From Macrostomum lignano (taxonomy: Eukaryota): a DNA stretch of 56,744 nt. The position numbers and the translations under genes are program-made. Where the stretch lies: contig NIVC01002692.1 of the NCBI GenBank assembly GCA_002269645.1, positions 1 to 56,744 on the forward strand, written 5' to 3'. Positions 1-56,744 of the stretch are shown piece by piece. How positions within the stretch are numbered: position 1 is the stretch's first letter; every line of letters starts with the position of its first letter. Below the pieces are notes generated by a model, which was given only the letters and a program-made list of their open reading frames with translations, was not told where the DNA came from and searched no databases.

Positions 1-589
1 GGCAGCACTGAAAATGGCAGGATCGGCGAGTGTAATGAATGATTTCTAATGCAAATATTGCTGCAGCTGTAGCATGGAAAATACAGAATGCTTTTAAAAA
101 TGACCTTTTAAAACAAATATTCGACTTTCAGTGGTTAGACAGGCCGGTAATAAAAGTACATCGATTATGTACTATTTTTCAATGAGAGCAGCAGCTGCTA
201 TACGTGTATAATTTGGATGTCTGCACGGCCTGCAGGGGCCCGAAGGAATTTCGACGCGAGTGCGTAACTGCATTTCATGGGTCGTCTGAGGGCTGCTGTT
301 TGTCAATCAAAAGTTTTTGGTTATTTTAATAAGCCGCAGTTTTTTACATGGAGATATACAACACAATCTTTCGACTTCATCGCATTCTGTAGAAGCTGCA
401 CAGTGCGCAGTCGACTTTTTTTTCTTAGAATTTGTTCATTTTACATTTACTATCGGCAGGACACAACCTTTTAGCTTGGTGAGCGCACTACTACTTATAG
501 TTCAGCTCAGGGTTAGCCCCACTATACATACACTCTCGTATATATAATAGTCAGCCCCAAAAAGACAATGATGCTGACCGTACCGACGG

Positions 590-1110
590 CGACCTGAGAA
601 CCAGTGCTGCTGCACGAACGGGCAGGCGGCGTTGCTGCCTCGCTGCAAAGACCTAGGCGGTCTAAGCATCATGCCAAGCATCATGGACGACATGGCACGG
701 CGCAGGGCGCTGTGCGGACTGTCTGTCCTGCAGTGCCCCGCGCTGCCGGATCGGCTGAGAGGGCGGCTGTTGCAGGTAGTCATATAGAAACCGTCCTCCG
801 CTCCTTTACAATGCTGAAACGTGGACACTGACCGGCCCGCAGGATCGCGGCAACTCGACGCCGCTCACGCTCGACTTCTGCGAGCCGCCTTCGGTGTTCA
901 CTACTCGCCAACCGCCACCACCAACACCTGCAAATGACGAGTGCTATACCGACGGGCCCAGCTCTCCCGACCAGCGAGCTGCTGCGCATCCGGCGCCTTT
1001 ATATAGCTAAACTGGCCGGCAACGTCGTCCGAGCAGAGCAGACGTACTGCCCTGACAGCAACCCAGCTTGGCTTGTCCAGGCTGCTGTAGTTTGTTGATG
1101 TGGTTGTTGT
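590..1110 (+). mobile_element. Degenerate 3' fragment of an RTE-type non-LTR retrotransposon
   Basis: Joining frames gives LGGL..DDMARRRAL..LPDRLRGRLLQVV, LLYNAETWTLT (ctc ctt tac aat gct gaa acg tgg aca ctg acc) and QLDAAHARLLRAAFGV. These align with the C-terminal part of the element at 2780..3559. Ends in a (TTG)n-like tail near 1100. Confidence 0.75.
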
Positions 1111-1364
1111 TGCTCGATCATAATCCTAACTTTCTCTACTAATGCACGGTACTACTAAATTGTTCTGTAGCTGCTGGAAGGCGTCTCTCTACATATTAGT
1201 TTGCGATTTACGTCAAGATACGTGTACATATAAAGATAATTTTTATAAAGTCATTATAAGCTATTTTAGGCCCTTTTTAAGCCACTCTTTTTAGGGCTGC
1301 GAACGGAGGCGGCGGAACGCGCGCGGCCGGTTTGCTACACGGAGGCTAGCACAGATCGACCACG

Positions 1365-3600
1365 TTGCTTTTGCGCTCCCGTGAGCGCCGCCGCGCTGTC
1401 AACTGCCGCACCATCACGCCGCTGGCCCTGCGGTCCGATAATCGGCTTCTCATCTGCCACCTCAAGCTACGCGATCCACTCTACCGTTCGCTGAAGCGGC
1501 CACCGCGGCGCTACTACCGCGCTCTCAAAGACGCCGGAACGCACTGCCGCTTTGCTAGCGCCTTCATCACTGCGCTCGGCGGCAAGCGTGGAGGTGCCGA
1601 GTACGCGGATGTGAGCGCCGCAGTACGAGCCACCGCGGAACAAGCGGTCCAGTTGATGCGACCGGCCCAGCGTGGGCAGCCGGTCTGGCAGGACGACCCC
1701 GCGATTCAGCAAGCGAGGGAATATCTGGAGAAGCTCCGTCTGAGCAGGCGACCTACTCGCGAGGCGGAGGAGGCTCTGGCGACTGTCTATCTGCAGCGGC
1801 AGCAGGCCGCAGTTGATGACGTTGTCCAGGCCGTCTCTGCCGCTGGACCCGACGCCAGAGGGCGCGTGGCCTGGTCTGCCATTAATGCTCTGACAGGGCA
1901 GAAGCGGCGCATCCAACTGTATCTGGCAGGCGACACTGCGGATGAGCGCAGGAACGAGCTGCGCGAGTTCTTCGCCGCCATAGTCAACGCACCGCCACCC
2001 CCGCTGCCCAGCATCCTGACGCTGCCGCCAGAGACGCCGTTGCTGTCAGAAGACAGTTTTAACTTTGCACCAGTCACCATGGCTGAAGTTGTGAGGCTCG
2101 CCCAGAAGACGCCGGGCGGCAAGGCGCTGGGTCCGGACGAGGTGCCCATCGAGGCGCTGCGCATCCACTGTGTGGCCAGTGAGGTCGCCCGTGTGATTAA
2201 CCGCGTGCTCTCCGGTGAAATGGCACCCACCGAGTGGACCATGGCGCACATCATCGCCATTCCAAAGAAGCCGGGCACTACACGGCTAGACGAGCACCGA
2301 GGCATCTGCCTGCAATCCTGTGCTGCGAAGTTGTTCAACCGGATGCTGCTATCGCGGTTGCAACCCGTGCTGGATCCCTACCTGCGACCTGAGCAGAACG
2401 GGTTTCGGCCCCACCGTGGCACAGTGGCGCAGATCCTAACTCTTCCCTGAATCATCGAGGCGGCGCGCACGCGCCAGTTGGATCTGATTGTTGTCTTCAT
2501 TGACTTCATGAAGGCATTCGACTCGGTTGCGAGGGCTGCGCTCCCACATGTGCTCCGTGCGTATCATGTACCAGAACAGCTGATCTCCGCCATAATGGCG
2601 TTGTACTGTGCTACGAGAGCAGCTGTGATGACGCCGGACGGCCTGTCGGACTCCTTCGAGACATCCTCCGGGTGCTCCAGGGGGACACTCAAGCGCCGTT
2701 CCTGTTCGTCCTGGTGCTTGACTGGGTGCTATAAACTGCTCTTCCTACCGACGAAGACGGCTTCCTACTGCGGCGACGCGTGGGTCGACGTCAACTGGAG
2801 AAACGGCTCAGCGTGCTTGGCTACGCCGATGACCTCGCCCTGCTGTCCTCGACCGTAGAGGGCGCCCAGCGCCAGCTGGACAAGCTGGTTAGCGCTGCAG
2901 CGAGCGTCGGCCTGGTGAACACGAAGAAGGCCGTTGTGCTCTGCGTGCCGGGCGACATCGAGGCCGCAATTTTCTGCCGAGGCGCTGGCGGGCAGGTAAC
3001 GGAGCTTCCGCGCTGTCAGCAGTTCGTCTACCTCGGCGGTCTGGAGCCTGACGTTCGCGAAGATCTGCAGCGTCGCCGCGGGCTCGCTTGGGCTGCCTTT
3101 CGCTCTGTGAGGGTGGTCCTGCAGTCCGAGGCCCTACCTGACCGCCAGAGGGCGGCGCTGTTCCAGGCGGTGGTCGAGACTGTCCTGTTGTACAACGCCG
3201 AGACCTGGACGCTGACGAATTCGCTCGAACAGCAAGTCAACGCGGCGCACGCTGGCCTGCTGCGCGCCGCCCTTAAGATCAGCGACGAGCGCGGATCACT
3301 AACGCGGCACTCTATCGCCGCGCCGGCCTGGCCCGTCCAAGTGAACTGCTGCGACTTCGACGACTCCAGCGGCGACTCCAGGCTACAACATCCGCGCCGA
3401 GTCCTACTGCCCGCAGCCGGTGCAGAAGGTGCTGCTGTGCAACGCTGCTACCGGCGCGGCCAGGCCCGAACTCGGCGTTTCCTCGACTGCCTGCTGGCCG
3501 ACGCTGGCGCCCCGGACTCTGCCTTTGTTCGCGCCCAGGCTCTGAAGCGTGCCCTGTAACGCTGCTTTTTTCCACCTGACAGCGTACTTTGTTGTTGTTG
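1365..3600 (+). mobile_element. 5'-truncated, frameshifted RTE-type non-LTR retrotransposon (end of APE endonuclease + reverse transcriptase)
   Basis: Three consecutive ORFs (1365..2450, 2478..2858, 2780..3559) carry SDNRLL, GPDEVP, IPKK, RGICLQS..AKLF, EQNGFRP, FIDFMKAFDSV, a frameshifted GVLQGDTL, YADD, YLGG and LLYNAETWTLT. A (TTG)n tail lies at about 3590-3600. Confidence 0.9.
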
Positions 3601-5149
3601 TAAGCTACTCGAACGCCCCCTTTGCCAGATTAAGTAATAGTTTAATTACCGTATCTAGATATCTGACGAGAAATATCTAAGTCAATCATGTACGCTCGTA
3701 TGATGTATGATTGTACGTAGCTGAAGAACAAAAACGAGGTTTTTTTATAAATATCGGTAACCACGGTCTAGCTGAGTCATCTTGGAATTTCAGTTTCCGA
3801 TGAATGAAGGTTTTACAAGAAATTCTAAGTTCCAAAGACAAAGTCAATTTGACAGTTATTAGGCCCTAATTCCAAGTCATTATAGGCCCACCGAAATGTC
3901 ACTTTATTCTATTACAAATTATTTAGGTCCTAGACTCGTAAATAACTTATTAAGTCCAACCCAAAACTCTTCATTTGAATTTTATGCAGAGATGTAGTTA
4001 ATTTTAATAATTTAATATGGAAAATCTATAGTATTTATTATGTTGCGAAATTAAAAATAGCAGCACAACTTAGGCCTAAATTAAATCGTGCTTAACGTTT
4101 TTTTATCAAAACCATCTGACAGCAGCCTACTCTCATCAAAGAAAACAAAAAATCTTACAATAGCTGCTCTCATCCTCATGCTCATGTTTAATAGGTTACT
4201 GAAAATATTAGTGTTTGCTGTAACTAGCATAGAAACATTTTTGAATAATTTATAAAATCCATGTACTAAAATGTTTGAAACTAATTTGAGAATGATAATT
4301 TTATTTTTATGCCTAGTAGTAAATCATTTATGTTAAATATATTTATGTTAAATTCTCAGATATATCTATCTGAGAATTCATACTTTGTGTTTTGTCTTAA
4401 TCATCTTAATGGCTATCTACTATATTCAATAGCAATTATATTGTTGAAAATTCCAATCTAAATGCTTTGCTAAGCCTAGTTAGCTGTGCAACTACTAGGT
4501 AATTACAATATTTTTATCCATGCTTAAAAAGTAGGATTTATTTTTATTTTGTTAAGTTCAATGTCCCAGAAATTTATTGAGGAGGGAGGTAGATTCTAGA
4601 ATGTAAAGACCCAAGGGGGCAGAGGAGGTGGCTCTATATTTTGGCAAAAATGCACTTAGTCTCCCTTTCAGGTCTTTGCCCAAGGCCAGGCATGGGGACA
4701 GGACAGGCCCTAGTAAAGTTAGTTAAGTTGATTTATAGTTTCATTTTAACTAATACTAGGTAGGCTAAGTTAGGGCCTAAAATATAAAAATTAAAATTGC
4801 ATATATTAGCCTATCCTAATCAATATTTATTGATGCAAAATATAAAAACTACAAATTCAGCCAATAATATCCAAATAGATTTGTGATATTTTGTCTCTTA
4901 CAAATTTGAATAGTTCAAGATTGCTATCTATAGTCAGATAAGCTACAATAAGAAATATCTATGGGTCTATACTATATGAGTCTTGCAGAAAAAAACCTTT
5001 ATTGTCAAAAAGGCTAATATAAGCAAAATTGATAAGTTTAAAGTTTTGATATTCAGTATGCTAGATAGCAATTGAGTTAAAAAAATGATCAGAAGCAAAC
5101 TACTGTAAGTAGTTCTTTTGCAAACAATTTCTTTCTAGCTTAATAAGCC

Positions 5150-8100
5150 ATGAAACGCAACAGCAGCAGTGTTAGCAACCAGATTCAGATACTGGTTGAC
5201 AGGGCCACAAATGGCTCACTAGGCAGCTCCGATGCCACCCTGTCAGCCAGCATTGTTCAGTTCGCTAAGAGCACTGATGATGCGCCAAAAGAGGTGGCGC
5301 GCGCTCTTCGCAAGCGGCTTAGCGCCATTTCATCGGCGCGCGATTTTCGTGCGGCAGATCACTGTCTGGACTTATTGGAGGCCTGCGTACAGTCCTGCGG
5401 GCCCAGGTTTCACGCGCAGCTCGCTGGCAAGCGTGACCTTCTGGATGAGCTGGTCCGGCTCATTGGGCCCAAGCACTCGCCACCGTCTGAGCTGCAGGAC
5501 AGGGTGCGGGACTGGGACTGGGACTGGGACTTGGACTGGAAATGGGACTGCGGACTAAAGACAGGTAGCTGATCACAGGAAGGGTCAAAAGACACAGGAC
5601 AGGGTCTAAAGACAGGTTGCTGATCACAGGAAGGGTCAAAAGACACAGGACAGGGTCTAAAGACAGGTTGCTGATCACAGGAAGGGTCAAAAGACACAGG
5701 ACAGGGTCTAAAGACAGGTAGCTAACCATTACCAAATCACTCAGGTGCTGCAGCTGCTGATGTTCTGGTCGGACACCTTCAGCGACCGGCCGGAGCTGAG
5801 AGAGGTGGACCGGGTGATCAAAGAACTGCGCAGCAAAGGCGTTCAGTTTCCCGACCCGGCGTCCACCTACGAGTCTCTGCAGACCTACTCAAACTACTCA
5901 AACCAGGAGGCCAATTCGGCTGCCTCTGCTGCAGCGACAAACTCGGCGGCAACTTCTGCTGCGGCTCCCGTGTCGCCAAGGCCTCGGCTGCCGCAGGCGC
6001 AGAGGCCGACTTCAATGACTGGCAGGCCTCAGCAACAGCAGCAGCAGCGGCAGCAGCCACCGCCCCAGCCTGTTGGTCAGCTGACGCCTCATCAGCTCGG
6101 CAAGCTGAAGTCGGACGTGGATCAGGTGTGCACGAATTGTCGAATATTCAACGAGTTGCTGACGGAAGCTGCCAACGGCACGGCCCAGCCTGAGGATTTG
6201 CAGCTGATGCGCCAGCTCAATTCAGTTAATAGGAAAATGCAGCAGCGAGTGATGGAGCTGCTGGGACAGGCAAGTGTGCTCGGTTTGGAATCTAAGAGTT
6301 CATGGGGATTTATGAGGACATGAGGTCATGGGGATTTATGAGGTCATTTGGATTTATGAGGTCATGGGGATTTATGAGGTCATGGGGATTTGCCGGATTT
6401 ATGAGTTCATGGGGATTTATGAGGTCATGGGGATTTATGAGGTCATTTGGATTTATGAGGTCATGGGGATTTATGAGGTCATTTGGATTTATGAGGTCAT
6501 GGGGATTTATGAGGTCATTTGGATTTATGAGGTCATGGGGATTTATGAGGTCATGGGGATTTATGAGGTCATTTGGATTTATGAGGTCATGGGGATTTAT
6601 GAGTTTATGGGGATTTATGAGGTCATGGGGATTTATGAGGTCATGGGGCTTTATGAGTTGATGGGGATTCATGAGATTCTAGATACCCCATACTCTATAA
6701 ATAGAAAAAATGTAGGATTTCTCATGAGATATTTTAATTCACAGGTATAAGATAAATGTGACATTTTTGTAGACTCGCAAATCACACATATTGGGATATT
6801 TACAGCTCTTAAAATGAAGATAATATGGGAATTTATGGACTTTTAATCCCGCCTATTGCATAAATCTAGAGGATTTTATGAGTTATATCTGCCTCCAATC
6901 TATGGAATTCATTAGGGAATTGAGAGTCCTAGATCCTATCAATCAATATTGGATAAATACAGAATTTGTGGGATTCTTAATCCAGAATCGGCCACATTGT
7001 GCAGGAAAATTGGCTGAGGGTTTGTCGTGCCATTCACATCCTTGAGGGCCAGCCCCAAGGCACAGAGACTGTACATGCCTGTTGTAGGTTCTCAGGAGCC
7101 AGCAGAATTGCATTCAGCGCCCATTGTAGGGGCGATGTCGCCGAAGAAGCCATTGTGCCAAGCTGTCCGCAGCCCTCCTGCGAATGGACCACAATCATAA
7201 ACCAGAAATATCACAACTCCGAAAGCACACTTCCCATCATAAACCAGAAATATCAAAAACCCCGAAGTGTCATAACTCCGAAAACCAAAATAGTGGTTTG
7301 ACATTGCTAGAACTTTTGGAGTTATGATATTTCAGGTTTATGATATTTCGGGTTTGTGATATTTTAGGTTTATGATATTTCGGGTTTTTGATATTTCTGG
7401 TTTATGATTTTTCTGGTTTATGATATTTCGGGTTTATAATATTTCTGGTTTATGATTTTTCGGGTTTATGATATTTCTGGTTTATGATTCTTCGGGTTTA
7501 TGATATTTCGGGTTTATGATATTTCGGGTTTATGATATTTCTGGTTTATGATTTTTCGGGTTTATGATATTTCTGGTTTATGATTCTTCGGGTTTATGAT
7601 ATTTCGGGTTTATGATATTTCGGGTTTGTGATATTTCTGGTTTATGATATTTCGGGTTTATGATATTTCGAGTTTATGATATTTCTGGATTATGATTTTT
7701 CGGGTTTATGATATTTCTGGTTTATGATTCTTCGGGTTTATGATATTTCGGGTTTATGATATTTCGGGTTTATGATTTTTCGAACTTGTGATGCCCCCTC
7801 CACGCGAATATTGATTTGTTGAGATTTTTAATAGAAACATTTGATTCAATGCAAGCAGTTCCAGCTCTCATTCAATGTTTATGAAATTTAGAACGGGAGA
7901 AATAAAAGAATTGAGAGTTTGGATAAATTAGGGATCTGGAATTCATAAAACCTGTTTCTATTCGAACTCATGCGTGCAGGTATCCAGCGAGTCCGTTCTC
8001 AGCGAGCTCCTACGCGTCAATGACGAATTGAATTCGGCATTTCTACGCTTCGATCGGTTCGAGAACTCGCGCCCGCCGCCGCGGGGGACCGTGGATTCCC

Positions 8101-8360
8101 TGGCAACCAGGCAGCAGCTGCAGGAGCCGCTGAGCGCCGCCACAGTCGGGGTGAACCTTATCGACCTGTCCGAAGACGATCCGCCGCCGCCGCCGCCGCC
8201 GAGGCCCGCCGCAGCGGAGCCGGTTTCGAACCCCGGCAACCTGCCCGACTCGGAGGCTGAGCTGCGCGAGATGGAGAGTTGGATGCGCAGCGAAGGCCTG
8301 GCTGATGCTGAAGGCGACAGCAGCCAGCAGAGCAGAGTGGGGGACAAATTCCAGTTGTAG
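5150..8360 (+). CDS. TOM1: TOM1/TOM1L-like VHS+GAT endosomal adaptor, join(5150..5503,5745..6269,7980..8360), about 419 aa
   Basis: VHS motifs (LVDRAT, LDLLEACVQSCGPRFHAQL, DR|VLQLLMFWSDTF, ELRSKGVQFP), GAT domain (MELLGQ|VSSESVLSELLRVNDELNSAFLRFDRFE) and a clathrin-box-like LIDL. Both introns are phase 0. Intron 1 is GT..AG with ctaac branch site; intron 2 is GC..AG. Confidence 0.88.
5556..5722. repeat. 51-bp tandem repeat (about 3 copies) in TOM1 intron 1, preceded by (gggact)n
   Basis: Unit gacaggttgctgatcacaggaagggtcaaaagacacaggacagggtctaaa read directly. Confidence 0.9.
6298..6675. repeat. 18-bp minisatellite (about 21 copies) in TOM1 intron 2
   Basis: Unit atggggatttatgaggtc with atttgg variants. 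Confidence 0.95.
7195..7790. repeat. 16-bp minisatellite (about 7310..7790) with a short inverted copy at about 7195..7290
   Basis: Units tttatgatatttcggg / tttatgatatttctgg. The upstream aatcataaaccagaaatatca is their reverse complement. Confidence 0.85.
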
Positions 8361-9664
8361 AGATTCCGCTAGCTGTGTTTTTAAGGCTCACTGATTTCAT
8401 TTCACTGCTACAACTCTCACCCCAGCTAACTGAACTTTTGAAGATCAACTCTGCGTCAAAATTTGGACATTCGTGTTTGGCATGGAGTTAAACTATTATG
8501 AACTTCTGAAGTACAAGGATTTTGCTTGAGGCTGGTGCACGGTTACATTTAATTGGTTAGAGCCACAGGTACTGGAATATCTAGATGGGCCACTCATTTG
8601 CGTGTAAGCTACTTTCAGTTCAGTAGTAAGTTAAACAGAATCATTTTAATGTATTTTAAGGCCAAGGCTCATAATGGCTCTTAACCCCCCAGCTTAAACC
8701 CTACAACCGCCCCGCCCCAATTTTTATTGCCTTTCTCAGAATTCCACCCAAAGCTGCCATGTACATTTCAGAGGACTGGCCAATGTACATTACTGCTGAA
8801 CCAATTAGCAAGCTGTTTACGCCTGCAAGCTTGGGCTTCTGAACTTATCAAAGTAATTTCAGCTGCCTTTTTTATAAAATTAGCTTATGTATTCTTATTT
8901 GCTACTGAACTGAAAGTAGAAAGCCTTTTTATTAAGATGCCCGAGTGGCCCATCTACTTATTTTAGTATCTGTGATTGGGGCTTGTGTGCACGAAAATTG
9001 GCCGGGAGGTTGTCTATCGTTCAGTTGACACCCCATGACGGCCAACCCGAAAGGCACACGCACAGAGTGTAATACATTCCTGAATGATCAGAAAGTCACA
9101 AAGTTTACAAAGATTATTTGATTGTAAGCTTTAATTCCGCGTGTTAAACAGTGCCATACGAGTATTGTGTATTTTATTTCAATCAAGTTGTAATTAATTG
9201 CGTTTGAATTATTGCAGATTTTGCTCAGTCAGTTGCACTTGAAATTTCGGAACACATCGGGTTTTTTCGGTCTTCCAACTGAACCATTTATTTTTCTAAT
9301 AAATTGCCGAGTTTCTCAATCAGTTTTTATATTTGTACGCTTTTCTTGGCTCAAACACAGAGTTGTAGGTTTTTTCAAACTCGTGATTTTATTGAGAAGC
9401 TTTGCTACATTCCATAAATTGATCAATTCCTGCTGCTTACTCCAGTTAACATTCCAATAAATAGACTCTAGCAGCTAGTTGTGAAATTTATTACCATTCA
9501 CTATCAGTTTAAATAGATTAATAAATATTTTAATTAACTGTGTGTAGAACTATGTGGCTTAATAAGCTTCATTGAAAGATGTCAACAGTTTTATAATTTG
9601 AGAAATTGAATTCTTATTTTTTTCTACTGCTTTGCTTTCCTTCCAGTCCGTTAAATCATTACAA

Positions 9665-10310
9665 TTCCAACCCTCACCCCGGCCCCATTCCAACCCCTCA
9701 CCCCAGTCCCATTCCAACCCCTCACCCCGGCCCCATTCCAACCCCTCACCCCAGCCCCATTCCAACCCCTCACCCAGCCCCATTCCAACCCCTCACCCCG
9801 GCCCCATTCCAACCCCTCACCCCGGCCCCATTCCAACCCCTCACCCCGGCCCCATTCCAACCCCTCACCCCGGCCCCATTCCAACCCCTCACCCCGGCCC
9901 CATTCCAACCCCTCACCCCGGCCCCATTCCAACCCCTCACCCCAGCCCCATTCCAACCCCTCACCCCGGCCCCATTCCAACCCCTCACCCCAGCCCCATT
10001 CCAACCCCTCACCCCGGCCCCATTCCAACCCCTCACCCCGGCCCCATTCCAACCCTTCACCCAGCCCCATTCCAACCCTCACCCCAGCCATACATGCGCA
10101 ACCTTGGGAATCACTCGGCCGTTTCTATTGGCAACACACACATGTAAGTGACAGTAAGTCGCTATTGGCTGAGAGCAGTCACGTGACTACTATTCCGTCC
10201 AATAGCGACTTACATGTGTGTGTTGCCAATAAAAACGGCCGAGTGAATCCCAAGGTTGCGCTTAAGCATGACCCCAGCCCCATTCCAACCCCTCACCCCA
10301 GCCCCATTCT
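9665..10310. repeat. 24-bp C-rich minisatellite, interrupted by a MITE
   Basis: Unit cccattccaacccctcaccccggc, about 18 copies before 10089 and about 1.5 after 10270. Confidence 0.95.
10089..10270. mobile_element. hAT-like MITE (182 bp), 8-bp TSD ACCCCAGC
   Basis: Long inverted arms; ends CATACATGCGCAAC ... GTTGCGCTTAAGCATG; accccagc at 10081-10088 and 10271-10278. Confidence 0.85.
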
Positions 10311-10882
10311 AACCATCCAGCTTTTGAACCCTTTTAAATTTATGCAGAAAAAAGGAAAGCCACGTGTCCATATTCAGTTATCCACAAACAAGCACATGCA
10401 AGAGTTTGCACTTATGAAAAAGAGGAAAAGGTCAGATTTTACGGTCAAGAAATTCTTATATTTGTTCTGAAGACGCGTTCCATTTTAGTGACGCTTGTCC
10501 TGTGTACCACATAAGTAAATTCAAATATTTAAAATCATTGATAACTATTTAGCTAGTTGATTGATGCCAGGTGTTATTGTGACTCAACTGCTAATACCTC
10601 AGACTTCGAGTGAAAACAGAAATAAATGATTCTATGAATACAACTGTAGCAATGCAAATGATTCTATTAAACACAGTATGAGAATTGGAATAAAATAATA
10701 ATCAAGAGCCAGCAAGCTTCTATAATTTCTAATCAATAATATACTTTATCATGCGATAAAATTAGTAAAAAGTGCGCCGACAATGATAAAACTAGAAACC
10801 ATCATGCACAAGGTAAATCCTTTTGATAAACAGAGCTGACAGTGTGCTGTACATATGTACATAATGTTTTAGAGCAGTATGT

Positions 10883-12111
10883 CACTGAATGAGCCTGTCA
10901 GGTAGGGACTGTCTGACACTGAATAAGCCTGTCAGGTAGGGACTGTCTGACACTGAATGAGTCTGTCAGGTAGGGACTGTCTGACACTGAATAAGCCTGT
11001 CAGGTAGGGACTGTCTGACACTGAATGAGCCTGTCAGATAGGGACTGTCTGACACTGAATGAGCCTGTCAGGTAGGGACTGTCTGACACTAAATAAATAA
11101 GCCTGTCAGGTAGGGACTGTCTGACACTGAATAAGCCTGTCAGGTAGGGACTGTCTGACACTGAATGAGTCTGTCAGGTAGGGACTGTCTGACACTGAAT
11201 AAGCCTGTCAGGTAGGGACTGTCTGACACTGAATGAGCCTGTCAGATAGGGACTGTCTGACACTGAATGAGCCTGTCAGGTAGGGACTGTCTGACACTAA
11301 ATAAATAAGCCTGTCAGGTAGGGACTGTCTGACACTGAATAAGCCTGTCAGGTAGGGACTGTCTGACACTGAATGAGTCTGTCAGGTAGGGACTGTCTGA
11401 CACTGAATAAGCCTGTCAGGTAGGGACTGTCTGACACTGAATGAGCCTGTCAGATAGGGACTGTCTGACACTGAATGAGCCTGTCAGGTAGGGACTGTCT
11501 GACACTAAATAAATAAGCCTGTCAGGTAGGGACTGTCTGACACTGAATAAGCCTGTCAGGTAGGGACTGTCTGACACTGAATGAGCCTGTCAGATAGGGA
11601 CTGTCTGACACTGAATGAGCCTGTCAGGTAGGGACTGTCTGACACTAAATAAATAAGCCTGTCAGGTAGGGACTGTCTGACACTGGATAAGCCTGTCAGG
11701 TAGGGACTGTCTGACACTGAATAAGCCTGTCAGGTAGGGACTGTCTGACACTGAATGAGTCTGTCAGGTAGGGACTGTCTGACACTGAATAAGCCTGTCA
11801 GGTAGGGACTGTCTGACACTGAATGAGCCTGTCAGGTAGGGACTGTCTGACACTGAATGAGCCTGTCAGGTAGGGACTGTCTGACACTAAATAAATAAGC
11901 CTGTCAGGTAGGGACTGTCTGACACTGGATAAGCCTGTCAGGTAGGGACTGTCTGACACTGAATGAGCCTGTCAGGTAGGGACTGTCTGACACTGGATAA
12001 GCCTGTCAGGTAGGGACTGTCTGACACTGAATAAGCCTGTCAGGTAGGGACTGTCTGACACTAAATAAGCCTGTCAGGTAGGGTCTGTCTGACACTGGAT
12101 AAGCCTGTCAG
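10883..12111. repeat. 34-bp minisatellite (about 36 copies) with higher-order structure
   Basis: Unit gacactgaat(a/g)agcctgtcaggtagggactgtct. A 4-bp insertion variant recurs at 11091, 11299, 11507, 11647 and 11889. Confidence 0.95.
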
Positions 12112-12518
12112 TTGGTCAAGCCAGCAGCTCTGCTTTAAAAAGCATGGGATGAGAGAAGTTTTCAAATTCTGCATGAGAAAAATCGATTATTTGTAAAAGA
12201 TAACTATTCAGTATAAAATGCTACAGTTCCTACTAGAAAAGTAGCTTATTAAGTAAGCTAAGAAACATAAAAACAGGGCACCAAAAATGAAGGTACGGCA
12301 CCAAAGCGAGCAGAACGGCGCACAGAAATTTCAGTCCCTGCGTGGTGCAAATATTTTTTTAACTAAAACCCTCACCTCTGATTACTACCGCATTCTGCTG
12401 GAAATATCTCCAATTTTCCCAGGCTAATTTAATTTTTACGAAGAGGTTTAGCACATAGAAAGCAAGTTTTATATAAAGAAACAATAAACTTGGACTCCGA
12501 TTGCATTGCTAAGAAACT

Positions 12519-13853
12519 TCAATTCGAAGCATCTGCAGCAGCGGCCGCCGCCGCCGCCGCTTCCTGCCGCATCTCGTCGGCGAGAAGCTGCTGCTCCCAG
12601 CTGCCACCGCCTCCGCCGCCAGCGTCGCCGCCGACGCCGGCCCCGACGCCGTCCAGATCGTCGTCGATGAAGCCGCCGTCTTCCGGCACCGCCGGGGTGG
12701 CGCCTTCGACTTCGCCAGGCATCGCTCCGACATCTCCGACATCGCCGCCGCCGCGACCGCCACCGGCGCGACGATTTCGACGAGACTTTCGGCGACGACC
12801 TCCGCCGCCGCCGCCTCTATCGGGGTCGGCATTCCGGCAGCGATCGTTTCGAATTGTGACGCTAAATGCGCCGGTTGCAGTCGGCAACGGCTCAATGTGG
12901 CGCTCAACTTGGTCTGCGGTATTAATTAGTGGAGGTGAACTCTTGGTGAGCATCACGTGATCACATTCAACCTTTCAATTAGGGGGGAGGGGGGTAGCCC
13001 AGTGGTCCAGCGCGGCGCTCTGATGTGCCAGCGGCCCAGGCTCGATTCCAGGTGCAGTCACATTAATTTGGGGCTAAATTGAAATCTCGGCTTGGCTCTG
13101 CTCATGCAATTAACGGCCTTGAGAGCCAACACCCCAAGGCGCAGTGAAGTGTACATGCCTAACGATAAAATAAAGTTAGGGCCGCTGTACACTCCTGTGT
13201 GAGTGTGTGCCTGCGTACGTATCCGCGCGCTTATATGCCTGCTCAGGGGAGTCGGCGGAATGGGCAGTAATGCCTCTCGCCGGTTGTGTGACATTATGAC
13301 AATGTCGCTTAAAGTGCGCCAGGGTGCACACAACCCCCCTGCCTCTAATCTAAAAAACCCACTCAATTAGATCACCATATCTACCGCAGTATAAAATCAA
13401 ATATCCGCGCTCACATTCGTGCTCAAACTCCTCAGCATATTGCTGCTGCTGACGGTTCCTTCCCCTACGTCGGCCGCCGCTGCCGCCTCTGCCGTTAGCG
13501 GCCGGGCCATTGGGGCCAGCTCGGTCATCAGCAACAACCGGATTCTGCCACTCCTGTTCGGGCCGGTGGCTGCCAGCACTGGCACCGCCGTATGGATAGC
13601 CAAAACAGTACGGACGTCTAGCGGGGAACCCTGCATTGCCACAGTTTGGCTGTTGCTGTCTCTGCTGCTGCTGCAGATGCAGCTGCCGTTCTAGCCTGAG
13701 TCTTTCCCGCTCAATATCTTCTTCAGATATGCTTTGCTGCTGCAGAGGATCAGGACTATTTGACCACTGTGCGCCGCAGCCTCCCGCGCTGCCACCGCCA
13801 CGAGGTTCACCGCGTCGGAGACGTGAATTGACAAAGGTTGTTGGTCTGTGCAT
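12519..13853 (-). CDS. Putative two-exon Gly/Gln/Arg-rich low-complexity protein of unknown function
   Basis: Two GC-rich open blocks (13350..13853 and 12519..12956) in AT-rich surroundings. I could not establish phase-compatible splice sites or recognise any domain. Confidence 0.4.
12988..13355 (+). mobile_element. Possible tRNA-derived SINE
   Basis: Head ggggtagcccagtggtccagcgcgg...ggctcgattccaggtgcagtca has A-box (TAGCCCAGTGG) and B-box (GGCTCGATTCC) like motifs at tRNA spacing. Ends in ctctaatctaaaaaa. Confidence 0.45.
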
Positions 13854-14803
13854 TGTTGCCAGGGCCTTAGGCTGGCTTCATTAATGGAATTATGAAATGA
13901 AAATTTGATTATATGTTTTGAGACAAATTGTGCTGTGAATTTTCAGATAAGGACTCATAAAGCCTCATTATTATTATTATTGCTAATAGGGAGGACCTAC
14001 AATGCTTCAAGCTGCTGTAATAGGCCTAAAACAATGTTGCATTGCCAATGTTGCCTCTTGGTAAAGACAAAGGTAGGCCCTAAACTCTATACCACAGAAA
14101 GCTAGAAAGCTTGATATCAGGTCAGGGACATAGGGGTAATGCATTCATGCTTTTAATATCTAAGTTAATTTTAAGAAACCTACATTAGCTACATAACATT
14201 AACTAACAACAGTGACTTACAATACAAGGCTTCTGCACTTTTATAAGAATACAAGGCTTTCATAAAGCTGAAACTAGCACCATCCATTTCGTAGAATTGT
14301 TACAAAGCTTAACAAAACTCATTTATCTTTTATTTTTTCTAGGCCTGTAATTAAAAACTGTTCATTTGATTTGAAGGATTTAAGAATGTCACTTCAAATA
14401 GAATTCTTTTCTGTTAAACACTTTAAGCTATGGATTAACCAATAATTAGTGATCAGTTGTGTACCACATGAGCACATAGACAAAAAGATAGATAGTTTTA
14501 AATTATTCAAGAATATGTAGGTACTAAGCTCTAACAAGGACTAATAGACTTTTACTAACTAGTGGTCCTTAATGCATAGGTGTGGTGGTAGCTACCTAGG
14601 CAGTCCTATACAATTATATATATGCTGTTAGGTGGCAGTGGAATAAGTGGGTAGATGAAATAATAATACCTATATAAGTCCCCACATGCCACACCATTTA
14701 GTATTTATGTAGGCTATTTTATTGATGCCTCACATAGAGTCCCTTAGATTGGCCATGTCAACAGATTGACCTATACCCTTGTTTTGCATAGATGTACATG
14801 TAT

Positions 14804-15095
14804 CATACATGCGCAACCTCGAAAATTCGGTCGGCCGTGCGACTTAGTTTTAACAAAAATGCGACAGTTTTTGGCCAAAACTGCGACTTACATGTAAAAA
14901 CCCTAAAGCAAAATTATCGCAACTTTGGGTAAACGGCAGGAGTAACTATGACTGTCTTACTAAGCCAGAATGCCTCGTCAGCTACTTAGTACAACCACTT
15001 GGGTATTTTTGGGTGGGCATTTTTGTGACTTCTTTGGTTGGCCGCCAAATTGGTCGGCCGGATCGGCCGACTCGGCCAACTGTTGCGCATGTATG
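14804..15095. mobile_element. hAT-like MITE (292 bp), perfect 14-bp TIR, 8-bp TSD ACATGTAT
   Basis: CATACATGCGCAAC...GTTGCGCATGTATG; acatgtat at 14796-14803 and 15096-15103. Confidence 0.88.
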
Positions 15096-16014
15096 ACATG
15101 TATCAACACAATAAATTGGCCTGGAGGGTTGATTGTGTGATTAATTCACACCCATGAGAACCAAACCCCAATGCACATAGTGAACAATAATGTCTGAAGA
15201 TGCCTCTCTCAGAAAAAACTTGCTAGTTTGCTAGCAATTCACTGGTGATTTGGTCATTTCATCTGCTAGCAATTTGCCAGCGAATTGCCGCCTTCTATTT
15301 GCCAGCATTTCACTGGCATTTTGCAGGTGTTTTGCTAGCATTTTAGCTAATGTCTTGATGCATATTTGCAAGGAGTTGACTATTTAAAAAATGATTTTAT
15401 AAGTTGTTATGATACTGTGGTAGTACTAGAAAGATTCTAATGCTAGGTTTAGAGTCAATTATTTACTAAATATAAAAAAGATATGAACATGAATAAATTA
15501 TTGAATATAATATTTTTGTTTATAGTGAAGTTTTTTCATAGTCTCATAGCAGCTAGACAATGGAAAGATGAGCTTAAGCATTATAATACATTTTGATTAT
15601 TTGTATTTGCCCATTTTAAATAATTTAAACATTGCAAACAAGCAACAGTAGGAAATATCAAGACATAAAATACAGTTCTGGCTATTATAAGCCTATTAAT
15701 ATAGCTAGATAACCTGCTGCTAGAACACAAGCAAGCTGACTGATAGTTAGGTTGCCTGCCACCAGAACACTGTCAAGGTCAAGCAGACTGACAGAAAGCT
15801 AGATTGCTGGCTGCCAGAGCACTATTGCCTGGCATAGAATAGACTGACAGCTGGGTTGGTAATTTGGTTGCTACCAAAGCACTATTGACTAGAATTGAGT
15901 AGATTAACAGCTTGGTTTCCTGCTATGAGCACTAGGCCTATCAAGCAACTTATGGCATAGCTGTTGTGACAATGTTAAACATATACTTCAATAAATCTTT
16001 AACCATTTTCTTTA

Positions 16015-16190
16015 CATGCTTAGGCGCAACCTTGGGATTCACCTGGCCAGTTCTATTGGCAACACACACATGTAAGTCACTTTTGGACGGAATAGTAGTC
16101 ATATGACTGTTCTCAGCATAAAAGTGAAGCCTTATATTTGTGTGTTGCCAATAGAAATGGCCAACTGATTTCCAAGGTTGCACATGTATG
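16015..16190. mobile_element. hAT-like MITE (176 bp), inverted relative of the 10089 copy, 8-bp TSD TTTCTTTA
   Basis: Ends CATGCTTAGGCGCAAC...GTTGCACATGTATG; tttcttta at 16007-16014 and 16191-16198. Confidence 0.85.
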
Positions 16191-16430
16191 TTTCTTTAGA
16201 TATATGATAATGATATATAATTTGTAGACTCATTTTTAAGCTGAAAAGAATCAAAATTGTATATTTGTAGATGGCTTATCAATATATAGAGCAAAACAAC
16301 AAAAAAACTTATATTATAAAGTATAAAAAATAGTTACATCAATATAACTTTTATATTAAATCATTGAAAAAATCTTATAGGGCCTACACAGAGACAGTTT
16401 AACATAGGCCCTATTGTTGTGGCATAGGCC

Positions 16431-16850
16431 TAGTTCTAGTTTACTTTGTTATATTATTTCATAATTCTACTTTACTTTGTTATATTAATTTCATGTATTT
16501 TCTTGCATCTGTACTCTTACTACAACCCTTTCAGCTATAGGGCCTACTTCGTCTATACTTTATAAATCCGGCTGACCCAACAGTGCACACAAACCATATA
16601 GAGGGGACGTGGGCCCTCGTCAAGAGGCGCCTGCACGCCATGCACAAAACAAGCGACACGCTTTTTGAGGCCCATCTTGAGGAAAACATCTGGCGCCGCA
16701 TGTACCATAACAACCCTTTCGACACCATGCTGTACTGGGCCTCTGTTTATTATCCTGTTTAGGACTTGACTTGACCTTGAACCTGAAATTGAAATTGGGT
16801 AAAATAATTTAACGAAAAGCAAAATAATATAACAAAGTAAACTAGAACTA
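16431..16850. mobile_element. Putative TIR-bounded non-autonomous element (about 420 bp)
   Basis: 29-bp inverted repeat tagttctagtttactttgttatattattt (16431-16459 / 16822-16850). No clean TSD. Confidence 0.5.
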
Positions 16851-17172
16851 TGCCCCTATGCCCTATTGTATTTAGGGTTTTGGGTTAACTATACAAGCCT
16901 AATCTAAATTTAAATAATTAATAATACTTTTCAATATGCATGCTATTATTATTAATATTACTAAAAAATAAATAGGCTAAAATGCTTACAATGAAACATA
17001 CATCTTGGCTTGGCTAGGCCTAGGCCTAGCTTAATTTAATAAAGCCTATTATACTAGCATAACCATAGTTAGGAAATAAATTGAAGATATAACATTAAAA
17101 TAAAAATAATAAATAGGCCTATTAAATAAACAGAACATAGGCCTATCTATAAAGAAGATACCAAGCAAAGAG

Positions 17173-17472
17173 GGTAATGGCTAGAGTTCCAGCACCGGAA
17201 CCTGTTTTCTAATGGCTATGGATCCGGCAGTCTTCTGCAGGCAGTTATCTACTAATGAAGTCTTTGAACATTAGAAGTATCTTGTTTTGAATCTCATCGT
17301 TTTGTTTTGATCTTATCTTGAGCAAAATCCCAATATATCAACAACCCGTTAAAAAAGTAAAATGTTTCTGCTATATTATACCCATAAATTGCACTACTGG
17401 AATACCACTGCCGGATGGCGGATCCATAGCCGTTGGAAAATGGGTTCCGGTGCCGGAACTCTAGCCATTGCC
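17173..17472. mobile_element. Mutator/MULE-like MITE (300 bp), 9-bp TSD AGCAAAGAG
   Basis: About 60-bp imperfect TIRs starting GG(T/C)AATGGCTAGAGTTCC; agcaaagag at 17164-17172 and 17473-17481. Confidence 0.85.
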
Positions 17473-18806
17473 AGCAAAGAGTCAAAGAACAACTAAGCCG
17501 CACTGCAAGCGCGCAATCTGCAGCTCGCTGTGAGGTAATTATGTTTTGAAAACATGTGTGGTAGGATGAGCTTCCCACTGACTTTTTGGAATTTTAATCT
17601 TCGTTCAGTTTCGGGTCGTTAATTTTTTTCCGTTGTCCCGGGTCTGGCCCTTCTCCGTCCACCTTATGGTGCTGCCCTACGTCACCCTTCCGTCATCTCC
17701 CGCTCCCTGGTTCTGGCCCTGCATGGGTTCCCCGGTTCTGGCCATTGTGCCCCTTTTTTGAACTTGTGTTTTTTGCCCATCTTCCCAGTGTTAATTTACT
17801 CTTGTTCATATTTATGATCTCAAGGTCCAGTTAAATTACTAAAGTTTCTTTTTCTGTTCAATCAACGCCATGAAATGTTCCGTTAACTACTATAAATATT
17901 ACGCTGTGAGGACGTTAAATCGTGACCGTGTTTGTTCCTTATCCGTCTTTTTCTCCTTTACCGTGTTGGTTCCTTATCCATCTTTATCTCCTTTCCGTGT
18001 TTAGTTTAACCTTTGACGCATAGTAAATTCTCTCATTTGCATAGTTGATAATTTGTAGTCGCCCTCGCGGCACCATCGAATCATAACTCGTCGCATATTA
18101 ATAATATTAATAATAATTTAGCTAGTTTCATTTATTCATTTTAAAATACAGTGAACCAATTAATTTTCGTTGCTTCATTAATCAAGACCATAGTTTTCTT
18201 GAGTCATTTGCCCGTGGGGCGTAAAATCTCATCTCGAAGTCTCATCTCGAAGCAAGCTCTGAGACTTTTCAACGTTCCGTAATACGCAAATTACGGTGGT
18301 GGCAGCGCTACTCTACTGTTAGTAACAAATCAAACATACGAAGTGCGTTGAATCTACGGTGTCTAAGGACCCGCCATCTGAACGCTCGCGCCAACTGAAG
18401 ACCGCTCGCCTACGATTAAACTACCCTCCCCCCAGAATTGAGGACCCCGGCAGACGGAGTATCTACGAGTTGTCTCTATCGGGATTCGTCCACGCAAATT
18501 TTCCGGATTTAATTCGTGCGAAATAACGACGGCGCCCATTCGAAGGCCTGAGCCGCTCAAATTCGACATTGGATCAAGTGAACACCTGACAATCCCCGAC
18601 CACAACCAAGTCATAAACCGCCCCCACCTCACATGCAGTCAGGTCATTTTTTCTTTGCAGCTATAACAAAGTGTACGTAAAGGAATATTTTTATGCCCTT
18701 GCTGTAAATTACAAAAGAAAAAGTTTTTGTTTATGTTTTTTTAAAAGTATAGCATTATTATCTACATATTGATTTTACCTTTCGATAAAATTTTTAAAAA
18801 TGGTGC

Positions 18807-20388
18807 AGGAGGTCAGGAGTGAGGCTAGTCAGAGGTCAGGAGTGAGGCTAGTTAGAGGTCAGGAGTGAGGCTAATCTGAGGTCAGGAGTGAGGCTAGTCT
18901 GAGGTCAGGAGTGAGGCTAGTTAGAGGTCAGGAGTGAGGCTAATCTGAGGTCAGGAGTGAGGCTAGTCTGAGGTCAGGAGTGAGGCTAGTCTGAGGTCAG
19001 GAGTGAGGCTAATCTGAGGTCAGGAGTGAGGCTAGTCTGAGGTCAGGAAGTGAGGCTAGTCAGAGGTCAGGGGTGAGGCTATAGTCTGAGGTCAGGAGTG
19101 AGGCTAGTCAGAGGTCAGGAGTGAGGCTAGTCAGAGGTCAGGGGTGAGGCTATAGTCTGAGGTCAGGAGTGAGGCTAGTTAGAGGTCAGGAGTGAGGCTA
19201 ATCTGAGGTCAGGAGTGAGGCTAGTCTGAGGTCAGGAGTGAGGCTAGTCTGAGGTCAGGAGTGAGGCTAATCTGAGGTCAGGAGTGAGGCTAGTCTGAGG
19301 TCAGGAAGTGAGGCTAGTCAGAGGTCAGGGGTGAGGCTATAGTCTGAGGTCAGGAGTGAGGCTAGTCAGAGGTCAGGGGTGAGGCTAGTCAGAGGTCAGG
19401 GGTGAGGCTATAGTCTGAGGTCAGGAGTGAGGCTAGTCAGAGGTCAGGAGTGAGGCTAGTCAGAGATCAGGAGTGAGTCTAGTCAGAGGTCAGGAGTGAG
19501 GCTAGTCAGAGGTCAGGAGTGAGGCTAGTCAGAGGTCAGGAGTGAGTCTAGTCAGAGGTCAGGAGTGAGGCTAGTCAGAGGTCAGGAGTGAGTCTAGTCA
19601 GAGGTCAGGAGTGAGGCTAGTCAGAGGTCAGGAGTGAGGCTAGTCAGAGGTCAGGAGTGAGGCTAGTCAGAGGTCAGGAGTGAGTCTAGTCAGAGGTCAG
19701 GAGTGAGGCTAGTCAGAGGTCAGGAGTGAGGCTAGTCAGAGGTCAGGAGTGAGGCTAGTCAGAGGTCAGGAGTGAGTCTAGTCAGAGGTCAGGAGTGAGG
19801 CTAGTCAGAGGTCAGGAGTGAGGCTAGTCTGAGGTCAGGAGTGAGGCTAGTCAGAGGTCAGGAGTGAGGCTAGTCAGAGGTCAGGAGTGAGGCTAGTCAG
19901 AGGTCAGGAGTGAGGCTAGTCAGAGGTCAGGAGTGAGACTAGTCAGAGGTCAGGAGTGAGGCTAGTCAGAGGTCAGGAGTGAGGCTAGTCAGAGGTCAGG
20001 AGTGAGTCTAGTCAGAGGTCAGGAGTGAGGCTAGTCAGAGGTCAGGAGTGAGGCTAGTCAGAGGTCAGGAGTGAGGCTAGTCAGAGGTCAGGAGTGAGAC
20101 TAGTCAGAGGTCAGGAGTGAGGCTAGTCAGAGGTCAGGAGTGAGGCTAGTCAGAGGTCAGGAGTGAGGCTAGTCAGAGGTCAGGAGTGAGGCTAGTCAGA
20201 GGTCAGGAGTGAGGCTAGTCAGAGGTCAGGAGTGAGGCTAGTCAGAGGTCAGGAGTGAGGCTAGTCAGAGGTCAGGAGTGAGGCTAATCAGAGGTCAGGA
20301 GTGAGGCTAGTCAGAGGTCAGGAGTGAGGCTAGTCAGAGGTCAGGAGTGAGGCTAGTCAGAGGTCAGGAGTGAGGCCAGGCTATACTA
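18807..20388. repeat. 23-bp minisatellite (about 68 copies)
   Basis: Unit gaggtcaggagtgaggctagtca. Confidence 0.97.
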
Positions 20389-21549
20389 GCTGAGAGAGCA
20401 AGAGATTGCACTGCGCACCTACTGCAAGAGCCAAGAGGGAAACTATTGATTTACCTCCTCCCCGATGAGAACCAATGAGCTCACAGATTAAAAGTTGACC
20501 AAGCAACAAGGAATGATGGTGTACATTCTGCAGCACTTGTTGCGATGGAAATTTTCCTGATCCTGTACCCGCGGTCCGACAACCCCCAACCAAAAATTGT
20601 ATGGCAACGAAAAAACTTATAAAACCGGTAACAAGATAACAGAATATATAATTTCCGTTATCCAAAGTCATAACTGAAGCTGACAATTTTCAAGCCCAGA
20701 CATGCTTCCTGTCGAACGCTTGCTGTTCGTCTTCTTGGCGAGCATCCTGGTGGTAGTGACGCTGTTGTTCTACCAAGCCACCGCATCCAGCTCAGGCCAA
20801 AATGAACGCTACTACACTCAGGTGGGCACCGCTGGCGGCAACAGTTTCCCCCCAGCATTCAAAGTGCTCGAAGGCAGCAGCATTCGTTGCTCGATCTGGT
20901 GCTGGCAGACGCCGAGATGCCTCGGTTTCTACTGGACGGTGAGCTCGATGCTGTGCCAGCTGTTTAACGCTTCGGTCTACTACTGGAAACCGTCGTGGGG
21001 TGCCATTGCGGACCAGCAGAGCGAGTTCTACATGTACAACGCCAGTGAGTATTTCTTGTTCATAGATAGCGCGTGCGGATGTTCATAGATAGCGCGTGCG
21101 GACTAGCTGTACCTATGGGAGCTGAGAAATGAAGATGATTTCGCCTCCAGTTTAGGGAGTTCGGCCTTTGACTATTAACAAAATGACTTACAGAAGAAGT
21201 TCATTTTTAACAAGATATTCTCTGTTTAAGGCTACAACTGTATAACAGAATCTTCCGCGGCATCAATTGAAGACTTGTGTCTGGTAATTAGAAGCCGTCT
21301 CCGGTTGAAACGCCTGCTTCATGTGACGGGGGATGCCGCTTCTTCCTCAACAATTATTTCTAGGACTCGTTTTTAGGAAAATTCGATGTTACTTAAATTA
21401 GATTTACAGTAAACCTCATTTCGCGCGTCTCATTTCAGCTCCTCAGAGGCTGCATTTCTTCAACTGCAGCCAGATTTCAGCGGCCTATAGTGCCTTTTGC
21501 ACACGAGCCATGGACAACAACACGAATACGCATTTTTTTGATGGAGGTT

Positions 21550-21678
21550 AGTAGTATGGGATAACAGAACTCTGCCGCAGGAATTTCCGTGGAAAAGCCA
21601 TGGGCCCTAGTGAGTGAACATACGGCCCTATGTAAATCCATTGAGCGACTCTGCCGCAGGGCAGGCCATGGAAATTCC
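21550..21678 (+). repeat. Polinton left terminal inverted repeat (129 bp)
   Basis: Reverse complement of 37555..37683 with 5 mismatches by my count. Confidence 0.95.
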
Positions 21679-22299
21679 GTGAGACCTCCTAGTGAGAGTA
21701 CATTGGTGCAAGTATTTGCGAATGGGGTGGGGCTCCGCGGGAATTCCGTTAACCGCAATGAATGAGTATTGGCAAATGCGTGTTCTGCTACGACGGACAC
21801 AGGCGGTTCGGTTCATAAAACCAGGCAATGCTTTGCTTCTGAATGACATTTAATATTCCATCGGGTATCGTAAAAGGAGGAGGGGCGTGTCTTTATTTCA
21901 ATGATTACAATAAAATCAATTTGCAATTCATGTCTAAAATTTGAGCTACCAACTGTTGAAAAATCACTTGATTTTGGAATTTAAGGATTTTGGAATTTTG
22001 GAATTAATTGAAACTTTTGCCTATTAATTAGGCAAAAGTTTCAATAACAAGATGCTGCTTTAATAAGATTATAATAGCCAAGCATCTCCCCCTTTCTTGG
22101 GGTGGTGGGTGTGTTGCTAAATGGAATTGGACGCTCAATAATTATCAGTTTTATTGCTCCCCAGTCTGGTCGGGAGTTCCAGTTGGCGGCAAGTGCAAAG
22201 GAACTTTTGTACATGTATGCTTTCAATAGAGGCTCTGTATCTGGGTTTTCTAATAAAATTATTTTAAAAAACCGGTTTCTGAGACGGCTGGGTTACTGA

Positions 22300-22393
22300 C
22301 TGTAAACATAGCTAAGCTGTAAACATAGCTAAGCTGTAAACATAGCGGCTATGTTTTTATTAACACAGATTCGAATAAGCGAGGTATATAAGA
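22300..22393 (+). promoter_or_regulatory. Putative promoter of the left Polinton ORF: 3x 17-bp repeat containing TGTAAACA, then TATATAAGA
   Basis: ctgtaaacatagctaag at 22300, 22317 and 22334 (partial); TATATAAGA at 22385-22393, about 100 bp before ATG 22487. Confidence 0.6.
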
Positions 22394-22486
22394 CACCGTA
22401 TACTTGAATACGGGACATAAGTTTCTACTTCTAATTTGAATTTAACTTCAATTTGATTTTTCTATTCAAACATTAAAAAATTTGGA

Positions 22487-23833
22487 ATGAATAAATCGCG
22501 CTGCCCTTCATATGTGTACGAGGTATGCATTTCCTGCAACTCATGTGAGCTCGGTGGCTTAAAACGTCACAAAATGAAAAGCAGCTGCAATGTCAGTCGC
22601 TGGCTGCTTTGCCACGAGTGCCAGACGCGTGAGCTCTTTAATGTGCGCCAGCAAGTTCGAGCTCACAAAAACCACATTATTATTAACTGGAGCTCACCTG
22701 GAGATTTAAAACGAGCCCGCTTTGCTGCCTTGGAGGCTGCCCAGCGTCAAGAGCAGCTCAACATTATCGAGCGCAGTCGAGCACCGGTCAGCGCACTCAG
22801 CCAGACAATTCAGGGCGTCTTTCAGCAGCCTGATGAAGATTTTCAGCACGCTACCGATGCAAACTTTGATCTGCTTGCCGCTGCACTTGCCGCTGTGGAG
22901 CAGCAATCAGATTTTTTTGGTTCAACCGCTGCGCCAGCTGCTGATGCCGGCCTCCCAGCTGACGGTGCCGGCCTTCCAACTACTGATGCCGGCCTCCCAG
23001 CTGACGGTGCCGGCCTTCCAACTACTGATGCCGGCCTCCCAGCTGACGGTGCCGGCCTTCCAACTACTGATGCCGGCCTCCCAGCTGACGGTGCCGGCCT
23101 TCCAACTACTGATGCCGGCCTCCCAGCTGACGGTGCCGGCCTTCCAACTACTGATGCCGGCCTCCCAGCTGACGGTGCCGGCCTTCCAACTACTGATGCT
23201 GGCCTCCCAGCTGACGGTGCCGGCCTTCCAACTACTGATGCTGGCCTCCCAGCTGACGGTGCCGGCCTTCCAACTACTGATGCCGGCCTCCCAGCTGACG
23301 GTGCCGGCCTTCCAACTACTGATGCTGGCCTCCCAGCTGACGGTGCCGGCCTTCCAACTACTGATGCCGGCCTCCCAGCTGACGGTGCCGGCCTTCCAAC
23401 TACTGATGCCGGCCTCCCAGCTGACAGTGCCGGCCTTCCAACTGCTGATGCCGGCCTCCCAGCTGACGATTCCACTGGTTTTGCAGCTCCTTCGGAGTTG
23501 GATACTGCCTTCTTCGAGGATGTCGATTTGGAGCCTGTTGAGCTGGCAAATGAAGAAGCTGAGCAGCAACAGATGCCACCCTACAGGCCTGTTCCAGTCG
23601 CAGGAAAAAATATGGAGCAAGCCAGAATGATGGCAGAAGCAAGCCTATCCGATCTCCTGCGAGAATTCGAACCTCCTACTCCACCGGCTGCACCAGAAAT
23701 CCAAACCGGTGACATCCCAGTCGTAGAAGCCATGCCACCGATGCCACCGTCAGTCTGCATTCAGCTGGTACTACCGAGCAGAGTCGAGGGCGAGTATTTT
23801 ATTGACCTTGGGGAGGAACTCGCATTCGCTTAA
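22487..23833 (+). CDS. Polinton 448-aa protein: Cys/His-rich N-terminus with LxCxE (LLCHE), about 12.5 x 14-aa repeat, acidic/Pro-rich C-terminus
   Basis: Long ORF inside the TIRs, downstream of a TATA box; 42-bp coding repeat TTDAGLPADGAGLP at about 22935..23470. Confidence 0.75.
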   Translation: MNKSRCPSYVYEVCISCNSCELGGLKRHKMKSSCNVSRWLLCHECQTRELFNVRQQVRAHKNHIIINWSSPGDLKRARFAALEAAQRQEQLNIIERSRAPVSALSQTIQGVFQQPDEDFQHATDANFDLLAAALAAVEQQSDFFGSTAAPAADAGLPADGAGLPTTDAGLPADGAGLPTTDAGLPADGAGLPTTDAGLPADGAGLPTTDAGLPADGAGLPTTDAGLPADGAGLPTTDAGLPADGAGLPTTDAGLPADGAGLPTTDAGLPADGAGLPTTDAGLPADGAGLPTTDAGLPADGAGLPTTDAGLPADSAGLPTADAGLPADDSTGFAAPSELDTAFFEDVDLEPVELANEEAEQQQMPPYRPVPVAGKNMEQARMMAEASLSDLLREFEPPTPPAAPEIQTGDIPVVEAMPPMPPSVCIQLVLPSRVEGEYFIDLGEELAFA

Positions 23834-24532
23834 GTAGCTCTTAAAGTGTCCCAGTTCAAAGTATTTAAAAGTAGGGGAAACGAGATTTGTAGATTTTTAG
23901 GGTAAAACCAATGCATTCTACCCTGCATAAATATTAACTAATTACGTTGCACCTCATCGTGCTCATACAGGTTTCTCATAAACAAAGTGAAAAAGAAAAT
24001 AATTTAGGCTTACTGTTCAAACTTATTCTTATAATAAAGCTTTAATAAGCAGCTTTAATTAGTAGGGTGACTAACGAGCATGATTTTTTGCATTGCGAAA
24101 TGCTTTACCAGAAATATAATGGATTGATGGTTGCTTTTAATGAAAGCTTTTGCACTTTCTTGGACTTTGTTGAATTCATTACTTGTTTTTTTTCAATCAT
24201 GTGAATATCTTCGAAGAAGTTATAGGTTCACTCGCTTATAGAATTACCGTTAGGTTCACAGCATCTACTCAACTCTATGAGTATAATATGGGATTGATGA
24301 TCTATGATACCCAATGTTTAGAATGACATGAATTTGGTTTGTCAAGCATGACTTTGGTTAGATTCAATTTCTGCTCCATAGAGCTCTGAATGCTGGAAAT
24401 TTATCACTCCACTACATCTCTGACAGAATTGCACTTGGGTTAAATTTATCAAACAACACTTTTACACTGGAATTTCAGCAGCATTGAGTTCTTCACTAAA
24501 TGTCGCTCTATTTCTAATATTAATTCTCTGCA

Positions 24533-27500
24533 ATGGCCACCTCATCGAGTCAAGAGGACGAGCCGGTGGACCCAGCTGTCAGCCACGAATTTGGACCGAG
24601 TGGTAAGTTTTTTCATTCCATTGCTGGTTTTATGAACTCATGCATTTCTGTTTGTTGCATTCCTGTCTCTTAGCAACGGAATTATTTATATTTTTCTCGC
24701 CTACACAACAATTCCCAAATGGTTCCCAACAGGATTAAGCCGGAGAACTCACAATAATGAGACATTTTTATTCCTCATTAGATGAATTGACAAAAATGCG
24801 AAAGCAGAACTCCATCTATTTCTTCAATAATAACTCTTCAAATTCTTTTTTTACACTTATACGTAGCTCGTATTGATTAATAAAAAAATATTAAATCTAG
24901 ATATAAGGTAGTAGGATAAATAGTATACTCGTAAGTGTAAAAAAGGGCAATAAAATATTCGACTTCCATAACTCCCAGAGACATTTCTCATCATTTCCAC
25001 TTTCCATAAATATTTTTAATACTATCTTCCCTTCTTCAATTGTAGGACCTTCATTCACCCTGGCGTTAAAAACCAGCGCTCACGAAGATGTTCTTCAAGT
25101 TCATCGATTTACACCTGGAGCTGCCACTGAAACATTCGAGTTTCTCGATTTCTGCAAAATCGCAGTGCAGCAGTGTCTTGAAATTCGCTTCGACTCTTCG
25201 GATAATTGCTCTGTTAAAGCTCAGATCAAACTGAATTTGCGCATGGTCAGAGTGCAGGCGTCAGAAGCTGTCAAGGGGGAGGATAAATGGATGAGCACAC
25301 AACTCGGATTGGTGGTAGATATACAGGAGTTTGATGATTGGTGGAGACAGCAGTTTACAGAGCTGGAGCGCAAAGTCGATGTCTACAACACCAACGGTAG
25401 TGGCTGGATAATTGAAAAAATCAATTTTTTTGAACTTTACTCAGCTCTCGTCGAACGAGTTTCCTACTACACGGGGCATGCTGCGGAATTTATTCTACCG
25501 ACTCCACTTCTTCGGAAGAAGGCGGTTATTTGTCCTCCAAGCAATGGTGTAAATTGCTTTCTTTACGCATGCCTTGCTTTTCTGCACAAGGAAGACAACA
25601 AAATAAAGAAATCAGCGCAACGCGAGTCTTCCTACACTGACTGGCTGGATGAACTTAACATGAGTGGAATTGACTTGCCAATCAATGTCACCGACCTTTC
25701 CATTGTTGAGAGACTGAACCCGAGACTTTGCTTCACGGTTTTCATCTGGGAGAAAGAGAGCGCTCAAGTCCTCCGCTTGCCTACTGCAGCTACAATTAAA
25801 GATCGAGAAGTTGTTCTACTCTTATTTATTCCACCATCAGAAGACGAGGCCTCGGGTCATTGGTGTGCTGTTTCAAGCATCAACAGGCTTCTTAATAGCA
25901 AGGCAGCTCTGCATCGGCGGAAGTGGTGTGAGCGCTGCTTGCTGCCCTTTCATAGTGATGCAGCCTTTGAAGAACACAGCCGAGCTCCTTGTCAACCTGG
26001 AGTGATCAACGTCAAGGAAGAGTTGCCAGATGAAAGGAATAATATTCTCCGATTCTCATCATGGGAAAAAACAATTAGTCCGCCATTTGTTGTTTACGCC
26101 GACTTCGAAGCATTGAATGCTCCATGCCAAGAAGATTCGATTGCTGGTATAGCAACGAAGAAGTTAACTGAGCACATTGCTGTTGCTGCTGGCTACATCG
26201 TGCTGCACAGAGAAGGGATGACTGGTCTAGCGCCCAGAGGAGCGGATGATAAAGTGAGCACTTTTGTCAGCGACGATCCTAATAAGTGCATTTCCGATTT
26301 CCTGCAATCGCTGGAGAAGCTCGCTCGTGAAGTTTACGGCTGGAACACGGAGTTCAGTCGACAAGCAGCGATAAGAACAGAGATGGCAGGGCGACAGTTC
26401 AGAGAAGCCACAGCTTGCTGCTATTGTAGAAGCGAATTCACGGAAGGGTCCAATAAACATTGGGATCACGACCACCTCAGCGGAGAATTTCGGGGAGCTG
26501 CGTGTGCTGATTGTAATATGAAGGCCAGACTAAAGAGGTCTTTCCTTCCCGTCGTGTTCCACAATTTCAAGGGGTACGATCTCCATCTCATGATGTCATC
26601 CGCTTTGGGTCTGATGGAGGGTTGGAAAATCTCCGTCATCCCTCTGAATCCAGAGCAGTTTCTGTCGATGAAAATCGAATTTAAAATCGGCGAGTATGAG
26701 AGTGAGGGCAAGATCAAGCCTTTAAATTTTACTATTCAGTTCATTGATTCGAATCAATTTCTTAATGCCAGCCTCTCACAGCTCATCAAAAATTTACCAG
26801 AGGCTGAATGTCGTATCACTAGTCGCCTACGCAGCAGCAGATTCCCACTGCTATCATCCGAAGTGCTTTTCAGCAAGGGAGTTTTCCCGTATGACTATCT
26901 TAAAAATTCAGACGTGCTGAAGGATGCCGTGCTTCCCAGCCAAGAGAGCTTCTACAATGCTCTGACTAAGAGCCACTGCACCAACTCTGACTATGAGCAT
27001 GCTCAACGCGCCTGGCGAGAATTTCAGGTTTCAAATCTAAAAGAGTACATGCTGTGCTACCTCGAGCTCGACATCAGGCAGTTGGCTGATATTTTTGAAA
27101 ATTTTCGCAAGATCAGCATGCAAGAGGATGGCCTTGATCCAGTCCATTTTATTTCGACACCAGGCCTATCATTCGCTTCGGCATTGAAATCCATCAAGTC
27201 AGGGATTGAACTGCTAACAGATGCGCAGATGTATTCGCTGTTTGAGCGCGGCATTCGCGGCGGCATGTCGTTTGTTAACATCCACAAAGTGCAGGCTACC
27301 TCAGCAGCGGGCGCCAGCACTGGTGTTGACAGCAATGAGGATGTTGATGGTGGCACTCCTACTATTCATGCTGGCCTCACCGAGCTTCTTGCTGTGGATG
27401 CAAACAACCTGTATGGACAGGCGCTCACTATGAACTTACCAGTCGGAGGATTCCGTTGGCTGGACGATGATGAGCTGCTTTTGTGGACTGAAGATCGCAT

Positions 27501-28688
27501 TCGAGGACTCAAGCTAACCGATCCACTCGCCTACCTCTTTGATGTTGACCTTGAGTATCCCCCAGAGATTCACGAAACCACCGAAGACCTACCATTTGCA
27601 CCGGAAAAGGCTGCCCCGAATTTCAGGGAATTTCCTGAATACATGCAGCAGCTGTGGGAAAAGGTCGGTACGGAGAACTCCACCTATCATCCGACAGAGA
27701 AGCTGATGCTCACTTGTCACGATAAGCCTTCCTATGTGGTTCATTCCTCTATTTTGGCGTTCTACCTGAACCATGGAATGCGGGTTAGACGCATCAATCG
27801 CATGATTGAGTTTCACCAAGAGCCTCTCTTTGCTGCCTACGTCGAGAAAAATAGCCAGAAGCGGGCTGCAGCGAAAACCAACTTCGAAAAGGATTTCTAC
27901 AAGTTAAAGAATAACGCGCTATTCGGCAAAACTATGGAGAATGTGCGAAAGCGGCGTGATATTCGAGTCTGCACCAACGTGGAAAAGGTAAAGGTACTGC
28001 TTGCCAAGCCGACAATTACCAATTTTATCATAATTACTGATTCACTAAGCGTTTTGGAACTGCAAAAGACAAAATTAAAGCTCGATCGGCCTATTTTTAT
28101 CGGGCAATGCGTCCTAGACTTTTCGAAAATGATTATGTACGAGCTGTTTTACGACAAACTGAAGCCCTGGATAGAGAACGATGGAGGTGTCATCAAGCTA
28201 TGCGGTGGTGATACCGATTCTTTCTTTCTCTCAATCAGCAACATGAGCGTTCAGTCTAAAGTTCTACCGCTGTTGAAGTCGAAGCAGCTGCTCGACACTT
28301 CAAACTATCCTCAAGAGCACGCGCTATTCTCGAATGATTTAAAAGCGCGACTTGGCTGCATTAAGGATGAAGCAGCCGGTGCTCGCTTTGAGGAGTGGCT
28401 GCTCCTAAGGCCGAAGCTTTACTCATTCAAGGCGAGTAGCCAAGCCGCGGAAAAGAAGAAGGCCAAAGGAGTTCAAGGATGCATTGTTAAGAAAGAGCTG
28501 GCTCACAGTGACTACCTAAGGGTGTTCAATGAGCTCTGCAGCCATTCTGTCGTTGTTCATCGTATTGCCAGCATCCATCACCGACTGTACACTTTGCAGC
28601 AGCGGAAGTGTGCCTTAAGCATTTGGGAAGACAAGCGCGCTTGGCTGAGCCCTAACTATAGTCTCCCATTTGGTCACATTCGGCTGCT

Positions 28689-28757
<69 letters not shown>

Positions 28758-28845
28758 GCAACAGCAGCAACAACAACAACAACAACAACAACAACAGCAG
28801 CAGCAACAGCAGCAGAAATCATCAAAACGGCGCCGACTACTTTGA
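24533..28845 (+). CDS. polB: Protein-primed family-B DNA polymerase, predicted join(24533..24602,25046..28845)
   Basis: Exo I YADFE, endonuclease-VII-like insert (CCYC..DHDHLSGEFRGAACADCN), Exo II HNFKGYD, DANNLYG, KLKNNALFGK, GDTDS, PKLY; polyQ tail and KRRR. Frame open from 25046; phase-1 intron GTAAGT..TTGTAG. Confidence 0.92.
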
Positions 28846-29405
28846 AATTGAATAATGAGTACAACAAGCTTGCTAAACAAAAACAATAATTTCTTTGCGA
28901 TTTCAAAGTTTCTTTCTTTGACATTGAATAAAGGTTAACCGCTAATCTAAATAGGATTTTTTCCAAATGCAATAAAAACTTTGATCATCTGCTGAGGCTA
29001 GCAACAATTTTTTGCTTCACAATATTTACTTACAATTGCGCGATGATGATAATGAAACCAATGCTTCGTTAGTGGTGGTGGTGGTGTTTGCGGTGATGGC
29101 ATGTGAGAGTTTTATTTTTTTCTAATTTTACCTGTACTTTGTGGTTGGTTTTTTGAATCCTGATATTGCTTTATAAGTTTTAATATATTCCATCTGCTTT
29201 TGGACTATTTTTTCCTATTTTTGTAGTGGTTTATCTGCTTGCTCGTATTTGCTTTTAGCTTGCTATTTGTTTATCTCTACAAGATGTTCACCACTGGTTT
29301 TTCATTGCAATTAAAAATGAAGACAAAAAAGCTAGTGCATGAGAGAGAATTAATTTGAATATTTTAATTAAACAAGCCGCGATTTATTCTTTCTTTTTAT
29401 TTATT

Positions 29406-29972
29406 TCAGTTTGAAAGCAAGCAAGCTAATAGGGAACGGTCTGATTGTAGCATATGCTTAGACTTTGCTCCGCTGAGCACAAATGAGCCATTGTGAAAAA
29501 GCGTACACTTGCAGTATTGAAGCTGACAAACTAAAGCAGTAAAACTTTCAGGTTCATATTTCGCATTCGGTAGCACTTCACAGAGGTTTCTTAGTGATAG
29601 AGCCTTGGGCAAGTCTATTTTTCCATAAGCAGTAATAGTCTTAATTCGGACACAAACGGATTGACGAGGCAGCAGTTGAGGCGGAACTCTGCGATGCAGC
29701 ATAGCCACGAAGCGACGGGCAGCCTTGACTGAGGCCGAGTAGCTCCGGGCGCCACAGATACTCAGTTGTCCAGTCGGATAGAGCAACAGAGTCACTCTGG
29801 GATTCCGCATCCTCTTGATGAGCACTCGGGGCCAGACGGGGCGATAGATGACATGAGCCATGCTGAGAGCCAGTTCCCGCAGAGGCAACTGGGCACCCCT
29901 GCCTCCAGCCAGCCTCAGATCCACGCCGCCAACCAGATTGGTCACTCGCAGGGCTGTCGCAGGTGTACTCAT
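29406..29972 (-). CDS. TBP: Polinton-encoded TATA-binding protein homolog (188 aa, both core repeats)
   Basis: VTNLV..VDL, YRP.WP.V.I.RMRNPRVTLLLYPTGQL.ICGARS...S..AARRF; then YEPESFTAL...CTLFHNGSFVLSGAKS. This matches the TBP core consensus in both halves. Confidence 0.88.
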   Translation of the reverse strand: MSTPATALRVTNLVGGVDLRLAGGRGAQLPLRELALSMAHVIYRPVWPRVLIKRMRNPRVTLLLYPTGQLSICGARSYSASVKAARRFVAMLHRRVPPQLLPRQSVCVRIKTITAYGKIDLPKALSLRNLCEVLPNAKYEPESFTALVCQLQYCKCTLFHNGSFVLSGAKSKHMLQSDRSLLACLLSN

Positions 29973-30486
29973 TTAGAGAGTCCTTTCTGTCAGTGGTGCT
30001 GTCTTTGAGAGCCTTTGAGTGGTGCGGGCACACCTCGCTTCTTAAGTTGATACAGAACTTTGGCTTCAGCCAGTTGTAGTAGAGCAATACATTTTTCACT
30101 GCACAACCAGTATCAGATGCTTGAATCAAAGGTGATCCCAGATCCTCTAGGTTGTACACCTGTCTGCCAAGCAGCTCAGTCAGAAAGATGGACTTTTTCA
30201 CCCCGCTTGTCCAGGTGGGGCCGTAAGCAATGTTTAGAATGTCATTTGCCAAATGCATGTACGATCGGGATCCATCTGTCCACTTGAAATGATGCAAATT
30301 CTTTGAGAGCTTTCTGTAATGCACCTGCATCTCAGGTGAGATTCGCTCCCATGAGAACGGAGAGGCGTACACGTGATGAGTGATATGGTAACTGCCTGCC
30401 CGGACTTGGGCAATGGCTAGCTCCTTCACAACGAAATCTCTGCTCGATCTCTCGCGTGGGAAGCCTTGGAAGTCAATATAGTTCAT
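29641..30486 (-). CDS. Polinton accessory protein, possibly DEDD/DnaQ-like fold (first about 165 aa); 3' part overlaps the TBP ORF
   Basis: YIDFQGF..FVVKELA, HHFKWTDG, VYNLEDLG, CAVKNV..Y.WL pattern recalled from Polinton hypothetical proteins; fold call is inference. Confidence 0.6.
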   Translation of the reverse strand: MNYIDFQGFPRERSSRDFVVKELAIAQVRAGSYHITHHVYASPFSWERISPEMQVHYRKLSKNLHHFKWTDGSRSYMHLANDILNIAYGPTWTSGVKKSIFLTELLGRQVYNLEDLGSPLIQASDTGCAVKNVLLYYNWLKPKFCINLRSEVCPHHSKALKDSTTDRKDSLNEYTCDSPASDQSGWRRGSEAGWRQGCPVASAGTGSQHGSCHLSPRLAPSAHQEDAESQSDSVALSDWTTEYLWRPELLGLSQGCPSLRGYAASQSSASTAASSIRLCPN

Positions 30487-30526
30487 GATCGGATGGTTTC
30501 AAGATGCCTGATATCGGGAAGCCGAC

Positions 30527-31219
30527 TCAGTTCCCCTTCTTAAATAGTTTTTTCCTGTTCAGCTGTAGCCAAGCTCTCCCACTCCCGAATCCTTTAACTG
30601 TATGATGAGCAGGGGCGGCCTCTGGAGAAACAGCAGGTTTAGAAATTAGCTGCCTAACTGACTTTCCTATGGCCGAAGCTGGGATGTTAAGCTTTTTATC
30701 TTGGAGCAATGAGACAAACTCACTCCAGCCCACCGGCTCGCTGGCACATTTCGAATCCCTCACGGCACTGTGAAACAAATCCAGGATGTTTGAGGAGGGT
30801 ATTGTCTTCCCACAAATTTGCGCCTCGCCATTTTCGGACACCCGAATCAGAGAAGGATTGCCAGATAGGATGGCCCATAGACTGCGGGCTCTCGCTTTAA
30901 ACTTCTGCGGCACGGATTGGGTGATCTTTTCCCCCCAGCTGCTTGGTGCAATATCAGTTTTCAGCATCTTTGCATCACTCGCAGGTACCGCATCATCCTT
31001 TCCAGTCCGCTTGCGCTTGGCCAGCAAACTCTTCATCGCATCATGGTACATGGCAGCTTTCACATCGTCTGGGCAATCCTCGGCAAGCAAAATATCATTG
31101 CATTTCCTCTGCGCATATCTCACAGCAGTGTCGAGTTCAGACTCAACTGGCTTCAAATTCTGTGTGAGCATGTCGTATTCTGACTTGGGGATCAGAACCA
31201 TTTCTGAGAACTTATTCAT
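30527..31219 (-). CDS. Polinton hypothetical protein (230 aa)
   Basis: Co-oriented ORF in the gene block; MVLIP..YD.L and G..I..SNILDL motifs resemble recurrent Maverick proteins. Confidence 0.75.
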   Translation of the reverse strand: MNKFSEMVLIPKSEYDMLTQNLKPVESELDTAVRYAQRKCNDILLAEDCPDDVKAAMYHDAMKSLLAKRKRTGKDDAVPASDAKMLKTDIAPSSWGEKITQSVPQKFKARARSLWAILSGNPSLIRVSENGEAQICGKTIPSSNILDLFHSAVRDSKCASEPVGWSEFVSLLQDKKLNIPASAIGKSVRQLISKPAVSPEAAPAHHTVKGFGSGRAWLQLNRKKLFKKGN

Positions 31220-31559
31220 TTTGTTTCTTTTTCTTCACTAGCTTTATTAGAATGTAGAGAATTTTGATAAAACCCGTATTTAGCAGATCCGCAGCTCTTC
31301 TATGTGTAGAAATTTTGCGGATTATTTGCTTTTGCTTCACTAGCGCTGCCTTTTCAGTGAGTGAGAACGACAGAGTGTTTTGCAATAGGTTATAGCAGGC
31401 CTCAATGAGAAATTCATGTACTGCTTTTGGACCCGCTCTGATCAACAGACGTTTAAAGCTGATGGAATATTTCGGTGAGGCGAGAACATCAAACAAACTT
31501 TCATGTGAGTCGAATGTTTCCATTATCATTAGTGTTGCAGAATATAGAGCAAATGGCAA
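31212..31559 (-). CDS. Small basic Polinton protein (115 aa) with amphipathic C-terminus
   Basis: LIEACYNLL.N.L.F....K..L.K.K.IIRKI pattern typical of the small gene next to the Polinton ATPase. Confidence 0.7.
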   Translation of the reverse strand: MPFALYSATLMIMETFDSHESLFDVLASPKYSISFKRLLIRAGPKAVHEFLIEACYNLLQNTLSFSLTEKAALVKQKQIIRKISTHRRAADLLNTGFIKILYILIKLVKKKKQNE

Positions 31560-31576
31560 AATCTCGGCTGTTATTC

Positions 31577-32230
31577 TTAAGTGTAAACCAGGTGGGGTCG
31601 CTGATTGGGCAGGATTCGAGCCCGGACCCGCAGCTCATCAGGGGTGGAAGGGTGAAAATCCAGGAGCAGGTAGGCTCCCCTGCCGTGCGATGTCACGTGC
31701 TTGAACACTGACAGCAGAAAGCCGGGCTTCTCAGCAAAACACTGCCTGCCCAGCGCCGCAATCTGCAGCTGGTCTCTGGGGTTCTTCATGATCACAAAGT
31801 ACATCGCATTCAGACTCATTGTTCGCAACTCCTTCCCTTTAAAAAATACATTTTGGGTCAGCATAACCAGAAAGCAGGGCAAATGATGGGCAATTCCAGT
31901 GAAAACATTTCGCATTGCAGCAGAATTGGAAGTTTCTTCAATCAGGTCATCAAATACAACCAGGTCATTGGGTCTCAGTGCGGTCTCGATACTGCTGGGA
32001 AATCCCTGCTGCAAGTGCACGCCGAGACTGCTGAGCTCAGAGTGTGCTGCTTGTGAAATTCCGTAGTACCACAGAACTCTCCCAGGCTTCACATCAAACA
32101 TGACATCCTTGTATTGTATCAGATGTTTCACGAAGGTTGTCTTTCCTGCATTTGTAGGCCCGCTGACAATCATGCAGCTTCCTTGTCGCAGGCGCACATC
32201 ATAACAGTTTATCCGCTCACGTGTTTCCAT
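31577..32230 (-). CDS. DNA packaging ATPase (A32/FtsK-HerA type)
   Basis: Walker A GPTNAGKT, Walker B LVVFDDL, LTQN, RTMSLNAMY, YLLLDFHP. Confidence 0.93.
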   Translation of the reverse strand: METRERINCYDVRLRQGSCMIVSGPTNAGKTTFVKHLIQYKDVMFDVKPGRVLWYYGISQAAHSELSSLGVHLQQGFPSSIETALRPNDLVVFDDLIEETSNSAAMRNVFTGIAHHLPCFLVMLTQNVFFKGKELRTMSLNAMYFVIMKNPRDQLQIAALGRQCFAEKPGFLLSVFKHVTSHGRGAYLLLDFHPSTPDELRVRARILPNQRPHLVYT

Positions 32231-32263
32231 CGCCTGTTGAGCTAAATCCTTGATTTTAAAAGT

Positions 32264-32782
32264 CTAATTAAATTTATTTTTTCTTAAGCAACTCTCAAAC
32301 CTTTGCAGAATTCTTTCATTCAAGTGGCTCTGCTGATTTGCATGGAGGTGCCGCAGAACCCACTCAAACGAGCGCTTGAAACGAAACTTTTGATAGGCAA
32401 ACAAGAGACAGAACAAACCGCATTTAGCAGAGTTGCAGCTCTGAATTCGATTCACATTGCTACGTAAGTAGAATGGAGAATACCAAAAGGATTTCAGTGC
32501 TCTGTGAATGATCTCTAAAGTGCTTGAGTCCCAGCCCAGAGAGTTAAAGAGTTCTATGGAATTCTCCTTATTGGCATAACAAACCACCCAGTGACCAAAG
32601 GACGAGCCGTACTGAAGCAGAAAGAAAATAAACCTACATCGAGATAAATTTCTTTTGAGAGTTGCTCGCTGAATAAAGTTTAAAGCATAAGATGTTTTAT
32701 TTATTGAATTCAAGACAATAATTAAATAGTTATTTTGTGGCAAAAAGCTTTTAGCCAGTTTAAGCAGTTGAAAAGCATCCAT
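32264..32782 (-). CDS. Adenain-type cysteine protease
   Basis: GHWV, FNSLG, QS.NSAKCGLFCL (His, Asn/Asp, Gln, Cys order of adenoviral proteases). Confidence 0.9.
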   Translation of the reverse strand: MDAFQLLKLAKSFLPQNNYLIIVLNSINKTSYALNFIQRATLKRNLSRCRFIFFLLQYGSSFGHWVVCYANKENSIELFNSLGWDSSTLEIIHRALKSFWYSPFYLRSNVNRIQSCNSAKCGLFCLLFAYQKFRFKRSFEWVLRHLHANQQSHLNERILQRFESCLRKNKFN

Positions 32783-32805
32783 ATTAGCGTTGCGCCAGCG
32801 TACTC

Positions 32806-34088
32806 CTAGGATGGAAAATCTAGCAGAATCTCCCTGTGCTTCGTGACCTCAATCAGTGAGTCATACAGGCACATAACAATCAGAGATACAGGCTCCTCCA
32901 GGGCCTGTCGGAAGCGAATCTCCAGCCGCAAATTTCCCTCCTTCTGTCCGTACCACAGGGCCGCTCCCTCAGGCGTGAGATCGAATGCGAAAGCTGTGTT
33001 GCCGTTGGAGAACAACTGGTAGGGGACCCACGGAACCGAGTTGGTAGGGCTGGCAGACTGACAGCTTTTCAGGTAGTGCAAGTACTCTCTCACGAATGAA
33101 TTATTCTCAGGTGCAAATGCAGCGTGGCACATGGCTTCACCACCTTTCTTTAGTGCTAGCTGGCTGAGGTTGAAGCTCTGGAACTCGAAGGGGCTGGAAT
33201 GGTGATGGCCATTGAAGGCTCGGTGGTTCACGAAGACCAGCATAACGAACTTCGGCAGTTTGCCATGGGTGAATCCTTCAATGTTTTTTGACTGAATTCC
33301 CTGGGGTAGAATGAAGTTTTGCATTTCGGTTCGCTCGATGGGGTAAAGTGCGTTCTGATTGGTAAGTCCCTGCTCATGCGCTAGGCTGATGTGAGGCGCC
33401 ACTTTGACTCGGCGCAGGTTCAGAATACAATGGGAAATTTCAATTCGGTAGGCTGTGTTGTTCTCATCTGGGGTTCGGATGGCAAATGCAGCTTCACTGG
33501 GCATCAGCTTGATGTGCAGGTGTAAATTGTTCAGCAGCAGAACAGGACACTGGAAGATGTCGCTGAGCAGCGGTCCCGCATACTCCACCCAGCGGGACTC
33601 CCTGTGTCTCTCGGCATGCCCCTCAGCAGCAGTTTCGGGTTCCAGGAATCCGGCGGGGTAGAAATTTAACTGCTGAGCATCGGATGAGCTCATGAGAGCT
33701 TTTAGGTAGGCATGGTAGGGGTAGAGCTGGTCTCCGCCAGAGACAATGCGCTGGTTGATGCTCACGATTACATCTGAGAATGCCGTAGATAGGACAAAGT
33801 TTTCTGGGTGCACCCCACTGTCTCTGCGCTCAGTGACAACTCCATCGGCATTCCGAACCTCCTCCCTCATCAAAGCCCCGCCAAGCCGGACTAGGCGACA
33901 GCGAATATACAGGAATGAGCTCAGCAGATCAGTGTACTCATCAGCCGATGGATGGCAGTCGAATTCAATTGGTGAGTTAGTAGAAATAGAGTTCACGGGG
34001 TGAATATCAACATACGTGATTTTTCAATAGCAGTCTGCAGCACGGGGGACTTGAACAAATCGAGTCTCGGGTTGAATCCGTAAGCCAT
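32806..34088 (-). CDS. Major (double jelly-roll) capsid protein; 1-nt deletion at about 34017 in this copy
   Basis: Near-identical to intact 427-aa ORF 42012..43295; acgtgat here versus acgttgat there; position and size fit the Polinton major capsid. Confidence 0.85.
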
Positions 34089-34090
34089 TG

Positions 34091-34507
34091 CTATGAGAGT
34101 GAGTCCAGAACACGCTTCACAGTTTCTTTGCCCACTTTTTGTTTTCTTTTGCCTGTTTTCTTGGCCTGTGTTTTAGTCGTTCTTTTCTTAGGTTGCTTGC
34201 TTGTTCTGACCTTGCTTGTTTTGCGTGCTTCGCCACTTTTTTTCTTCTTCTTCATGCGCACCTGCTTTTTATTCACCTTTTTAGCCTGTCCTTGATTTCC
34301 TATGTTTCTATTACTCGTACTATTGCTTCTGCTGCTACTGCTGGTTTGTACAGGCTTTGATGCTAATGATGATGATGATGTTATGGAAGGTGCTGGAGGA
34401 GGCTGGTAAGTCATTATTCCAGGAAAACTCCCGCAGCCATAGAGCATGGACTTTTCATTTCCCGTCCGAGTCCCTGAATACTGCCGAATCAGCTGCTGAT
34501 AGTTCAT
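34091..34507 (-). CDS. Lys/Ser-rich basic protein (138 aa), candidate DNA-condensing core protein
   Basis: Strongly basic C-terminal half; sits between the two capsid genes. Confidence 0.7.
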   Translation of the reverse strand: MNYQQLIRQYSGTRTGNEKSMLYGCGSFPGIMTYQPPPAPSITSSSSLASKPVQTSSSSRSNSTSNRNIGNQGQAKKVNKKQVRMKKKKKSGEARKTSKVRTSKQPKKRTTKTQAKKTGKRKQKVGKETVKRVLDSLS

Positions 34508-35331
34508 TGCATTGGTCTCTCACGTATCAGAATTGTGAGCAGAACAGGGCTGCCGCTATGAGCAGTCAGTGAGAAGCCAAAGATGTCTCGCAGTTGAACT
34601 CGAATGCTGTGTAGAAAATTTGTTTTCTGAATGGGGAAGAAAACTGTTTTCTTAAACACTTTGCTCCAGTAGCTTCCCCATCCGGCTTCAGGATTCATGT
34701 TCACAGTTCGCAGCAGGGAATTCCAGTTGCAATTAGTTGACTCCACAATGCTACAATGCACGTTGATCAGATTGGTGGGCGGGCAGCCAATGTGGTACAT
34801 GGAAACTTGGCGCCCAGGTGGAATTTTCACGGACTGATTTCCGAATCCCAGCCACTGCAGAATTTTACTTGATGGAAGGAATAATTCTGCTCGAGCCGTG
34901 TTGTTGAGCACTACCGTTCTCAATTCTTGGATCTCAAACTTTATGCCAATATCTCTAGCGCTGCTCCGCCCCATTAAACCAGACTCATCAGCCTCCATTT
35001 CAGACTCCCTCTCACTCATTGCATCGAAGAACAGTGACTCAGAGTTGGCCAGCAGCTCATTCATGCGCTCCACCAACTCCTCCACTCTAGCAAAGCGTCC
35101 GGGTTGAAGAACCAAGGCCTCATGCTCTCTTCCATCTGAGACAGTGAAGCAGTAAGGCTCGTCAACATTGAACCATGCAGCAGGCAGATGGATTTCAGCC
35201 AGACCTGCCTCATAGTCCACATTTCGATCCAAGTAAATAGGTGAAGGCAGGTGAAAATGAAAGTCAGCAGGAGTACCTTCAGCATTTTCGCTGTTAATGA
35301 TGATGCTTCTCATAATTGGGAATGGCTGCAC
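34504..35331 (-). CDS. Minor capsid (penton-like) protein; likely ATG start at 35313
   Basis: NSE......PADF.F.LP.PI.L....YEAGLAEI.LP, I.VHCSIVE, LLR.V, I.VQLRD..G pattern of Polinton minor capsids. Confidence 0.8.
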   Translation of the reverse strand: MQPFPIMRSIIINSENAEGTPADFHFHLPSPIYLDRNVDYEAGLAEIHLPAAWFNVDEPYCFTVSDGREHEALVLQPGRFARVEELVERMNELLANSESLFFDAMSERESEMEADESGLMGRSSARDIGIKFEIQELRTVVLNNTARAELFLPSSKILQWLGFGNQSVKIPPGRQVSMYHIGCPPTNLINVHCSIVESTNCNWNSLLRTVNMNPEAGWGSYWSKVFKKTVFFPIQKTNFLHSIRVQLRDIFGFSLTAHSGSPVLLTILIRERPMQ

Positions 35332-35343
35332 AATGTCGGCATC

Positions 35344-36411
35344 TTACACTTTTCTTAAGTCCTTCTCATCCACCCAGTCAGTGGAGTCGTAGCCGGCCCA
35401 CTTGACCAGATATCGGATCTTTCCCTGCCGCTTCTCAGTCTTCAAAATCTTTTCAATCACATACAGCCGCTGCGACTCCGGAACGGCCTGCAGTTCATGC
35501 TCGTGAAAAAGCCCACGAATCTCTTCTCCTTTCATGTCTTTTATCTTGTACATGTAGGGATAATGCTTTGGAGCTCTGGACACCACCGTGTACACTTCTT
35601 CGCTCCAGTTGGCCTTGTACCCTTTTCTAAAAAGCCTGGGTGCATTGGAAATCCGCACAGACTGGTTTTCGCTGAACTTTGGCTTTCCCAGCTTTTCCAC
35701 AGTTTCAATCGCTTTCCCGTCATATAGGCTCATCCAGACCTCGGACTCGTTCTCCTGGCTGACATTCGTTGGGGCCATTCGTATGCTTCTGTGGTATGTT
35801 TTGTTGTAGGACTTCACTAGCTTAGGCAACACATCAAGCCAATGCAGAGTGCTGTTGTGAGTGAAGTAGCGCCACATTTTGCTCTTTAAAGTTCGGTTCC
35901 ATCGTTCAATGACAGCCGCCTTCTGCTCACTGTTGGTTGGGAATGCCAGGATTCCCCTTTCCATACAGCATTGGCGAAAAGTAGAGTTGATAAACTCTTT
36001 CCCCTGATCAGTGCGAACAGTGCGCGGTTGCCGCTTTGAACTTCTTAATATGCTCTCGAATGCCGACTTCACTTCAATAGAAGACTTGTTCTTTAATGCC
36101 CTCGCCCATCCGTACTTGGACAGCACATCAATGCATGTTAGAATATACCTGTAGCCGTTATTATACTTGGAAAAAGGAATCATCTCCACCAGATCCAACT
36201 CCCATTGGTCATCAATACTTCGAACTATGATTGGGGCCCTCGGATAATTCCTCCTTGCTGGCTTATGTAATGTGTAGACTGTCTGATCGTTAAGCCAGTT
36301 TTTCGCAGCTTTTTCACTCACTCGGATACCCTGCGTGCGAACTTCATTAATAAATTTATTGCAGCCAGAAAAGCTTGCTGGCTGCTCAGGGTTAAAGTAA
36401 ATCTTTTCCAT
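35344..36411 (-). CDS. Retroviral-like (rve) integrase with C-terminal chromodomain
   Basis: WELDLVEM, RTDQGKEF, ERWNRTLK (DDE triad), YN.TYHRSIRMAP, YVIEKILK....YLVKWAGY...WV. Confidence 0.95.
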   Translation of the reverse strand: MEKIYFNPEQPASFSGCNKFINEVRTQGIRVSEKAAKNWLNDQTVYTLHKPARRNYPRAPIIVRSIDDQWELDLVEMIPFSKYNNGYRYILTCIDVLSKYGWARALKNKSSIEVKSAFESILRSSKRQPRTVRTDQGKEFINSTFRQCCMERGILAFPTNSEQKAAVIERWNRTLKSKMWRYFTHNSTLHWLDVLPKLVKSYNKTYHRSIRMAPTNVSQENESEVWMSLYDGKAIETVEKLGKPKFSENQSVRISNAPRLFRKGYKANWSEEVYTVVSRAPKHYPYMYKIKDMKGEEIRGLFHEHELQAVPESQRLYVIEKILKTEKRQGKIRYLVKWAGYDSTDWVDEKDLRKV

Positions 36412-36631
36412 TTTTAATTAGAGAAAAAATTAAACTCATTTCGCATTCTTAAGTTCACCAGTAAACTAGCATAACTATAGAGAGAGATGCTTATTTTATT
36501 TTATTTTTAATTTTAAACGAGCTCATTTAATAGGACATTAATGAATAAGCTGAAAAAGCTGGATAAATAGAACTGTTAGACATCAATACAGATGGCATAG
36601 CAATGTCCACGCATAGTCACTTAAAAAGTTA

Positions 36632-37360
36632 TCAAGCACTTTTGTCTGCGTCACCATCCTCTCCACCATTGATCACTTTGGGCAACTTGATTGCATTTTG
36701 CCTGCGCAGGGGCCACGGAAGCTTTCGTTTGTGACAGCCGCTGTTGCCGAGCCCTGAAGCAGCACGGAACCGGTACCACAGTGGGTCGTGCGACAGGTCG
36801 CTGTCTTGCTGGGGTATGCGCCCGACTGAAGTCTCTGGCAGAACAGGCGAGCTGGTTGCATTGTCCGACTCGACGATGCGCAGCCTCTTCTCTTCTTCTT
36901 CTTCTTCTTCGCTGACCGGCAGAGTTTCTTGGCCCTCATGCTTGATGTCCTCGGCCTCCAGCTGATACTCACTCTCCGCCGACTTCTCTCGCAGCTCGTT
37001 GTCGATCCACTCGGCCTTCTTCCAGAGTTCTCCCCATAGACGGGGAGTCAGCGCCACTGAGTTCCGCCGCAGATAATCCTCTGTACAGTCTTCCGGCAGG
37101 CGCTTCAGCCAGATGATACCCCTGCTGACCACAACGAGTTTATCAAAGCCAAGCTTGACTGTGACGCTGTGCCGATTGACTGCCGAGTGCACAAGCTGGC
37201 GTTTCAGCTGCTTCAACTTCTCCCATTGGTATGCATTGAGGTTAAAGCCAGGGATGCCCGCTCTGAGCCCGCTTTCAGAGGAGAAGAAACGTCGGATTGC
37301 AATAAAGCGATGACCTTCGTACTCTTGCACTTGAACTTTGAAGCCGTCACAGAGATCCAT
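36632..37360 (-). CDS. PC4/Sub1-like ssDNA-binding protein with two PC4-like repeats and acidic tail (242 aa)
   Basis: KVQVQEYEGHRFIAIRRFF....RAGIPGFNLNAYQWEKLK matches the PC4 core; second SVALTPRLWGELWKKAEWIDNEL; poly-Glu. Confidence 0.75.
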   Translation of the reverse strand: MDLCDGFKVQVQEYEGHRFIAIRRFFSSESGLRAGIPGFNLNAYQWEKLKQLKRQLVHSAVNRHSVTVKLGFDKLVVVSRGIIWLKRLPEDCTEDYLRRNSVALTPRLWGELWKKAEWIDNELREKSAESEYQLEAEDIKHEGQETLPVSEEEEEEEKRLRIVESDNATSSPVLPETSVGRIPQQDSDLSHDPLWYRFRAASGLGNSGCHKRKLPWPLRRQNAIKLPKVINGGEDGDADKSA

Positions 37361-37433
37361 TAATGATATGTTTCTTTAAGAAGGATGCACAAAAATTCCT
37401 TTCGTCATGAAGCCAACCTCAAAAAATCGCCCA

Positions 37434-37442
37434 TCTTATATA
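37434..37442 (-). promoter_or_regulatory. TATA box (TATATAAGA) upstream of the PC4-like gene
   Basis: tcttatata on + strand, about 75 bp upstream of ATG 37360; same 9-mer as at 22385. Confidence 0.55.
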
Positions 37443-37554
37443 TACTTTCTAGGCGGAGTGGGGTGGGTGCAATAATGAGTTTCCTTCAGTACATATACCA
37501 GCATGCGCTTTGTTATCTCACCGGGCCCCCATGCCCACCCGATGTGCCCCCCAT

Positions 37555-37683
37555 GGAATTTCCATGGCTTTCCCTGCGGCAGAGTCGCTCAATGGATTTA
37601 CATGGGCCCGTATGTTCACTCACTAGGGCCCATGGCTTTTCCACGGAAATTCCTGCGGCGGAGTTCTGTTATCCCATACTACT
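37555..37683 (-). repeat. Polinton right terminal inverted repeat
   Basis: Ends ...cccatactact followed by TSD gaggtt. Confidence 0.95.
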
Positions 37684-39646
37684 GAGGTTCTTGCATTCAC
37701 ACCAACAACGAGATCAAACCGTGGTGGGAGGCCGATCTCGCCCAAACAGCCGTTATCGTCTACGCCACCATCTACAACAGGATTGACATGTCCCCAGAGC
37801 GACTGAACAACTTTGAAATATTGGTTGACAACGTTTTCTGCGGTCGAGTGAACGTGACGCAACACTTTGTTGTGACCAACGTGACCTGCGGCTTGACCGG
37901 AAGCAAAGTTCGACTGGTGAGCCAACTCACCGAACACCTGACCATGTGCGAGTTCGAGCCTTACGGGTTCTACATTCAGTGAGGAAGGATCGCTGCTGAT
38001 GAAGTATTTGAGTTTCACTCGAGCTCAATATAGTCTATATAATAGCTGAACTGGAATGTGACAGGGTCTCCTTAAGTTTAAGTTATGAAATGAGGCCAAT
38101 ACAGCTCGTAATTTCGAATAGGACTTAACGCATGTTTAAAGGGCTTTAACGGCTAATGCAGCTGCTAGCTACCTGTAGAGCTTTTGAGGAGTGAAATCTG
38201 CATGCCAGAATCGATTCATGCCTCAATTTGTGAGGGGTTTGTTTGCTTTCACGAGCGCAATGAAGGACGATATGAGCAATTCTTAGCACTTTTTGTAAGC
38301 GGCCAGTGCAATTAAAGATCAAAACCAAAGCGCTAATGAAAGTTTAGGATTTATAGTTTGAATATTTTATATTTTAGGGACTTCCCTATTCTAAACTTAT
38401 GGGATGAATGGAAAAAATGTTGATTGTGCGGTATATGAAAAAATATGGCTCTAAAATGGAATTGGCGATAGCGATGGGTCTCAGGAAATGAAATTGATAT
38501 GCATGGCGATCGGAATATTCGCGAGTTTTTTAACTTTTATAAACATTTAAATTGCTATTTAGACTTCTTATTATGTTTTTTAAGGTTCATATAATATTCC
38601 TTTCTAATTTAAGTTTATACTTTCTCTGATTTTTTAGATGTGTGTAATGTTTTTTCTTCTTTTGTAATGAAACAGCCAGCTAGTCGTAAAAAGTTGTTTT
38701 GATACAGGCACGTCAATTTACGGTTTACGATTGTTTTTTTGTTTTATAACTCTTAATTTTTGTTATAGCTTTATGGGTGTTTTTTCAAAAATTAAAAGCA
38801 TATTTTAGAAAGCCGAATTAAGTTGGATTGTTCAAGGGCTACGCTTGTTAAATTTACCTGTGTTTTTTAGATTTGCTGCTTCACCTGAACCAAACATTAG
38901 CTATACTGTACACGTTACATGTAAGTACTGTAAATGCATCCGGAATTTTGTTATTATTTTATAATATACACGCTAGCTTAGCTTTGACGCTTAGCAAGAT
39001 CTTATTTTTCCATCGCGGTTCTATTTAATTATAGTTTTTTGCTTGATGATGAATTATTTATTAACTTCCTGCATGCCTACAGTCAACATAGCTATAGCTT
39101 GCAGTTATGATCCGCATGTGCGGAGGCGGTTTATTTTTAATTGTTTATTAATAAAACAATAACATATATTAATTAATTTTTGCAAACCCCGCCAGGGTGT
39201 GGGGGGTCACTCGTGCCTCAGTCCTCGTCCCTTGAGGATGACTAGTTCCCAATCCAAGCAAAAAGTCTATATGCTAACACTATAACTATCAGGATGGTAT
39301 ATATATATGCGTTGGGTGCCTGCATTGCCAGCAACAGCTTTATGGGGGCATCCAGCTCATAAATGCCTGTCAACTGATAGCACGGATAATCAATTAAGTT
39401 TAAAAAAATTTGCCCAGAGTCAGAGAGTCAATTGTCAGGTCTTGCCGAGGCTATCTCTCGTCTCTTTCCTAATTCTACCCTCATGCATGCAGCAGTATGA
39501 AGCCGCGCCAGACCATGCAGTTGCTTTTTGGCATCCTTAATTGGCTTCGGCCCCGTGTTAGACCTGCATGGACTGTGGATCTCTGTATATCTGGATTGGA
39601 AGCCCACCTGTAGCCAAATAAAAATATTATAATGTCCTAAAAATCC

Positions 39647-40275
39647 TCACCATCAAGCATCCTCAGCTATCACCATCAAGCATCCTCAGCTATCACCATC
39701 AAGCATCCTCAGCTATCACCATCAAGCATCCTCAGCTATCACCATCAAGCATCCTCAGCTATCACCATCAAGCATCCTCAGCTATCACCATCAAGCATCC
39801 TCAGCTATCACCATCAAGCATCCTCAGCTATCACCATCAAGCATCCTCAGCTATCACCATCAAGCATCCTCAGCTATCACCATCAAGCATCCTCAGCTAT
39901 CACCATCAAGCATCCTCAGCTATCACCATCAAGCATCCTCAGCTATCACCATCAAGCATCCTCAGCTATCACCATCAAGCATCCTCAGCTATCACCATCA
40001 AGCATCCTCAGCTATCACCATCAAGCATCCTCAGCTATCACCATCAAGCATCCTCAGCTATCACCATCAAGCATCCTCAGCTATCACCATCAAGCATCCT
40101 CAGCTATCACCATCAAGCATCCTCAGCTATCACCATCAAGCATCCTCAGCTATCACCATCAAGCATCCTCAGCTATCACCATCAAGCATCCTCAGCTATC
40201 ACCATCAAGCATCCTCAGCTATCACCATCAAGCATCCTCAGCTATCACCATCAAGCATCCTCAGCTATCACCATC
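39647..40275. repeat. 23-bp satellite (about 27 copies)
   Basis: Unit ccatcaagcatcctcagctatca. Confidence 0.97.
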
Positions 40276-40417
40276 CTCGCAATCCTCGGCAAGCAAAATA
40301 TCATTGCATTTCCTCTGCGCATATCTCACAGCAGTGTCGAGTTCAGACTCAACTGGCTTCAAATTCTGTGTGAGCATGTCGTATTCTGACTTGGGGATCA
40401 GAACCATTTCTGAGAAC

Positions 40418-40765
40418 TTATTCATTTTGTTTCTTTTTCTTCACTAGCTTTATTAGAATGTAGAGAATTTTGATAAAACCCGTATTTAGCAGATCCGCAG
40501 CTCTTCTATGTGTAGAAATTTTGCGGATTATTTGCTTTTGCTTCACTAGCGCTGCCTTTTCAGTGAGTGAGAACGACAGAGTGTTTTGCAATAGGTTATA
40601 GCAGGCCTCAATGAGAAATTCATGTACTGCTTTTGGACCCGCTCTGATCAACAGACGTTTAAAGCTGATGGAATATTTCGGTGAGGCGAGAACATCAAAC
40701 AAACTTTCATGTGAGTCGAATGTTTCCATTATCATTAGTGTTGCAGAATATAGAGCAAATGGCAA
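40418..40765 (-). CDS. Small basic Polinton protein, copy 2
   Basis: Same translation as 31212..31559. Confidence 0.7.
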   Translation of the reverse strand: MPFALYSATLMIMETFDSHESLFDVLASPKYSISFKRLLIRAGPKAVHEFLIEACYNLLQNTLSFSLTEKAALVKQKQIIRKISTHRRAADLLNTGFIKILYILIKLVKKKKQNE

Positions 40766-40782
40766 AATCTCGGCTGTTATTC

Positions 40783-41436
40783 TTAAGTGTAAACCAGGTG
40801 GGGTCGCTGATTGGGCAGGATTCGAGCCCGGACCCGCAGCTCATCAGGGGTGGAAGGGTGAAAATCCAGGAGCAGGTAGGCTCCCCTGCCGTGCGATGTC
40901 ACGTGCTTGAACACTGACAGCAGAAAGCCGGGCTTCTCAGCAAAACACTGCCTGCCCAGCGCCGCAATCTGCAGCTGGTCTCTGGGGTTCTTCATGATCA
41001 CAAAGTACATCGCATTCAGACTCATTGTTCGCAACTCCTTCCCTTTAAAAAATACATTTTGGGTCAGCATAACCAGAAAGCAGGGCAAATGATGGGCAAT
41101 TCCAGTGAAAACATTTCGCATTGCAGCAGAATTGGAAGTTTCTTCAATCAGGTCATCAAATACAACCAGGTCATTGGGTCTCAGTGCGGTCTCGATACTG
41201 CTGGGAAATCCCTGCTGCAAGTGCACGCCGAGACTGCTGAGCTCAGAGTGTGCTGCTTGTGAAATTCCGTAGTACCACAGAACTCTCCCAGGCTTCACAT
41301 CAAACATGACATCCTTGTATTGTATCAGATGTTTCACGAAGGTTGTCTTTCCTGCATTTGTAGGCCCGCTGACAATCATGCAGCTTCCTTGTCGCAGGCG
41401 CACATCATAACAGTTTATCCGCTCACGTGTTTCCAT
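40783..41436 (-). CDS. Packaging ATPase, copy 2
   Basis: Same translation as 31577..32230. Confidence 0.92.
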   Translation of the reverse strand: METRERINCYDVRLRQGSCMIVSGPTNAGKTTFVKHLIQYKDVMFDVKPGRVLWYYGISQAAHSELSSLGVHLQQGFPSSIETALRPNDLVVFDDLIEETSNSAAMRNVFTGIAHHLPCFLVMLTQNVFFKGKELRTMSLNAMYFVIMKNPRDQLQIAALGRQCFAEKPGFLLSVFKHVTSHGRGAYLLLDFHPSTPDELRVRARILPNQRPHLVYT

Positions 41437-41469
41437 CGCCTGTTGAGCTAAATCCTTGATTTTAAAAGT

Positions 41470-41988
41470 CTAATTAAGTTTATTTTTTCTTAAGCAACTC
41501 TCAAACCTTTGCAGAATTCTTTCATTCAAGTGGCTCTGCTGATTTGCATGGAGGTGCCGCAGAACCCACTCAAACGAGCGCTTGAAACGAAACTTTTGAT
41601 AGGCAAACAAGAGACAGAACAAACCGCATTTAGCAGAGTTGCAGCTCTGAATTCGATTCACATTGCTACGTAAGTAGAATGGAGAATACCAAAAGGATTT
41701 CAGTGCTCTGTGAATGATCTCTAAAGTGCTTGAGTCCCAGCCCAGAGAGTTAAAGAGTTCTATGGAATTCTCCTTATTGGCATAACAAACCACCCAGTGA
41801 CCAAAGGACGAGCCGTACTGAAGCAGAAAGAAAATAAACCTACATCGAGATAAATTTTTTTTGAGAGTTGCTCGCTGAATAAAGTTTAAAGCATAAGATG
41901 TTTTATTTATTGAATTCAAGACAATAATTAAATAGTTATTTTGTGGCAAAAAGCTTTTAGCCAGTTTAAGCAGTTGAAAAGCATCCAT
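41470..41988 (-). CDS. Adenain-type protease, copy 2
   Basis: Two amino-acid differences from copy 1 (KRNL/KKNL, KFN/KLN). Confidence 0.9.
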   Translation of the reverse strand: MDAFQLLKLAKSFLPQNNYLIIVLNSINKTSYALNFIQRATLKKNLSRCRFIFFLLQYGSSFGHWVVCYANKENSIELFNSLGWDSSTLEIIHRALKSFWYSPFYLRSNVNRIQSCNSAKCGLFCLLFAYQKFRFKRSFEWVLRHLHANQQSHLNERILQRFESCLRKNKLN

Positions 41989-42011
41989 ATTAGCGTTGCG
42001 CCAGCGTACTC

Positions 42012-43295
42012 CTAGGATGGAAAATCTAGCAGAATCTCCCTGTGCTTCGTGACCTCAATCAGTGAGTCATACAGGCACATAACAATCAGAGATACAGGCT
42101 CCTCCAGGGCCTGTCGGAAGCGAATCTCCAGCCGCAAATTTCCCTCCTTCTGTCCGTACCACAGGGCCGCTCCCTCAGGCGTGAGATCGAATGCGAAAGC
42201 TGTGTTGCCGTTGGAGAACAACTGGTAGGGGACCCACGGAACCGAGTTGGTAGGGCTGGCAGACTGACAGCTTTTCAGGTAGTGCAAGTACTCTCTCACG
42301 AATGAATTATTCTCAGGTGCAAATGCAGCGTGGCACATGGCTTCACCACCTTTCTTTAGTGCTAGCTGGCTGAGGTTGAAGCTCTGGAACTCGAAGGGGC
42401 TGGAATGGTGATGGCCATTGAAGGCTCGGTGGTTCACGAAGACCAGCATAACGAACTTCGGCAGTTTGCCATGGGTGAATCCTTCAATGTTTTTTGACTG
42501 AATTCCCTGGGGTAGAATGAAGTTTTGCATTTCGGTTCGCTCGATGGGGTAAAGTGCGTTCTGATTGGTAAGTCCCTGCTCATGCGCTAGGCTGATGTGA
42601 GGCGCCACTTTGACTCGGCGCAGGTTCAGAATACAATGGGAAATTTCAATTCGGTAGGCTGTGTTGTTCTCATCTGGGGTTCGGATGGCAAATGCAGCTT
42701 CACTGGGCATCAGCTTGATGTGCAGGTGTAAATTGTTCAGCAGCAGAACAGGACACTGGAAGATGTCGCTGAGCAGCGGTCCCGCATACTCCACCCAGCG
42801 GGACTCCCTGTGTCTCTCGGCATGCCCCTCAGCAGCAGTTTCGGGTTCCAGGAATCCGGCGGGGTAGAAATTTAACTGCTGAGCATCGGATGAGCTCATG
42901 AGAGCTTTTAGGTAGGCATGGTAGGGGTAGAGCTGGTCTCCGCCAGAGACAATGCGCTGGTTGATGCTCACGATTACATCTGAGAATGCCGTAGATAGGA
43001 CAAAGTTTTCTGGGTGCACCCCACTGTCTCTGCGCTCAGTGACAACTCCATCGGCATTCCGAACCTCCTCCCTCATCAAAGCCCCGCCAAGCCGGACTAG
43101 GCGACAGCGAATATACAGGAATGAGCTCAGCAGATCAGTGTACTCATCAGCCGATGGATGGCAGTCGAATTCAATTGGTGAGTTAGTAGAAATAGAGTTC
43201 ACGGGGTGAATATCAACATACGTTGATTTTTCAATAGCAGTCTGCAGCACGGGGGACTTGAACAAATCGAGTCTCGGGTTGAATCCGTAAGCCAT
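42012..43295 (-). CDS. Major capsid protein, copy 2 (intact, 427 aa)
   Basis: Uninterrupted ORF starting MAYGFNPRLDLF..P.LQTAIE..TYVDIHP. Confidence 0.88.
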   Translation of the reverse strand: MAYGFNPRLDLFKSPVLQTAIEKSTYVDIHPVNSISTNSPIEFDCHPSADEYTDLLSSFLYIRCRLVRLGGALMREEVRNADGVVTERRDSGVHPENFVLSTAFSDVIVSINQRIVSGGDQLYPYHAYLKALMSSSDAQQLNFYPAGFLEPETAAEGHAERHRESRWVEYAGPLLSDIFQCPVLLLNNLHLHIKLMPSEAAFAIRTPDENNTAYRIEISHCILNLRRVKVAPHISLAHEQGLTNQNALYPIERTEMQNFILPQGIQSKNIEGFTHGKLPKFVMLVFVNHRAFNGHHHSSPFEFQSFNLSQLALKKGGEAMCHAAFAPENNSFVREYLHYLKSCQSASPTNSVPWVPYQLFSNGNTAFAFDLTPEGAALWYGQKEGNLRLEIRFRQALEEPVSLIVMCLYDSLIEVTKHREILLDFPS

Positions 43296-43297
43296 GC

Positions 43298-43714
43298 TTA
43301 TGACAGTGAGTCCAGAACACGCTTCACAGTTTCTTTGCCCACTTTTTGTTTTCTTTTGCCTGTTTTCTTGGCCTGTGTTTTAGTCGTTCTTTTCTTATGT
43401 TGCTTGCTTGTTCTGACCTTGCTTGTTTTGCGTGCTTCGCCACTTTTTTTCTTCTTCTTCATGCGCACCTGCTTTTTATTCACCTTTTTAGCCTGTCCTT
43501 GATTTCCTATGTTTCTATTACTCGTACTATTGCTTCTGCTGCTACTGCTGGTTTGTACAGGCTTTGATGCTAATGATGATGATGATGTTATGGAAGGTGC
43601 TGGAGGAGGCTGGTAAGTCATTATTCCAGGAAAACTCCCGCAGCCATAGAGCATGGACTTTTCATTTCCCGTCCGAGTCCCTGAATACTGCCGAATCAGC
43701 TGCTGATAGTTCAT
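43298..43714 (-). CDS. Basic protein, copy 2
   Basis: One substitution (P/H) versus 34091..34507. Confidence 0.7.
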   Translation of the reverse strand: MNYQQLIRQYSGTRTGNEKSMLYGCGSFPGIMTYQPPPAPSITSSSSLASKPVQTSSSSRSNSTSNRNIGNQGQAKKVNKKQVRMKKKKKSGEARKTSKVRTSKQHKKRTTKTQAKKTGKRKQKVGKETVKRVLDSLS

Positions 43715-44538
43715 TGCATTGGTCTCTCACGTATCAGAATTGTGAGCAGAACAGGGCTGCCGCTATGAGCAGTCAGTGAGAAGCCAAAGATGTCTCGCAG
43801 TTGAACTCGAATGCTGTGTAGAAAATTTGTTTTCTGAATGGGGAAGAAAACTGTTTTCTTAAACACTTTGCTCCAGTAGCTTCCCCATCCGGCTTCAGGA
43901 TTCATGTTCACAGTTCGCAGCAGGGAATTCCAGTTGCAATTAGTTGACTCCACAATGCTACAATGCACGTTGATCAGATTGGTGGGCGGGCAGCCAATGT
44001 GGTACATGGAAACTTGGCGCCCAGGTGGAATTTTCACGGACTGATTTCCGAATCCCAGCCACTGCAGGATTTTACTTGATGAAAGGAATAATTCTGCTCG
44101 AGCCGTGTTGTTGAGCACTACCGTTCTCAATTCTTGGATCTCAAACTTTATGCCAATATCTCTAGCGCTGCTCCGCCCCATTAAACCAGACTCATCAGCC
44201 TCCATTTCAGACTCCCTCTCACTCATTGCATCGAAGAACAGTGACTCAGAGTTGGCCAGCAGCTCATTCATGCGCTCCACCAACTCCTCCACTCTAGCAA
44301 AGCGTCCGGGTTGAAGAACCAAGGCCTCATGCTCTCTTCCATCTGAGACAGTGAAGCAGTAAGGCTCGTCAACATTGAACCATGCAGCAGGCAGATGGAT
44401 TTCAGCCAGACCTGCCTCATAGTCCACATTTCGATCCAAGTAAATAGGTGAAGGCAGGTGAAAATGAAAGTCAGCAGGAGTACCTTCAGCATTTTCGCTG
44501 TTAATGATGATGCTTCTCATAATTGGGAATGGCTGCAC
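43711..44538 (-). CDS. Minor capsid protein, copy 2
   Basis: One substitution (P/S) versus 34504..35331. Confidence 0.8.
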   Translation of the reverse strand: MQPFPIMRSIIINSENAEGTPADFHFHLPSPIYLDRNVDYEAGLAEIHLPAAWFNVDEPYCFTVSDGREHEALVLQPGRFARVEELVERMNELLANSESLFFDAMSERESEMEADESGLMGRSSARDIGIKFEIQELRTVVLNNTARAELFLSSSKILQWLGFGNQSVKIPPGRQVSMYHIGCPPTNLINVHCSIVESTNCNWNSLLRTVNMNPEAGWGSYWSKVFKKTVFFPIQKTNFLHSIRVQLRDIFGFSLTAHSGSPVLLTILIRERPMQ

Positions 44539-44550
44539 AATGTCGGCATC

Positions 44551-45618
44551 TTACACTTTTCTTAAGTCCTTCTCATCCACCCAGTCAGTGGAGTCGTAGC
44601 CGGCCCACTTGACCAGATATCGGATCTTTCCCTGCCGCTTCTCAGTCTTCAAAATCTTTTCAATCACATACAGCCGCTGCGACTCCGGAACGGCCTGCAG
44701 TTCATGCTCGTGAAAAAGCCCACGAATCTCTTCTCCTTTCATGTCTTTTATCTTGTACATGTAGGGATAATGCTTTGGAGCTCTGGACACCACCGTGTAC
44801 ACTTCTTCGCTCCAGTTGGCCTTGTACCCTTTTCTAAAAAGCCTGGGTGCATTGGAAATCCGCACAGACTGGTTTTCGCTGAACTTTGGCTTTCCCAGCT
44901 TTTCCACAGTTTCAATCGCTTTCCCGTCATATAGGCTCATCCAGACCTCGGACTCGTTCTCCTGGCTGACATTCGTTGGGGCCATTCGTATGCTTCTGTG
45001 GTATGTTTTGTTGTAGGACTTCACTAGCTTAGGCAACACATCAAGCCAATGCAGAGTGCTGTTGTGAGTGAAGTAGCGCCACATTTTGCTCTTTAAAGTT
45101 CGGTTCCATCGTTCAATGACAGCCGCCTTCTGCTCACTGTTGGTTGGGAATGCCAGGATTCCCCTTTCCATACAGCATTGGCGAAAAGTAGAGTTGATAA
45201 ACTCTTTCCCCTGATCAGTGCGAACAGTGCGCGGTTGCCGCTTTGAACTTCTTAATATGCTCTCGAATGCCGACTTCACTTCAATAGAAGACTTGTTCTT
45301 TAATGCCCTCGCCCATCCGTACTTGGACAGCACATCAATGCATGTTAGAATATACCTGTAGCCGTTATTATACTTGGAAAAAGGAATCATCTCCACCAGA
45401 TCCAACTCCCATTGGTCATCAATACTTCGAACTATGATTGGGGCCCTCGGATAATTCCTCCTTGCTGGCTTATGTAATGTGTAGACTGTCTGATCGTTAA
45501 GCCAGTTTTTCGCAGCTTTTTCACTCACTCGGATACCCTGCGTGCGAACTTCATTAATAAATTTATTGCAGCCAGAAAAGCTTGCTGGCTGCTCAGGGTT
45601 AAAGTAAATCTTTTCCAT
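44551..45618 (-). CDS. Integrase with chromodomain, copy 2
   Basis: Same translation as 35344..36411. Confidence 0.95.
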   Translation of the reverse strand: MEKIYFNPEQPASFSGCNKFINEVRTQGIRVSEKAAKNWLNDQTVYTLHKPARRNYPRAPIIVRSIDDQWELDLVEMIPFSKYNNGYRYILTCIDVLSKYGWARALKNKSSIEVKSAFESILRSSKRQPRTVRTDQGKEFINSTFRQCCMERGILAFPTNSEQKAAVIERWNRTLKSKMWRYFTHNSTLHWLDVLPKLVKSYNKTYHRSIRMAPTNVSQENESEVWMSLYDGKAIETVEKLGKPKFSENQSVRISNAPRLFRKGYKANWSEEVYTVVSRAPKHYPYMYKIKDMKGEEIRGLFHEHELQAVPESQRLYVIEKILKTEKRQGKIRYLVKWAGYDSTDWVDEKDLRKV

Positions 45619-45838
45619 TTTTAATTAGAGAAAAAATTAAACTCATTTCGCATTCTTAAGTTCACCAGTAAACTAGCATAACTATAGAGAGAGATGCTTA
45701 TTTTATTTTATTTTTAATTTTAAACGAGCTCATTTAATAGGACATTAATGAATAAGCTGAAAAAGCTGGATAAATAGAACTGTTAGACATCAATACAGAT
45801 GGCATAGCAATGTCCACGCATAGTCACTTAAAAAGTTA

Positions 45839-46567
45839 TCAAGCACTTTTGTCTGCGTCACCATCCTCTCCACCATTGATCACTTTGGGCAACTTGATTG
45901 CATTTTGCCTGCGCAGGGGCCACGGAAGCTTTCGTTTGTGACAGCCGCTGTTGCCGAGCCCTGAAGCAGCACGGAACCGGTACCACAGTGGGTCGTGCGA
46001 CAGGTCGCTGTCTTGCTGGGGTATGCGCCCGACTGAAGTCTCTGGCAGAACAGGCGAGCTGGTTGCATTGTCCGACTCGACGATGCGCAGCCTCTTCTCT
46101 TCTTCTTCTTCTTCTTCGCTGACCGGCAGAGTTTCTTGGCCCTCATGCTTGATGTCCTCGGCCTCCAGCTGATACTCACTCTCCGCCGACTTCTCTCGCA
46201 GCTCGTTGTCGATCCACTCGGCCTTCTTCCAGAGTTCTCCCCATAGACGGGGAGTCAGCGCCACTGAGTTCCGCCGCAGATAATCCTCTGTACAGTCTTC
46301 CGGCAGGCGCTTCAGCCAGATGATACCCCTGCTGACCACAACGAGTTTATCAAAGCCAAGCTTGACTGTGACGCTGTGCCGATTGACTGCCGAGTGCACA
46401 AGCTGGCGTTTCAGCTGCTTCAACTTCTCCCATTGGTATGCATTGAGGTTAAAGCCAGGGATGCCCGCTCTGAGCCCGCTTTCAGAGGAGAAGAAACGTC
46501 GGATTGCAATAAAGCGATGACCTTCGTACTCTTGCACTTGAACTTTGAAGCCGTCACAGAGATCCAT
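45839..46567 (-). CDS. PC4-like protein, copy 2
   Basis: Same translation as 36632..37360. Confidence 0.75.
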   Translation of the reverse strand: MDLCDGFKVQVQEYEGHRFIAIRRFFSSESGLRAGIPGFNLNAYQWEKLKQLKRQLVHSAVNRHSVTVKLGFDKLVVVSRGIIWLKRLPEDCTEDYLRRNSVALTPRLWGELWKKAEWIDNELREKSAESEYQLEAEDIKHEGQETLPVSEEEEEEEKRLRIVESDNATSSPVLPETSVGRIPQQDSDLSHDPLWYRFRAASGLGNSGCHKRKLPWPLRRQNAIKLPKVINGGEDGDADKSA

Positions 46568-46889
46568 TAATGATATGTTTCTTTAAGAAGGATGCACAAA
46601 AATTCCTTTCGTCATGAAGCCAACCTCAAAAAATCGCCCATCTTATATATACTTTCTAGGCGGAGTGGGGTGGGTGCAATAATGAGTTTCCTTCAGTACA
46701 TATACCAGCATGCGCTTTGTTATCTCACCGGGCCCCCATGCCCACCCGATGTGCCCCCATGGAATTTCCATGGCTTTCCCTGCGGCAGAGTCGCTCAATG
46801 GATTTACATGGGCCCGTATGTTCACTCACTAGGGCCCATGGCTTTTCCACGGAAATTCCTGCGGCGGAGTTCTGTTATCCCATACTACT

Positions 46890-47188
46890 GAGGTTCTTGC
46901 ATTCACACCAACAACGAGATCAAACCGTGGTGGGAGGCCGATCTCGCCCAAACAGCCGTTATCGTCTACGCCACCATCTACAACAGGATTGACATGTCCC
47001 CAGAGCGACTGAACAACTTTGAAATATTGGTTGACAACGTTTTCTGCGGTCGAGTGAACGTGACGCAACACTTTGTTGTGACCAACGTGACCTGCGGCTT
47101 GACCGGAAGCAAAGTTCGACTGGTGAGCCAACTCACCGAACACCTGACCATGTGCGAGTTCGAGCCTTACGGGTTCTACATTCAGTGA
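46890..47188 (+). pseudogene. Duplicated 3' half of the F-type lectin exon
   Basis: Same as 37684..37982. Confidence 0.85.
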
Positions 47189-48852
47189 GGAAGGATCGCT
47201 GCTGATGAAGTATTTGAGTTTCACTCGAGCTCAATATAGTCTATATAATAGCTGAACTGGAATGTGACAGGGTCTCCTTAAGTTTAAGTTATGAAATGAG
47301 GCCAATACAGCTCGTAATTTCGAATAGGACTTAACGCATGTTTAAAGGGCTTTAACGGCTAATGCAGCTGCTAGCTACCTGTAGAGCTTTTGAGGAGTGA
47401 AATCTGCATGCCAGAATCGATTCATGCCTCAATTTGTGAGGGGTTTGTTTGCTTTCACGAGCGCAATGAAGGACGATATGAGCAATTCTTAGCACTTTTT
47501 GTAAGCGGCCAGTGCAATTAAAGATCAAAACCAAAGCGCTAATGAAAGTTTAGGATTTATAGTTTGAATATTTTATATTTTAGGGACTTCCCTATTCTAA
47601 ACTTATGGGATGAATGGAAAAAATGTTGATTGTGCGGTATATGAAAAAATATGGCTCTAAAATGGAATTGGCGATAGCGATGGGTCTCAGGAAATGAAAT
47701 TGATATGCATGGCGATCGGAATATTCGCGAGTTTTTTAACTTTTATAAACATTTAAATTGCTATTTAGACTTCTTATTATGTTTTTTAAGGTTCATATAA
47801 TATTCCTTTCTAATTTAAGTTTATACTTTCTCTGATTTTTTAGATGTGTGTAATGTTTTTTCTTCTTTTGTAATGAAACAGCCAGCTAGTCGTAAAAAGT
47901 TGTTTTGATACAGGCACGTCAATTTACGGTTTACGATTGTTTTTTTGTTTTATAACTCTTAATTTTTGTTATAGCTTTATGGGTGTTTTTTCAAAAATTA
48001 AAAGCATATTTTAGAAAGCCGAATTAAGTTGGATTGTTCAAGGGCTACGCTTGTTAAATTTACCTGTGTTTTTTAGATTTGCTGCTTCACCTGAACCAAA
48101 CATTAGCTATACTGTACACGTTACATGTAAGTACTGTAAATGCATCCGGAATTTTGTTATTATTTTATAATATACACGCTAGCTTAGCTTTGACGCTTAG
48201 CAAGATCTTATTTTTCCATCGCGGTTCTATTTAATTATAGTTTTTTGCTTGATGATGAATTATTTATTAACTTCCTGCATGCCTACAGTCAACATAGCTA
48301 TAGCTTGCAGTTATGATCCGCATGTGCGGAGGCGGTTTATTTTTAATTGTTTATTAATAAAACAATAACATATATTAATTAATTTTTGCAAACCCCGCCA
48401 GGGTGTGGGGGGTCACTCGTGCCTCAGTCCTCGTCCCTTGAGGATGACTAGTTCCCAATCCAAGCAAAAAGTCTATATGCTAACACTATAACTATCAGGA
48501 TGGTATATATATATGCGTTGGGTGCCTGCATTGCCAGCAACAGCTTTATGGGGGCATCCAGCTCATAAATGCCTGTCAACTGATAGCACGGATAATCAAT
48601 TAAGTTTAAAAAAATTTGCCCAGAGTCAGAGAGTCAATTGTCAGGTCTTGCCGAGGCTATCTCTCGTCTCTTTCCTAATTCTACCCTCATGCATGCAGCA
48701 GTATGAAGCCGCGCCAGACCATGCAGTTGCTTTTTGGCATCCTTAATTGGCTTCGGCCCCGTGTTAGACCTGCATGGACTGTGGATCTCTGTATATCTGG
48801 ATTGGAAGCCCACCTGTAGCCAAATAAAAATATTATAATGTCCTAAAAATCC

Positions 48853-51504
48853 TCACCATCAAGCATCCTCAGCTATCACCATCAAGCATCCTCAGCTATC
48901 ACCATCAAGCATCCTCAGCTATCACCATCAAGCATCCTCAGCTATCACCATCAAGCATCCTCAGCTATCACCATCAAGCATCCTCAGCTATCACCATCAA
49001 GCATCCTCAGCTATCACCATCAAGCATCCTCAGCTATCACCATCAAGCATCCTCAGCTATCACCATCAAGCATCCTCAGCTATCACCATCAAGCATCCTC
49101 AGCTATCACCATCAAGCATCCTCAGCTATCACCATCAAGCATCCTCAGCTATCACCATCAAGCATCCTCAGCTATCACCATCAAGCATCCTCAGCTATCA
49201 CCATCAAGCATCCTCAGCTATCACCATCAAGCATCCTCAGCTATCACCATCAAGCATCCTCAGCTATCACCATCAAGCATCCTCAGCTATCACCATCAAG
49301 CATCCTCAGCTATCACCATCAAGCATCCTCAGCTATCACCATCAAGCATCCTCAGCTATCACCATCAAGCATCCTCAGCTATCACCATCAAGCATCCTCA
49401 GCTATCACCATCAAGCATCCTCAGCTATCACCATCAAGCATCCTCAGCTATCACCATCAAGCATCCTCAGCTATCACCATCAAGCATCCTCAGCTATCAC
49501 CATCAAGCATCCTCAGCTATCACCATCAAGCATCCTCAGCTATCACCATCAAGCATCCTCAGCTATCACCATCAAGCATCCTCAGCTATCACCATCAAGC
49601 ATCCTCAGCTATCACCATCAAGCATCCTCAGCTATCACCATCAAGCATCCTCAGCTATCACCATCAAGCATCCTCAGCTATCACCATCAAGCATCCTCAG
49701 CTATCACCATCAAGCATCCTCAGCTATCACCATCAAGCATCCTCAGCTATCACCATCAAGCATCCTCAGCTATCACCATCAAGCATCCTCAGCTATCACC
49801 ATCAAGCATCCTCAGCTATCACCATCAAGCATCCTCAGCTATCACCATCAAGCATCCTCAGCTATCACCATCAAGCATCCTCAGCTATCACCATCAAGCA
49901 TCCTCAGCTATCACCATCAAGCATCCTCAGCTATCACCATCAAGCATCCTCAGCTATCACCATCAAGCATCCTCAGCTATCACCATCAAGCATCCTCAGC
50001 TATCACCATCAAGCATCCTCAGCTATCACCATCAAGCATCCTCAGCTATCACCATCAAGCATCCTCAGCTATCACCATCAAGCATCCTCAGCTATCACCA
50101 TCAAGCATCCTCAGCTATCACCATCAAGCATCCTCAGCTATCACCATCAAGCATCCTCAGCTATCACCATCAAGCATCCTCAGCTATCACCATCAAGCAT
50201 CCTCAGCTATCACCATCAAGCATCCTCAGCTATCACCATCAAGCATCCTCAGCTATCACAAGCATCCTCTATCACTATCAAGCATTCACTGGCGCAACCT
50301 CTGGCGCCATCAAGCATCCTCAGCTATCACCATCAAGCATCCTCAGCTATCACCATCAAGCATCCTCAGCTATCACCATCAAGCATCCTCAGCTATCACC
50401 ATCAAGCATCCTCAGCTATCACAAGCATCCTCTATCACTATCAAGCATTCACTGGCGCAACCTCTGGCGCCATCAAGCATCCTCTGGCGCCATCAAGCAT
50501 CCTGTGGTGCCATCAAGCATCCTCTAGCGCCATCAAGCATTCTCTATCACCATCAAGCGATCTCTGGCGCTATCAAGCATTCTCTATCACCATCAAGCGT
50601 TCCCTGGCGCCATCAAGCATCCTGTGGCGCCATCAAGCGTTCCCTGGTGCCATCAAGCATCCTGTGGCGCCATCAAGCATTCTCTATCACTATCAAGCGT
50701 TTTCTGGCCCATCAAGCATTCTCTATCACCATCAAGCGTTCCCTGGCGCCATCAAGCATTCTCTATCACCATCAAGCGTTCCCTGGCGCCACCAAGCATT
50801 CTCTATCACCATCAAGCGTTCCCTGGCGCCTCAAGCATTCTCTATCACGATCAAGCGTTCCCTGGCGCCACCAAGCATTCTCTATCACCATCAAGCGTTC
50901 CCTGGCGCCATCAAGCATTCTCTATCACGATCAAGCGTTCCCTGGCGCCACCAAGCATTCTCTATCACCATCAAGCGTTCCCTGGCGCCTCAAGCATTCT
51001 CTATCACGATCAAGCGTTCCCTGGCGCCACCAAGCATTCTCTATCACCATCAAGCGTTCCCTGGCGCCATCAAGCATTCTCTATCACGATCAAGCGTTCC
51101 CTGGCGCCACCAAGCATTCTCTATCACCATCAAGCGTTCCCTGGCGCCTCAAGCATTCTCTATCACGATCAAGCGTTCCCTGGCGCCACCAAGCATTCTC
51201 TATCACCATCAAGCGTTCCCTGGCGCCTCAAGCATTCTCTATCACGATCAAGCGTTCCCTGGCGCCACCAAGCATTCTCTATCACCATCAAGCGTTCCCT
51301 GGCGCCTCAAGCATTCTCTATCACGATCAAGCGTTCCCTGGCGCCACCAAGCATTCTCTATCACCATCAAGCGTTCCCTGGCGCCATCAAGCATTCTCTA
51401 TCACGATCAAGCGTTCCCTGGCGCCATCAAGCATCCTGTGGCACCATCAAGCATTCTCTATCACCATCAAGCGTTCTCTGGCCCATCAAGCATTCTCTAT
51501 CACC
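48853..51504. repeat. 23-bp satellite (about 61 pure copies to about 50258) grading into mixed about 20-bp variants
   Basis: ccatcaagcatcctcagctatca, then ccatcaagcattctctatca / ccatcaagcgttccctggcg. Confidence 0.95.
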
Positions 51505-52496
51505 AGGCAATGGCTGTACCTAAGAAGTGTCCCAAATAGGCCCCCTCGGGTAAGCGTGTGTATATGAGTGCGTGCCTGCGTCACGCGCTTGTACATGTAC
51601 ATTTAAATGTATGTGCCCAGGAGCCAGCGGAATTGCCTCAGCGCTGCATGGTTGCGGGATCGGTGCCAGGGCGCCCGCAGCCATCGCAGCACGATGTCGA
51701 GAGAAGACAAATGGAATCTCGTAATAAACATCGGGTATGCGCAGATGCATGCGTAAATGAATTTCTAGTCCAGAAGTCCTTGGTCTGCTAGTAAATCTAG
51801 GAAAGGGAAGGCAGGGGCCGCATTTTTAACAGACCAATGCAGTTAATTTTCTAAATGCGCATCTACGCCCGTGTGTATGATGGGTGCCAGCATATAACTT
51901 GCCTTGCGCGGCATCAAGGGATTTAGGAAAGCCATATATAGTGTTCTAGCACAATAAATTGGTTGGAAATTAATTGGATATTGAATTAGATTAGGGGTTT
52001 AATCGGCGCCTCTTCGTAGCCACTTGCTCCCCCCCCTCCCAACCACGTCAGGAGTTTTATTGCAACCAGTCTCTTCTGTCAAAAGCACATTAATATGATT
52101 AAGCCAGCTTAAAGTGACAGAATCGGCAGGCTACTCACTGGAAAGACGGAGCTGGGCTACTGGGATGACAAGAGTGAGGCTATAGTCATGAGCCGGAGTG
52201 GGTCTTCTGCAAGAGGGTCAGTAATGACTTTTACCCCTCCCTCCGATGAGAACCAACGAGCCCATTGTTCTGAGCTGACCAGGCAACAGGGAATGCTACT
52301 GTACACTCTGCAGCACCTGTTAGGATGGAAATTTTTGCTGATCCTGTACCCGCGGTTCAACATCCCCAACCAAATTGGCATGGCAACATAAAATTGATAA
52401 AAACAGACGCCAAGGTAACAGAATAATCAACGACCAAAATTAAAAACCCGTTATACAAAAAGTCATAACTGAAGCTGACAATTTTCAAGCCCAGAC

Positions 52497-53636
52497 ATGC
52501 TTCCTGTCGAACGCTTGCTGTTCGTCTTCTTGGCGAACATCCTGGTGGTAGTGACGCTGTTGTTCTACCAAGCCACCGCATCCAGCTCAGGCCAAAATGA
52601 ACGCTACTACACTCAGGTGGGCACCGCTGGCGGCAACAGTTTCCCCCAGCATTCAAAGTGCTCGAAGGCAGCAGCATTCGTTGCTCGATCTGGTGCTGGC
52701 AGACGCCGAGATGCCTCGGTTTCTACTGGACGGTGAGCTCGATGCTGTGCCAGCTGTTTAACGCTTCGGTCTACTACTGGAAACCGTCGTGGGGTGCCAT
52801 TGCGGACCAGCAGAGCGAGTTCTACATGTACAACGCCAGTGAGTATTTCTTGTTCATAGATAGCGCGTGCGGATGTTCATAGATAGCGCGTGCGGACTAG
52901 CTGTACCTATGGGAGCTGAGAAATGAAGATGATTTCGCCTCCAGTTTAGGGAGTTCGGCCTTTGACTATTAACAAAATGACTTACAGAAGAAGTTCATTT
53001 TTAACAAGATATTCTCTGTTTAAGGCTACAACTGTATAACAGAATCTTCCGCGGCATCAATTGAAGACTTGTGTCTGGTAATTAGAAGCCGTCTCCGGTT
53101 GAAACGCCTGCTTCATGTGACGGGGGATGCCGCTTCTTCCTCAACAATTATTTCTAGGACTCGTTTTTAGGAAAATTCGATGTTACTTAAATTAGATTTA
53201 CAGTAAACCTCATTTCGCGCGTCTCATTTCAGCTCCTCAGAGGCTGCATTTCTTCAACTGCAGCCAGATTTCAGCGGCCTATAGTGCCTTTTGCACACGA
53301 GCCATGGACAACAACACGAATACGCATTTTTTTGATGGAGGTTCTTGCATTCACACCAACAACGAGATCAAACCGTGGTGGGAGGCCGATCTCGCCCAAA
53401 CAGCCGTTATCGTCTACGCCACCATCTACAACAGGATTGACATGTCCCCAGAGCGACTGAACAACTTTGAAATATTGGTTGACAACGTTTTCTGCGGTCG
53501 AGTGAACGTGACGCAACACTTTGTTGTGACCAACGTGACCTGCGGCTTGACCGGAAGCAAAGTTCGACTGGTGAGCCAACTCACCGAACACCTGACCATG
53601 TGCGAGTTCGAGCCTTACGGGTTCTACATTCAGTGA
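52497..53636 (+). CDS. PAN/apple + F-type lectin gene without the Polinton, join(52497..52838,53233..53636); 1-nt deletion in C-run 52643-52647
   Basis: Exon 2 reads through a single GAGGTT (53338-53343): ...THFFDGGSCIHT...PWWEADL...NRIDMSPERL...LTMCEFE. Exon 1 has C5 where copy 1 has C6. Confidence 0.82.
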
Positions 53637-55461
53637 GGAAGGATGCTGCTGATGAAGTATTTGAGTTTCACCCGAGCTCAATATAGTCTATATAATAGCT
53701 GAACTGGAATGTGACAGGGTCTCCTTAAGTTTAAGTTATGAAATGAGGCCAATACAGCTCGTAATTTCGAATAGGACTTAACGCATGTTTAAAGGGCTTT
53801 AACGGCTAATGCAGCTGCTAGCTACCTGTAGAGCTTTTGAGGAGTGAAATCTGCATGCCAGAATCGATTCATGCCTCAATTTGTGAGGGGTTTGTTTGCT
53901 TTCACGAGCACAATGAAGGACGATATGAGCAATTCTTAGCACTTTTTGTAAGCGGCCAGTGCAAAGATCAAAACCAAAGCGCTAATGAAAGTTTAGGATT
54001 TGTAGTTTGAATATTTTATATTTTAGGGACTTCCCTATTCTAAACTTATGGGATGAATGGAAAAAATGTTGATTGTGCGGTATATGAAAAAATATGGCTC
54101 TAAAATGGAATTGGCGATAGCGATGGGTCTCAGGAAATGAAATTGATATGCATGGCGATCTGAATATTCGCGAGTTTTTTAACTTTTATAAACATTTAAA
54201 TTGCTATTTAGACTTCTTATTATGTTTTTTAAGGTTCATATAATATTCCTTTCTAATTTAAGTTTATACTTTCTCTGATTTTTTAGATGTGTGTAATGTT
54301 TTTTCTTCTTTTGTAATAAAACAGCCAGCTAGTCGTAAAAAGTGTTTTTATACATGTACGTCAATTTACGGTTTACGATTGTTTTTTTGTTTTATAACTC
54401 CTAATTTTTGTTATAGCTATATAGGTATTCATTCAAAAATTAAAAGCATACTTTAGAAAGCTGAATTAAAGTTGGATTGTTCAAGGGCTACGCTTGTTAA
54501 ATGTACGTGTATTTTTTTAGATTTGCTGCTTCACCTGAACCATACGAGCGTAATATTAACTATATACATGTAGTACTGTAATTAAGGTACCCGGAATTTC
54601 GTTATTATTTTATAATACATGCATAAACGTTTTCACGTTTAGCAAGATCTTAATTTTTCTATCGCGGTTCTACATATTTAATTATATTTTTTTGCTTGAT
54701 GATTATTTATAGCTTGCTGCCTACAATCAACATAGCTACAGCTTGCAGTTATGACGCATGTGCGGAGGCGGTTTATTAATTATAACTAATGAACAATAAT
54801 ACAATTATTTATAGCTTGAATTGCAATTGCAACCCCGACGGCGTGTTTGGGGGGGGGGCGAGTCACTCGTGCCTCAGTCCTCGATCCCTAGCGGACGGCT
54901 AATTCCCATCCACGCAAAAATTTTATATATCAACGGGTATGCTGTACAATATATACTCGTATTAATTCCTAGCCAAAGTCAACAGATAAAGCTTGAACTG
55001 AATGAAGCTTTGAAACACTACTATACACCATCAGGCTGCAGGTATGCGTTGGGTGCCTGCGTAATTGCAAGCTACAGTTGTATGGGGGCATCCGGCCAGT
55101 AATGCCTGCCTGCGTCAACGGATAATCAATTAAGTTTAAAATATTTTTTGCCCAGAGTCAGAGAGAACTGTCAGGTCTTGCCGAGGCTATCTCTCGTCTC
55201 TTTCCTAATTCTACCCCCATGCAGCGGCAGAAGCCGCACCAGACCATGCAGTTGCTTTTTGGCGAAACAAACAAAGTATCGATAGAATGAATGAAATTTA
55301 AAACCATATGTCGTTATTGTTTATTAATACACTATAACAACACATTCACACATATTTATTATAAGATTGTATTTGTTAATTGTGAAAGAAGTTTCTTCAA
55401 TTTAAAACAAAATGTATTCAGGCACTACACCAGCTAAATGGAAATTTCTAATAATTACTCA

Positions 55462-55980
55462 TTTTCGATACATATCGGCGGATAATGATTAAATTACCGT
55501 TCACAGAATGACCCGCTTACATGAGCCCGAAAGCAAATTCGAACTACTTGAAGTTTTACTGATGGAAGCCTACAATATTCTCCAAAATATAATTATAGCC
55601 CACAAACCAGAATACATACATACAATTTTTTTTCGATACACATCGGTATAGATTTTGACGCTAAAAAACATTAGGTCAAAAGATTCCCCAAATCACTGCC
55701 GTCAGCCTAATAAAATGTTAAATCTTGTATGACTTAAGGGTGTATCAAGAAATCTACATACTAAAGCCTAAAATTCATCTTTAAAAAATTTGTTTCGATA
55801 CATATCGTCAAAATTTTAATTAGACTTTTCGATTGTTAATAGCTTACTAAATCAAAAAGCCTACTAGAGAACACAGGTTTCGATACATATCGTCAAAATT
55901 TGACAGATATTTTTTCGATCGCTAAAAGCTTACTAAACCAAAAAGCCTATTAAAAACACAATTTTCGATACATATCGGCG
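55462..55980. repeat. Degenerate about 84-bp repeat carrying palindromic CGATA-CA-TATCG
   Basis: Motif at 55466, 55634 (variant), 55796, 55881 and 55966. Confidence 0.7.
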
Positions 55981-56019
55981 AATTACACAAAAAACTATAT
56001 CGTTAAAGTTAAAACTGGT

Positions 56020-56458
56020 TTATTTCCCGCCGGTGCTTCTCTCGCGAACAAAATCGAACCCACGGACAGAGGCGTCGGCCAGCTCGGCGGGTAGCACAGC
56101 CCGGCCCCGGCCGTCAGGCCCAGCGCTCCGTAGGCCAGTCGCCGCAGGCCGCCGCCTCGATAGCCGGCCACGACGCCGCCGAGGCCGCACAGACCGACCA
56201 GAGCGGCCCTGGCAACCAGACTGGGATCGGCGCGGACTCGCTCCCAGGTCTCCCAGCTGTGCGCGGAGCCGGTGGCGGCAGCCGCCTGGCCCGCTGCCAA
56301 GCGGCTGTGATGGCGGCCGTGTCCACGGCTGATCCCACGGCCTGCCTGGCCGGCGACACCAGCGGCTCCAGCGGCGAGGCCGGCGCCGGCTCAAGGACGT
56401 AGGCGCGGTCGGCCAGGTCGTTGCCGTAGATGTCCAGGTCGCGCAGACGGCTCACCAT
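56020..56458 (-). CDS. APOO: MICOS subunit MIC26/MIC27 (apolipoprotein O family)-like, with two apparent 1-nt frameshifts
   Basis: Joining three frames gives LRDLDIY...PLEPLVSPARQAV...WETWERVR...RAALVGLCGLGGVVAGYRGGGLRRLAYGALGLTAGAGLCYP...GGK*, the ApoO-family pattern. Confidence 0.72.
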
Positions 56459-56744
56459 GATTTTATGGCTTTTTTAAATTTAGCACTGAAAATTGTAGCA
56501 GCGGAAAACAGAAAAAGGCAAGAAATGTCAAAAGATGAGCATTGGGTGTCTGCCTCTTATCGACAGCAATAGCAATTTTGTGCTGAAAAATGAAAATCTA
56601 TCTATGCATTGTATTTTTGGAAAAACCGGCCCCCATAAATCTTCCAAGAAAAAGTTCTATTCTTTAGCCTACTTATTACTATTAGGCATATTGAGAGCAA
56701 ATTAACTACCAGATTTTGCGATGAAACATCACCTCAGAAGTCGT

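What the first reader, a model, noticed from the sequence alone, without database searches (positions are those of the whole stretch)
21544..21555. Polinton inserted in a lectin exon, with the empty site preserved 32 kb downstream
GAGGTT flanks both ends of the element. The paralog at 53338-53343 has one GAGGTT inside the open frame FFDGGSCIHT. The insertion separates the PAN exon from the canonical fucose-binding motif H-x26-RxD-x4-R. The pre-insertion state is therefore directly readable, and a candidate immune lectin is knocked out by an endogenous virus.
Basis: seen in the sequence. Interest (0 to 1): 0.75.

Follow-up and report, generated by a model that had tools for sequence, protein, structure and literature searches.

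The report
Polinton insertion splitting a flatworm lectin gene
A 16-kb virus-like Polinton (Maverick) transposon sits inside the fucose-lectin exon of a Macrostomum-type flatworm gene, and a near-identical neighbouring gene copy still shows the unoccupied site; this is a clean textbook insertion, not a new kind of biology.

Summary
The sequence observation is exact. GAGGTT (21544-21549 and 37684-37689) flanks a 16,134-bp element (21550-37683). Removing the element and one GAGGTT gives an exon 404/404 identical to 53233-53636.

The element is a Polinton/Maverick. It has 132-bp inverted ends with an AGTAGT...ACTACT motif and a 6-bp duplication. It encodes a protein-primed polymerase, an rve integrase, an adenain-like protease and a P-loop ATPase. 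It also encodes a double-jelly-roll capsid protein and a probable penton. Accessory genes are a divergent TBP and a PC4-like protein. Every gene reads in one frame except the capsid gene, which has one frameshift as assembled.

The host gene has two exons and encodes an F-type lectin. The closest protein is from Macrostomum lignano. The insertion lies inside the lectin domain and leaves a stop codon right after the junction.

- No PAN domain is detectable.
- "Immune" is untested.
- The empty copy has a one-base frameshift in exon 1 as assembled.
- A 9.2-kb, 99.8% tandem duplication (31054-40275 / 40262-49481) was missed. It creates a third lectin 3' fragment and may be an assembly artefact.

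Divergent outer flanks favour paralogs homogenised by gene conversion over mis-joined alleles. Verdict: ordinary, a new member of a known kind.

The parts
21544..21549 (.). Left target-site duplication, GAGGTT
21550..37683 (.). Full-length Polinton/Maverick element, 16,134 bp
   Evidence: Bounded by the inverted repeats and the duplication; its removal restores the exon 404/404
21550..21681 (+). Left terminal inverted repeat (starts AGTAGT). Contains repeated GGAAWTTCCGT motifs.
37552..37683 (-). Right terminal inverted repeat (ends ACTACT)
   Evidence: 132 bp, 95.5% identical to the left repeat
37684..37689 (.). Right target-site duplication, GAGGTT
22487..23833 (+). ORF of 448 aa with a Cys-rich N-terminus and 12.7 copies of a 42-bp (14-aa) repeat; function unknown
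   Evidence: the N-terminus is weakly conserved in L006
25165..28845 (+). [quoted passage not shown]
   Evidence: PF03175 7.6e-14 and PF02945 7.3e-07; one frame against the L001 polymerase
29406..29972 (-). Divergent TATA-binding-protein homologue (accessory gene). It overlaps the 3' end of the upstream ORF.
   Evidence: PF00352 1.3e-22; PDB TBPs 1e-16; conserved in L001, L006 and L007
29641..30486 (-). ORF of 281 aa, conserved in related elements; function unknown
30527..31219 (-). ORF of 230 aa, conserved in related elements; function unknown
31212..31559 (-). ORF of 115 aa, conserved in related elements; function unknown
31577..32230 (-). P-loop ATPase at the position of the Polinton genome-packaging ATPase
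   Evidence: Only weak P-loop hits in Pfam, PDB and NCBIfam; 82% identical to the L001 gene
32264..32782 (-). Adenain-like cysteine protease
   Evidence: PF00770, 4.1e-05, 23.8 bits against a cut-off of 21.3
32806..34088 (-). Major capsid protein gene (double jelly-roll). Broken as assembled: one frameshift, no stop codons.
   Evidence: Relatives are 427 aa; two frames against L001; AF2 model pLDDT 61.8; Foldseek hits to adomavirus LO7, virophage and giant-virus capsid proteins, 1e-15 to 1e-9
34091..34507 (-). Lys/Ser-rich basic protein of 138 aa, a possible DNA-condensing core protein
34504..35331 (-). Probable minor capsid (penton) protein, 269-275 aa
   Evidence: Position between integrase and capsid gene as in L001-L004, L007 and L008; 59% identical to L001; fold not confirmed, pLDDT 31.5
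35344..36411 (-). Retrovirus-like (rve) integrase with a C-terminal chromodomain
   Evidence: PF00665 1.8e-12; PF00385 3.3e-05
36632..37360 (-). PC4-like ssDNA-binding or coactivator-like protein (accessory gene)
   Evidence: PF02229 8.2e-05, below the cut-off; the same family is recorded for the L001 homologue
20702..21044 (+). Lectin copy 1, exon 1: signal peptide plus a four-Cys module
21439..21549 (+). Lectin copy 1, exon 2, 5' part: the start of the F-type lectin domain
37690..37982 (+). Lectin copy 1, exon 2, 3' part: H-x26-RxD-x4-R motif through the stop codon
52497..52838 (+). Lectin copy 2, exon 1: C5 run instead of C6, a frameshift as assembled
53233..53636 (+). Lectin copy 2, exon 2, uninterrupted. 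The empty site GAGGTT is at 53338-53343.
40276..46889 (.). Partial second copy of the element: its 3' 6.6 kb, from inside the 230-aa ORF to the right inverted repeat. The capsid gene here (42012-43295) is uninterrupted.
46890..49481 (+). Duplicate of the right host flank: GAGGTT at 46890-46895, a third copy of the exon-2 3' part at 46896-47188, the 3' flank and the start of the satellite
   Evidence: 0 differences from 37684-40275
39647..40275 (.). 23-bp satellite (TCACCATCAAGCATCCTCAGCTA), 27 perfect units. It is cut off at the duplication junction.
48853..51505 (.). The same 23-bp satellite (61 perfect units) grading into a 40-bp variant, lying between the lectin copies

Best explanation
A Polinton/Maverick (adintovirus-like) element integrated into exon 2 of one of two tandem F-type lectin genes of a Macrostomum lignano-type flatworm genome. 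Its rve integrase made cuts staggered by 6 bp at GAGGTT. Repair duplicated the hexamer on both sides of the 16.1-kb element. The insertion lies inside the lectin domain, four codons before the His of the fucose-binding triad. The reading frame now ends at a stop codon supplied by the first bases of the element. Copy 1 can therefore encode at most a signal peptide, a Cys-rich module and about 28 residues of lectin domain. The second gene copy downstream was never occupied and shows the pre-insertion sequence. The two genes are old tandem paralogs. Their transcribed part (about 1.9 kb) was recently homogenised, most likely by gene conversion, which is why the empty site matches base for base. 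Shown: the element boundaries, the duplication, the gene content, the exact empty site, the premature stop and the flank divergence pattern. Inferred: the integrase mechanism (from family knowledge), the recent date, gene conversion, and paralogy rather than allelism. The 9.2-kb near-identical tandem repeat of the element's 3' half plus the lectin 3' flank is either a later real rearrangement with a breakpoint in the satellite or an assembly join error. I rate these two about equally likely.
For: Boundaries, inverted repeats and duplication. Empty site rebuilt 404/404. Polinton genes: polymerase, protease and TBP, rve integrase with chromodomain, capsid fold. Synteny with related elements L001 (Logan), L006 (M. 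lignano GCA_002269645.1) and L007/L008 (JGI). The end motif (AGT)2//(ACT)2, the 6-bp duplication and the ~16-kb size match the published criteria for intact Mavericks (PMC8097293). Lectin: a two-exon model gives an open 747-nt CDS; F-type lectin hits are FBP32 3cqo 7.8e-24, 2j22, 2j1r and 1k12 and PF22633; the motif is present. Host: the best protein hit is the M. lignano 'FTP domain-containing protein'. Premature stop. Paralogy: the copies are 99.5-100% identical only over 20664-21549 and 37684-~38690. Identity falls to 60-85% with many indels outside that core. Beyond it the sequences are unrelated, with different satellites upstream and different sequence downstream. The older independent M. 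lignano gene model P0001 also reads straight through FFDGGSCIHT and carries the copy-2-type Asn.
Against: Everything rests on a single assembly. No independent contig for this locus could be retrieved. The suspicious 9.2-kb tandem duplication lies between the two lectin copies, so the region may contain join errors, which weakens the inference that both copies lie on one chromosome. The inverted repeats differ at 6 of 132 positions, so a very recent date cannot be read from them. The capsid frameshift in the full copy and the exon-1 frameshift in lectin copy 2 may each be real or consensus errors. No expression data exist for either lectin copy.
Confidence: 0.8

Rival explanations
1. The two lectin loci are the two haplotypes (or homeologous copies) of one locus that the assembler placed in tandem. 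The empty site would then be an allele, and the insertion a heterozygous polymorphism.
For: The core is almost identical: 2 differences in 886 bp on the left, 0 in exon 2, and 7 events in ~1 kb on the right. A 99.83% tandem duplication of 9.2 kb lies between the copies. Its junction sits inside a perfect satellite, a typical place for a false join.
Against: Outside the 1.9-kb core the flanks are only 60-85% identical with many indels. Further out they are not homologous at all: satellite GAGGTCAGGAGTGAGGCTAGTCA lies upstream of copy 1 and TCACCATCAAGCATCCTCAGCTA upstream of copy 2, and the latter satellite lies downstream of copy 1 but not of copy 2. Alleles would be expected to stay collinear. 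The sharp step from ~100% to ~75% identity at the gene borders fits gene conversion between paralogs.
Confidence: 0.12
2. The 9.2-kb repeat (31054-40275 / 40262-49481) is a real tandem rearrangement. A template switch or unequal exchange between the 23-bp satellite and the interior of the element copied the element's 3' half and the lectin 3' fragment.
For: The two copies differ at 14 alignment columns, 10 of them substitutions, which is not the homopolymer-indel pattern of raw consensus noise. One copy has the capsid frameshift and the other does not. There is short sequence similarity at the junction (GCATCCTCAGC in the satellite, GCAATCCTCGGC in the element).
Against: All 14 differences lie in the element part and none in the 2.6 kb of host flank plus satellite. 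Eight of them fall in two small clusters, as expected if polishing used reads from other copies of the family. The first copy stops after 27 perfect satellite units, where contigs often end.
Confidence: 0.45
3. Copy 2 once carried the element and lost it by precise excision or by conversion from an empty copy. The 'empty site' would then be restored rather than ancestral.
For: Gene conversion clearly acts on this gene pair.
Against: One clean GAGGTT with no footprint and an intact frame is what a never-occupied site looks like. Removing a 16-kb heterology by conversion is far less likely than conversion of the short flanks. No mechanism for precise Polinton excision is established (family knowledge).
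Confidence: 0.03

Closest known systems
Polinton/Maverick elements, in particular the 'intact' Mavericks defined by Barreat & Katzourakis 2021 (PMC8097293)
   Same: Terminal inverted repeats with the (AGT)2//(ACT)2 end motif and a perfect 6-bp target-site duplication. Size is 16.1 kb against a published range of 12.7-24.6 kb. The genes form two oppositely oriented modules. One module holds the protein-primed polymerase. The other holds the integrase, minor and major capsid proteins, protease and ATPase.
   Different: The host is a free-living flatworm, and my literature search found no report of Polintons in Macrostomum. The accessory genes differ: a divergent TBP, a PC4-like protein, a basic 138-aa protein and a 14-aa-repeat protein. 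The polymerase carries an Endonuclease-VII-like finger.
Adintoviruses and adinto-like MELD viruses (Starrett et al. 2021, PMC8502044)
   Same: The same core gene set. [quoted passage not shown]
   Different: Here the element is integrated with a duplication in a host exon. Nothing in the data speaks to a free form. There are no relatives of its capsid protein or TBP in IMG/VR.
F-type lectins (fucolectins): striped bass FBP32 (3cqo), eel agglutinin (1k12), Streptococcus fucolectin-related proteins (2j1r, 2j22)
   Same: Sequence similarity over the whole domain (E 7.8e-24 to 2.4e-10). The H-x26-RxD-x4-R motif has the same spacing.
   Different: There is a single lectin domain behind a signal peptide and an unclassified four-Cys module. 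No binding or expression data exist. An immune role is only an analogy.
Paralogous empty-site validation of transposon insertions (a standard practice in transposon annotation)
   Same: A duplicated copy of the target lacking the element, with one copy of the duplicated hexamer, defines the exact ends.
   Different: Nothing. This is a very clean instance, made possible by gene conversion between tandem genes.

Membership tests
Polinton/Maverick | Terminal inverted repeats with the AG.../...CT (AGT-type) end motif | tested here: met
   132 bp, 95.5% identical, AGTAGT...ACTACT; motif as described in PMC8097293
Polinton/Maverick | 6-bp target-site duplication | tested here: met
   GAGGTT on both sides and single at the empty site
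Polinton/Maverick | [quoted passage not shown] | tested here: met
   PF03175, 7.6e-14, 51.9 bits against a cut-off of 25.8
Polinton/Maverick | Retrovirus-like (rve) integrase | tested here: met
   PF00665, 1.8e-12, 47.8 bits against a cut-off of 32.6; a chromodomain hit lies just below its cut-off
Polinton/Maverick | Adenovirus-type cysteine protease | tested here: met
   PF00770, 23.8 bits against a cut-off of 21.3
Polinton/Maverick | Double-jelly-roll major capsid protein | tested here: met
   AF2 model from a 6-sequence alignment, pLDDT 61.8 (moderate). Foldseek against BFVD gave 74 hits at E<=1e-3, led by a Cotesia bracovirus protein, adomavirus LO7, and virophage and giant-virus capsid proteins. 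The gene carries one frameshift as assembled.
Polinton/Maverick | Minor (penton) capsid protein | tested here: inconclusive
   An ORF of the right size and position is conserved in all relatives, but there is no family hit and the single-sequence model is unusable, pLDDT 31.5
Polinton/Maverick | FtsK/HerA-type genome-packaging ATPase | tested here: inconclusive
   A Walker-A P-loop protein of 217 aa sits at the expected position. Only sub-threshold hits were found, including a faint one to Pox_A32.
F-type lectin (fucolectin) domain | Sequence membership in the domain family | tested here: met
   PF22633, 38.7-40.1 bits against a cut-off of 27.8; PDB FBP32 7.8e-24
F-type lectin (fucolectin) domain | Fucose-binding motif H-x(26)-R-x-D-x(4)-R/K | tested here: met
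   Regular-expression match in the exon-2 product
F-type lectin (fucolectin) domain | Fucose binding; a role in immunity | not testable with these tools
   No biochemical or expression data are available
   No Pfam family at E<=1 apart from the lectin domain. PDB phmmer on the exon-1 module gave only noise, E>1.

The most novel reading that the evidence does not exclude
The element belongs to a flatworm-associated Polinton lineage that is still transcriptionally and transpositionally competent in the Macrostomum germline. On this reading the lineage carries its own highly divergent TBP and a PC4-like factor as a small, self-supplied transcription-initiation module. TBP is conserved across relatives whose capsid proteins are only ~40% identical. 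The lectin insertion would then be a young, possibly still polymorphic event.
Probability: 0.3. Interest if true: 0.55.

Novelty: new member of a known kind. Interest (0 to 1): 0.33.

Why it matters
This locus gives base-exact ends, duplication and target for a near-intact Polinton in a regeneration and transgenesis model flatworm. I found no published Polinton description for that animal. It can serve as a reference copy for annotating the family, as a marker for insertion polymorphism, and as a case study of gene conversion between tandem lectin genes. It also flags a probable assembly problem, the 9.2-kb duplication, that anyone using this region should know about. It does not change how Polintons or lectins are understood.

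Tried and rejected
- Exact-protein look-ups for the lectin ORF, the integrase and the M. lignano protein P0001 found no independent contig of this locus. Paralogy against allelism therefore could not be tested on a second assembly.
- The PAN/Apple reading of exon 1 was rejected.
- IMG/VR scans with the capsid alignment and with TBP found no relatives.
- The single-sequence structure of the putative penton was unusable, so no fold search was run on it.
- The ATPase could not be assigned to the FtsK/HerA family by Pfam, NCBIfam or PDB sequence searches.
- tRNA and Rfam scans of the window were empty.
- The two satellites flanking the lectin copies show no similarity to each other, so they do not mark one duplicated unit.
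- I considered dating the insertion from the divergence of the inverted repeats and rejected it. Polinton inverted repeats need not be identical at integration.
- Literature searches found no paper on Polintons or Mavericks in Macrostomum. For TBP in this virus group they found only a figure-legend mention.

Full report
**1. The observation**

The window reads ...TTTTTTGATGGAGGTT|AGTAGTATGGGATAACAG... at 21534-21566. At 37664-37695 it reads ...CTGTTATCCCATACTACT|GAGGTTCTTGCA.... The sequence between the two GAGGTT hexamers (21550-37683, 16,134 bp) begins and ends with a 132-bp inverted repeat that has 6 mismatches.

At 53338-53343 there is one GAGGTT in an otherwise identical context, inside the open frame FFDGGSCIHT. 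The join 21439..21549 + 37690..37982 is identical to 53233..53636 at all 404 positions. A regular expression finds H-x26-RxD-x4-R in the exon product.

**2. The insert**

Pfam assigns five genes:
- a family B "organellar and viral" DNA polymerase with an Endonuclease-VII-like finger (25165-28845, +);
- an adenovirus-type protease (32264-32782, -);
- an rve integrase with a chromodomain (35344-36411, -);
- a TATA-binding-protein homologue (29406-29972, -);
- a PC4-like protein (36632-37360, -).

The 396-aa ORF at 32806-33996 has 427-aa relatives in Logan, JGI and ENA assemblies. A model built from that alignment has moderate confidence (pLDDT 61.8). It matches double-jelly-roll capsid proteins of adomaviruses, virophages, giant viruses and a Maverick-derived bracovirus protein, with E from 1e-15 to 1e-9.

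A P-loop ATPase (31577-32230) sits where the packaging ATPase is expected. A 275-aa ORF (34504-35331) sits where the penton is expected. Neither could be assigned to its family by my tests.

Barreat & Katzourakis use three criteria for intact Mavericks: the AGTAGT...ACTACT ends, the 6-bp duplication and a size near 16 kb (PMC8097293). This element meets all three. It is a Polinton/Maverick.

Relatives with the same gene order occur in three places:
- L001, a 14.4-kb Logan contig;
- L006, in the M. lignano assembly GCA_002269645.1;
- L007 and L008, in two JGI metagenome contigs.

Against L001 every gene of the full-length element aligns in one frame except the capsid gene. That gene has one frameshift and no stop codons as assembled.

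**3. The host gene**

The best protein match of the exon is the Macrostomum lignano "FTP domain-containing protein" (90% identity). A two-exon model gives an open 747-nt CDS of 248 aa:
- exon 1, 20702-21044, with a GTGAGT donor;
- an intron ending TTTCAG;
- exon 2, 21439-21549 joined to 37690-37982.

The protein has a signal peptide, a four-Cys module and one F-type lectin domain. The domain covers residues ~123-246 and matches FBP32 (3cqo) at 7.8e-24, plus 2j22, 2j1r and 1k12. It also matches PF22633 above its cut-off.

The insertion therefore lies inside the lectin domain, in the same exon, four codons before the His of the motif. It is not between a PAN exon and the lectin. No PAN/Apple similarity is detectable in exon 1. 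In copy 1 the frame reads ...FFDGG and then meets a stop codon supplied by the first bases of the element. The fucose-binding half is cut off.

**4.

(a) Segment 31054-40275 is repeated in tandem at 40262-49481 with 99.83% identity.
- The repeat includes the 3' 6.6 kb of the element, the right GAGGTT, the lectin 3' fragment (a third, identical copy at 46896-47188) and the first 27 units of a perfect 23-bp satellite.
- The junction cuts a satellite unit and jumps into the 230-aa ORF of the element.
- The copies differ at 14 alignment columns. All 14 are in the element part, and eight fall in two small clusters. None lies in the 2.6 kb of host DNA.
- The partial copy has an uninterrupted 427-aa capsid gene.
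- This pattern fits a real rearrangement and an assembly or polishing artefact about equally well.

(b) The "empty" copy 2 has a C5 run in exon 1 where copy 1 has C6. That is a frameshift as assembled. The older, independent gene model P0001 carries the copy-2-type Asn (FLANIL). It reads in frame through this run and through FFDGGSCIHT. That suggests a consensus error and gives independent evidence for an empty-site copy.

**5. Paralog or allele**

The two loci are 99.5-100% identical only over 20664-21549 and 37684-~38690. That core runs from about 40 bp upstream of the ATG to about 700 bp past the stop codon. Identity then drops abruptly to 60-85% with many indels.

Further out the loci are not homologous. 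A different 23-bp satellite lies upstream of each copy. The satellite downstream of copy 1 is absent downstream of copy 2. This is the signature of older tandem paralogs whose transcribed part was recently homogenised by gene conversion. Collinear alleles would not look like this. I put the allele or mis-join rival at about 0.12. Only read-level data can settle it.

**6. Mechanism**

- Shown: the element ends, the duplication, the gene set, the exact empty site and the premature stop.
- From family knowledge: the rve integrase makes cuts staggered by 6 bp, and gap repair creates the duplication.
- Inferred: the insertion is younger than the last conversion event between the copies (0 differences in exon 2). 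The near-complete coding capacity suggests a recent event. The divergence of the inverted repeats (4.5%) cannot be used as a clock.

**7. Comparison and novelty**

This is a new member of a known kind, and paralogous empty sites are a standard way to validate transposon ends. The most interesting side observation concerns the TBP gene. It is very divergent: the best PDB hits are archaeal TBPs at 1e-16. It is conserved at the same position in relatives whose capsid proteins are only ~40% identical. The adintovirus paper already lists a TBP-like accessory gene in some adinto-like contigs (PMC8502044), so this is a variation rather than a first. I found no paper describing Polintons in Macrostomum.

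**8. Verdict**

It is imprecise on PAN, on "immune" and on the intactness of the paralog, and it misses the 9.2-kb duplication. Interest is modest (0.33).

Noticed in passing
window 29406-29972 (-); L001 8213-8764; L006 1250-1822; L007 6366-6749: A highly divergent TBP gene is a conserved accessory gene of this Polinton lineage, even in relatives whose capsid proteins are only ~40% identical. In the window and in L001 its 5' part overlaps the 3' ~320 nt of the upstream 280-aa ORF in another frame.
   Followed up: partly
window 31054-40275 and 40262-49481: A 9.2-kb tandem duplication at 99.83% identity, with its junction inside a perfect 23-bp satellite. All differences lie in the element part and none in the host part. 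It may be an assembly join or polishing artefact.
   Followed up: partly
window 52497-52838, compared with 20702-21044: Exon 1 of the 'empty' lectin copy has a C5 run where the occupied copy has C6. As assembled, neither lectin copy in the window encodes a full protein.
   Followed up: yes
window 21569-21749 and 37550-37664: The inverted repeats carry palindrome-like GGAAWTTCC(G/A)T motifs, three at the left end, within a 79-bp subrepeat. They are candidate protein-binding sites at the element ends.
   Followed up: no
window 22934-23468: A 42-bp repeat in 12.7 copies at 98% identity encodes a 14-aa repeat (DAGLPADGAGLPTT) inside a 448-aa element ORF with a Cys-rich N-terminus. The polymerase ORF ends in a long poly-Q tract (28689-28828).
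   Followed up: no
window 1365-3559 (+): Three consecutive ORFs in different frames carry successive pieces of a reverse-transcriptase domain (RVT_1, sub-threshold). This looks like a decayed retroelement.
   Followed up: partly
window 5150-6323 (+): ORFs with VHS (3.5e-17) and weak GAT similarity, probably exons of a TOM1/GGA-like host gene. A 51-bp repeat lies between them.
   Followed up: no
window 10089-10270 and 16015-16190: Two ~180-bp segments, each internally palindromic, are inverted copies of each other (84% identity) and lie 5.7 kb apart. They may be the ends of a foldback-type element that encloses a 34-bp satellite (10883-12111).
   Followed up: no
window 18809-20376; 39647-40275; 48853-51505: Long, very homogeneous 23-bp satellites of two unrelated sequences bracket the lectin genes. 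The second grades into a 40-bp variant.
   Followed up: partly

What the first reader, a model, noticed from the sequence alone, without database searches (positions are those of the whole stretch)
21550..37683. Complete Polinton/Maverick with full virion module and both termini
All hallmarks are visible: AGTAGT ends, 129-bp TIRs, 6-bp TSD, pPolB, integrase, ATPase, protease and both capsids. The layout is convergent: 2 genes on +, 11 on -. The only obvious lesion is a 1-nt deletion in the capsid gene that is absent from the duplicate. It may be a recently active, virion-competent element in a poorly sampled host.
Basis: partly seen in the sequence, partly recalled or inferred. Interest (0 to 1): 0.8.

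Follow-up and report, generated by a model that had tools for sequence, protein, structure and literature searches.

The report
Flatworm Polinton carrying its own TBP
A recently inserted virus-like transposon (a Polinton), probably from a Macrostomum flatworm, is typical of its class except that it carries its own altered TATA-binding protein and a matching non-standard TATA-like motif in front of many of its genes, which may let it switch on its later genes with its own factor.

Summary
The anatomy is confirmed: AGTAGT//ACTACT ends, 129-bp TIRs (5 mismatches), 6-bp TSD, 2 plus and 11 minus genes, pPolB, integrase, ATPase, protease and a double-jelly-roll capsid. An empty paralogous site at 53338 fixes the boundaries: the element splits an F-type lectin exon whose flanks show no differences from the empty copy over about 1 kb, so the insertion is probably recent. 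The capsid frameshift at 34017 is present in the sequence, and the duplicate holds only the right 6.6 kb, so neither copy is complete as sequenced. Virion competence is unshown. The closest named relatives are Macrostomum lignano proteins.

It folds as a full TBP saddle, keeps the TFIIB-contact glutamates, and has 2 of 4 DNA-intercalating phenylalanines changed. All five CTTAAGAA sites in the element lie 42-74 nt before a minus-strand start codon (family-wise p 0.007 or lower; 0 sites in 34 kb outside), while the two terminal genes have ordinary TATA boxes. Best model: the element's own TBP reads a private late promoter, like herpesvirus vTBP. That link is inferred (about 0.45). A TBP label already appears in one published MELD-virus figure legend.

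The parts
21544..21549 (+). left 6-bp target-site duplication, inside an F-type lectin exon
   Evidence: single copy at the empty site 53338-53343
21550..21678 (+). left terminal inverted repeat, begins AGTAGT
   Evidence: 5 mismatches in 129 nt
22385..22390 (+). canonical TATA box 102 nt before ORF448 (inferred host-TBP, early promoter)
22487..23833 (+). ORF448: Cys/His-rich N-terminus with LxCxE (aa 40) and CxxC pairs, 14-aa repeat x12.6, acidic tail; fits the published 'Oncoid' description
   Evidence: definition in PMC8502044; no homology search run
24533..24602 (+). predicted first exon of pPolB (ATG, GTAAGT donor; phase matches the acceptor at 25045)
   Evidence: prediction only, no RNA data
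25046..28845 (+). [quoted passage not shown]
29406..29972 (-). TATA-binding-protein paralog, 188 aa, complete two-lobe saddle; P48 and Y65 replace the N-lobe Phe pair; F144, F159, E140, E142 kept
30039..30046 (-). CTTAAGAA motif, 74 nt before the TBP start
29641..30486 (-). ORF281, unassigned (Maelstrom-like look is recalled, not confirmed); overlaps the TBP gene by 332 nt
   Evidence: no significant hits; 100% over 219 aa to P0029
30537..30543 (-). TTAAGAA motif, 57 nt before ORF281
30527..31219 (-). ORF230, unassigned; present in a sister family
   Evidence: 59% to a segment of P0028
31212..31529 (-). ORF105, small basic unassigned protein
31574..31581 (-). CTTAAGAA motif, 52 nt before ORF105 (includes the ATPase stop codon)
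31577..32230 (-). P-loop ATPase (packaging ATPase by position and Walker A)
   Evidence: only weak generic hits
32281..32288 (-). CTTAAGAA motif, 58 nt before the ATPase
32264..32782 (-). adenain-type maturation protease (H64, N80, Q114, C121)
32806..34088 (-). double-jelly-roll major capsid gene, frameshifted near 34017 in this copy
   Evidence: fold from the duplicate's natural ORF
34091..34507 (-). 138-aa basic protein (pI 11.2, 25% K+R), probable core protein
   Evidence: role inferred
34504..35313 (-). probable minor capsid (penton)
   Evidence: weak; one gene from MCP, as described in PMC4028283
35352..35359 (-). CTTAAGAA motif, 46 nt before the minor capsid gene
35344..36411 (-). rve integrase with D73/D135/E169 motifs and a C-terminal chromodomain
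36446..36453 (-). CTTAAGAA motif, intergenic, 42 nt before the integrase
36632..37360 (-). PC4-like ssDNA-binding protein; canonical TATATA 82-84 nt upstream
37555..37683 (-). right terminal inverted repeat, ends ACTACT
37684..37689 (+). right target-site duplication; the lectin exon resumes
40279..46889 (.). partial tandem duplicate of the element's right 6.6 kb, with an uninterrupted MCP ORF at 42012-43295; starts after a 23-bp minisatellite
53214..53636 (+). empty-site paralog: uninterrupted F-type lectin exon containing the target hexamer once (53338-53343)
   Evidence: (F5_F8_type_C_2 2.5e-9)

Best explanation
This is a Polinton/Maverick (polintovirus) that recently integrated into an F-type lectin exon of a Macrostomum flatworm; that identity is close to certain (about 0.97). 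How it works, from class knowledge and not shown here: the chromodomain-bearing rve integrase inserts it with a 6-bp duplication, the protein-primed polymerase copies the linear genome from the TIR ends, and ATPase, protease, two capsid proteins and a basic core protein would package it. The added step is inferred (about 0.45): the two terminal genes (Oncoid-like ORF448 and the PC4-like gene) have ordinary TATA boxes and are read early by host TBP. The element's own TBP paralog then binds the variant box (C)TTAAGAA before the integrase, minor capsid, ATPase, ORF105, ORF281 and its own gene, and recruits host TFIIB and RNA polymerase II through its conserved C-lobe glutamates. This gives a one-protein late switch with positive feedback. 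The copy here cannot make full-length capsid if the 34017 frameshift is genuine, but the adjacent duplicate or sister copies could supply it.
For: Anatomy and empty site. TBP paralog: Pfam 1.3e-22; model pLDDT 84.7; the top 44 Foldseek matches (E<=0.001) are TBPs among the rows shown, TM about 0.8 at 21-25% identity. It is kept as a full ORF in four relatives at 66-75% identity, and an M. lignano chimeric gene model (P0028) strings MCP, ATPase, ORF230 and TBP pieces of a sister family in this element's order. In a quick tree of 151 TBP-like proteins it forms a 7-row group (SH-aLRT 98) apart from the cellular-type rows. Asymmetric change: E140, E142, F144, F159 are kept in 7 of 7 group members, while the N-lobe Phe pair is replaced in 7 of 7. 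PMC7221094 ties these glutamates to TFIIB binding and a Phe-to-Tyr change to altered TATA binding. The element shows no TFIIB-like gene in the family scans. Motif: 5 of 5 CTTAAGAA sites lie 42-74 nt before a sense-strand ATG, 0 in 34,001 non-element bases. Nulls: 0 of 3000 shuffles, 15 of 5000 random placements, 14 of 2000 pseudo-start sets; control windows give p of about 0.02-0.03 at best. Precedent: KSHV ORF24 and TATTWAA (PMC12529657).
Against: No binding, expression or start-site data. The motif was found after the fact in a single element and could not be checked in relatives' DNA. Four of the six proximal sites also lie 4-24 nt from the upstream gene's stop, and one contains a stop codon. 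MCP has only a one-mismatch site at -104, the core-protein gene a site at -148, and the protease and ORF230 none within 300 nt, so the key late genes fit worst. Two of eight sense-strand TTAAGAA sites fall outside the 30-80 nt window. Solved structures of cellular TBP on single-base TATA variants exist (entry titles), so host TBP might read the motif. A TBP lacking these phenylalanines can prefer single-stranded DNA (Giardia, PMC12209930). TIRs differ at 5 of 129 positions, and flank identity could come from gene conversion rather than a young age.
Confidence: 0.45

Rival explanations
1. The element is the same Polinton, but the motif is read by host TBP or another host factor (or is a 3'-end or splicing signal), and the TBP paralog does something else: a decoy that sequesters TFIIB or TBP regulators to dampen host transcription, or a single-strand DNA binder during strand-displacement replication.
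For: Four of six proximal sites sit at the upstream gene's 3' end. MCP, protease and ORF230 lack an exact site. Half of the intercalating phenylalanines and one lobe's conserved Asn are changed. Divergent Giardia TBP binds ssDNA.
Against: The integrase site is intergenic, 179 nt past the upstream stop and after its AATAAA signals, and the TBP site is 405 nt from the nearest stop; both are placed relative to the next ATG. The terminal genes already use ordinary TATA boxes. The element has a separate PC4-like ssDNA-binding candidate.
Confidence: 0.38
2. The TBP-like gene is a captured passenger without a current role, and the motif is a chance or codon-driven pattern; the finding is an ordinary Polinton.
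For: The motif was found post hoc, with k=7/8 and window choices; the most conservative null gives p=0.007. No DNA of relatives was available for a selection test.
Against: Full-length ORFs at 66-75% identity with an invariant core in four relatives, synteny in a sister family, and a confident fold. TTA is 7% of Leu codons and AGA 20% of Arg codons, yet 3 of 29 Leu-Arg pairs are coded TTAAGA, two of them at motif sites.
Confidence: 0.12
3. On the separate question of intactness: the 34017 frameshift and the tandem duplicate are assembly products, and the true locus is a single uninterrupted element.
For: All 9 copy differences beyond the junction lie in the 6.6-kb element part and none in the 2.6-kb flank (P about 0.03), as expected if reads from other family copies were mixed in. 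P0029 shows another 1-frame shift in a near-identical sequence. M. lignano assemblies are reported to contain erroneous paralog copies and chimeric scaffolds (PMC10733133).
Against: Most differences are substitutions (4 of the 6 isolated ones are transitions), and those at the MCP start keep the stop and the spacing, which looks like real variation. The indel is in a run of only 2 bases. The junction shows short similarity between the minisatellite and the element, as in template-switch duplications.
Confidence: 0.4

Closest known systems
Polintons/Mavericks (polintoviruses; animal 'adintoviruses' of Starrett et al., PMC8502044; vertebrate Mavericks, PMC8097293)
   Same: 16.1 kb, TIRs, 6-bp TSD, (AGT)2//(ACT)2 ends, pPolB, rve integrase, ATPase, adenain, DJR capsid, probable penton one gene from MCP, Oncoid-like ORF upstream of pPolB.
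   Different: Carries a TBP paralog and a shared upstream motif; pPolB has a predicted 5' intron, whereas intact vertebrate Mavericks are reported intronless; ATPase lies in the virion block, not beside pPolB; this copy's MCP is frameshifted.
MELD virus(es) labelled 'TBP' in Fig. 5 of PMC8502044 / bioRxiv 10.1101/697771
   Same: A TBP-like gene in a polinton-related element.
   Different: Only a figure-legend label in the section on non-animal datasets; the figure was not visible, so the element and any kinship are unknown; no promoter or function was discussed in the text parts I read.
Beta/gamma-herpesvirus vTBP (KSHV ORF24) with TATTWAA late promoters (PMC12529657)
   Same: Proposed logic: early genes use host TBP, late genes use a viral TBP-like factor on a variant TATA box.
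   Different: ORF24 works in a six-protein complex and binds polymerase II directly; this is a minimal 188-aa TBP that keeps the TFIIB-contact glutamates. Analogy only; homology not tested.
TBP-like proteins of large dsDNA viruses (PMC7221094)
   Same: Virus-encoded two-lobe TBP.
   Different: Those mostly keep the L5.1 Phe, vary at the TFIIB glutamates and come with a viral TFIIB; this one shows the opposite pattern, and no TFIIB-like gene was detected.
Cellular TBP and TRF2/TBPL1
   Same: Same saddle fold (TM about 0.8); the N-lobe aromatic change parallels the Trp of TBPL1.
   Different: About 24-31% identity, no N-terminal extension, intronless, on a mobile element, separate group in the tree.
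pPolB2-class Polintons of nematodes and oomycetes (bioRxiv 10.1101/2023.08.22.554363)
   Same: pPolB with an HNH-type nuclease insert.
   Different: Class membership was not tested; that paper reports the HNH domain only in nematode and oomycete pPolB2.

Membership tests
Polinton/Maverick | terminal inverted repeats | tested here: met
   129 nt, 5 mismatches
Polinton/Maverick | 6-bp target-site duplication | tested here: met
   identical hexamer on both sides; single at the empty site
Polinton/Maverick | (AGT)2//(ACT)2 end motif | tested here: met
   motif per PMC8097293
Polinton/Maverick | protein-primed family B polymerase | tested here: met
   PF03175 7e-14; Exo I-III and Pol A-C motifs
Polinton/Maverick | retroviral-like integrase | tested here: met
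   rve 1.8e-12; DDE motifs
Polinton/Maverick | adenain-like protease | tested here: met
   Peptidase_C5 23.8 bits against a cut-off of 21.3; Asn at the third catalytic position
Polinton/Maverick | double-jelly-roll major capsid protein | tested here: met
   model of the duplicate's natural ORF matches iridovirus, PBCV-1, mavirus and Sputnik MCPs, E 1e-11 to 1e-14
Polinton/Maverick | single-jelly-roll minor capsid protein | tested here: inconclusive
   Atlas score 0.97-0.98 to virus-rich clusters, one with PF21507 in 26% of members, but recognition 2288 is under the 2300 guide; no fold run; position fits
Polinton/Maverick | FtsK/HerA-type (A32-like) packaging ATPase | tested here: inconclusive
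   Walker A present, only weak generic hits; family assigned by position
'intact' Maverick (PMC8097293 definition) | all core ORFs uninterrupted | tested here: not met
   MCP frameshift at 34017; duplicate partial
'intact' Maverick (PMC8097293 definition) | intronless genes | tested here: inconclusive
   predicted in-phase intron 24603-25045; no RNA data
'intact' Maverick (PMC8097293 definition) | PZ, PW and PM genes | not tested
   no reference sequences at hand; ORF230, ORF105 and the basic ORF are candidates by position only
Alpha or Beta adintovirus / pPolB1 or pPolB2 | pPolB clade and virion-module class | not tested
   no pPolB homologue search or tree was run; vOTU-like Cys/His seen at motif level only
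TBP family | two-lobe saddle fold | tested here: met
canonical TATA-binding TBP | four intercalating phenylalanines | tested here: not met
   P48 and Y65 in place of two; F144 and F159 kept
canonical TATA-binding TBP | C-lobe glutamates that contact TFIIB | tested here: met
   E140 and E142 in 13 of 13 aligned rows; mapping to C.L3.2/C.L3.4 is my inference from PMC7221094
viral late-promoter TBP (vTBP-like function) | binds a variant TATA box and drives late genes | not testable with these tools
   motif enrichment only
adintovirus 'Oncoid' | LxCxE next to CxxC pairs, upstream of PolB | tested here: met
   definition; short motifs, so chance is not excluded
bona fide virus | particles or free linear genomes | not testable with these tools
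   needs reads, proteomics or microscopy

The most novel reading that the evidence does not exclude
A lineage of animal Polintons runs a helper-independent early/late programme with a single captured, re-specified TBP that reads a private TTAAGAA promoter and borrows host TFIIB: the smallest known viral late-transcription switch, convergent with herpesvirus vTBP. The larger group of short divergent TBP-like proteins near it in the tree (21 rows, support 92, unnamed) may be the same module in other Polintons.
Probability: 0.35. Interest if true: 0.78.

Novelty: new variant of a known kind. Interest (0 to 1): 0.55.

Why it matters
Whether animal Polintons form virions, and how they time capsid-gene expression without a helper virus, is open (PMC8097293 says particles have not been observed; abstract passage). 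A dedicated TBP with its own promoter would argue for an autonomous viral cycle, and it is testable with one small protein and an 8-mer in a laboratory flatworm. It would also be a natural case of TBP with altered DNA specificity that still uses host TFIIB. Without that link, this is a well-preserved but ordinary Polinton with an unusual accessory gene.

Tried and rejected
No Rfam match in the window (0 hits). The left end does not fold better than shuffles (z -1.17). No MCP relative in bacterial and archaeal genome contigs (78 pattern matches, 0 confirmed). Sequence searches of PDB gave nothing for the MCP profile, pPolB or ORF281 (one hit at E 0.34), and only generic P-loop hits for the ATPase. 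Pfam at E<=10 found nothing for 7 of 8 queries and only low-complexity noise for the basic ORF, so 'Maelstrom', 'GasderminX', 'PZ' and 'PW' labels remain recalled leads and are not claimed. A real ORF281-TBP fusion (suggested by P0029) was rejected: it replaces the conserved TBP N-terminus, which is stand-alone in P0001-P0004. The profile search meant to name the divergent TBP-like group returned mostly cellular TBPs (120 of 350 listed), and the Atlas call gave only generic TBP clusters with recognition below the guide value, so a wider Polinton link for that group is untested. The 'antisense control' was faulty (the same sites read backwards) and is disregarded; one search replaced it. In one search two reference rows were trimmed to the C-lobe only, so N-lobe comparisons rest on three named cellular TBPs. 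The tree is the quick version, with long branches, unrooted; fused gene models P0005 and P0028-P0030 were left out; it does not identify a donor. Paper search was swamped by general TBP papers (none of the 40 listed mentions polinton) and is uninformative. No complex prediction was run.

Full report
1. Observation. The element spans 21550-37683 (16,134 nt). It begins AGTAGT and ends ACTACT, with the same hexamer on both sides. The TIRs match at 124 of the first 129 positions. Self-BLAST shows the left flank (20432-21549) and right flank (37684-39272) lying contiguously at 52210-54928 with the hexamer present once. That is an empty paralogous site, and it fixes both boundaries independently of the TIRs. 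The interrupted gene is an F-type lectin exon: Pfam F5_F8_type_C_2 2.5e-9, and it matches the pattern H-x26-R-x-D-x4-R (the pattern's meaning as a fucose-binding motif is recalled). The flanks show no difference from the empty copy over 20849-21549 and 37684-37990, and diverge further out. This points to a young insertion, although gene conversion between lectin paralogs could give the same picture.

2. Genes. There are two ORFs on the plus strand and eleven on the minus strand. pPolB has all exonuclease and polymerase motifs, vOTU-like Cys and His motifs and an EndoVII/HNH insert (vOTU role per PMC11161782, passages). Its frame is open 112 codons before the first ATG. A 70-nt exon at 24533-24602 with a GTAAGT donor is in phase with an acceptor at 25045, one of two pyrimidine-rich acceptors found in that stretch; this is a prediction. 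The integrase has DDE motifs and a chromodomain-like tail; the protease passes the Pfam cut-off but has Asn at the third catalytic position. The duplicate's natural 427-aa ORF has 22 full or partial relatives at 27-80% identity plus one chimeric model. Its model (pLDDT 83.5) matches double-jelly-roll capsids of iridovirus, PBCV-1, mavirus and Sputnik and viral predicted structures. The minor capsid and ATPase assignments rest on weak hits and position.

3. Lesion and duplicate. A 9.2-kb tandem duplication (99.8%) repeats the right 6.6 kb of the element and 2.6 kb of flank; it starts after a 23-bp minisatellite. It lacks the left TIR, ORF448, pPolB, TBP and ORF281. The capsid gene of the full-length copy is frameshifted near 34017, and 19 of 22 relatives cover at least 66 of the first 73 residues that its remaining ORF lacks, so the lesion matters. 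All nine differences between the copies beyond the junction fall in the element part (P about 0.03). Either reads from sister copies were mixed during assembly or gene conversion occurred. Assemblies of M. lignano are known to contain erroneous paralogs (PMC10733133, passages). I cannot tell mutation from error.

4. Host. The closest named relatives of the TBP-like ORF are M. lignano proteins at 75% and 94% identity, and an M. lignano gene model contains pieces 59-90% identical to MCP, ATPase, ORF230 and TBP in this element's order. The host is therefore probably Macrostomum; the species is inferred, not shown. Searches for M. lignano with Maverick or Polinton gave one unrelated paper each (listings).

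5. The TBP paralog. ORF 29406-29972 matches Pfam TBP in two stretches, 35 PDB TBP sequences and archaeal NCBIfam TBP models, all below their cut-offs. The model (pLDDT 84.7; the other four models 69-72) superposes on TBPs at TM about 0.8. A profile search of 1.84 billion representatives gave 5 hits under 1e-30, then a drop to general TBPs. In a quick tree of 151 rows the element's protein groups with five close relatives (99) and one more (98), inside a weakly supported 21-row set of short divergent TBP-like proteins of unknown origin. The C-lobe keeps E140, E142, F144 and F159; the N-lobe phenylalanines are replaced by P48 and Y65, and the C-lobe Asn by T112. PMC7221094 (passages and section 11) reports that the two glutamates contact TFIIB, that Phe-to-Tyr changes affect TATA binding, and that most viral TBPs vary at the glutamates and bring their own TFIIB. 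This protein shows the reverse pattern.

6. The motif. CTTAAGAA occurs five times in the element, always on the minus strand, 42-74 nt before the starts of integrase, minor capsid, ATPase, ORF105 and TBP; TTAAGAA adds ORF281 at -57 (6 of 13 genes). The 8-mer is absent from 34,001 non-element bases. A shared 8-mer this common arose in 0 of 3000 dinucleotide shuffles and 15 of 5000 random placements (7-mer: 2 of 3000 and 10 of 5000). A family-wise positional test over 124 frequent 7-mers gave 14 of 2000. ORF448 and the PC4-like gene have canonical TATATA instead. Against this reading: the motif was found post hoc; MCP has only a one-mismatch site at -104, the basic gene a site at -148, protease and ORF230 none; four of six proximal sites lie near an upstream stop, though the integrase and TBP sites do not.

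7. Mechanism. Shown: anatomy, empty site, folds, residue pattern, motif enrichment. From class knowledge: integration, protein-primed replication, capsid assembly. Inferred (0.45): host TBP drives the terminal genes early; the element's TBP binds the variant box, recruits host TFIIB and drives the integrase, part of the virion block and itself. The model parallels KSHV ORF24 and its TATTWAA late promoters (PMC12529657, abstract and introduction). The main rival (0.38) uncouples the two: a host factor reads the motif and the paralog acts as a decoy or ssDNA binder (Giardia precedent, PMC12209930, passages). A functionless passenger is less likely (0.12).

8. Relation to what is known. It meets the tested core Polinton criteria but not the 'intact' definition of PMC8097293 (passages). 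A TBP-like gene in this virus group is not wholly new: the Fig. 5 legend of PMC8502044 lists 'TBP' among genes of MELD viruses (text parts 1-3 of 6; preprint passages; figure not visible; supplement cut, part 1 of 400 read), while the text extracted from its animal adintovirus maps shows no TBP label. Searches pairing Polinton or Maverick with TBP terms and with promoter terms listed no paper on a TBP gene or promoter in an animal Polinton, judged from listings. Term look-ups in PMC11131425, PMC11161782 and bioRxiv 10.64898/2026.10.13.758929 found no 'TATA', and bioRxiv 10.1101/2023.08.22.554363 no 'TBP'. Subscription journals and Repbase were not searchable.

9. Verdict. The feature is real. 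Completeness alone is ordinary; the TBP paralog with a candidate private promoter makes it a new variant of a known kind. Interest 0.55.

Noticed in passing
window 21420-21549 + 37684-37982, 46890-47188, 53214-53636: F-type lectin exon copies separated by 23-bp and 40-bp minisatellite arrays (18809-20376, 39647-40275, 48853-51505); the Polinton disrupts one copy, while the paralog is uninterrupted and identical around the site.
   Followed up: yes
window 24907-28845, frame residues about 481-540: pPolB carries an EndoVII/HNH domain between Exo I and Exo II. bioRxiv 10.1101/2023.08.22.554363 (sections 5 and 8) calls such a domain unique to nematode and oomycete pPolB2; a flatworm case would weaken that claim if this enzyme is pPolB2 (class untested).
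   Followed up: partly
window 24533-25045: Predicted 443-nt intron near the 5' end of pPolB; intact vertebrate Mavericks are reported intronless.
   Followed up: partly
window 28690-28814: CAG/CAA microsatellite encoding a polyglutamine tail of about 40 residues on pPolB, followed by a basic KRRR end (possible nuclear signal, inferred).
   Followed up: no
window 22941-23468: 42-bp repeat x12.6 (98% match) inside ORF448, giving a 14-residue repeat between the Cys-rich head and the acidic tail.
   Followed up: no
window 29641-29972: ORF281 reads 110 codons into the TBP gene in another frame; P0029, of unknown source, shares the first 219 residues exactly and then shifts into the TBP frame.
   Followed up: partly
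window 34017-34191 versus 43223-43398: Differences between the tandem copies cluster around the capsid start, including frame-neutral changes at the neighbouring stop and spacer, which suggests a tract from another family member.
   Followed up: partly
P0033, P0043, P0044, P0060, P0062, P0066, P0075, P0078, P0110, P0115, P0122, P0128, P0158, P0162: Short, divergent, mostly unnamed TBP-like proteins that group near the element's TBP with weak support; they may be viral, but their context could not be checked.
   Followed up: partly
window 1656-2858: Reverse-transcriptase fragment (RVT_1 3.5e-5, below cut-off), probably a decayed retroelement.
   Followed up: no
window 10089-10270, 16015-16190, 17173-17472, 16427-16854: Short inverted-repeat elements (MITE-like), one family present twice.
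   Followed up: no
window 21569 and 21648: A 13-nt sub-repeat occurs twice within the TIR, a possible binding site for replication or integration proteins.
   Followed up: no

What the first reader, a model, noticed from the sequence alone, without database searches (positions are those of the whole stretch)
24533..25164. Spliceosomal intron predicted in the Polinton polymerase gene
The long ORF has no nearby ATG (it is called from GTG 25165) but is open from 25046, just after a pyrimidine tract and TTGTAG. Upstream, ATG 24533 opens a 70-nt exon (MATSSSQEDEPVDPAVSHEFGPS) ending at G|GTAAGT. Both junctions are phase 1 and in frame, giving a 443-nt intron. This implies nuclear transcription and a possible splicing-level control of replication.
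Basis: partly seen in the sequence, partly recalled or inferred. Interest (0 to 1): 0.7.

Follow-up and report, generated by a model that had tools for sequence, protein, structure and literature searches.

The report
Spliced first exon of Polinton polymerase
The DNA-copying gene of a virus-like jumping element, probably from a flatworm, most likely begins in a short separate exon joined by an ordinary host-type intron, which is unusual because the core genes of such elements are normally described as intron-free, but the splice has not been seen in RNA and nothing shows that it acts as a switch.

Summary
The coordinates are exact, and the intron is probably real. The element is a 16.1-kb Polinton with terminal inverted repeats and a 6-bp target duplication. 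The closest named relatives of its polymerase come from Macrostomum lignano. The acceptor at 25045/46 lies two codons before a confidently modelled terminal-protein domain. Exon 24533-24602 is the most GC-rich, most coding-like stretch of the 1.2-kb spacer and ends at its only strong GT donor. Two further leads came up. A phase-1 GC donor in the upstream gene ORF1 (23789/90) lies where gene models of a sister family join ORF1 to the polymerase, so a fusion isoform is possible. A distant Polinton (L104) has three phase-1 leader exons before the same domain. No splice junction was observed; no confirmed RNA run was available. Control of replication by splicing is untested, and nuclear transcription is expected for an integrated element anyway. 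This scan found spliced pPolB leaders before, on other DNA. Verdict: a variant of a known kind, interest moderate.

The parts
21544..21549 (.). left target-site duplication GAGGTT (right copy 37684-37689)
   Evidence: a paralogous host stretch holds the empty site once at 53338-53343
21550..21681 (+). left terminal inverted repeat, 132 nt, begins AGTAGT
22385..22392 (+). TATA box, the only TATAWAAR on the + strand of the element, about 100 nt before ORF1
22487..23833 (+). ORF1, 448 aa: Cys/His-rich N-terminus, 42-bp tandem repeats, conserved C-terminal motif; function not assigned
   Evidence: no Pfam family for the N-terminal part, no usable Atlas hit
23790..23795 (+). candidate GC donor (AGG|GCGAGT), phase 1 in the ORF1 frame; possible alternative 5' splice site for the 25045 acceptor (1256-nt GC-AG intron)
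   Evidence: inferred
24033..24038 (+). AATAAA, probable poly(A) signal of ORF1
   Evidence: inferred
24473..24478 (+). TTTCAG, fits the YTNCAG trans-splice acceptor motif reported for M. lignano; 54 nt before ATG 24533; weak lead
24500..24517 (+). 5-codon upstream ORF in the frame of the first exon
24533..24602 (+). predicted first coding exon of pPolB, 70 nt, GC 0.60, ends in phase 1
24603..25045 (+). predicted 443-nt GT-AG spliceosomal intron, GC 0.31; donor GTAAGT 24603-24608; pyrimidine tract and TAG 25024-25045
   Evidence: no Rfam match in 23500-25400 at E up to 1
25046..28845 (+). main exon of the protein-primed DNA polymerase (terminal protein, vOTU-like domain, exonuclease with HNH insert, polymerase, poly-Q tail)
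25048..25455 (+). terminal-protein (D1) domain: strands 3-11, 16-23, helix 29-49, strands 54-70, 73-83, helix 92-115, loop with Ser118 (25399-25401, predicted linking residue), strand 120-136
25060..25062 (+). in-frame CTG in good start context (accCTGg), model residue 5; rival non-ATG start
25243..25245 (+). first in-frame ATG of the long ORF, model residue 66, inside the terminal-protein domain
25555..25860 (+). vOTU-like core between Cys170 (invariant in 60 sequences) and His271 (nearly invariant)
   Evidence: assignment by comparison with 10.1101/2024.03.18.585575
26407..26520 (+). endonuclease VII / HNH insert
   Evidence: PF02945, E 3e-07
29406..29972 (-). TBP-like gene
   Evidence: PF00352, E 1e-22
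31577..32230 (-). P-loop packaging ATPase candidate
   Evidence: weak P-loop families only; Pox_A32 E 0.21
32264..32782 (-). adenain-type cysteine protease
   Evidence: PF00770, E 4e-05
32806..34088 (-). [quoted passage not shown]
35344..36411 (-). retroviral-like integrase with chromodomain
   Evidence: PF00665 E 2e-12, PF00385 E 3e-05
36632..37360 (-). PC4-like gene, behind the element's second TATA box (37442, - strand)
37552..37683 (-). right terminal inverted repeat, ends ACTACT

Best explanation
The pPolB gene of this integrated Polinton has two coding exons. Host RNA polymerase II transcribes it (inferred), the host spliceosome removes a 443-nt GT-AG intron (inferred), and translation starts at ATG 24533, giving about 1289 residues: a 23-residue acidic, probably unstructured leader, then the complete terminal-protein domain, the vOTU-like protease, exonuclease and polymerase. 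Shown: the signals, their phase, the coding-like island, and that the folded domain begins two codons behind the acceptor. Inferred: that splicing happens, and that the exon's job is simply to supply the start codon. The intron sits in the variable linker ahead of the first folded domain, where it does no harm; it is most likely a constitutive, inherited feature of this flatworm-type clade and not a control device.
For: (1) Coding-like signal starts at the acceptor: GC 0.31 in the intron against 0.45 in 25046-25242; coding score -19.6 bits for the in-frame stretch 24907-25044 and +13.7 for 25048-25164. (2) Of 120 homologues, 107 align to the N-terminal 330 residues; 51 alignments begin before the first ATG and 15 at least 20 residues before the GTG codon. 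(3) The model of 25048-26040 has pLDDT 90 with strands from residue 3; its order of elements matches the PRD1-like terminal-protein fold described in 10.1101/2024.03.18.585575 (section read), and its best PDB matches are Y-family polymerases (E about 0.02), the likeness that paper reports. GTG 25165 is residue 40 and ATG 25243 residue 66. (4) The best 70-nt coding window of the whole spacer starts exactly at 24533, in frame; the most GC-rich window starts at 24535. (5) 24603 is the only strong GT donor in the spacer and, of 7 in the whole window on both strands, the only one on the coding strand of the element's genes. (6) In three M. lignano gene models of a sister family the polymerase part begins at the same Gly, in the same register to the conserved SAH motif. 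P0002 has 34 residues of AT-rich-codon type ahead of a Gly at nearly that place (FYMINK 11, GARP 4, against 4 and 12 behind it), and P0003 is called from a Met inside the domain. These rows form one clade with the window's protein (support 100). (7) Locus L104, a distant Polinton, has a phase-1 acceptor just before the same domain and three open phase-1 exons upstream (82, 54, 102 nt).
Against: All support is from DNA and protein comparison. The exon's coding score is mostly composition (18.2 bits in frame, 16.2 and 13.8 in the other frames). No homologue of the 23-residue peptide was found, so its conservation is untested. Both differences seen inside the exon in run X10 fall on first or second codon positions, the opposite of what strong protein constraint would give, though two changes say little. 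No TATA box precedes the exon. Sister-family gene models join ORF1, not a small exon, to the polymerase. A CTG in good context at 25060 could start a nearly complete domain without splicing. For P0002, P0003 and P0005 only proteins were seen, no DNA, so their introns are inferred.
Confidence: 0.72

Rival explanations
1. ORF1 is a 5' exon as well: the GC donor at 23789/90 is spliced to 25046 (1256-nt GC-AG intron), giving an ORF1-terminal protein-polymerase fusion of about 1700 residues, as a minor isoform beside the short-leader form or as the main form.
For: Best donor-like site of 22380-25045 when the second base is ignored (5.83 against 5.57; next 3.42) and the only phase-1 GT/GC site of 5.5 or more in 3455 codons of the element. 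It lies at the Gly where three M. lignano models join ORF1-like sequence to the polymerase. The left arm has one TATA box, ahead of ORF1. Relatives have long N-terminal extensions, up to 528 codons, often with Cys/His fingers.
Against: ORF1 homologues P0124, P0125, P0127 and P0128 are stand-alone proteins whose C-terminal motif runs on past that Gly, so ORF1 is a protein in its own right. Given the residues E-G-E-Y, such a site arises with probability 0.29 from codon usage, and about 0.1 somewhere in a gene of this length (1 of 3455 codons times about 450; my estimate). The three models are near-copies of one family and skip several conserved polymerase stretches, so their junctions look like automatic predictions. 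A poly(A) signal follows ORF1 at 24033.
Confidence: 0.2
2. No splicing is needed: translation starts at a non-ATG codon, best the CTG at 25060, from a transcript that starts in the spacer or is trans-spliced at 25046; the upstream 'exon' is a promoter element or a relic.
For: accCTGg is in frame and would lose only four residues; M. lignano trans-splices about 30% of its genes (PMC8629364, passages).
Against: The CTG position is Ser in the sister family. It leaves the GC-rich, ATG-to-donor island in matching phase unexplained. The published spliced leader ends in ATG, but joined at 25046 that ATG would be out of frame, since the acceptor is phase 1.
Confidence: 0.07
3. The intron is real and also regulates the element: retention gives a 46-codon product and no polymerase, so splicing gates replication.
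For: Unspliced RNA cannot give the full protein from ATG 24533; an upstream 5-codon ORF is present.
Against: Both splice sites are close to consensus, as for a constitutive intron; an early stop on retention is true of most introns; no data on regulated retention.
Confidence: 0.1
4. The signals are chance, and the gene starts at GTG 25165 or ATG 25243, or this copy has lost its 5' end.
For: An in-frame ATG exists at 25243; P0003 is called from an internal Met.
Against: These starts remove two strands and a helix of the terminal-protein domain; the element looks young (6-bp duplication intact, repeats 95% alike, polymerase frame open); shuffles give the donor-exon combination 19 times in 2000.
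Confidence: 0.04

Closest known systems
Polintons/Mavericks (polintoviruses, animal adintoviruses) and their pPolB
   Same: TIRs, 6-bp target duplication, 16 kb, pPolB with terminal-protein and vOTU-like domains, rve integrase, adenain protease, P-loop ATPase, double jelly-roll capsid protein, two convergent gene arms.
   Different: Core genes are described as intronless in vertebrates (PMC8097293, passages) and in a nematode Maverick (10.1101/2022.07.12.499685, passages). Here the pPolB start lies in a separate exon. In my sample of related loci, 61 of 69 ORFs with a terminal-protein hit run open for 59-528 codons ahead of the domain, 7 are broken pieces and 1 (L104) looks spliced. The element also carries TBP-like and PC4-like genes.
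Adenovirus E2B (pTP and Ad-pol mRNAs)
   Same: Replication proteins of a polinton-derived virus made from spliced mRNAs; pTP is spliced from two coding exons, and pTP and pol mRNAs share 5' exons (PMC11304566, passages). That the shared exon gives the first few residues in human adenoviruses is recalled, not from a call.
   Different: Adenoviruses encode the terminal protein separately and use one leader with two acceptors; here terminal protein and polymerase are one chain, with one acceptor and one, perhaps two, donors. No sequence homology of the leader was tested; this is an analogy.
Introner insertions in dinoflagellate Maverick-Polinton-like elements
   Same: Spliceosomal introns inside Polinton-like elements (10.1101/2025.03.18.643946, passages).
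   Different: Those are recent, repeated mobile introns acquired mostly after integration. This intron has no second copy in the window (top 60 rows), and appears shared across a clade whose polymerases are about 50% identical; an introner origin could not be tested without the genome.
pPolB2 of nematode and oomycete Polintons (HNH-containing)
   Same: HNH/endonuclease VII insert in the polymerase (10.1101/2023.08.22.554363, section 8).
   Different: Membership of pPolB2 was not tested (no reference sequences at hand); flatworms are not among the phyla that the section lists for pPolB2.

Membership tests
Polinton/Maverick | terminal inverted repeats with short end repeats | tested here: met
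   132 nt, 95% complementary, AGTAGT...ACTACT
Polinton/Maverick | 6-bp target-site duplication | tested here: met
   GAGGTT on both sides, once at the empty paralogous site
Polinton/Maverick | protein-primed family B polymerase | tested here: met
   PF03175 E 1e-13; N-terminal model matches adintovirus proteins, best E 8e-20
Polinton/Maverick | retroviral-like integrase | tested here: met
   PF00665 E 2e-12
Polinton/Maverick | [quoted passage not shown] | tested here: met
   Atlas features 0.97-0.98 to PF21738 clusters (family on 24% and 65% of members); 30% identical to the L104 gene; single-sequence fold failed
Polinton/Maverick | maturation protease and packaging ATPase | tested here: inconclusive
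   protease met (PF00770 E 4e-05); ATPase has a P-loop but only weak family matches
Polinton/Maverick | intronless core genes (as usually described; typical, not defining) | tested here: not met
   pPolB is predicted to be split; the other genes start with an ATG close to the ORF start
pPolB with fused PRD1-like terminal protein | four-stranded sheet, optional extra strand, two helices, Ser/Tyr in the loop before the last strand | tested here: met
   Ser118 nearly invariant
pPolB with fused PRD1-like terminal protein | vOTU protease domain with Cys and His | tested here: inconclusive
   Cys170 invariant, His271 nearly invariant; relatives named OTU domain-containing; fold match to an OTU protein only at E 0.04
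U2-type spliceosomal intron | GT donor consensus | tested here: met
   GTAAGT; fits the GT[G/A]AG motif reported for M. lignano
U2-type spliceosomal intron | pyrimidine tract and YAG | tested here: met
   0.8 pyrimidine, TAG; CAG is the commoner acceptor in M. lignano
U2-type spliceosomal intron | branch point | tested here: inconclusive
   loose motifs at 24967, 24986, 25015, 25035; too degenerate to count
U2-type spliceosomal intron | removed from the mature RNA | tested here: inconclusive
   no run on record as RNA; contigs only
U2-type spliceosomal intron | splice sites kept in diverged copies | not testable with these tools
   no genome held; fetched loci are 26-44% identical at protein level; laid runs are near-identical copies
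Group I/II self-splicing intron or other known RNA | Rfam covariance-model match | tested here: not met
   0 matches at E up to 1 in 23500-25400
Introner | many near-identical intron copies across the genome | not testable with these tools
   no genome held; no repeat of the intron among the longest self-matches of the window

The most novel reading that the evidence does not exclude
The left arm is one transcription unit from a single TATA box, and the polymerase exon has two alternative phase-1 donors: a strong GT donor on a 23-codon leader exon and a weak GC donor inside ORF1. One RNA region would then give ORF1, a short-leader polymerase and an ORF1-terminal protein-polymerase fusion, an adenovirus-like alternatively spliced early unit in a Polinton. 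Since spliced leaders before the terminal-protein domain also appear in an unrelated Polinton (L104), N-terminal modules of pPolB may be swapped at a recurring phase-1 boundary.
Probability: 0.2. Interest if true: 0.65.

Novelty: new variant of a known kind. Interest (0 to 1): 0.42.

Why it matters
Polinton core genes are treated as intron-free, and surveys call elements intact on that basis (PMC8097293) or annotate them by plain ORFs (PMC9356565, passage). A hidden first exon means such pipelines truncate the terminal-protein domain or score live elements as damaged. It also ties these elements to the host spliceosome, which could limit the hosts in which a mobilised element is expressed (inference). 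If the host is M. lignano, a laboratory animal, a single RT-PCR settles the gene structure. The effect on basic biology is modest unless the two-donor model holds.

Tried and rejected
RNA evidence: no RNA holder listed; of 24 runs none is on record as RNA. I laid 4 of them (three guessed RNA, X19, X16, X10, from three studies; one guessed DNA, X13) on 23480-28680. All are contigs. No joint at 24602/25046 or 23789/25046 and no loose end near either site was listed; contigs of the guessed-RNA runs run straight across the donor (3 of 3) and the acceptor (3 of 3), and also through the spacer, as DNA would. Contigs drop rare forms and the RNA label is a guess, so this is a blank. No difference was listed at the ATG (covered in 3 of 4 runs by the listed pieces), donor or acceptor (4 of 4), but the copies are near-identical, so it is no conservation test. 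No own genome. Searches for spliced products: ORF1 C-terminus, near lengths, 0 hits of 186 candidates; polymerase N-terminus among shorter proteins, 0 of 121; exact look-ups of window proteins not found. Single-sequence scan of viral contigs found nothing; alignment scans gave 30 and 80 loci, none close. No solved structure by sequence. Capsid fold from one sequence failed (pLDDT 31). A general trans-splicing layout was not supported: YTNCAG within 150 nt of the start in 3 of 14 sites, about chance. Literature: 10 searches and keyword passages or sections of 13 papers gave no description of a spliced first coding exon in a Polinton pPolB. The library lacks most subscription papers and Repbase entries, and no supplements were read, so this is not proof that it is not in print. 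The joined protein was not built, so its fold as one chain stays open.
Full report
1. The observation. Every coordinate is right: ATG 24533, a 70-nt exon ending GTG|GTAAGT, a 443-nt intron, TTGTAG|G at 25045/46, both ends phase 1 and in frame with the 1312-codon stop-to-stop ORF 24907-28845. Two details are off: the frame is open from 24907, and an in-frame ATG stands at 25243. In 2000 dinucleotide shuffles of the 1151-nt spacer a donor as good appeared 250 times, with an in-frame phase-1 ATG 54 times, with an exon of 60 nt or more 19 times, and with GC of 0.54 or more 0 times. Thresholds were set after the fact, the donor matrix is a recalled approximation, and shuffling flattens GC, so about 1 in 100 is the fair figure.

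2. The element. It spans 21550-37683 (16,134 bp), with 132-nt inverted repeats 95% alike, ends AGTAGT and ACTACT, and a GAGGTT duplication; a paralogous host stretch shows the empty site at 53338-53343, inside an F5/8 type C domain gene. It encodes pPolB (PF03175) with an HNH insert, rve integrase with chromodomain, adenain protease, TBP-like and PC4-like proteins, a P-loop ATPase candidate and a double jelly-roll capsid protein. It is a Polinton. The closest named homologues are Macrostomum lignano models (51-53% identical over the aligned parts), so the host is probably a Macrostomum flatworm; this is inferred.

3. The acceptor is needed. GC rises from 0.31 to 0.45 at 25046 and the in-frame coding score turns from -19.6 to +13.7 bits. 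Of 120 homologues 107 align to the N-terminal 330 residues; 51 alignments begin before ATG 25243 and 15 at least 20 residues before GTG 25165. An AlphaFold model of 25048-26040 from a 60-sequence alignment has pLDDT 90; strands begin at residue 3 and follow the order strand, strand, helix, strand, strand, helix, NGSG loop, strand. This is the PRD1-like terminal-protein fold, with Ser118 where 10.1101/2024.03.18.585575 places the linking residue (section 6 read). The best PDB matches are Y-family polymerases at E about 0.02 (none under 0.001), as that paper reports for this fold, and the best viral matches are adintovirus and related polymerases. Starts at residue 40 (GTG) or 66 (ATG) would destroy the domain that primes replication. 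So the start lies upstream of 25046 on another exon, or at the CTG at 25060, which is not kept in the sister family.

4. Which first exon. Its donor is the only strong GT site in the spacer and the only one of 7 in the window that lies on the coding strand of the element's genes. Stops at 24515 and 24521 and no AG between them and the ATG make it a first coding exon, not an internal one. Against it: no homologue of the peptide was found, no TATA box precedes it, and the two differences in run X10 hit first and second codon positions.

5. A second donor. Three M. lignano models of a sister family run from ORF1-like sequence straight into the polymerase at the same Gly and register as our acceptor. 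At the matching Gly of ORF1 the window has AGG|GCGAGT, phase 1, the best donor-like site of 22380-25045 if GC is allowed and the only such site in 3455 codons. Splicing there would give about 1700 residues. But four ORF1 homologues are stand-alone proteins whose C-terminal motif continues past this Gly, the site has probability 0.29 given the residues, and the models skip other conserved stretches, so they look like automatic predictions. I give it 0.2, as an extra isoform.

6. Relatives. The window's polymerase, P0005, P0002 and P0003 form one clade (support 100) next to P0004, whose ORF is continuous with a finger-bearing N-terminus (quick tree of 50 rows chosen from the top hits and loci, midpoint root for drawing only). 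P0002 has 34 residues of AT-rich-codon type before a Gly at nearly the acceptor position; P0003 is called from a Met inside the domain. Both fit an intron there, but their DNA was not seen. Among 69 ORFs from the 110 fetched loci that have a terminal-protein hit and 300 nt upstream, 61 run open for 59-528 codons ahead of the domain (59 with a Met there, 2 open at the contig end), 7 are broken pieces and 1, L104, has a phase-1 acceptor just before the domain and three open phase-1 exons of 82, 54 and 102 nt upstream, the first with CxxC pairs (counts made by hand from the table). L104 lies far from the window's clade; the label needs at least two changes, which fits separate gains but also repeated loss; no one-clade test was run.

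7. RNA. No run is on record as RNA and the four laid runs are contigs without a joint at either candidate junction. This is a blank, told under Tried and rejected.

8. How it most likely works. Shown: signals, phase, coding island, domain boundary. Inferred: host polymerase II transcription, spliceosomal removal of the 443-nt intron, translation from 24533, a short acidic leader ahead of terminal protein, vOTU-like protease, exonuclease and polymerase (about 1289 residues). How the exon gets its 5' end is open: a TATA-less promoter in the spacer, or processing of an RNA from the ORF1 promoter, perhaps by trans-splicing at the TTTCAG at 24473, which fits the motif in PMC8629364 (passages) but is a weak lead. 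Near-consensus sites point to constitutive splicing; regulation is untested.

9. Against what is known. Intact vertebrate Mavericks are described with intronless genes (PMC8097293, passages), as are the core genes of a nematode Maverick, where only cargo genes have introns (10.1101/2022.07.12.499685, passages). Introners occur in dinoflagellate Maverick-like elements (10.1101/2025.03.18.643946, passages) and group I introns in cryptophyte PLVs (PMC12220804, passages). Adenovirus pTP and pol come from spliced E2B mRNAs (PMC11304566, passages). Keyword passages of PMC8363768, PMC12721341, 10.64898/2026.07.28.741278, 10.64898/2026.10.13.758929 and PMC9356565 and of 10.1101/2023.08.22.554363 describe no spliced pPolB. 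Ten searches found no paper on a spliced first exon of a Polinton pPolB; the library is incomplete and supplements were not read. Earlier notes of this scan report leader mini-exons and internal introns in pPolB genes of other genomes; they are unchecked AI notes, but L104 is my own case of the same layout.

10. Verdict. Observation confirmed; intron probable (0.72 for the exact two-exon model, about 0.9 that the acceptor is used with some upstream coding exon); regulation unsupported. New variant of a known kind; interest 0.42. The two-donor, adenovirus-like reading has probability 0.2 and would deserve 0.65.

Noticed in passing
window 31054-40275 and 40262-49481: A 9.2-kb tandem duplication (99.8% identical) repeats the right half of the element and its flank; the junction lies in a 23-bp satellite. 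It may be real or an assembly artefact. The capsid gene is frameshifted near its 5' end in the first copy and continuous in the second.
   Followed up: partly
window 29406-29972 (-) and 36632-37360 (-): The element carries a TBP-like gene (PF00352, E 1e-22) and a PC4-like gene (PF02229, E 9e-05): two transcription-factor-like proteins in one Polinton. The TBP-like gene overlaps the end of ORF 29641-30486.
   Followed up: no
window 22385 (+) and 37442 (-): The only two TATAWAAR boxes of the element lie ahead of the first gene of each arm, which raises the question how the ten or so inner genes are expressed.
   Followed up: partly
window near 23809: All four laid runs differ from the window by one base of length in a homopolymer near the 3' end of ORF1, so the last codons of ORF1 are uncertain.
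   Followed up: partly
window 20432-21549, 37684-39272 and 52210-54928: The element sits inside one copy of a tandemly repeated host gene with an F5/8 type C (galactose-binding-like) domain; the copy at 53196-53636 is uninterrupted.
   Followed up: partly
window 22487-23833: ORF1 family: Cys/His-rich N-terminus and a C-terminal strand motif conserved in P0123-P0128, with a low-complexity middle (42-bp repeats here); no Pfam family for the N-terminal part, no Atlas hit.
   Followed up: partly
L104:3369-4313: A distant Polinton from a metagenome contig has a TATA box, a possible non-coding first exon (donor at 3438) and three phase-1 coding mini-exons ahead of its terminal-protein domain; a further acceptor-like site at 3770 was not resolved.
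   Followed up: partly
window 28690-28814: A CAG/CAA repeat gives the polymerase a long poly-glutamine tail before a basic C-terminal motif that looks like a nuclear localisation signal.
   Followed up: no
window 25726: Contigs of runs X16 and X10 leave the window's sequence here with the same loose letters, perhaps an insertion in another copy of the element.
   Followed up: no
window 1350-3559: Fragments of a reverse-transcriptase gene (PF00078, below the curated cut-off), probably a decayed retroelement.
   Followed up: no

Follow-up and report, generated by a model that had tools for sequence, protein, structure and literature searches.

The window analysed here, 56,744 nucleotides of a Macrostomum lignano contig, contains a Polinton/Maverick element of the adintovirus type. 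The element is flanked by a 6-bp target-site duplication and lies inside a host gene (20432-21549 and 37684-39272) that encodes an F5/8 type C galactose-binding domain. This gene is duplicated, and its other copy in the same window (52210-54928) represents the empty site, with one single GAGGTT at 53338-53343. Besides the terminal inverted repeats (TIRs) with (AGT)2 ends, Pfam analysis identified the family B DNA polymerase pPolB (DNA_pol_B_2, 52 bits), a retroviral-type integrase (rve, 47.8 bits) and a protease (Peptidase_C5, 23.8 bits, over cut-off), whereas the putative packaging ATPase was recognized by its Walker A motif with sub-threshold matches only. The putative jelly-roll major and minor capsid genes gave no Pfam match and were assigned by size, order and conservation. 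The features of the element are as follows.

21544-21549: left target-site duplication, GAGGTT, 6 bp (right copy at 37684-37689)
21550-37683: Polinton element, 16,134 bp, with the ends AGTAGT...ACTACT
21550-21681: left TIR, 132 nt, starting AGTAGT, 95% complementary to the right TIR
22487-23833, plus strand: orf448, left terminal gene, with a paired CxxC N-terminus and a 42-bp tandem repeat, holding the sole LxCxE
25243-28845, plus strand: pPolB, organellar/viral type, with an endonuclease VII-like stretch
29406-29972, minus strand: TATA-binding protein (TBP) of type 1, 188 aa, core only
29641-30486, minus strand: orf281, a conserved domain of ~170 aa with no Pfam family and a tail that runs over TBP repeat 1 in a different frame
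30527-31219, minus strand: orf230, without family, conserved in lineages A and B, with a weak match in D
31212-31529, minus strand: orf105, small basic protein, possibly a core protein, judged by a similarly placed lineage F gene with an Adeno_PX match
31577-32230, minus strand: P-loop ATPase, putative packaging ATPase, with Walker A in the translation
32264-32782, minus strand: adenovirus-type cysteine protease
32806-34090, minus strand: putative major capsid gene, assigned by size, position and conservation, with the frame interrupted near its start in this copy
34091-34507, minus strand: orf138, basic
34504-35313, minus strand: putative minor capsid gene
35344-36411, minus strand: retroviral-type integrase with a chromodomain
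36632-37360, minus strand: PC4-like protein, right terminal gene (22.5 bits, E 8e-5, under the Pfam cut-off of 25)
37552-37683: right TIR

As originally predicted, no RNA polymerase family was found among the 13 ORFs scanned with Pfam. At 24533-25243, a short ATG-led stretch ends in GTAAGT and TTGTAG lies downstream, which suggests that pPolB may have spliced 5' exons and be fed from the left early promoter. The orf281 domain (29974-30486) resembled unnamed Atlas clusters (0.95-0.97), most of them from arthropods, and Maelstrom (0.88), a lead that suggests a nuclease-like fold. Separately, 40262-49481 was a tandem duplicate (99.8%, 9.2 kb) of 31054-40275 that contained the right arm of the element, flanking host DNA and a 23-bp satellite, without TBP and without the left arm. 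The duplicate may be real or an assembly artefact.

The TBP gene had been predicted from the sequence as an intronless 188-aa ORF with both TBP repeats, the last gene of the minus-strand block and well inside the TIRs. The frame contains no intron or stop, lies 7.7-7.9 kb inside the 132-bp TIRs and is followed by AATAAA. Pfam recovered the TBP family (PF00352) in two stretches at 79.8 bits against a curated cut-off of 22.9, and the protein matched 35 PDB TBP sequences (E values, 8e-17 to 1e-8). Structure prediction, for which the underlying alignment was rich in cellular TBPs, returned a two-repeat saddle with a pLDDT of 95.4 and TM scores of 0.80-0.83 to the ten best solved TBPs.

Residues are named below in what we take to be yeast TBP numbering; in the alignment to host TBP, W47 of the element protein stands opposite Arg98, and P48 opposite Phe99, in 10 of 10 type-1 rows. 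This numbering agrees with Pro191, Ala100, Ile194, Val203 and Leu205 as named in the available passages of PMC1636458. The intercalating aromatics had been given as W/Y in repeat 1 and F/F in repeat 2; Y65, F144 and F159 stood, but W47 proved to be off-register, leaving only three of the four aromatics and not the set of a canonical TBP. The canonical Asn pair with Pro191 was likewise incomplete: N12 was kept, T112 replaces the second Asn (Asn159), as the original prediction had noted, and T145 replaces Pro191. The YEPE stirrup had also been read correctly, at residues 139-142, and E140, P141, E142 and F144 were invariant in 10 of 10 type-1 rows. The E-P-E stirrup is the TFIIB contact. The element TBP shares with cellular TBP, TRF2 and archaeal TBP the fold, both repeats, Asn69, Phe190, Phe207 and the EPE stirrup. 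In contrast to these, it has Pro in place of Phe99, Arg for Ala100, Tyr for Phe116, Ser for Val122, Lys for Gln158 and Val203, Thr for Asn159 and Val161, and Thr, Ser or Asn for Pro191; an N-terminal extension is absent. The basic face of helix 2 is partly kept in lineages A and B and lost in the TBP of lineage C.

These lineages were found in the genome through capsid similarity, and others may exist; all seven sampled (A-G) encode TBP, of two types. In lineages A-C the gene stands at the end of the boxed arm. Lineages D-G, whose putative capsid is 28-34% identical, are four distant Polinton lineages with a very divergent type-2 TBP (L085:945-1499; also L095, L097 and L100), encoded upstream of pPolB in the polymerase arm, behind an apparent splice acceptor and without a box of its own. 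Type 2 had 26 full-length matches at 99-100% in one lineage, and its nearest Atlas clusters were virus-rich TBP clusters. The changes F116Y, V122S/T, N159T/S and V161T/S are common to both types.

Upstream of 8 of the 10 structural-arm genes lies a TATA-like box, YTTAAGAA, with C or T at position 1, T at position 2 and G at position 6 (G6); the protease and orf230 have none. The two terminal genes carry a canonical box. The boxes in this element are as follows.

22385-22392, plus strand: canonical TATATAAG before orf448
30039-30046, minus strand: CTTAAGAA before TBP, with the ATG at box position 75
30537-30544, minus strand: TTTAAGAA before orf281
31574-31581, minus strand: CTTAAGAA before orf105
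32281-32288, minus strand: CTTAAGAA before the putative packaging ATPase
34185-34192, minus strand: CCTAAGAA before the putative major capsid gene, where lineage B has CTTAAGAA
34649-34656, minus strand: TTTAAGAA before orf138, with the ATG at 150
35352-35359, minus strand: CTTAAGAA before the putative minor capsid gene
36446-36453, minus strand: CTTAAGAA before the integrase
37435-37442, minus strand: canonical TATATAAG before the PC4-like gene

TAAGAA occurred 25-150 nt before 8 of the 10 genes of the minus-strand block. Within the block, 10 sites were sense and 0 antisense, and 0 of 100,000 random placements were as good. TTAAGAA was found 12 times in the 16-kb element compared with 3 times in 31 kb of flanking DNA. 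The box was conserved among lineages. In lineage B, it stands before the same eight genes and falls in several reading frames of the upstream gene; it was also kept in four unrelated integrase leaders. Of the integrase leaders, 8 of 10 had it. At the homologous positions, lineage C uses TATAAGAA; the box before its TBP, TATAAAAG, can be aligned codon for codon with the CTTAAGAA before TBP here. Lineages D-G have T(A/T)TAAG(C/T)A, with 5-6 sense and 0 antisense sites each, where 0.2-1.1 were expected. The own-lineage boxes are CTTAAGAA for type 1A, TATAAGAA for type 1C and TATAAGCA for type 2. Across 41 sites, G6 was found in 39, A at position 8 in 39 and C or T at position 1 in 40, although the sites were hand-picked and the search pattern in part determined G6 and positions 7-8; the main pattern left positions 1-2 free.

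Canonical boxes on the terminal genes were also a general feature: they were present in 9 of 10 PC4 leaders, as TATATAAG in 5 of 7 fetched left arms, and on 3 of 4 first genes in D-G. According to the passages available from PMC1636458, wild-type TBP selects TATATAAG most often and did not select G at position 6, although a cavity can accommodate this base. By its title, PDB entry 1qn5 is wild-type TBP with G at position 6. Lineage A TBP and the gene upstream have the variant box only, whereas lineage C TBP has a canonical box. In lineage B, the orf281 leader carries a composite TATATAAGAAG, in which canonical and variant boxes are joined, in 11 of 13 copies (for example L042:8400, L032 and L045), and one copy has the variant only; the composite is a possible early-plus-late promoter upstream of TBP.

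Variation of the box was compared with that of the protein. According to the available text of PMC1636458, Pro191 bars every base except T at box position 1. Type 2 TBPs keep Pro191, with T at position 1 in 18 of 18 sites; type 1 TBPs have Thr, Ser or Asn at 191, with T in 8 of 23 sites. Position 1 thus appears to track residue 191, which is suggestive; because the contrast rests on two TBP clades, it counts as one clade-level comparison and not 41. A parallel is the yeast altered-specificity mutant TBPm3, whose substitutions around residues 194/203/205 shift the specificity for the 5' half of the box, as the element changes would (PMC1636458, passages at hand). TBPm3 was engineered and reads TGTA, whereas the changes in the element TBP are natural, fixed and matched by the element promoters.

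We consider it probable from these patterns that the element TBP serves the late genes, has a shifted specificity and brings in host TFIIB and Pol II, similar to the TATT-binding factors of herpesviruses. Host TBP would first drive the two terminal genes from their canonical TATATAAG boxes. The element TBP would then bind YTTAAGAA before the integrase, capsid, ATPase, orf105, orf138 and orf281 genes and its own gene, and the intact EPE stirrup would recruit host TFIIB and Pol II, so that transcription would be expected to start ~30 nt downstream of the box. Since the TBP gene itself carries the box, self-amplification is possible and could act as a switch from a dormant copy to particle-gene expression. 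With only the variant box on TBP and the gene upstream in lineage A, first synthesis there would need leak or read-through. The arrangement in D-G, with an unboxed TBP in the polymerase arm, is what an early-to-late cascade would need. The original prediction that the protein redirects host Pol II to element promoters is therefore supported as far as purifying selection and a conserved TATA-variant box before most structural genes are concerned; binding is predicted only. Several features speak against a late-gene TBP: the boxes of C-G differ from the canonical box mainly at G6 and might be read by host TBP, the protease and orf230 are unboxed, Phe99 is Pro, and the basic patch of helix 2 is lost in C.

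In an alternative reading, the boxes are weak TATA variants recognized by host TBP/TFIID, while the element TBP is a decoy or competitor titrating TFIIB, NC2 or Mot1, or a repressor of host and early promoters. This is unlikely, though the best of the alternatives. In its favour, the TFIIB stirrup is intact beside changed DNA-face residues (Pro at Phe99, Lys at Gln158 and Val203); in addition, G6 is tolerated by wild-type TBP, and canonical boxes occur on lineage B orf281 and lineage C TBP. However, the DNA-face changes are fixed across proteins only ~33% identical and have not decayed, the boxes of lineages A and B differ from TATAWAWR at three positions, and box position 1 follows residue 191 of the element TBP and not that of the host. 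As a small control, 4 of 17 host H3 upstream regions had a canonical TATA, and 2 of 17 had a G6 box that lay far upstream. The decoy reading by itself also leaves the variant box unexplained.

The position of the box relative to gene starts was then considered. Starts lay 36-59 nt from box position 1 in 30 of 40 cases and none was nearer, with two short cases settled by a later start or a farther box (a lineage F PLA2-like gene, ATG at 22, and the lineage C minor capsid gene, ATG at 13). ATGs were found at 13 of 800 places at positions 9-28 and 4 of 1070 from position 37 on (Fisher p 0.006). Homology was used to choose the starts; among the 13 early ATGs, 6 were in frame, and out-of-frame ATGs alone numbered 7 of 800 and 3 of 1070 by hand count. 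The spacing favours a TATA-like role over that of an initiator, the ATG test being modest. No initiator consensus stood out at positions 20-41. Four sets of probable-RNA contigs covered the structural arm evenly, and starts and strand are not readable from such sets.

It is improbable, in this light, that TAAG serves as an initiator for the RNA polymerase of a helper virus and that TBP has another job. The baculovirus late element is (A/G/T)TAAG, the invariant core of the present box is TAAG, mostly preceded by A or T, and the element has no RNA polymerase of its own. No paired start lay nearer than 36 nt, however, and out-of-frame ATGs at positions 8-28 would be inside the leader if TAAG were the initiator. 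Positions 8 and 1 are also constrained, giving the size of a TBP site, although positions 7-8 partly reflect the search pattern. A search of the genome for LEF-8, run with no positive control, gave no match.

Much the same small probability is given to a partnership with the Pol III factors Brf1/Bdp1, or to binding of element DNA for replication or packaging, in place of Pol II initiation. TBP serves all three polymerases, and the basic face of helix 2 is partly kept in A/B. Against this, the boxes stand before protein-coding genes, their spacing is Pol II-like, AATAAA signals follow downstream, and the basic face is lost in lineage C.

A genome search with the element TBP gave 151 matches, 150 of them listed. 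Among the matches listed, 94 of 98 near-full-length A/B matches (60-100% identity) were stop-free by hand count, and the lineage C TBP, 36% identical, had 17 full-length stop-free matches (hand count). Copy numbers are soft, host TBP itself being present three times. The host TBP and TRF2-like genes (L051 and L052) have intronless cores, each on three contigs, so that genome duplication or haplotypes have probably raised the element copy counts. The TBP gene always followed orf281 in 20 right-arm stretches, 18 of which contained further Polinton genes. Among 10 variants (45 pairs), dN/dS was 0.05-0.45 in repeat 1 and 0.06-0.31 in repeat 2, the latter range leaving out 9 of 45 pairs saturated at synonymous sites. 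These results demonstrate that the TBP gene is under purifying selection.

The element TBP was 25% identical to host TBP, 22% to host TRF2 and 25-30% to cellular TBPs. In quick trees, type-1 TBPs formed one branch (SH-aLRT 99-100) outside the cluster with host TBP, and a clade with host TBP was rejected (p-AU 0.002). Grouping with TRF2 was absent from the best tree, and a forced TRF2 clade was not rejected (p-AU 0.064); a common origin of types 1 and 2 had a support of 38. The nearest named relatives were from Macrostomum lignano (75% and 94%), and the contigs with other relatives, at 31-72% identity, were 0.9-3 kb long. When viral and metagenome contigs were scanned with the type-1 alignment, there were 12 and 42 pattern matches, respectively, of which 0 were confirmed in either set. 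A recent host retrocopy or neutral passenger, to which the intronless frame might point were the host TBP core not intronless too, can be considered refuted by the low identity and rejected clade, a dN/dS far under 1 and the single position of TBP in lineages A, B and C. A TBP fold, selection and many copies were thus found where the original prediction had named no fold, neutral evolution or a single-copy host retrocopy as the outcomes that would speak against it.

Comparison of copies revealed an approximate recombination junction at 29618-29672 on the minus strand, at TBP codons ~100-118 between the two repeats. Copies were 94-100% identical over the capsid arm and repeat 1 and ~60-85% in repeat 2, with unrelated DNA beyond (L001, L010, L012, L031, L036, L038, L042 and L044), and the pPolB arms shared 43 to 72% identity. 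By this pattern, the TBP gene is the apparent crossover point between the arms, with repeats 1 and 2 reshuffled. Also in this region, orf281 is open in the other frame for ~110 codons over repeat 1 (29641-29972), and its tail is Ser-rich. The overlap was 329-332 nt in 47 of 48 A/B loci and 320 in the remaining one; in lineage C it was 386 nt in L046, with 293-aa frames in 3 of 5 more. Its chance under synonymous recoding was 0.003-0.019. Dual coding as the cause of the high conservation of repeat 1 was rejected in view of the recombination junction that sliding identity revealed.

The earlier suggestion of a hijack module of TBP with the LxCxE and PC4-like proteins is weak, and the robust unit is TBP plus box. 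PC4-like genes were present in lineages A-C and not in the fetched stretches of D-G, which carry TBP and boxes. LxCxE was rejected as an Rb-binding motif: the only copy, within the paired CxxC finger of orf448, was conserved in 3 of 7 fetched homologues with the N-terminus shown. A genome search for TFIIB gave 15 matches on 7 contigs, with no multi-copy element-borne TFIIB seen; two loci that were opened held intron-split host-like TFIIB and BRF-like genes.

A wider reading, which we hold tentatively and at slightly less than even weight, would be that animal Polintons commonly run an early-to-late programme in which a captured minimal TBP co-evolves with a private G6 box, residue 191 and position 1 changing together. 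In this element, the TBP would be both a self-activating dormancy switch and the arm-crossover point that gives rise to chimeric TBPs. If true, such TBP-promoter pairs would be naturally orthogonal and could serve as a sequence marker for the timing of virion-gene expression in Mavericks. Polinton particles have not been observed (PMC8097293, available text), and TBP with a matching late box would be a concrete mechanism for timing Polinton capsid genes, a single small protein paralleling late transcription in herpesviruses. Several natural TBP-box pairs in a culturable flatworm could also probe how TBP specificity can change.

Polintons, Mavericks and adintoviruses, as far as described in the available parts of PMC8502044 and PMC8097293, share with this element the (AGT)2 ends, two convergent gene modules, a size of ~16 kb, pPolB, integrase, ATPase and protease. 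TBP had been thought to lie outside the standard Polinton gene set; its novelty is lower than assumed, since it is named, without discussion, in the legend of Fig. 5 of PMC8502044 (MELD virus) and in its preprint, as far as the available text goes. One supplement of PMC8502044 contained no TBP match. TATA was absent from the passages available of PMC8097293, PMC11131425, 10.1101/2023.08.22.554363, 10.64898/2026.06.19.733378 and 10.64898/2026.10.13.758929. Likewise, TBP was absent from the available portions of nematode, coral and two 2026 survey texts on Polintons, the vertebrate Maverick text being checked for TATA only. A literature search of accessible text found no paper on a Polinton TBP-promoter pair; subscription papers, supplements and Repbase-type annotations may list the gene.

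EBV BcRF1, KSHV ORF24 and HCMV UL87 are TBP-like late factors of beta- and gammaherpesviruses that act on TATT boxes (PMC4893493, available passages). As in the element, a TBP-like factor is encoded by a nuclear DNA virus without its own RNA polymerase, and a non-canonical TATA box stands on late genes and a canonical one on early genes, the classes early and late being predicted here (PMC4893493, same passages). The herpesvirus factors share ~10% identity with TBP and function within a complex of six proteins (PMC4893493, in the part available). In contrast, the element TBP consists of the 188-aa core alone, shares 25-30% identity with cellular TBPs, retains the TFIIB stirrup and goes with a G6 box. 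The box is YTTAAGAA and not TATT, and none of the five partner-protein families of the herpesvirus complex was found among the element ORFs. Nucleocytoviricota also encode divergent proteins of the TBP fold, with structural matches at 7-20% identity. Unlike the element, most Nucleocytoviricota with TBP-like proteins encode their own RNA polymerase. Herpesvirus BcRF1/ORF24/UL87 is thus the closest working analogy, with the element TBP outside that family. A virus-encoded TBP for late genes is already known, and what appears to be new, on suggestive evidence, is such a TBP in Polintons with lineage-specific boxes that track the protein.
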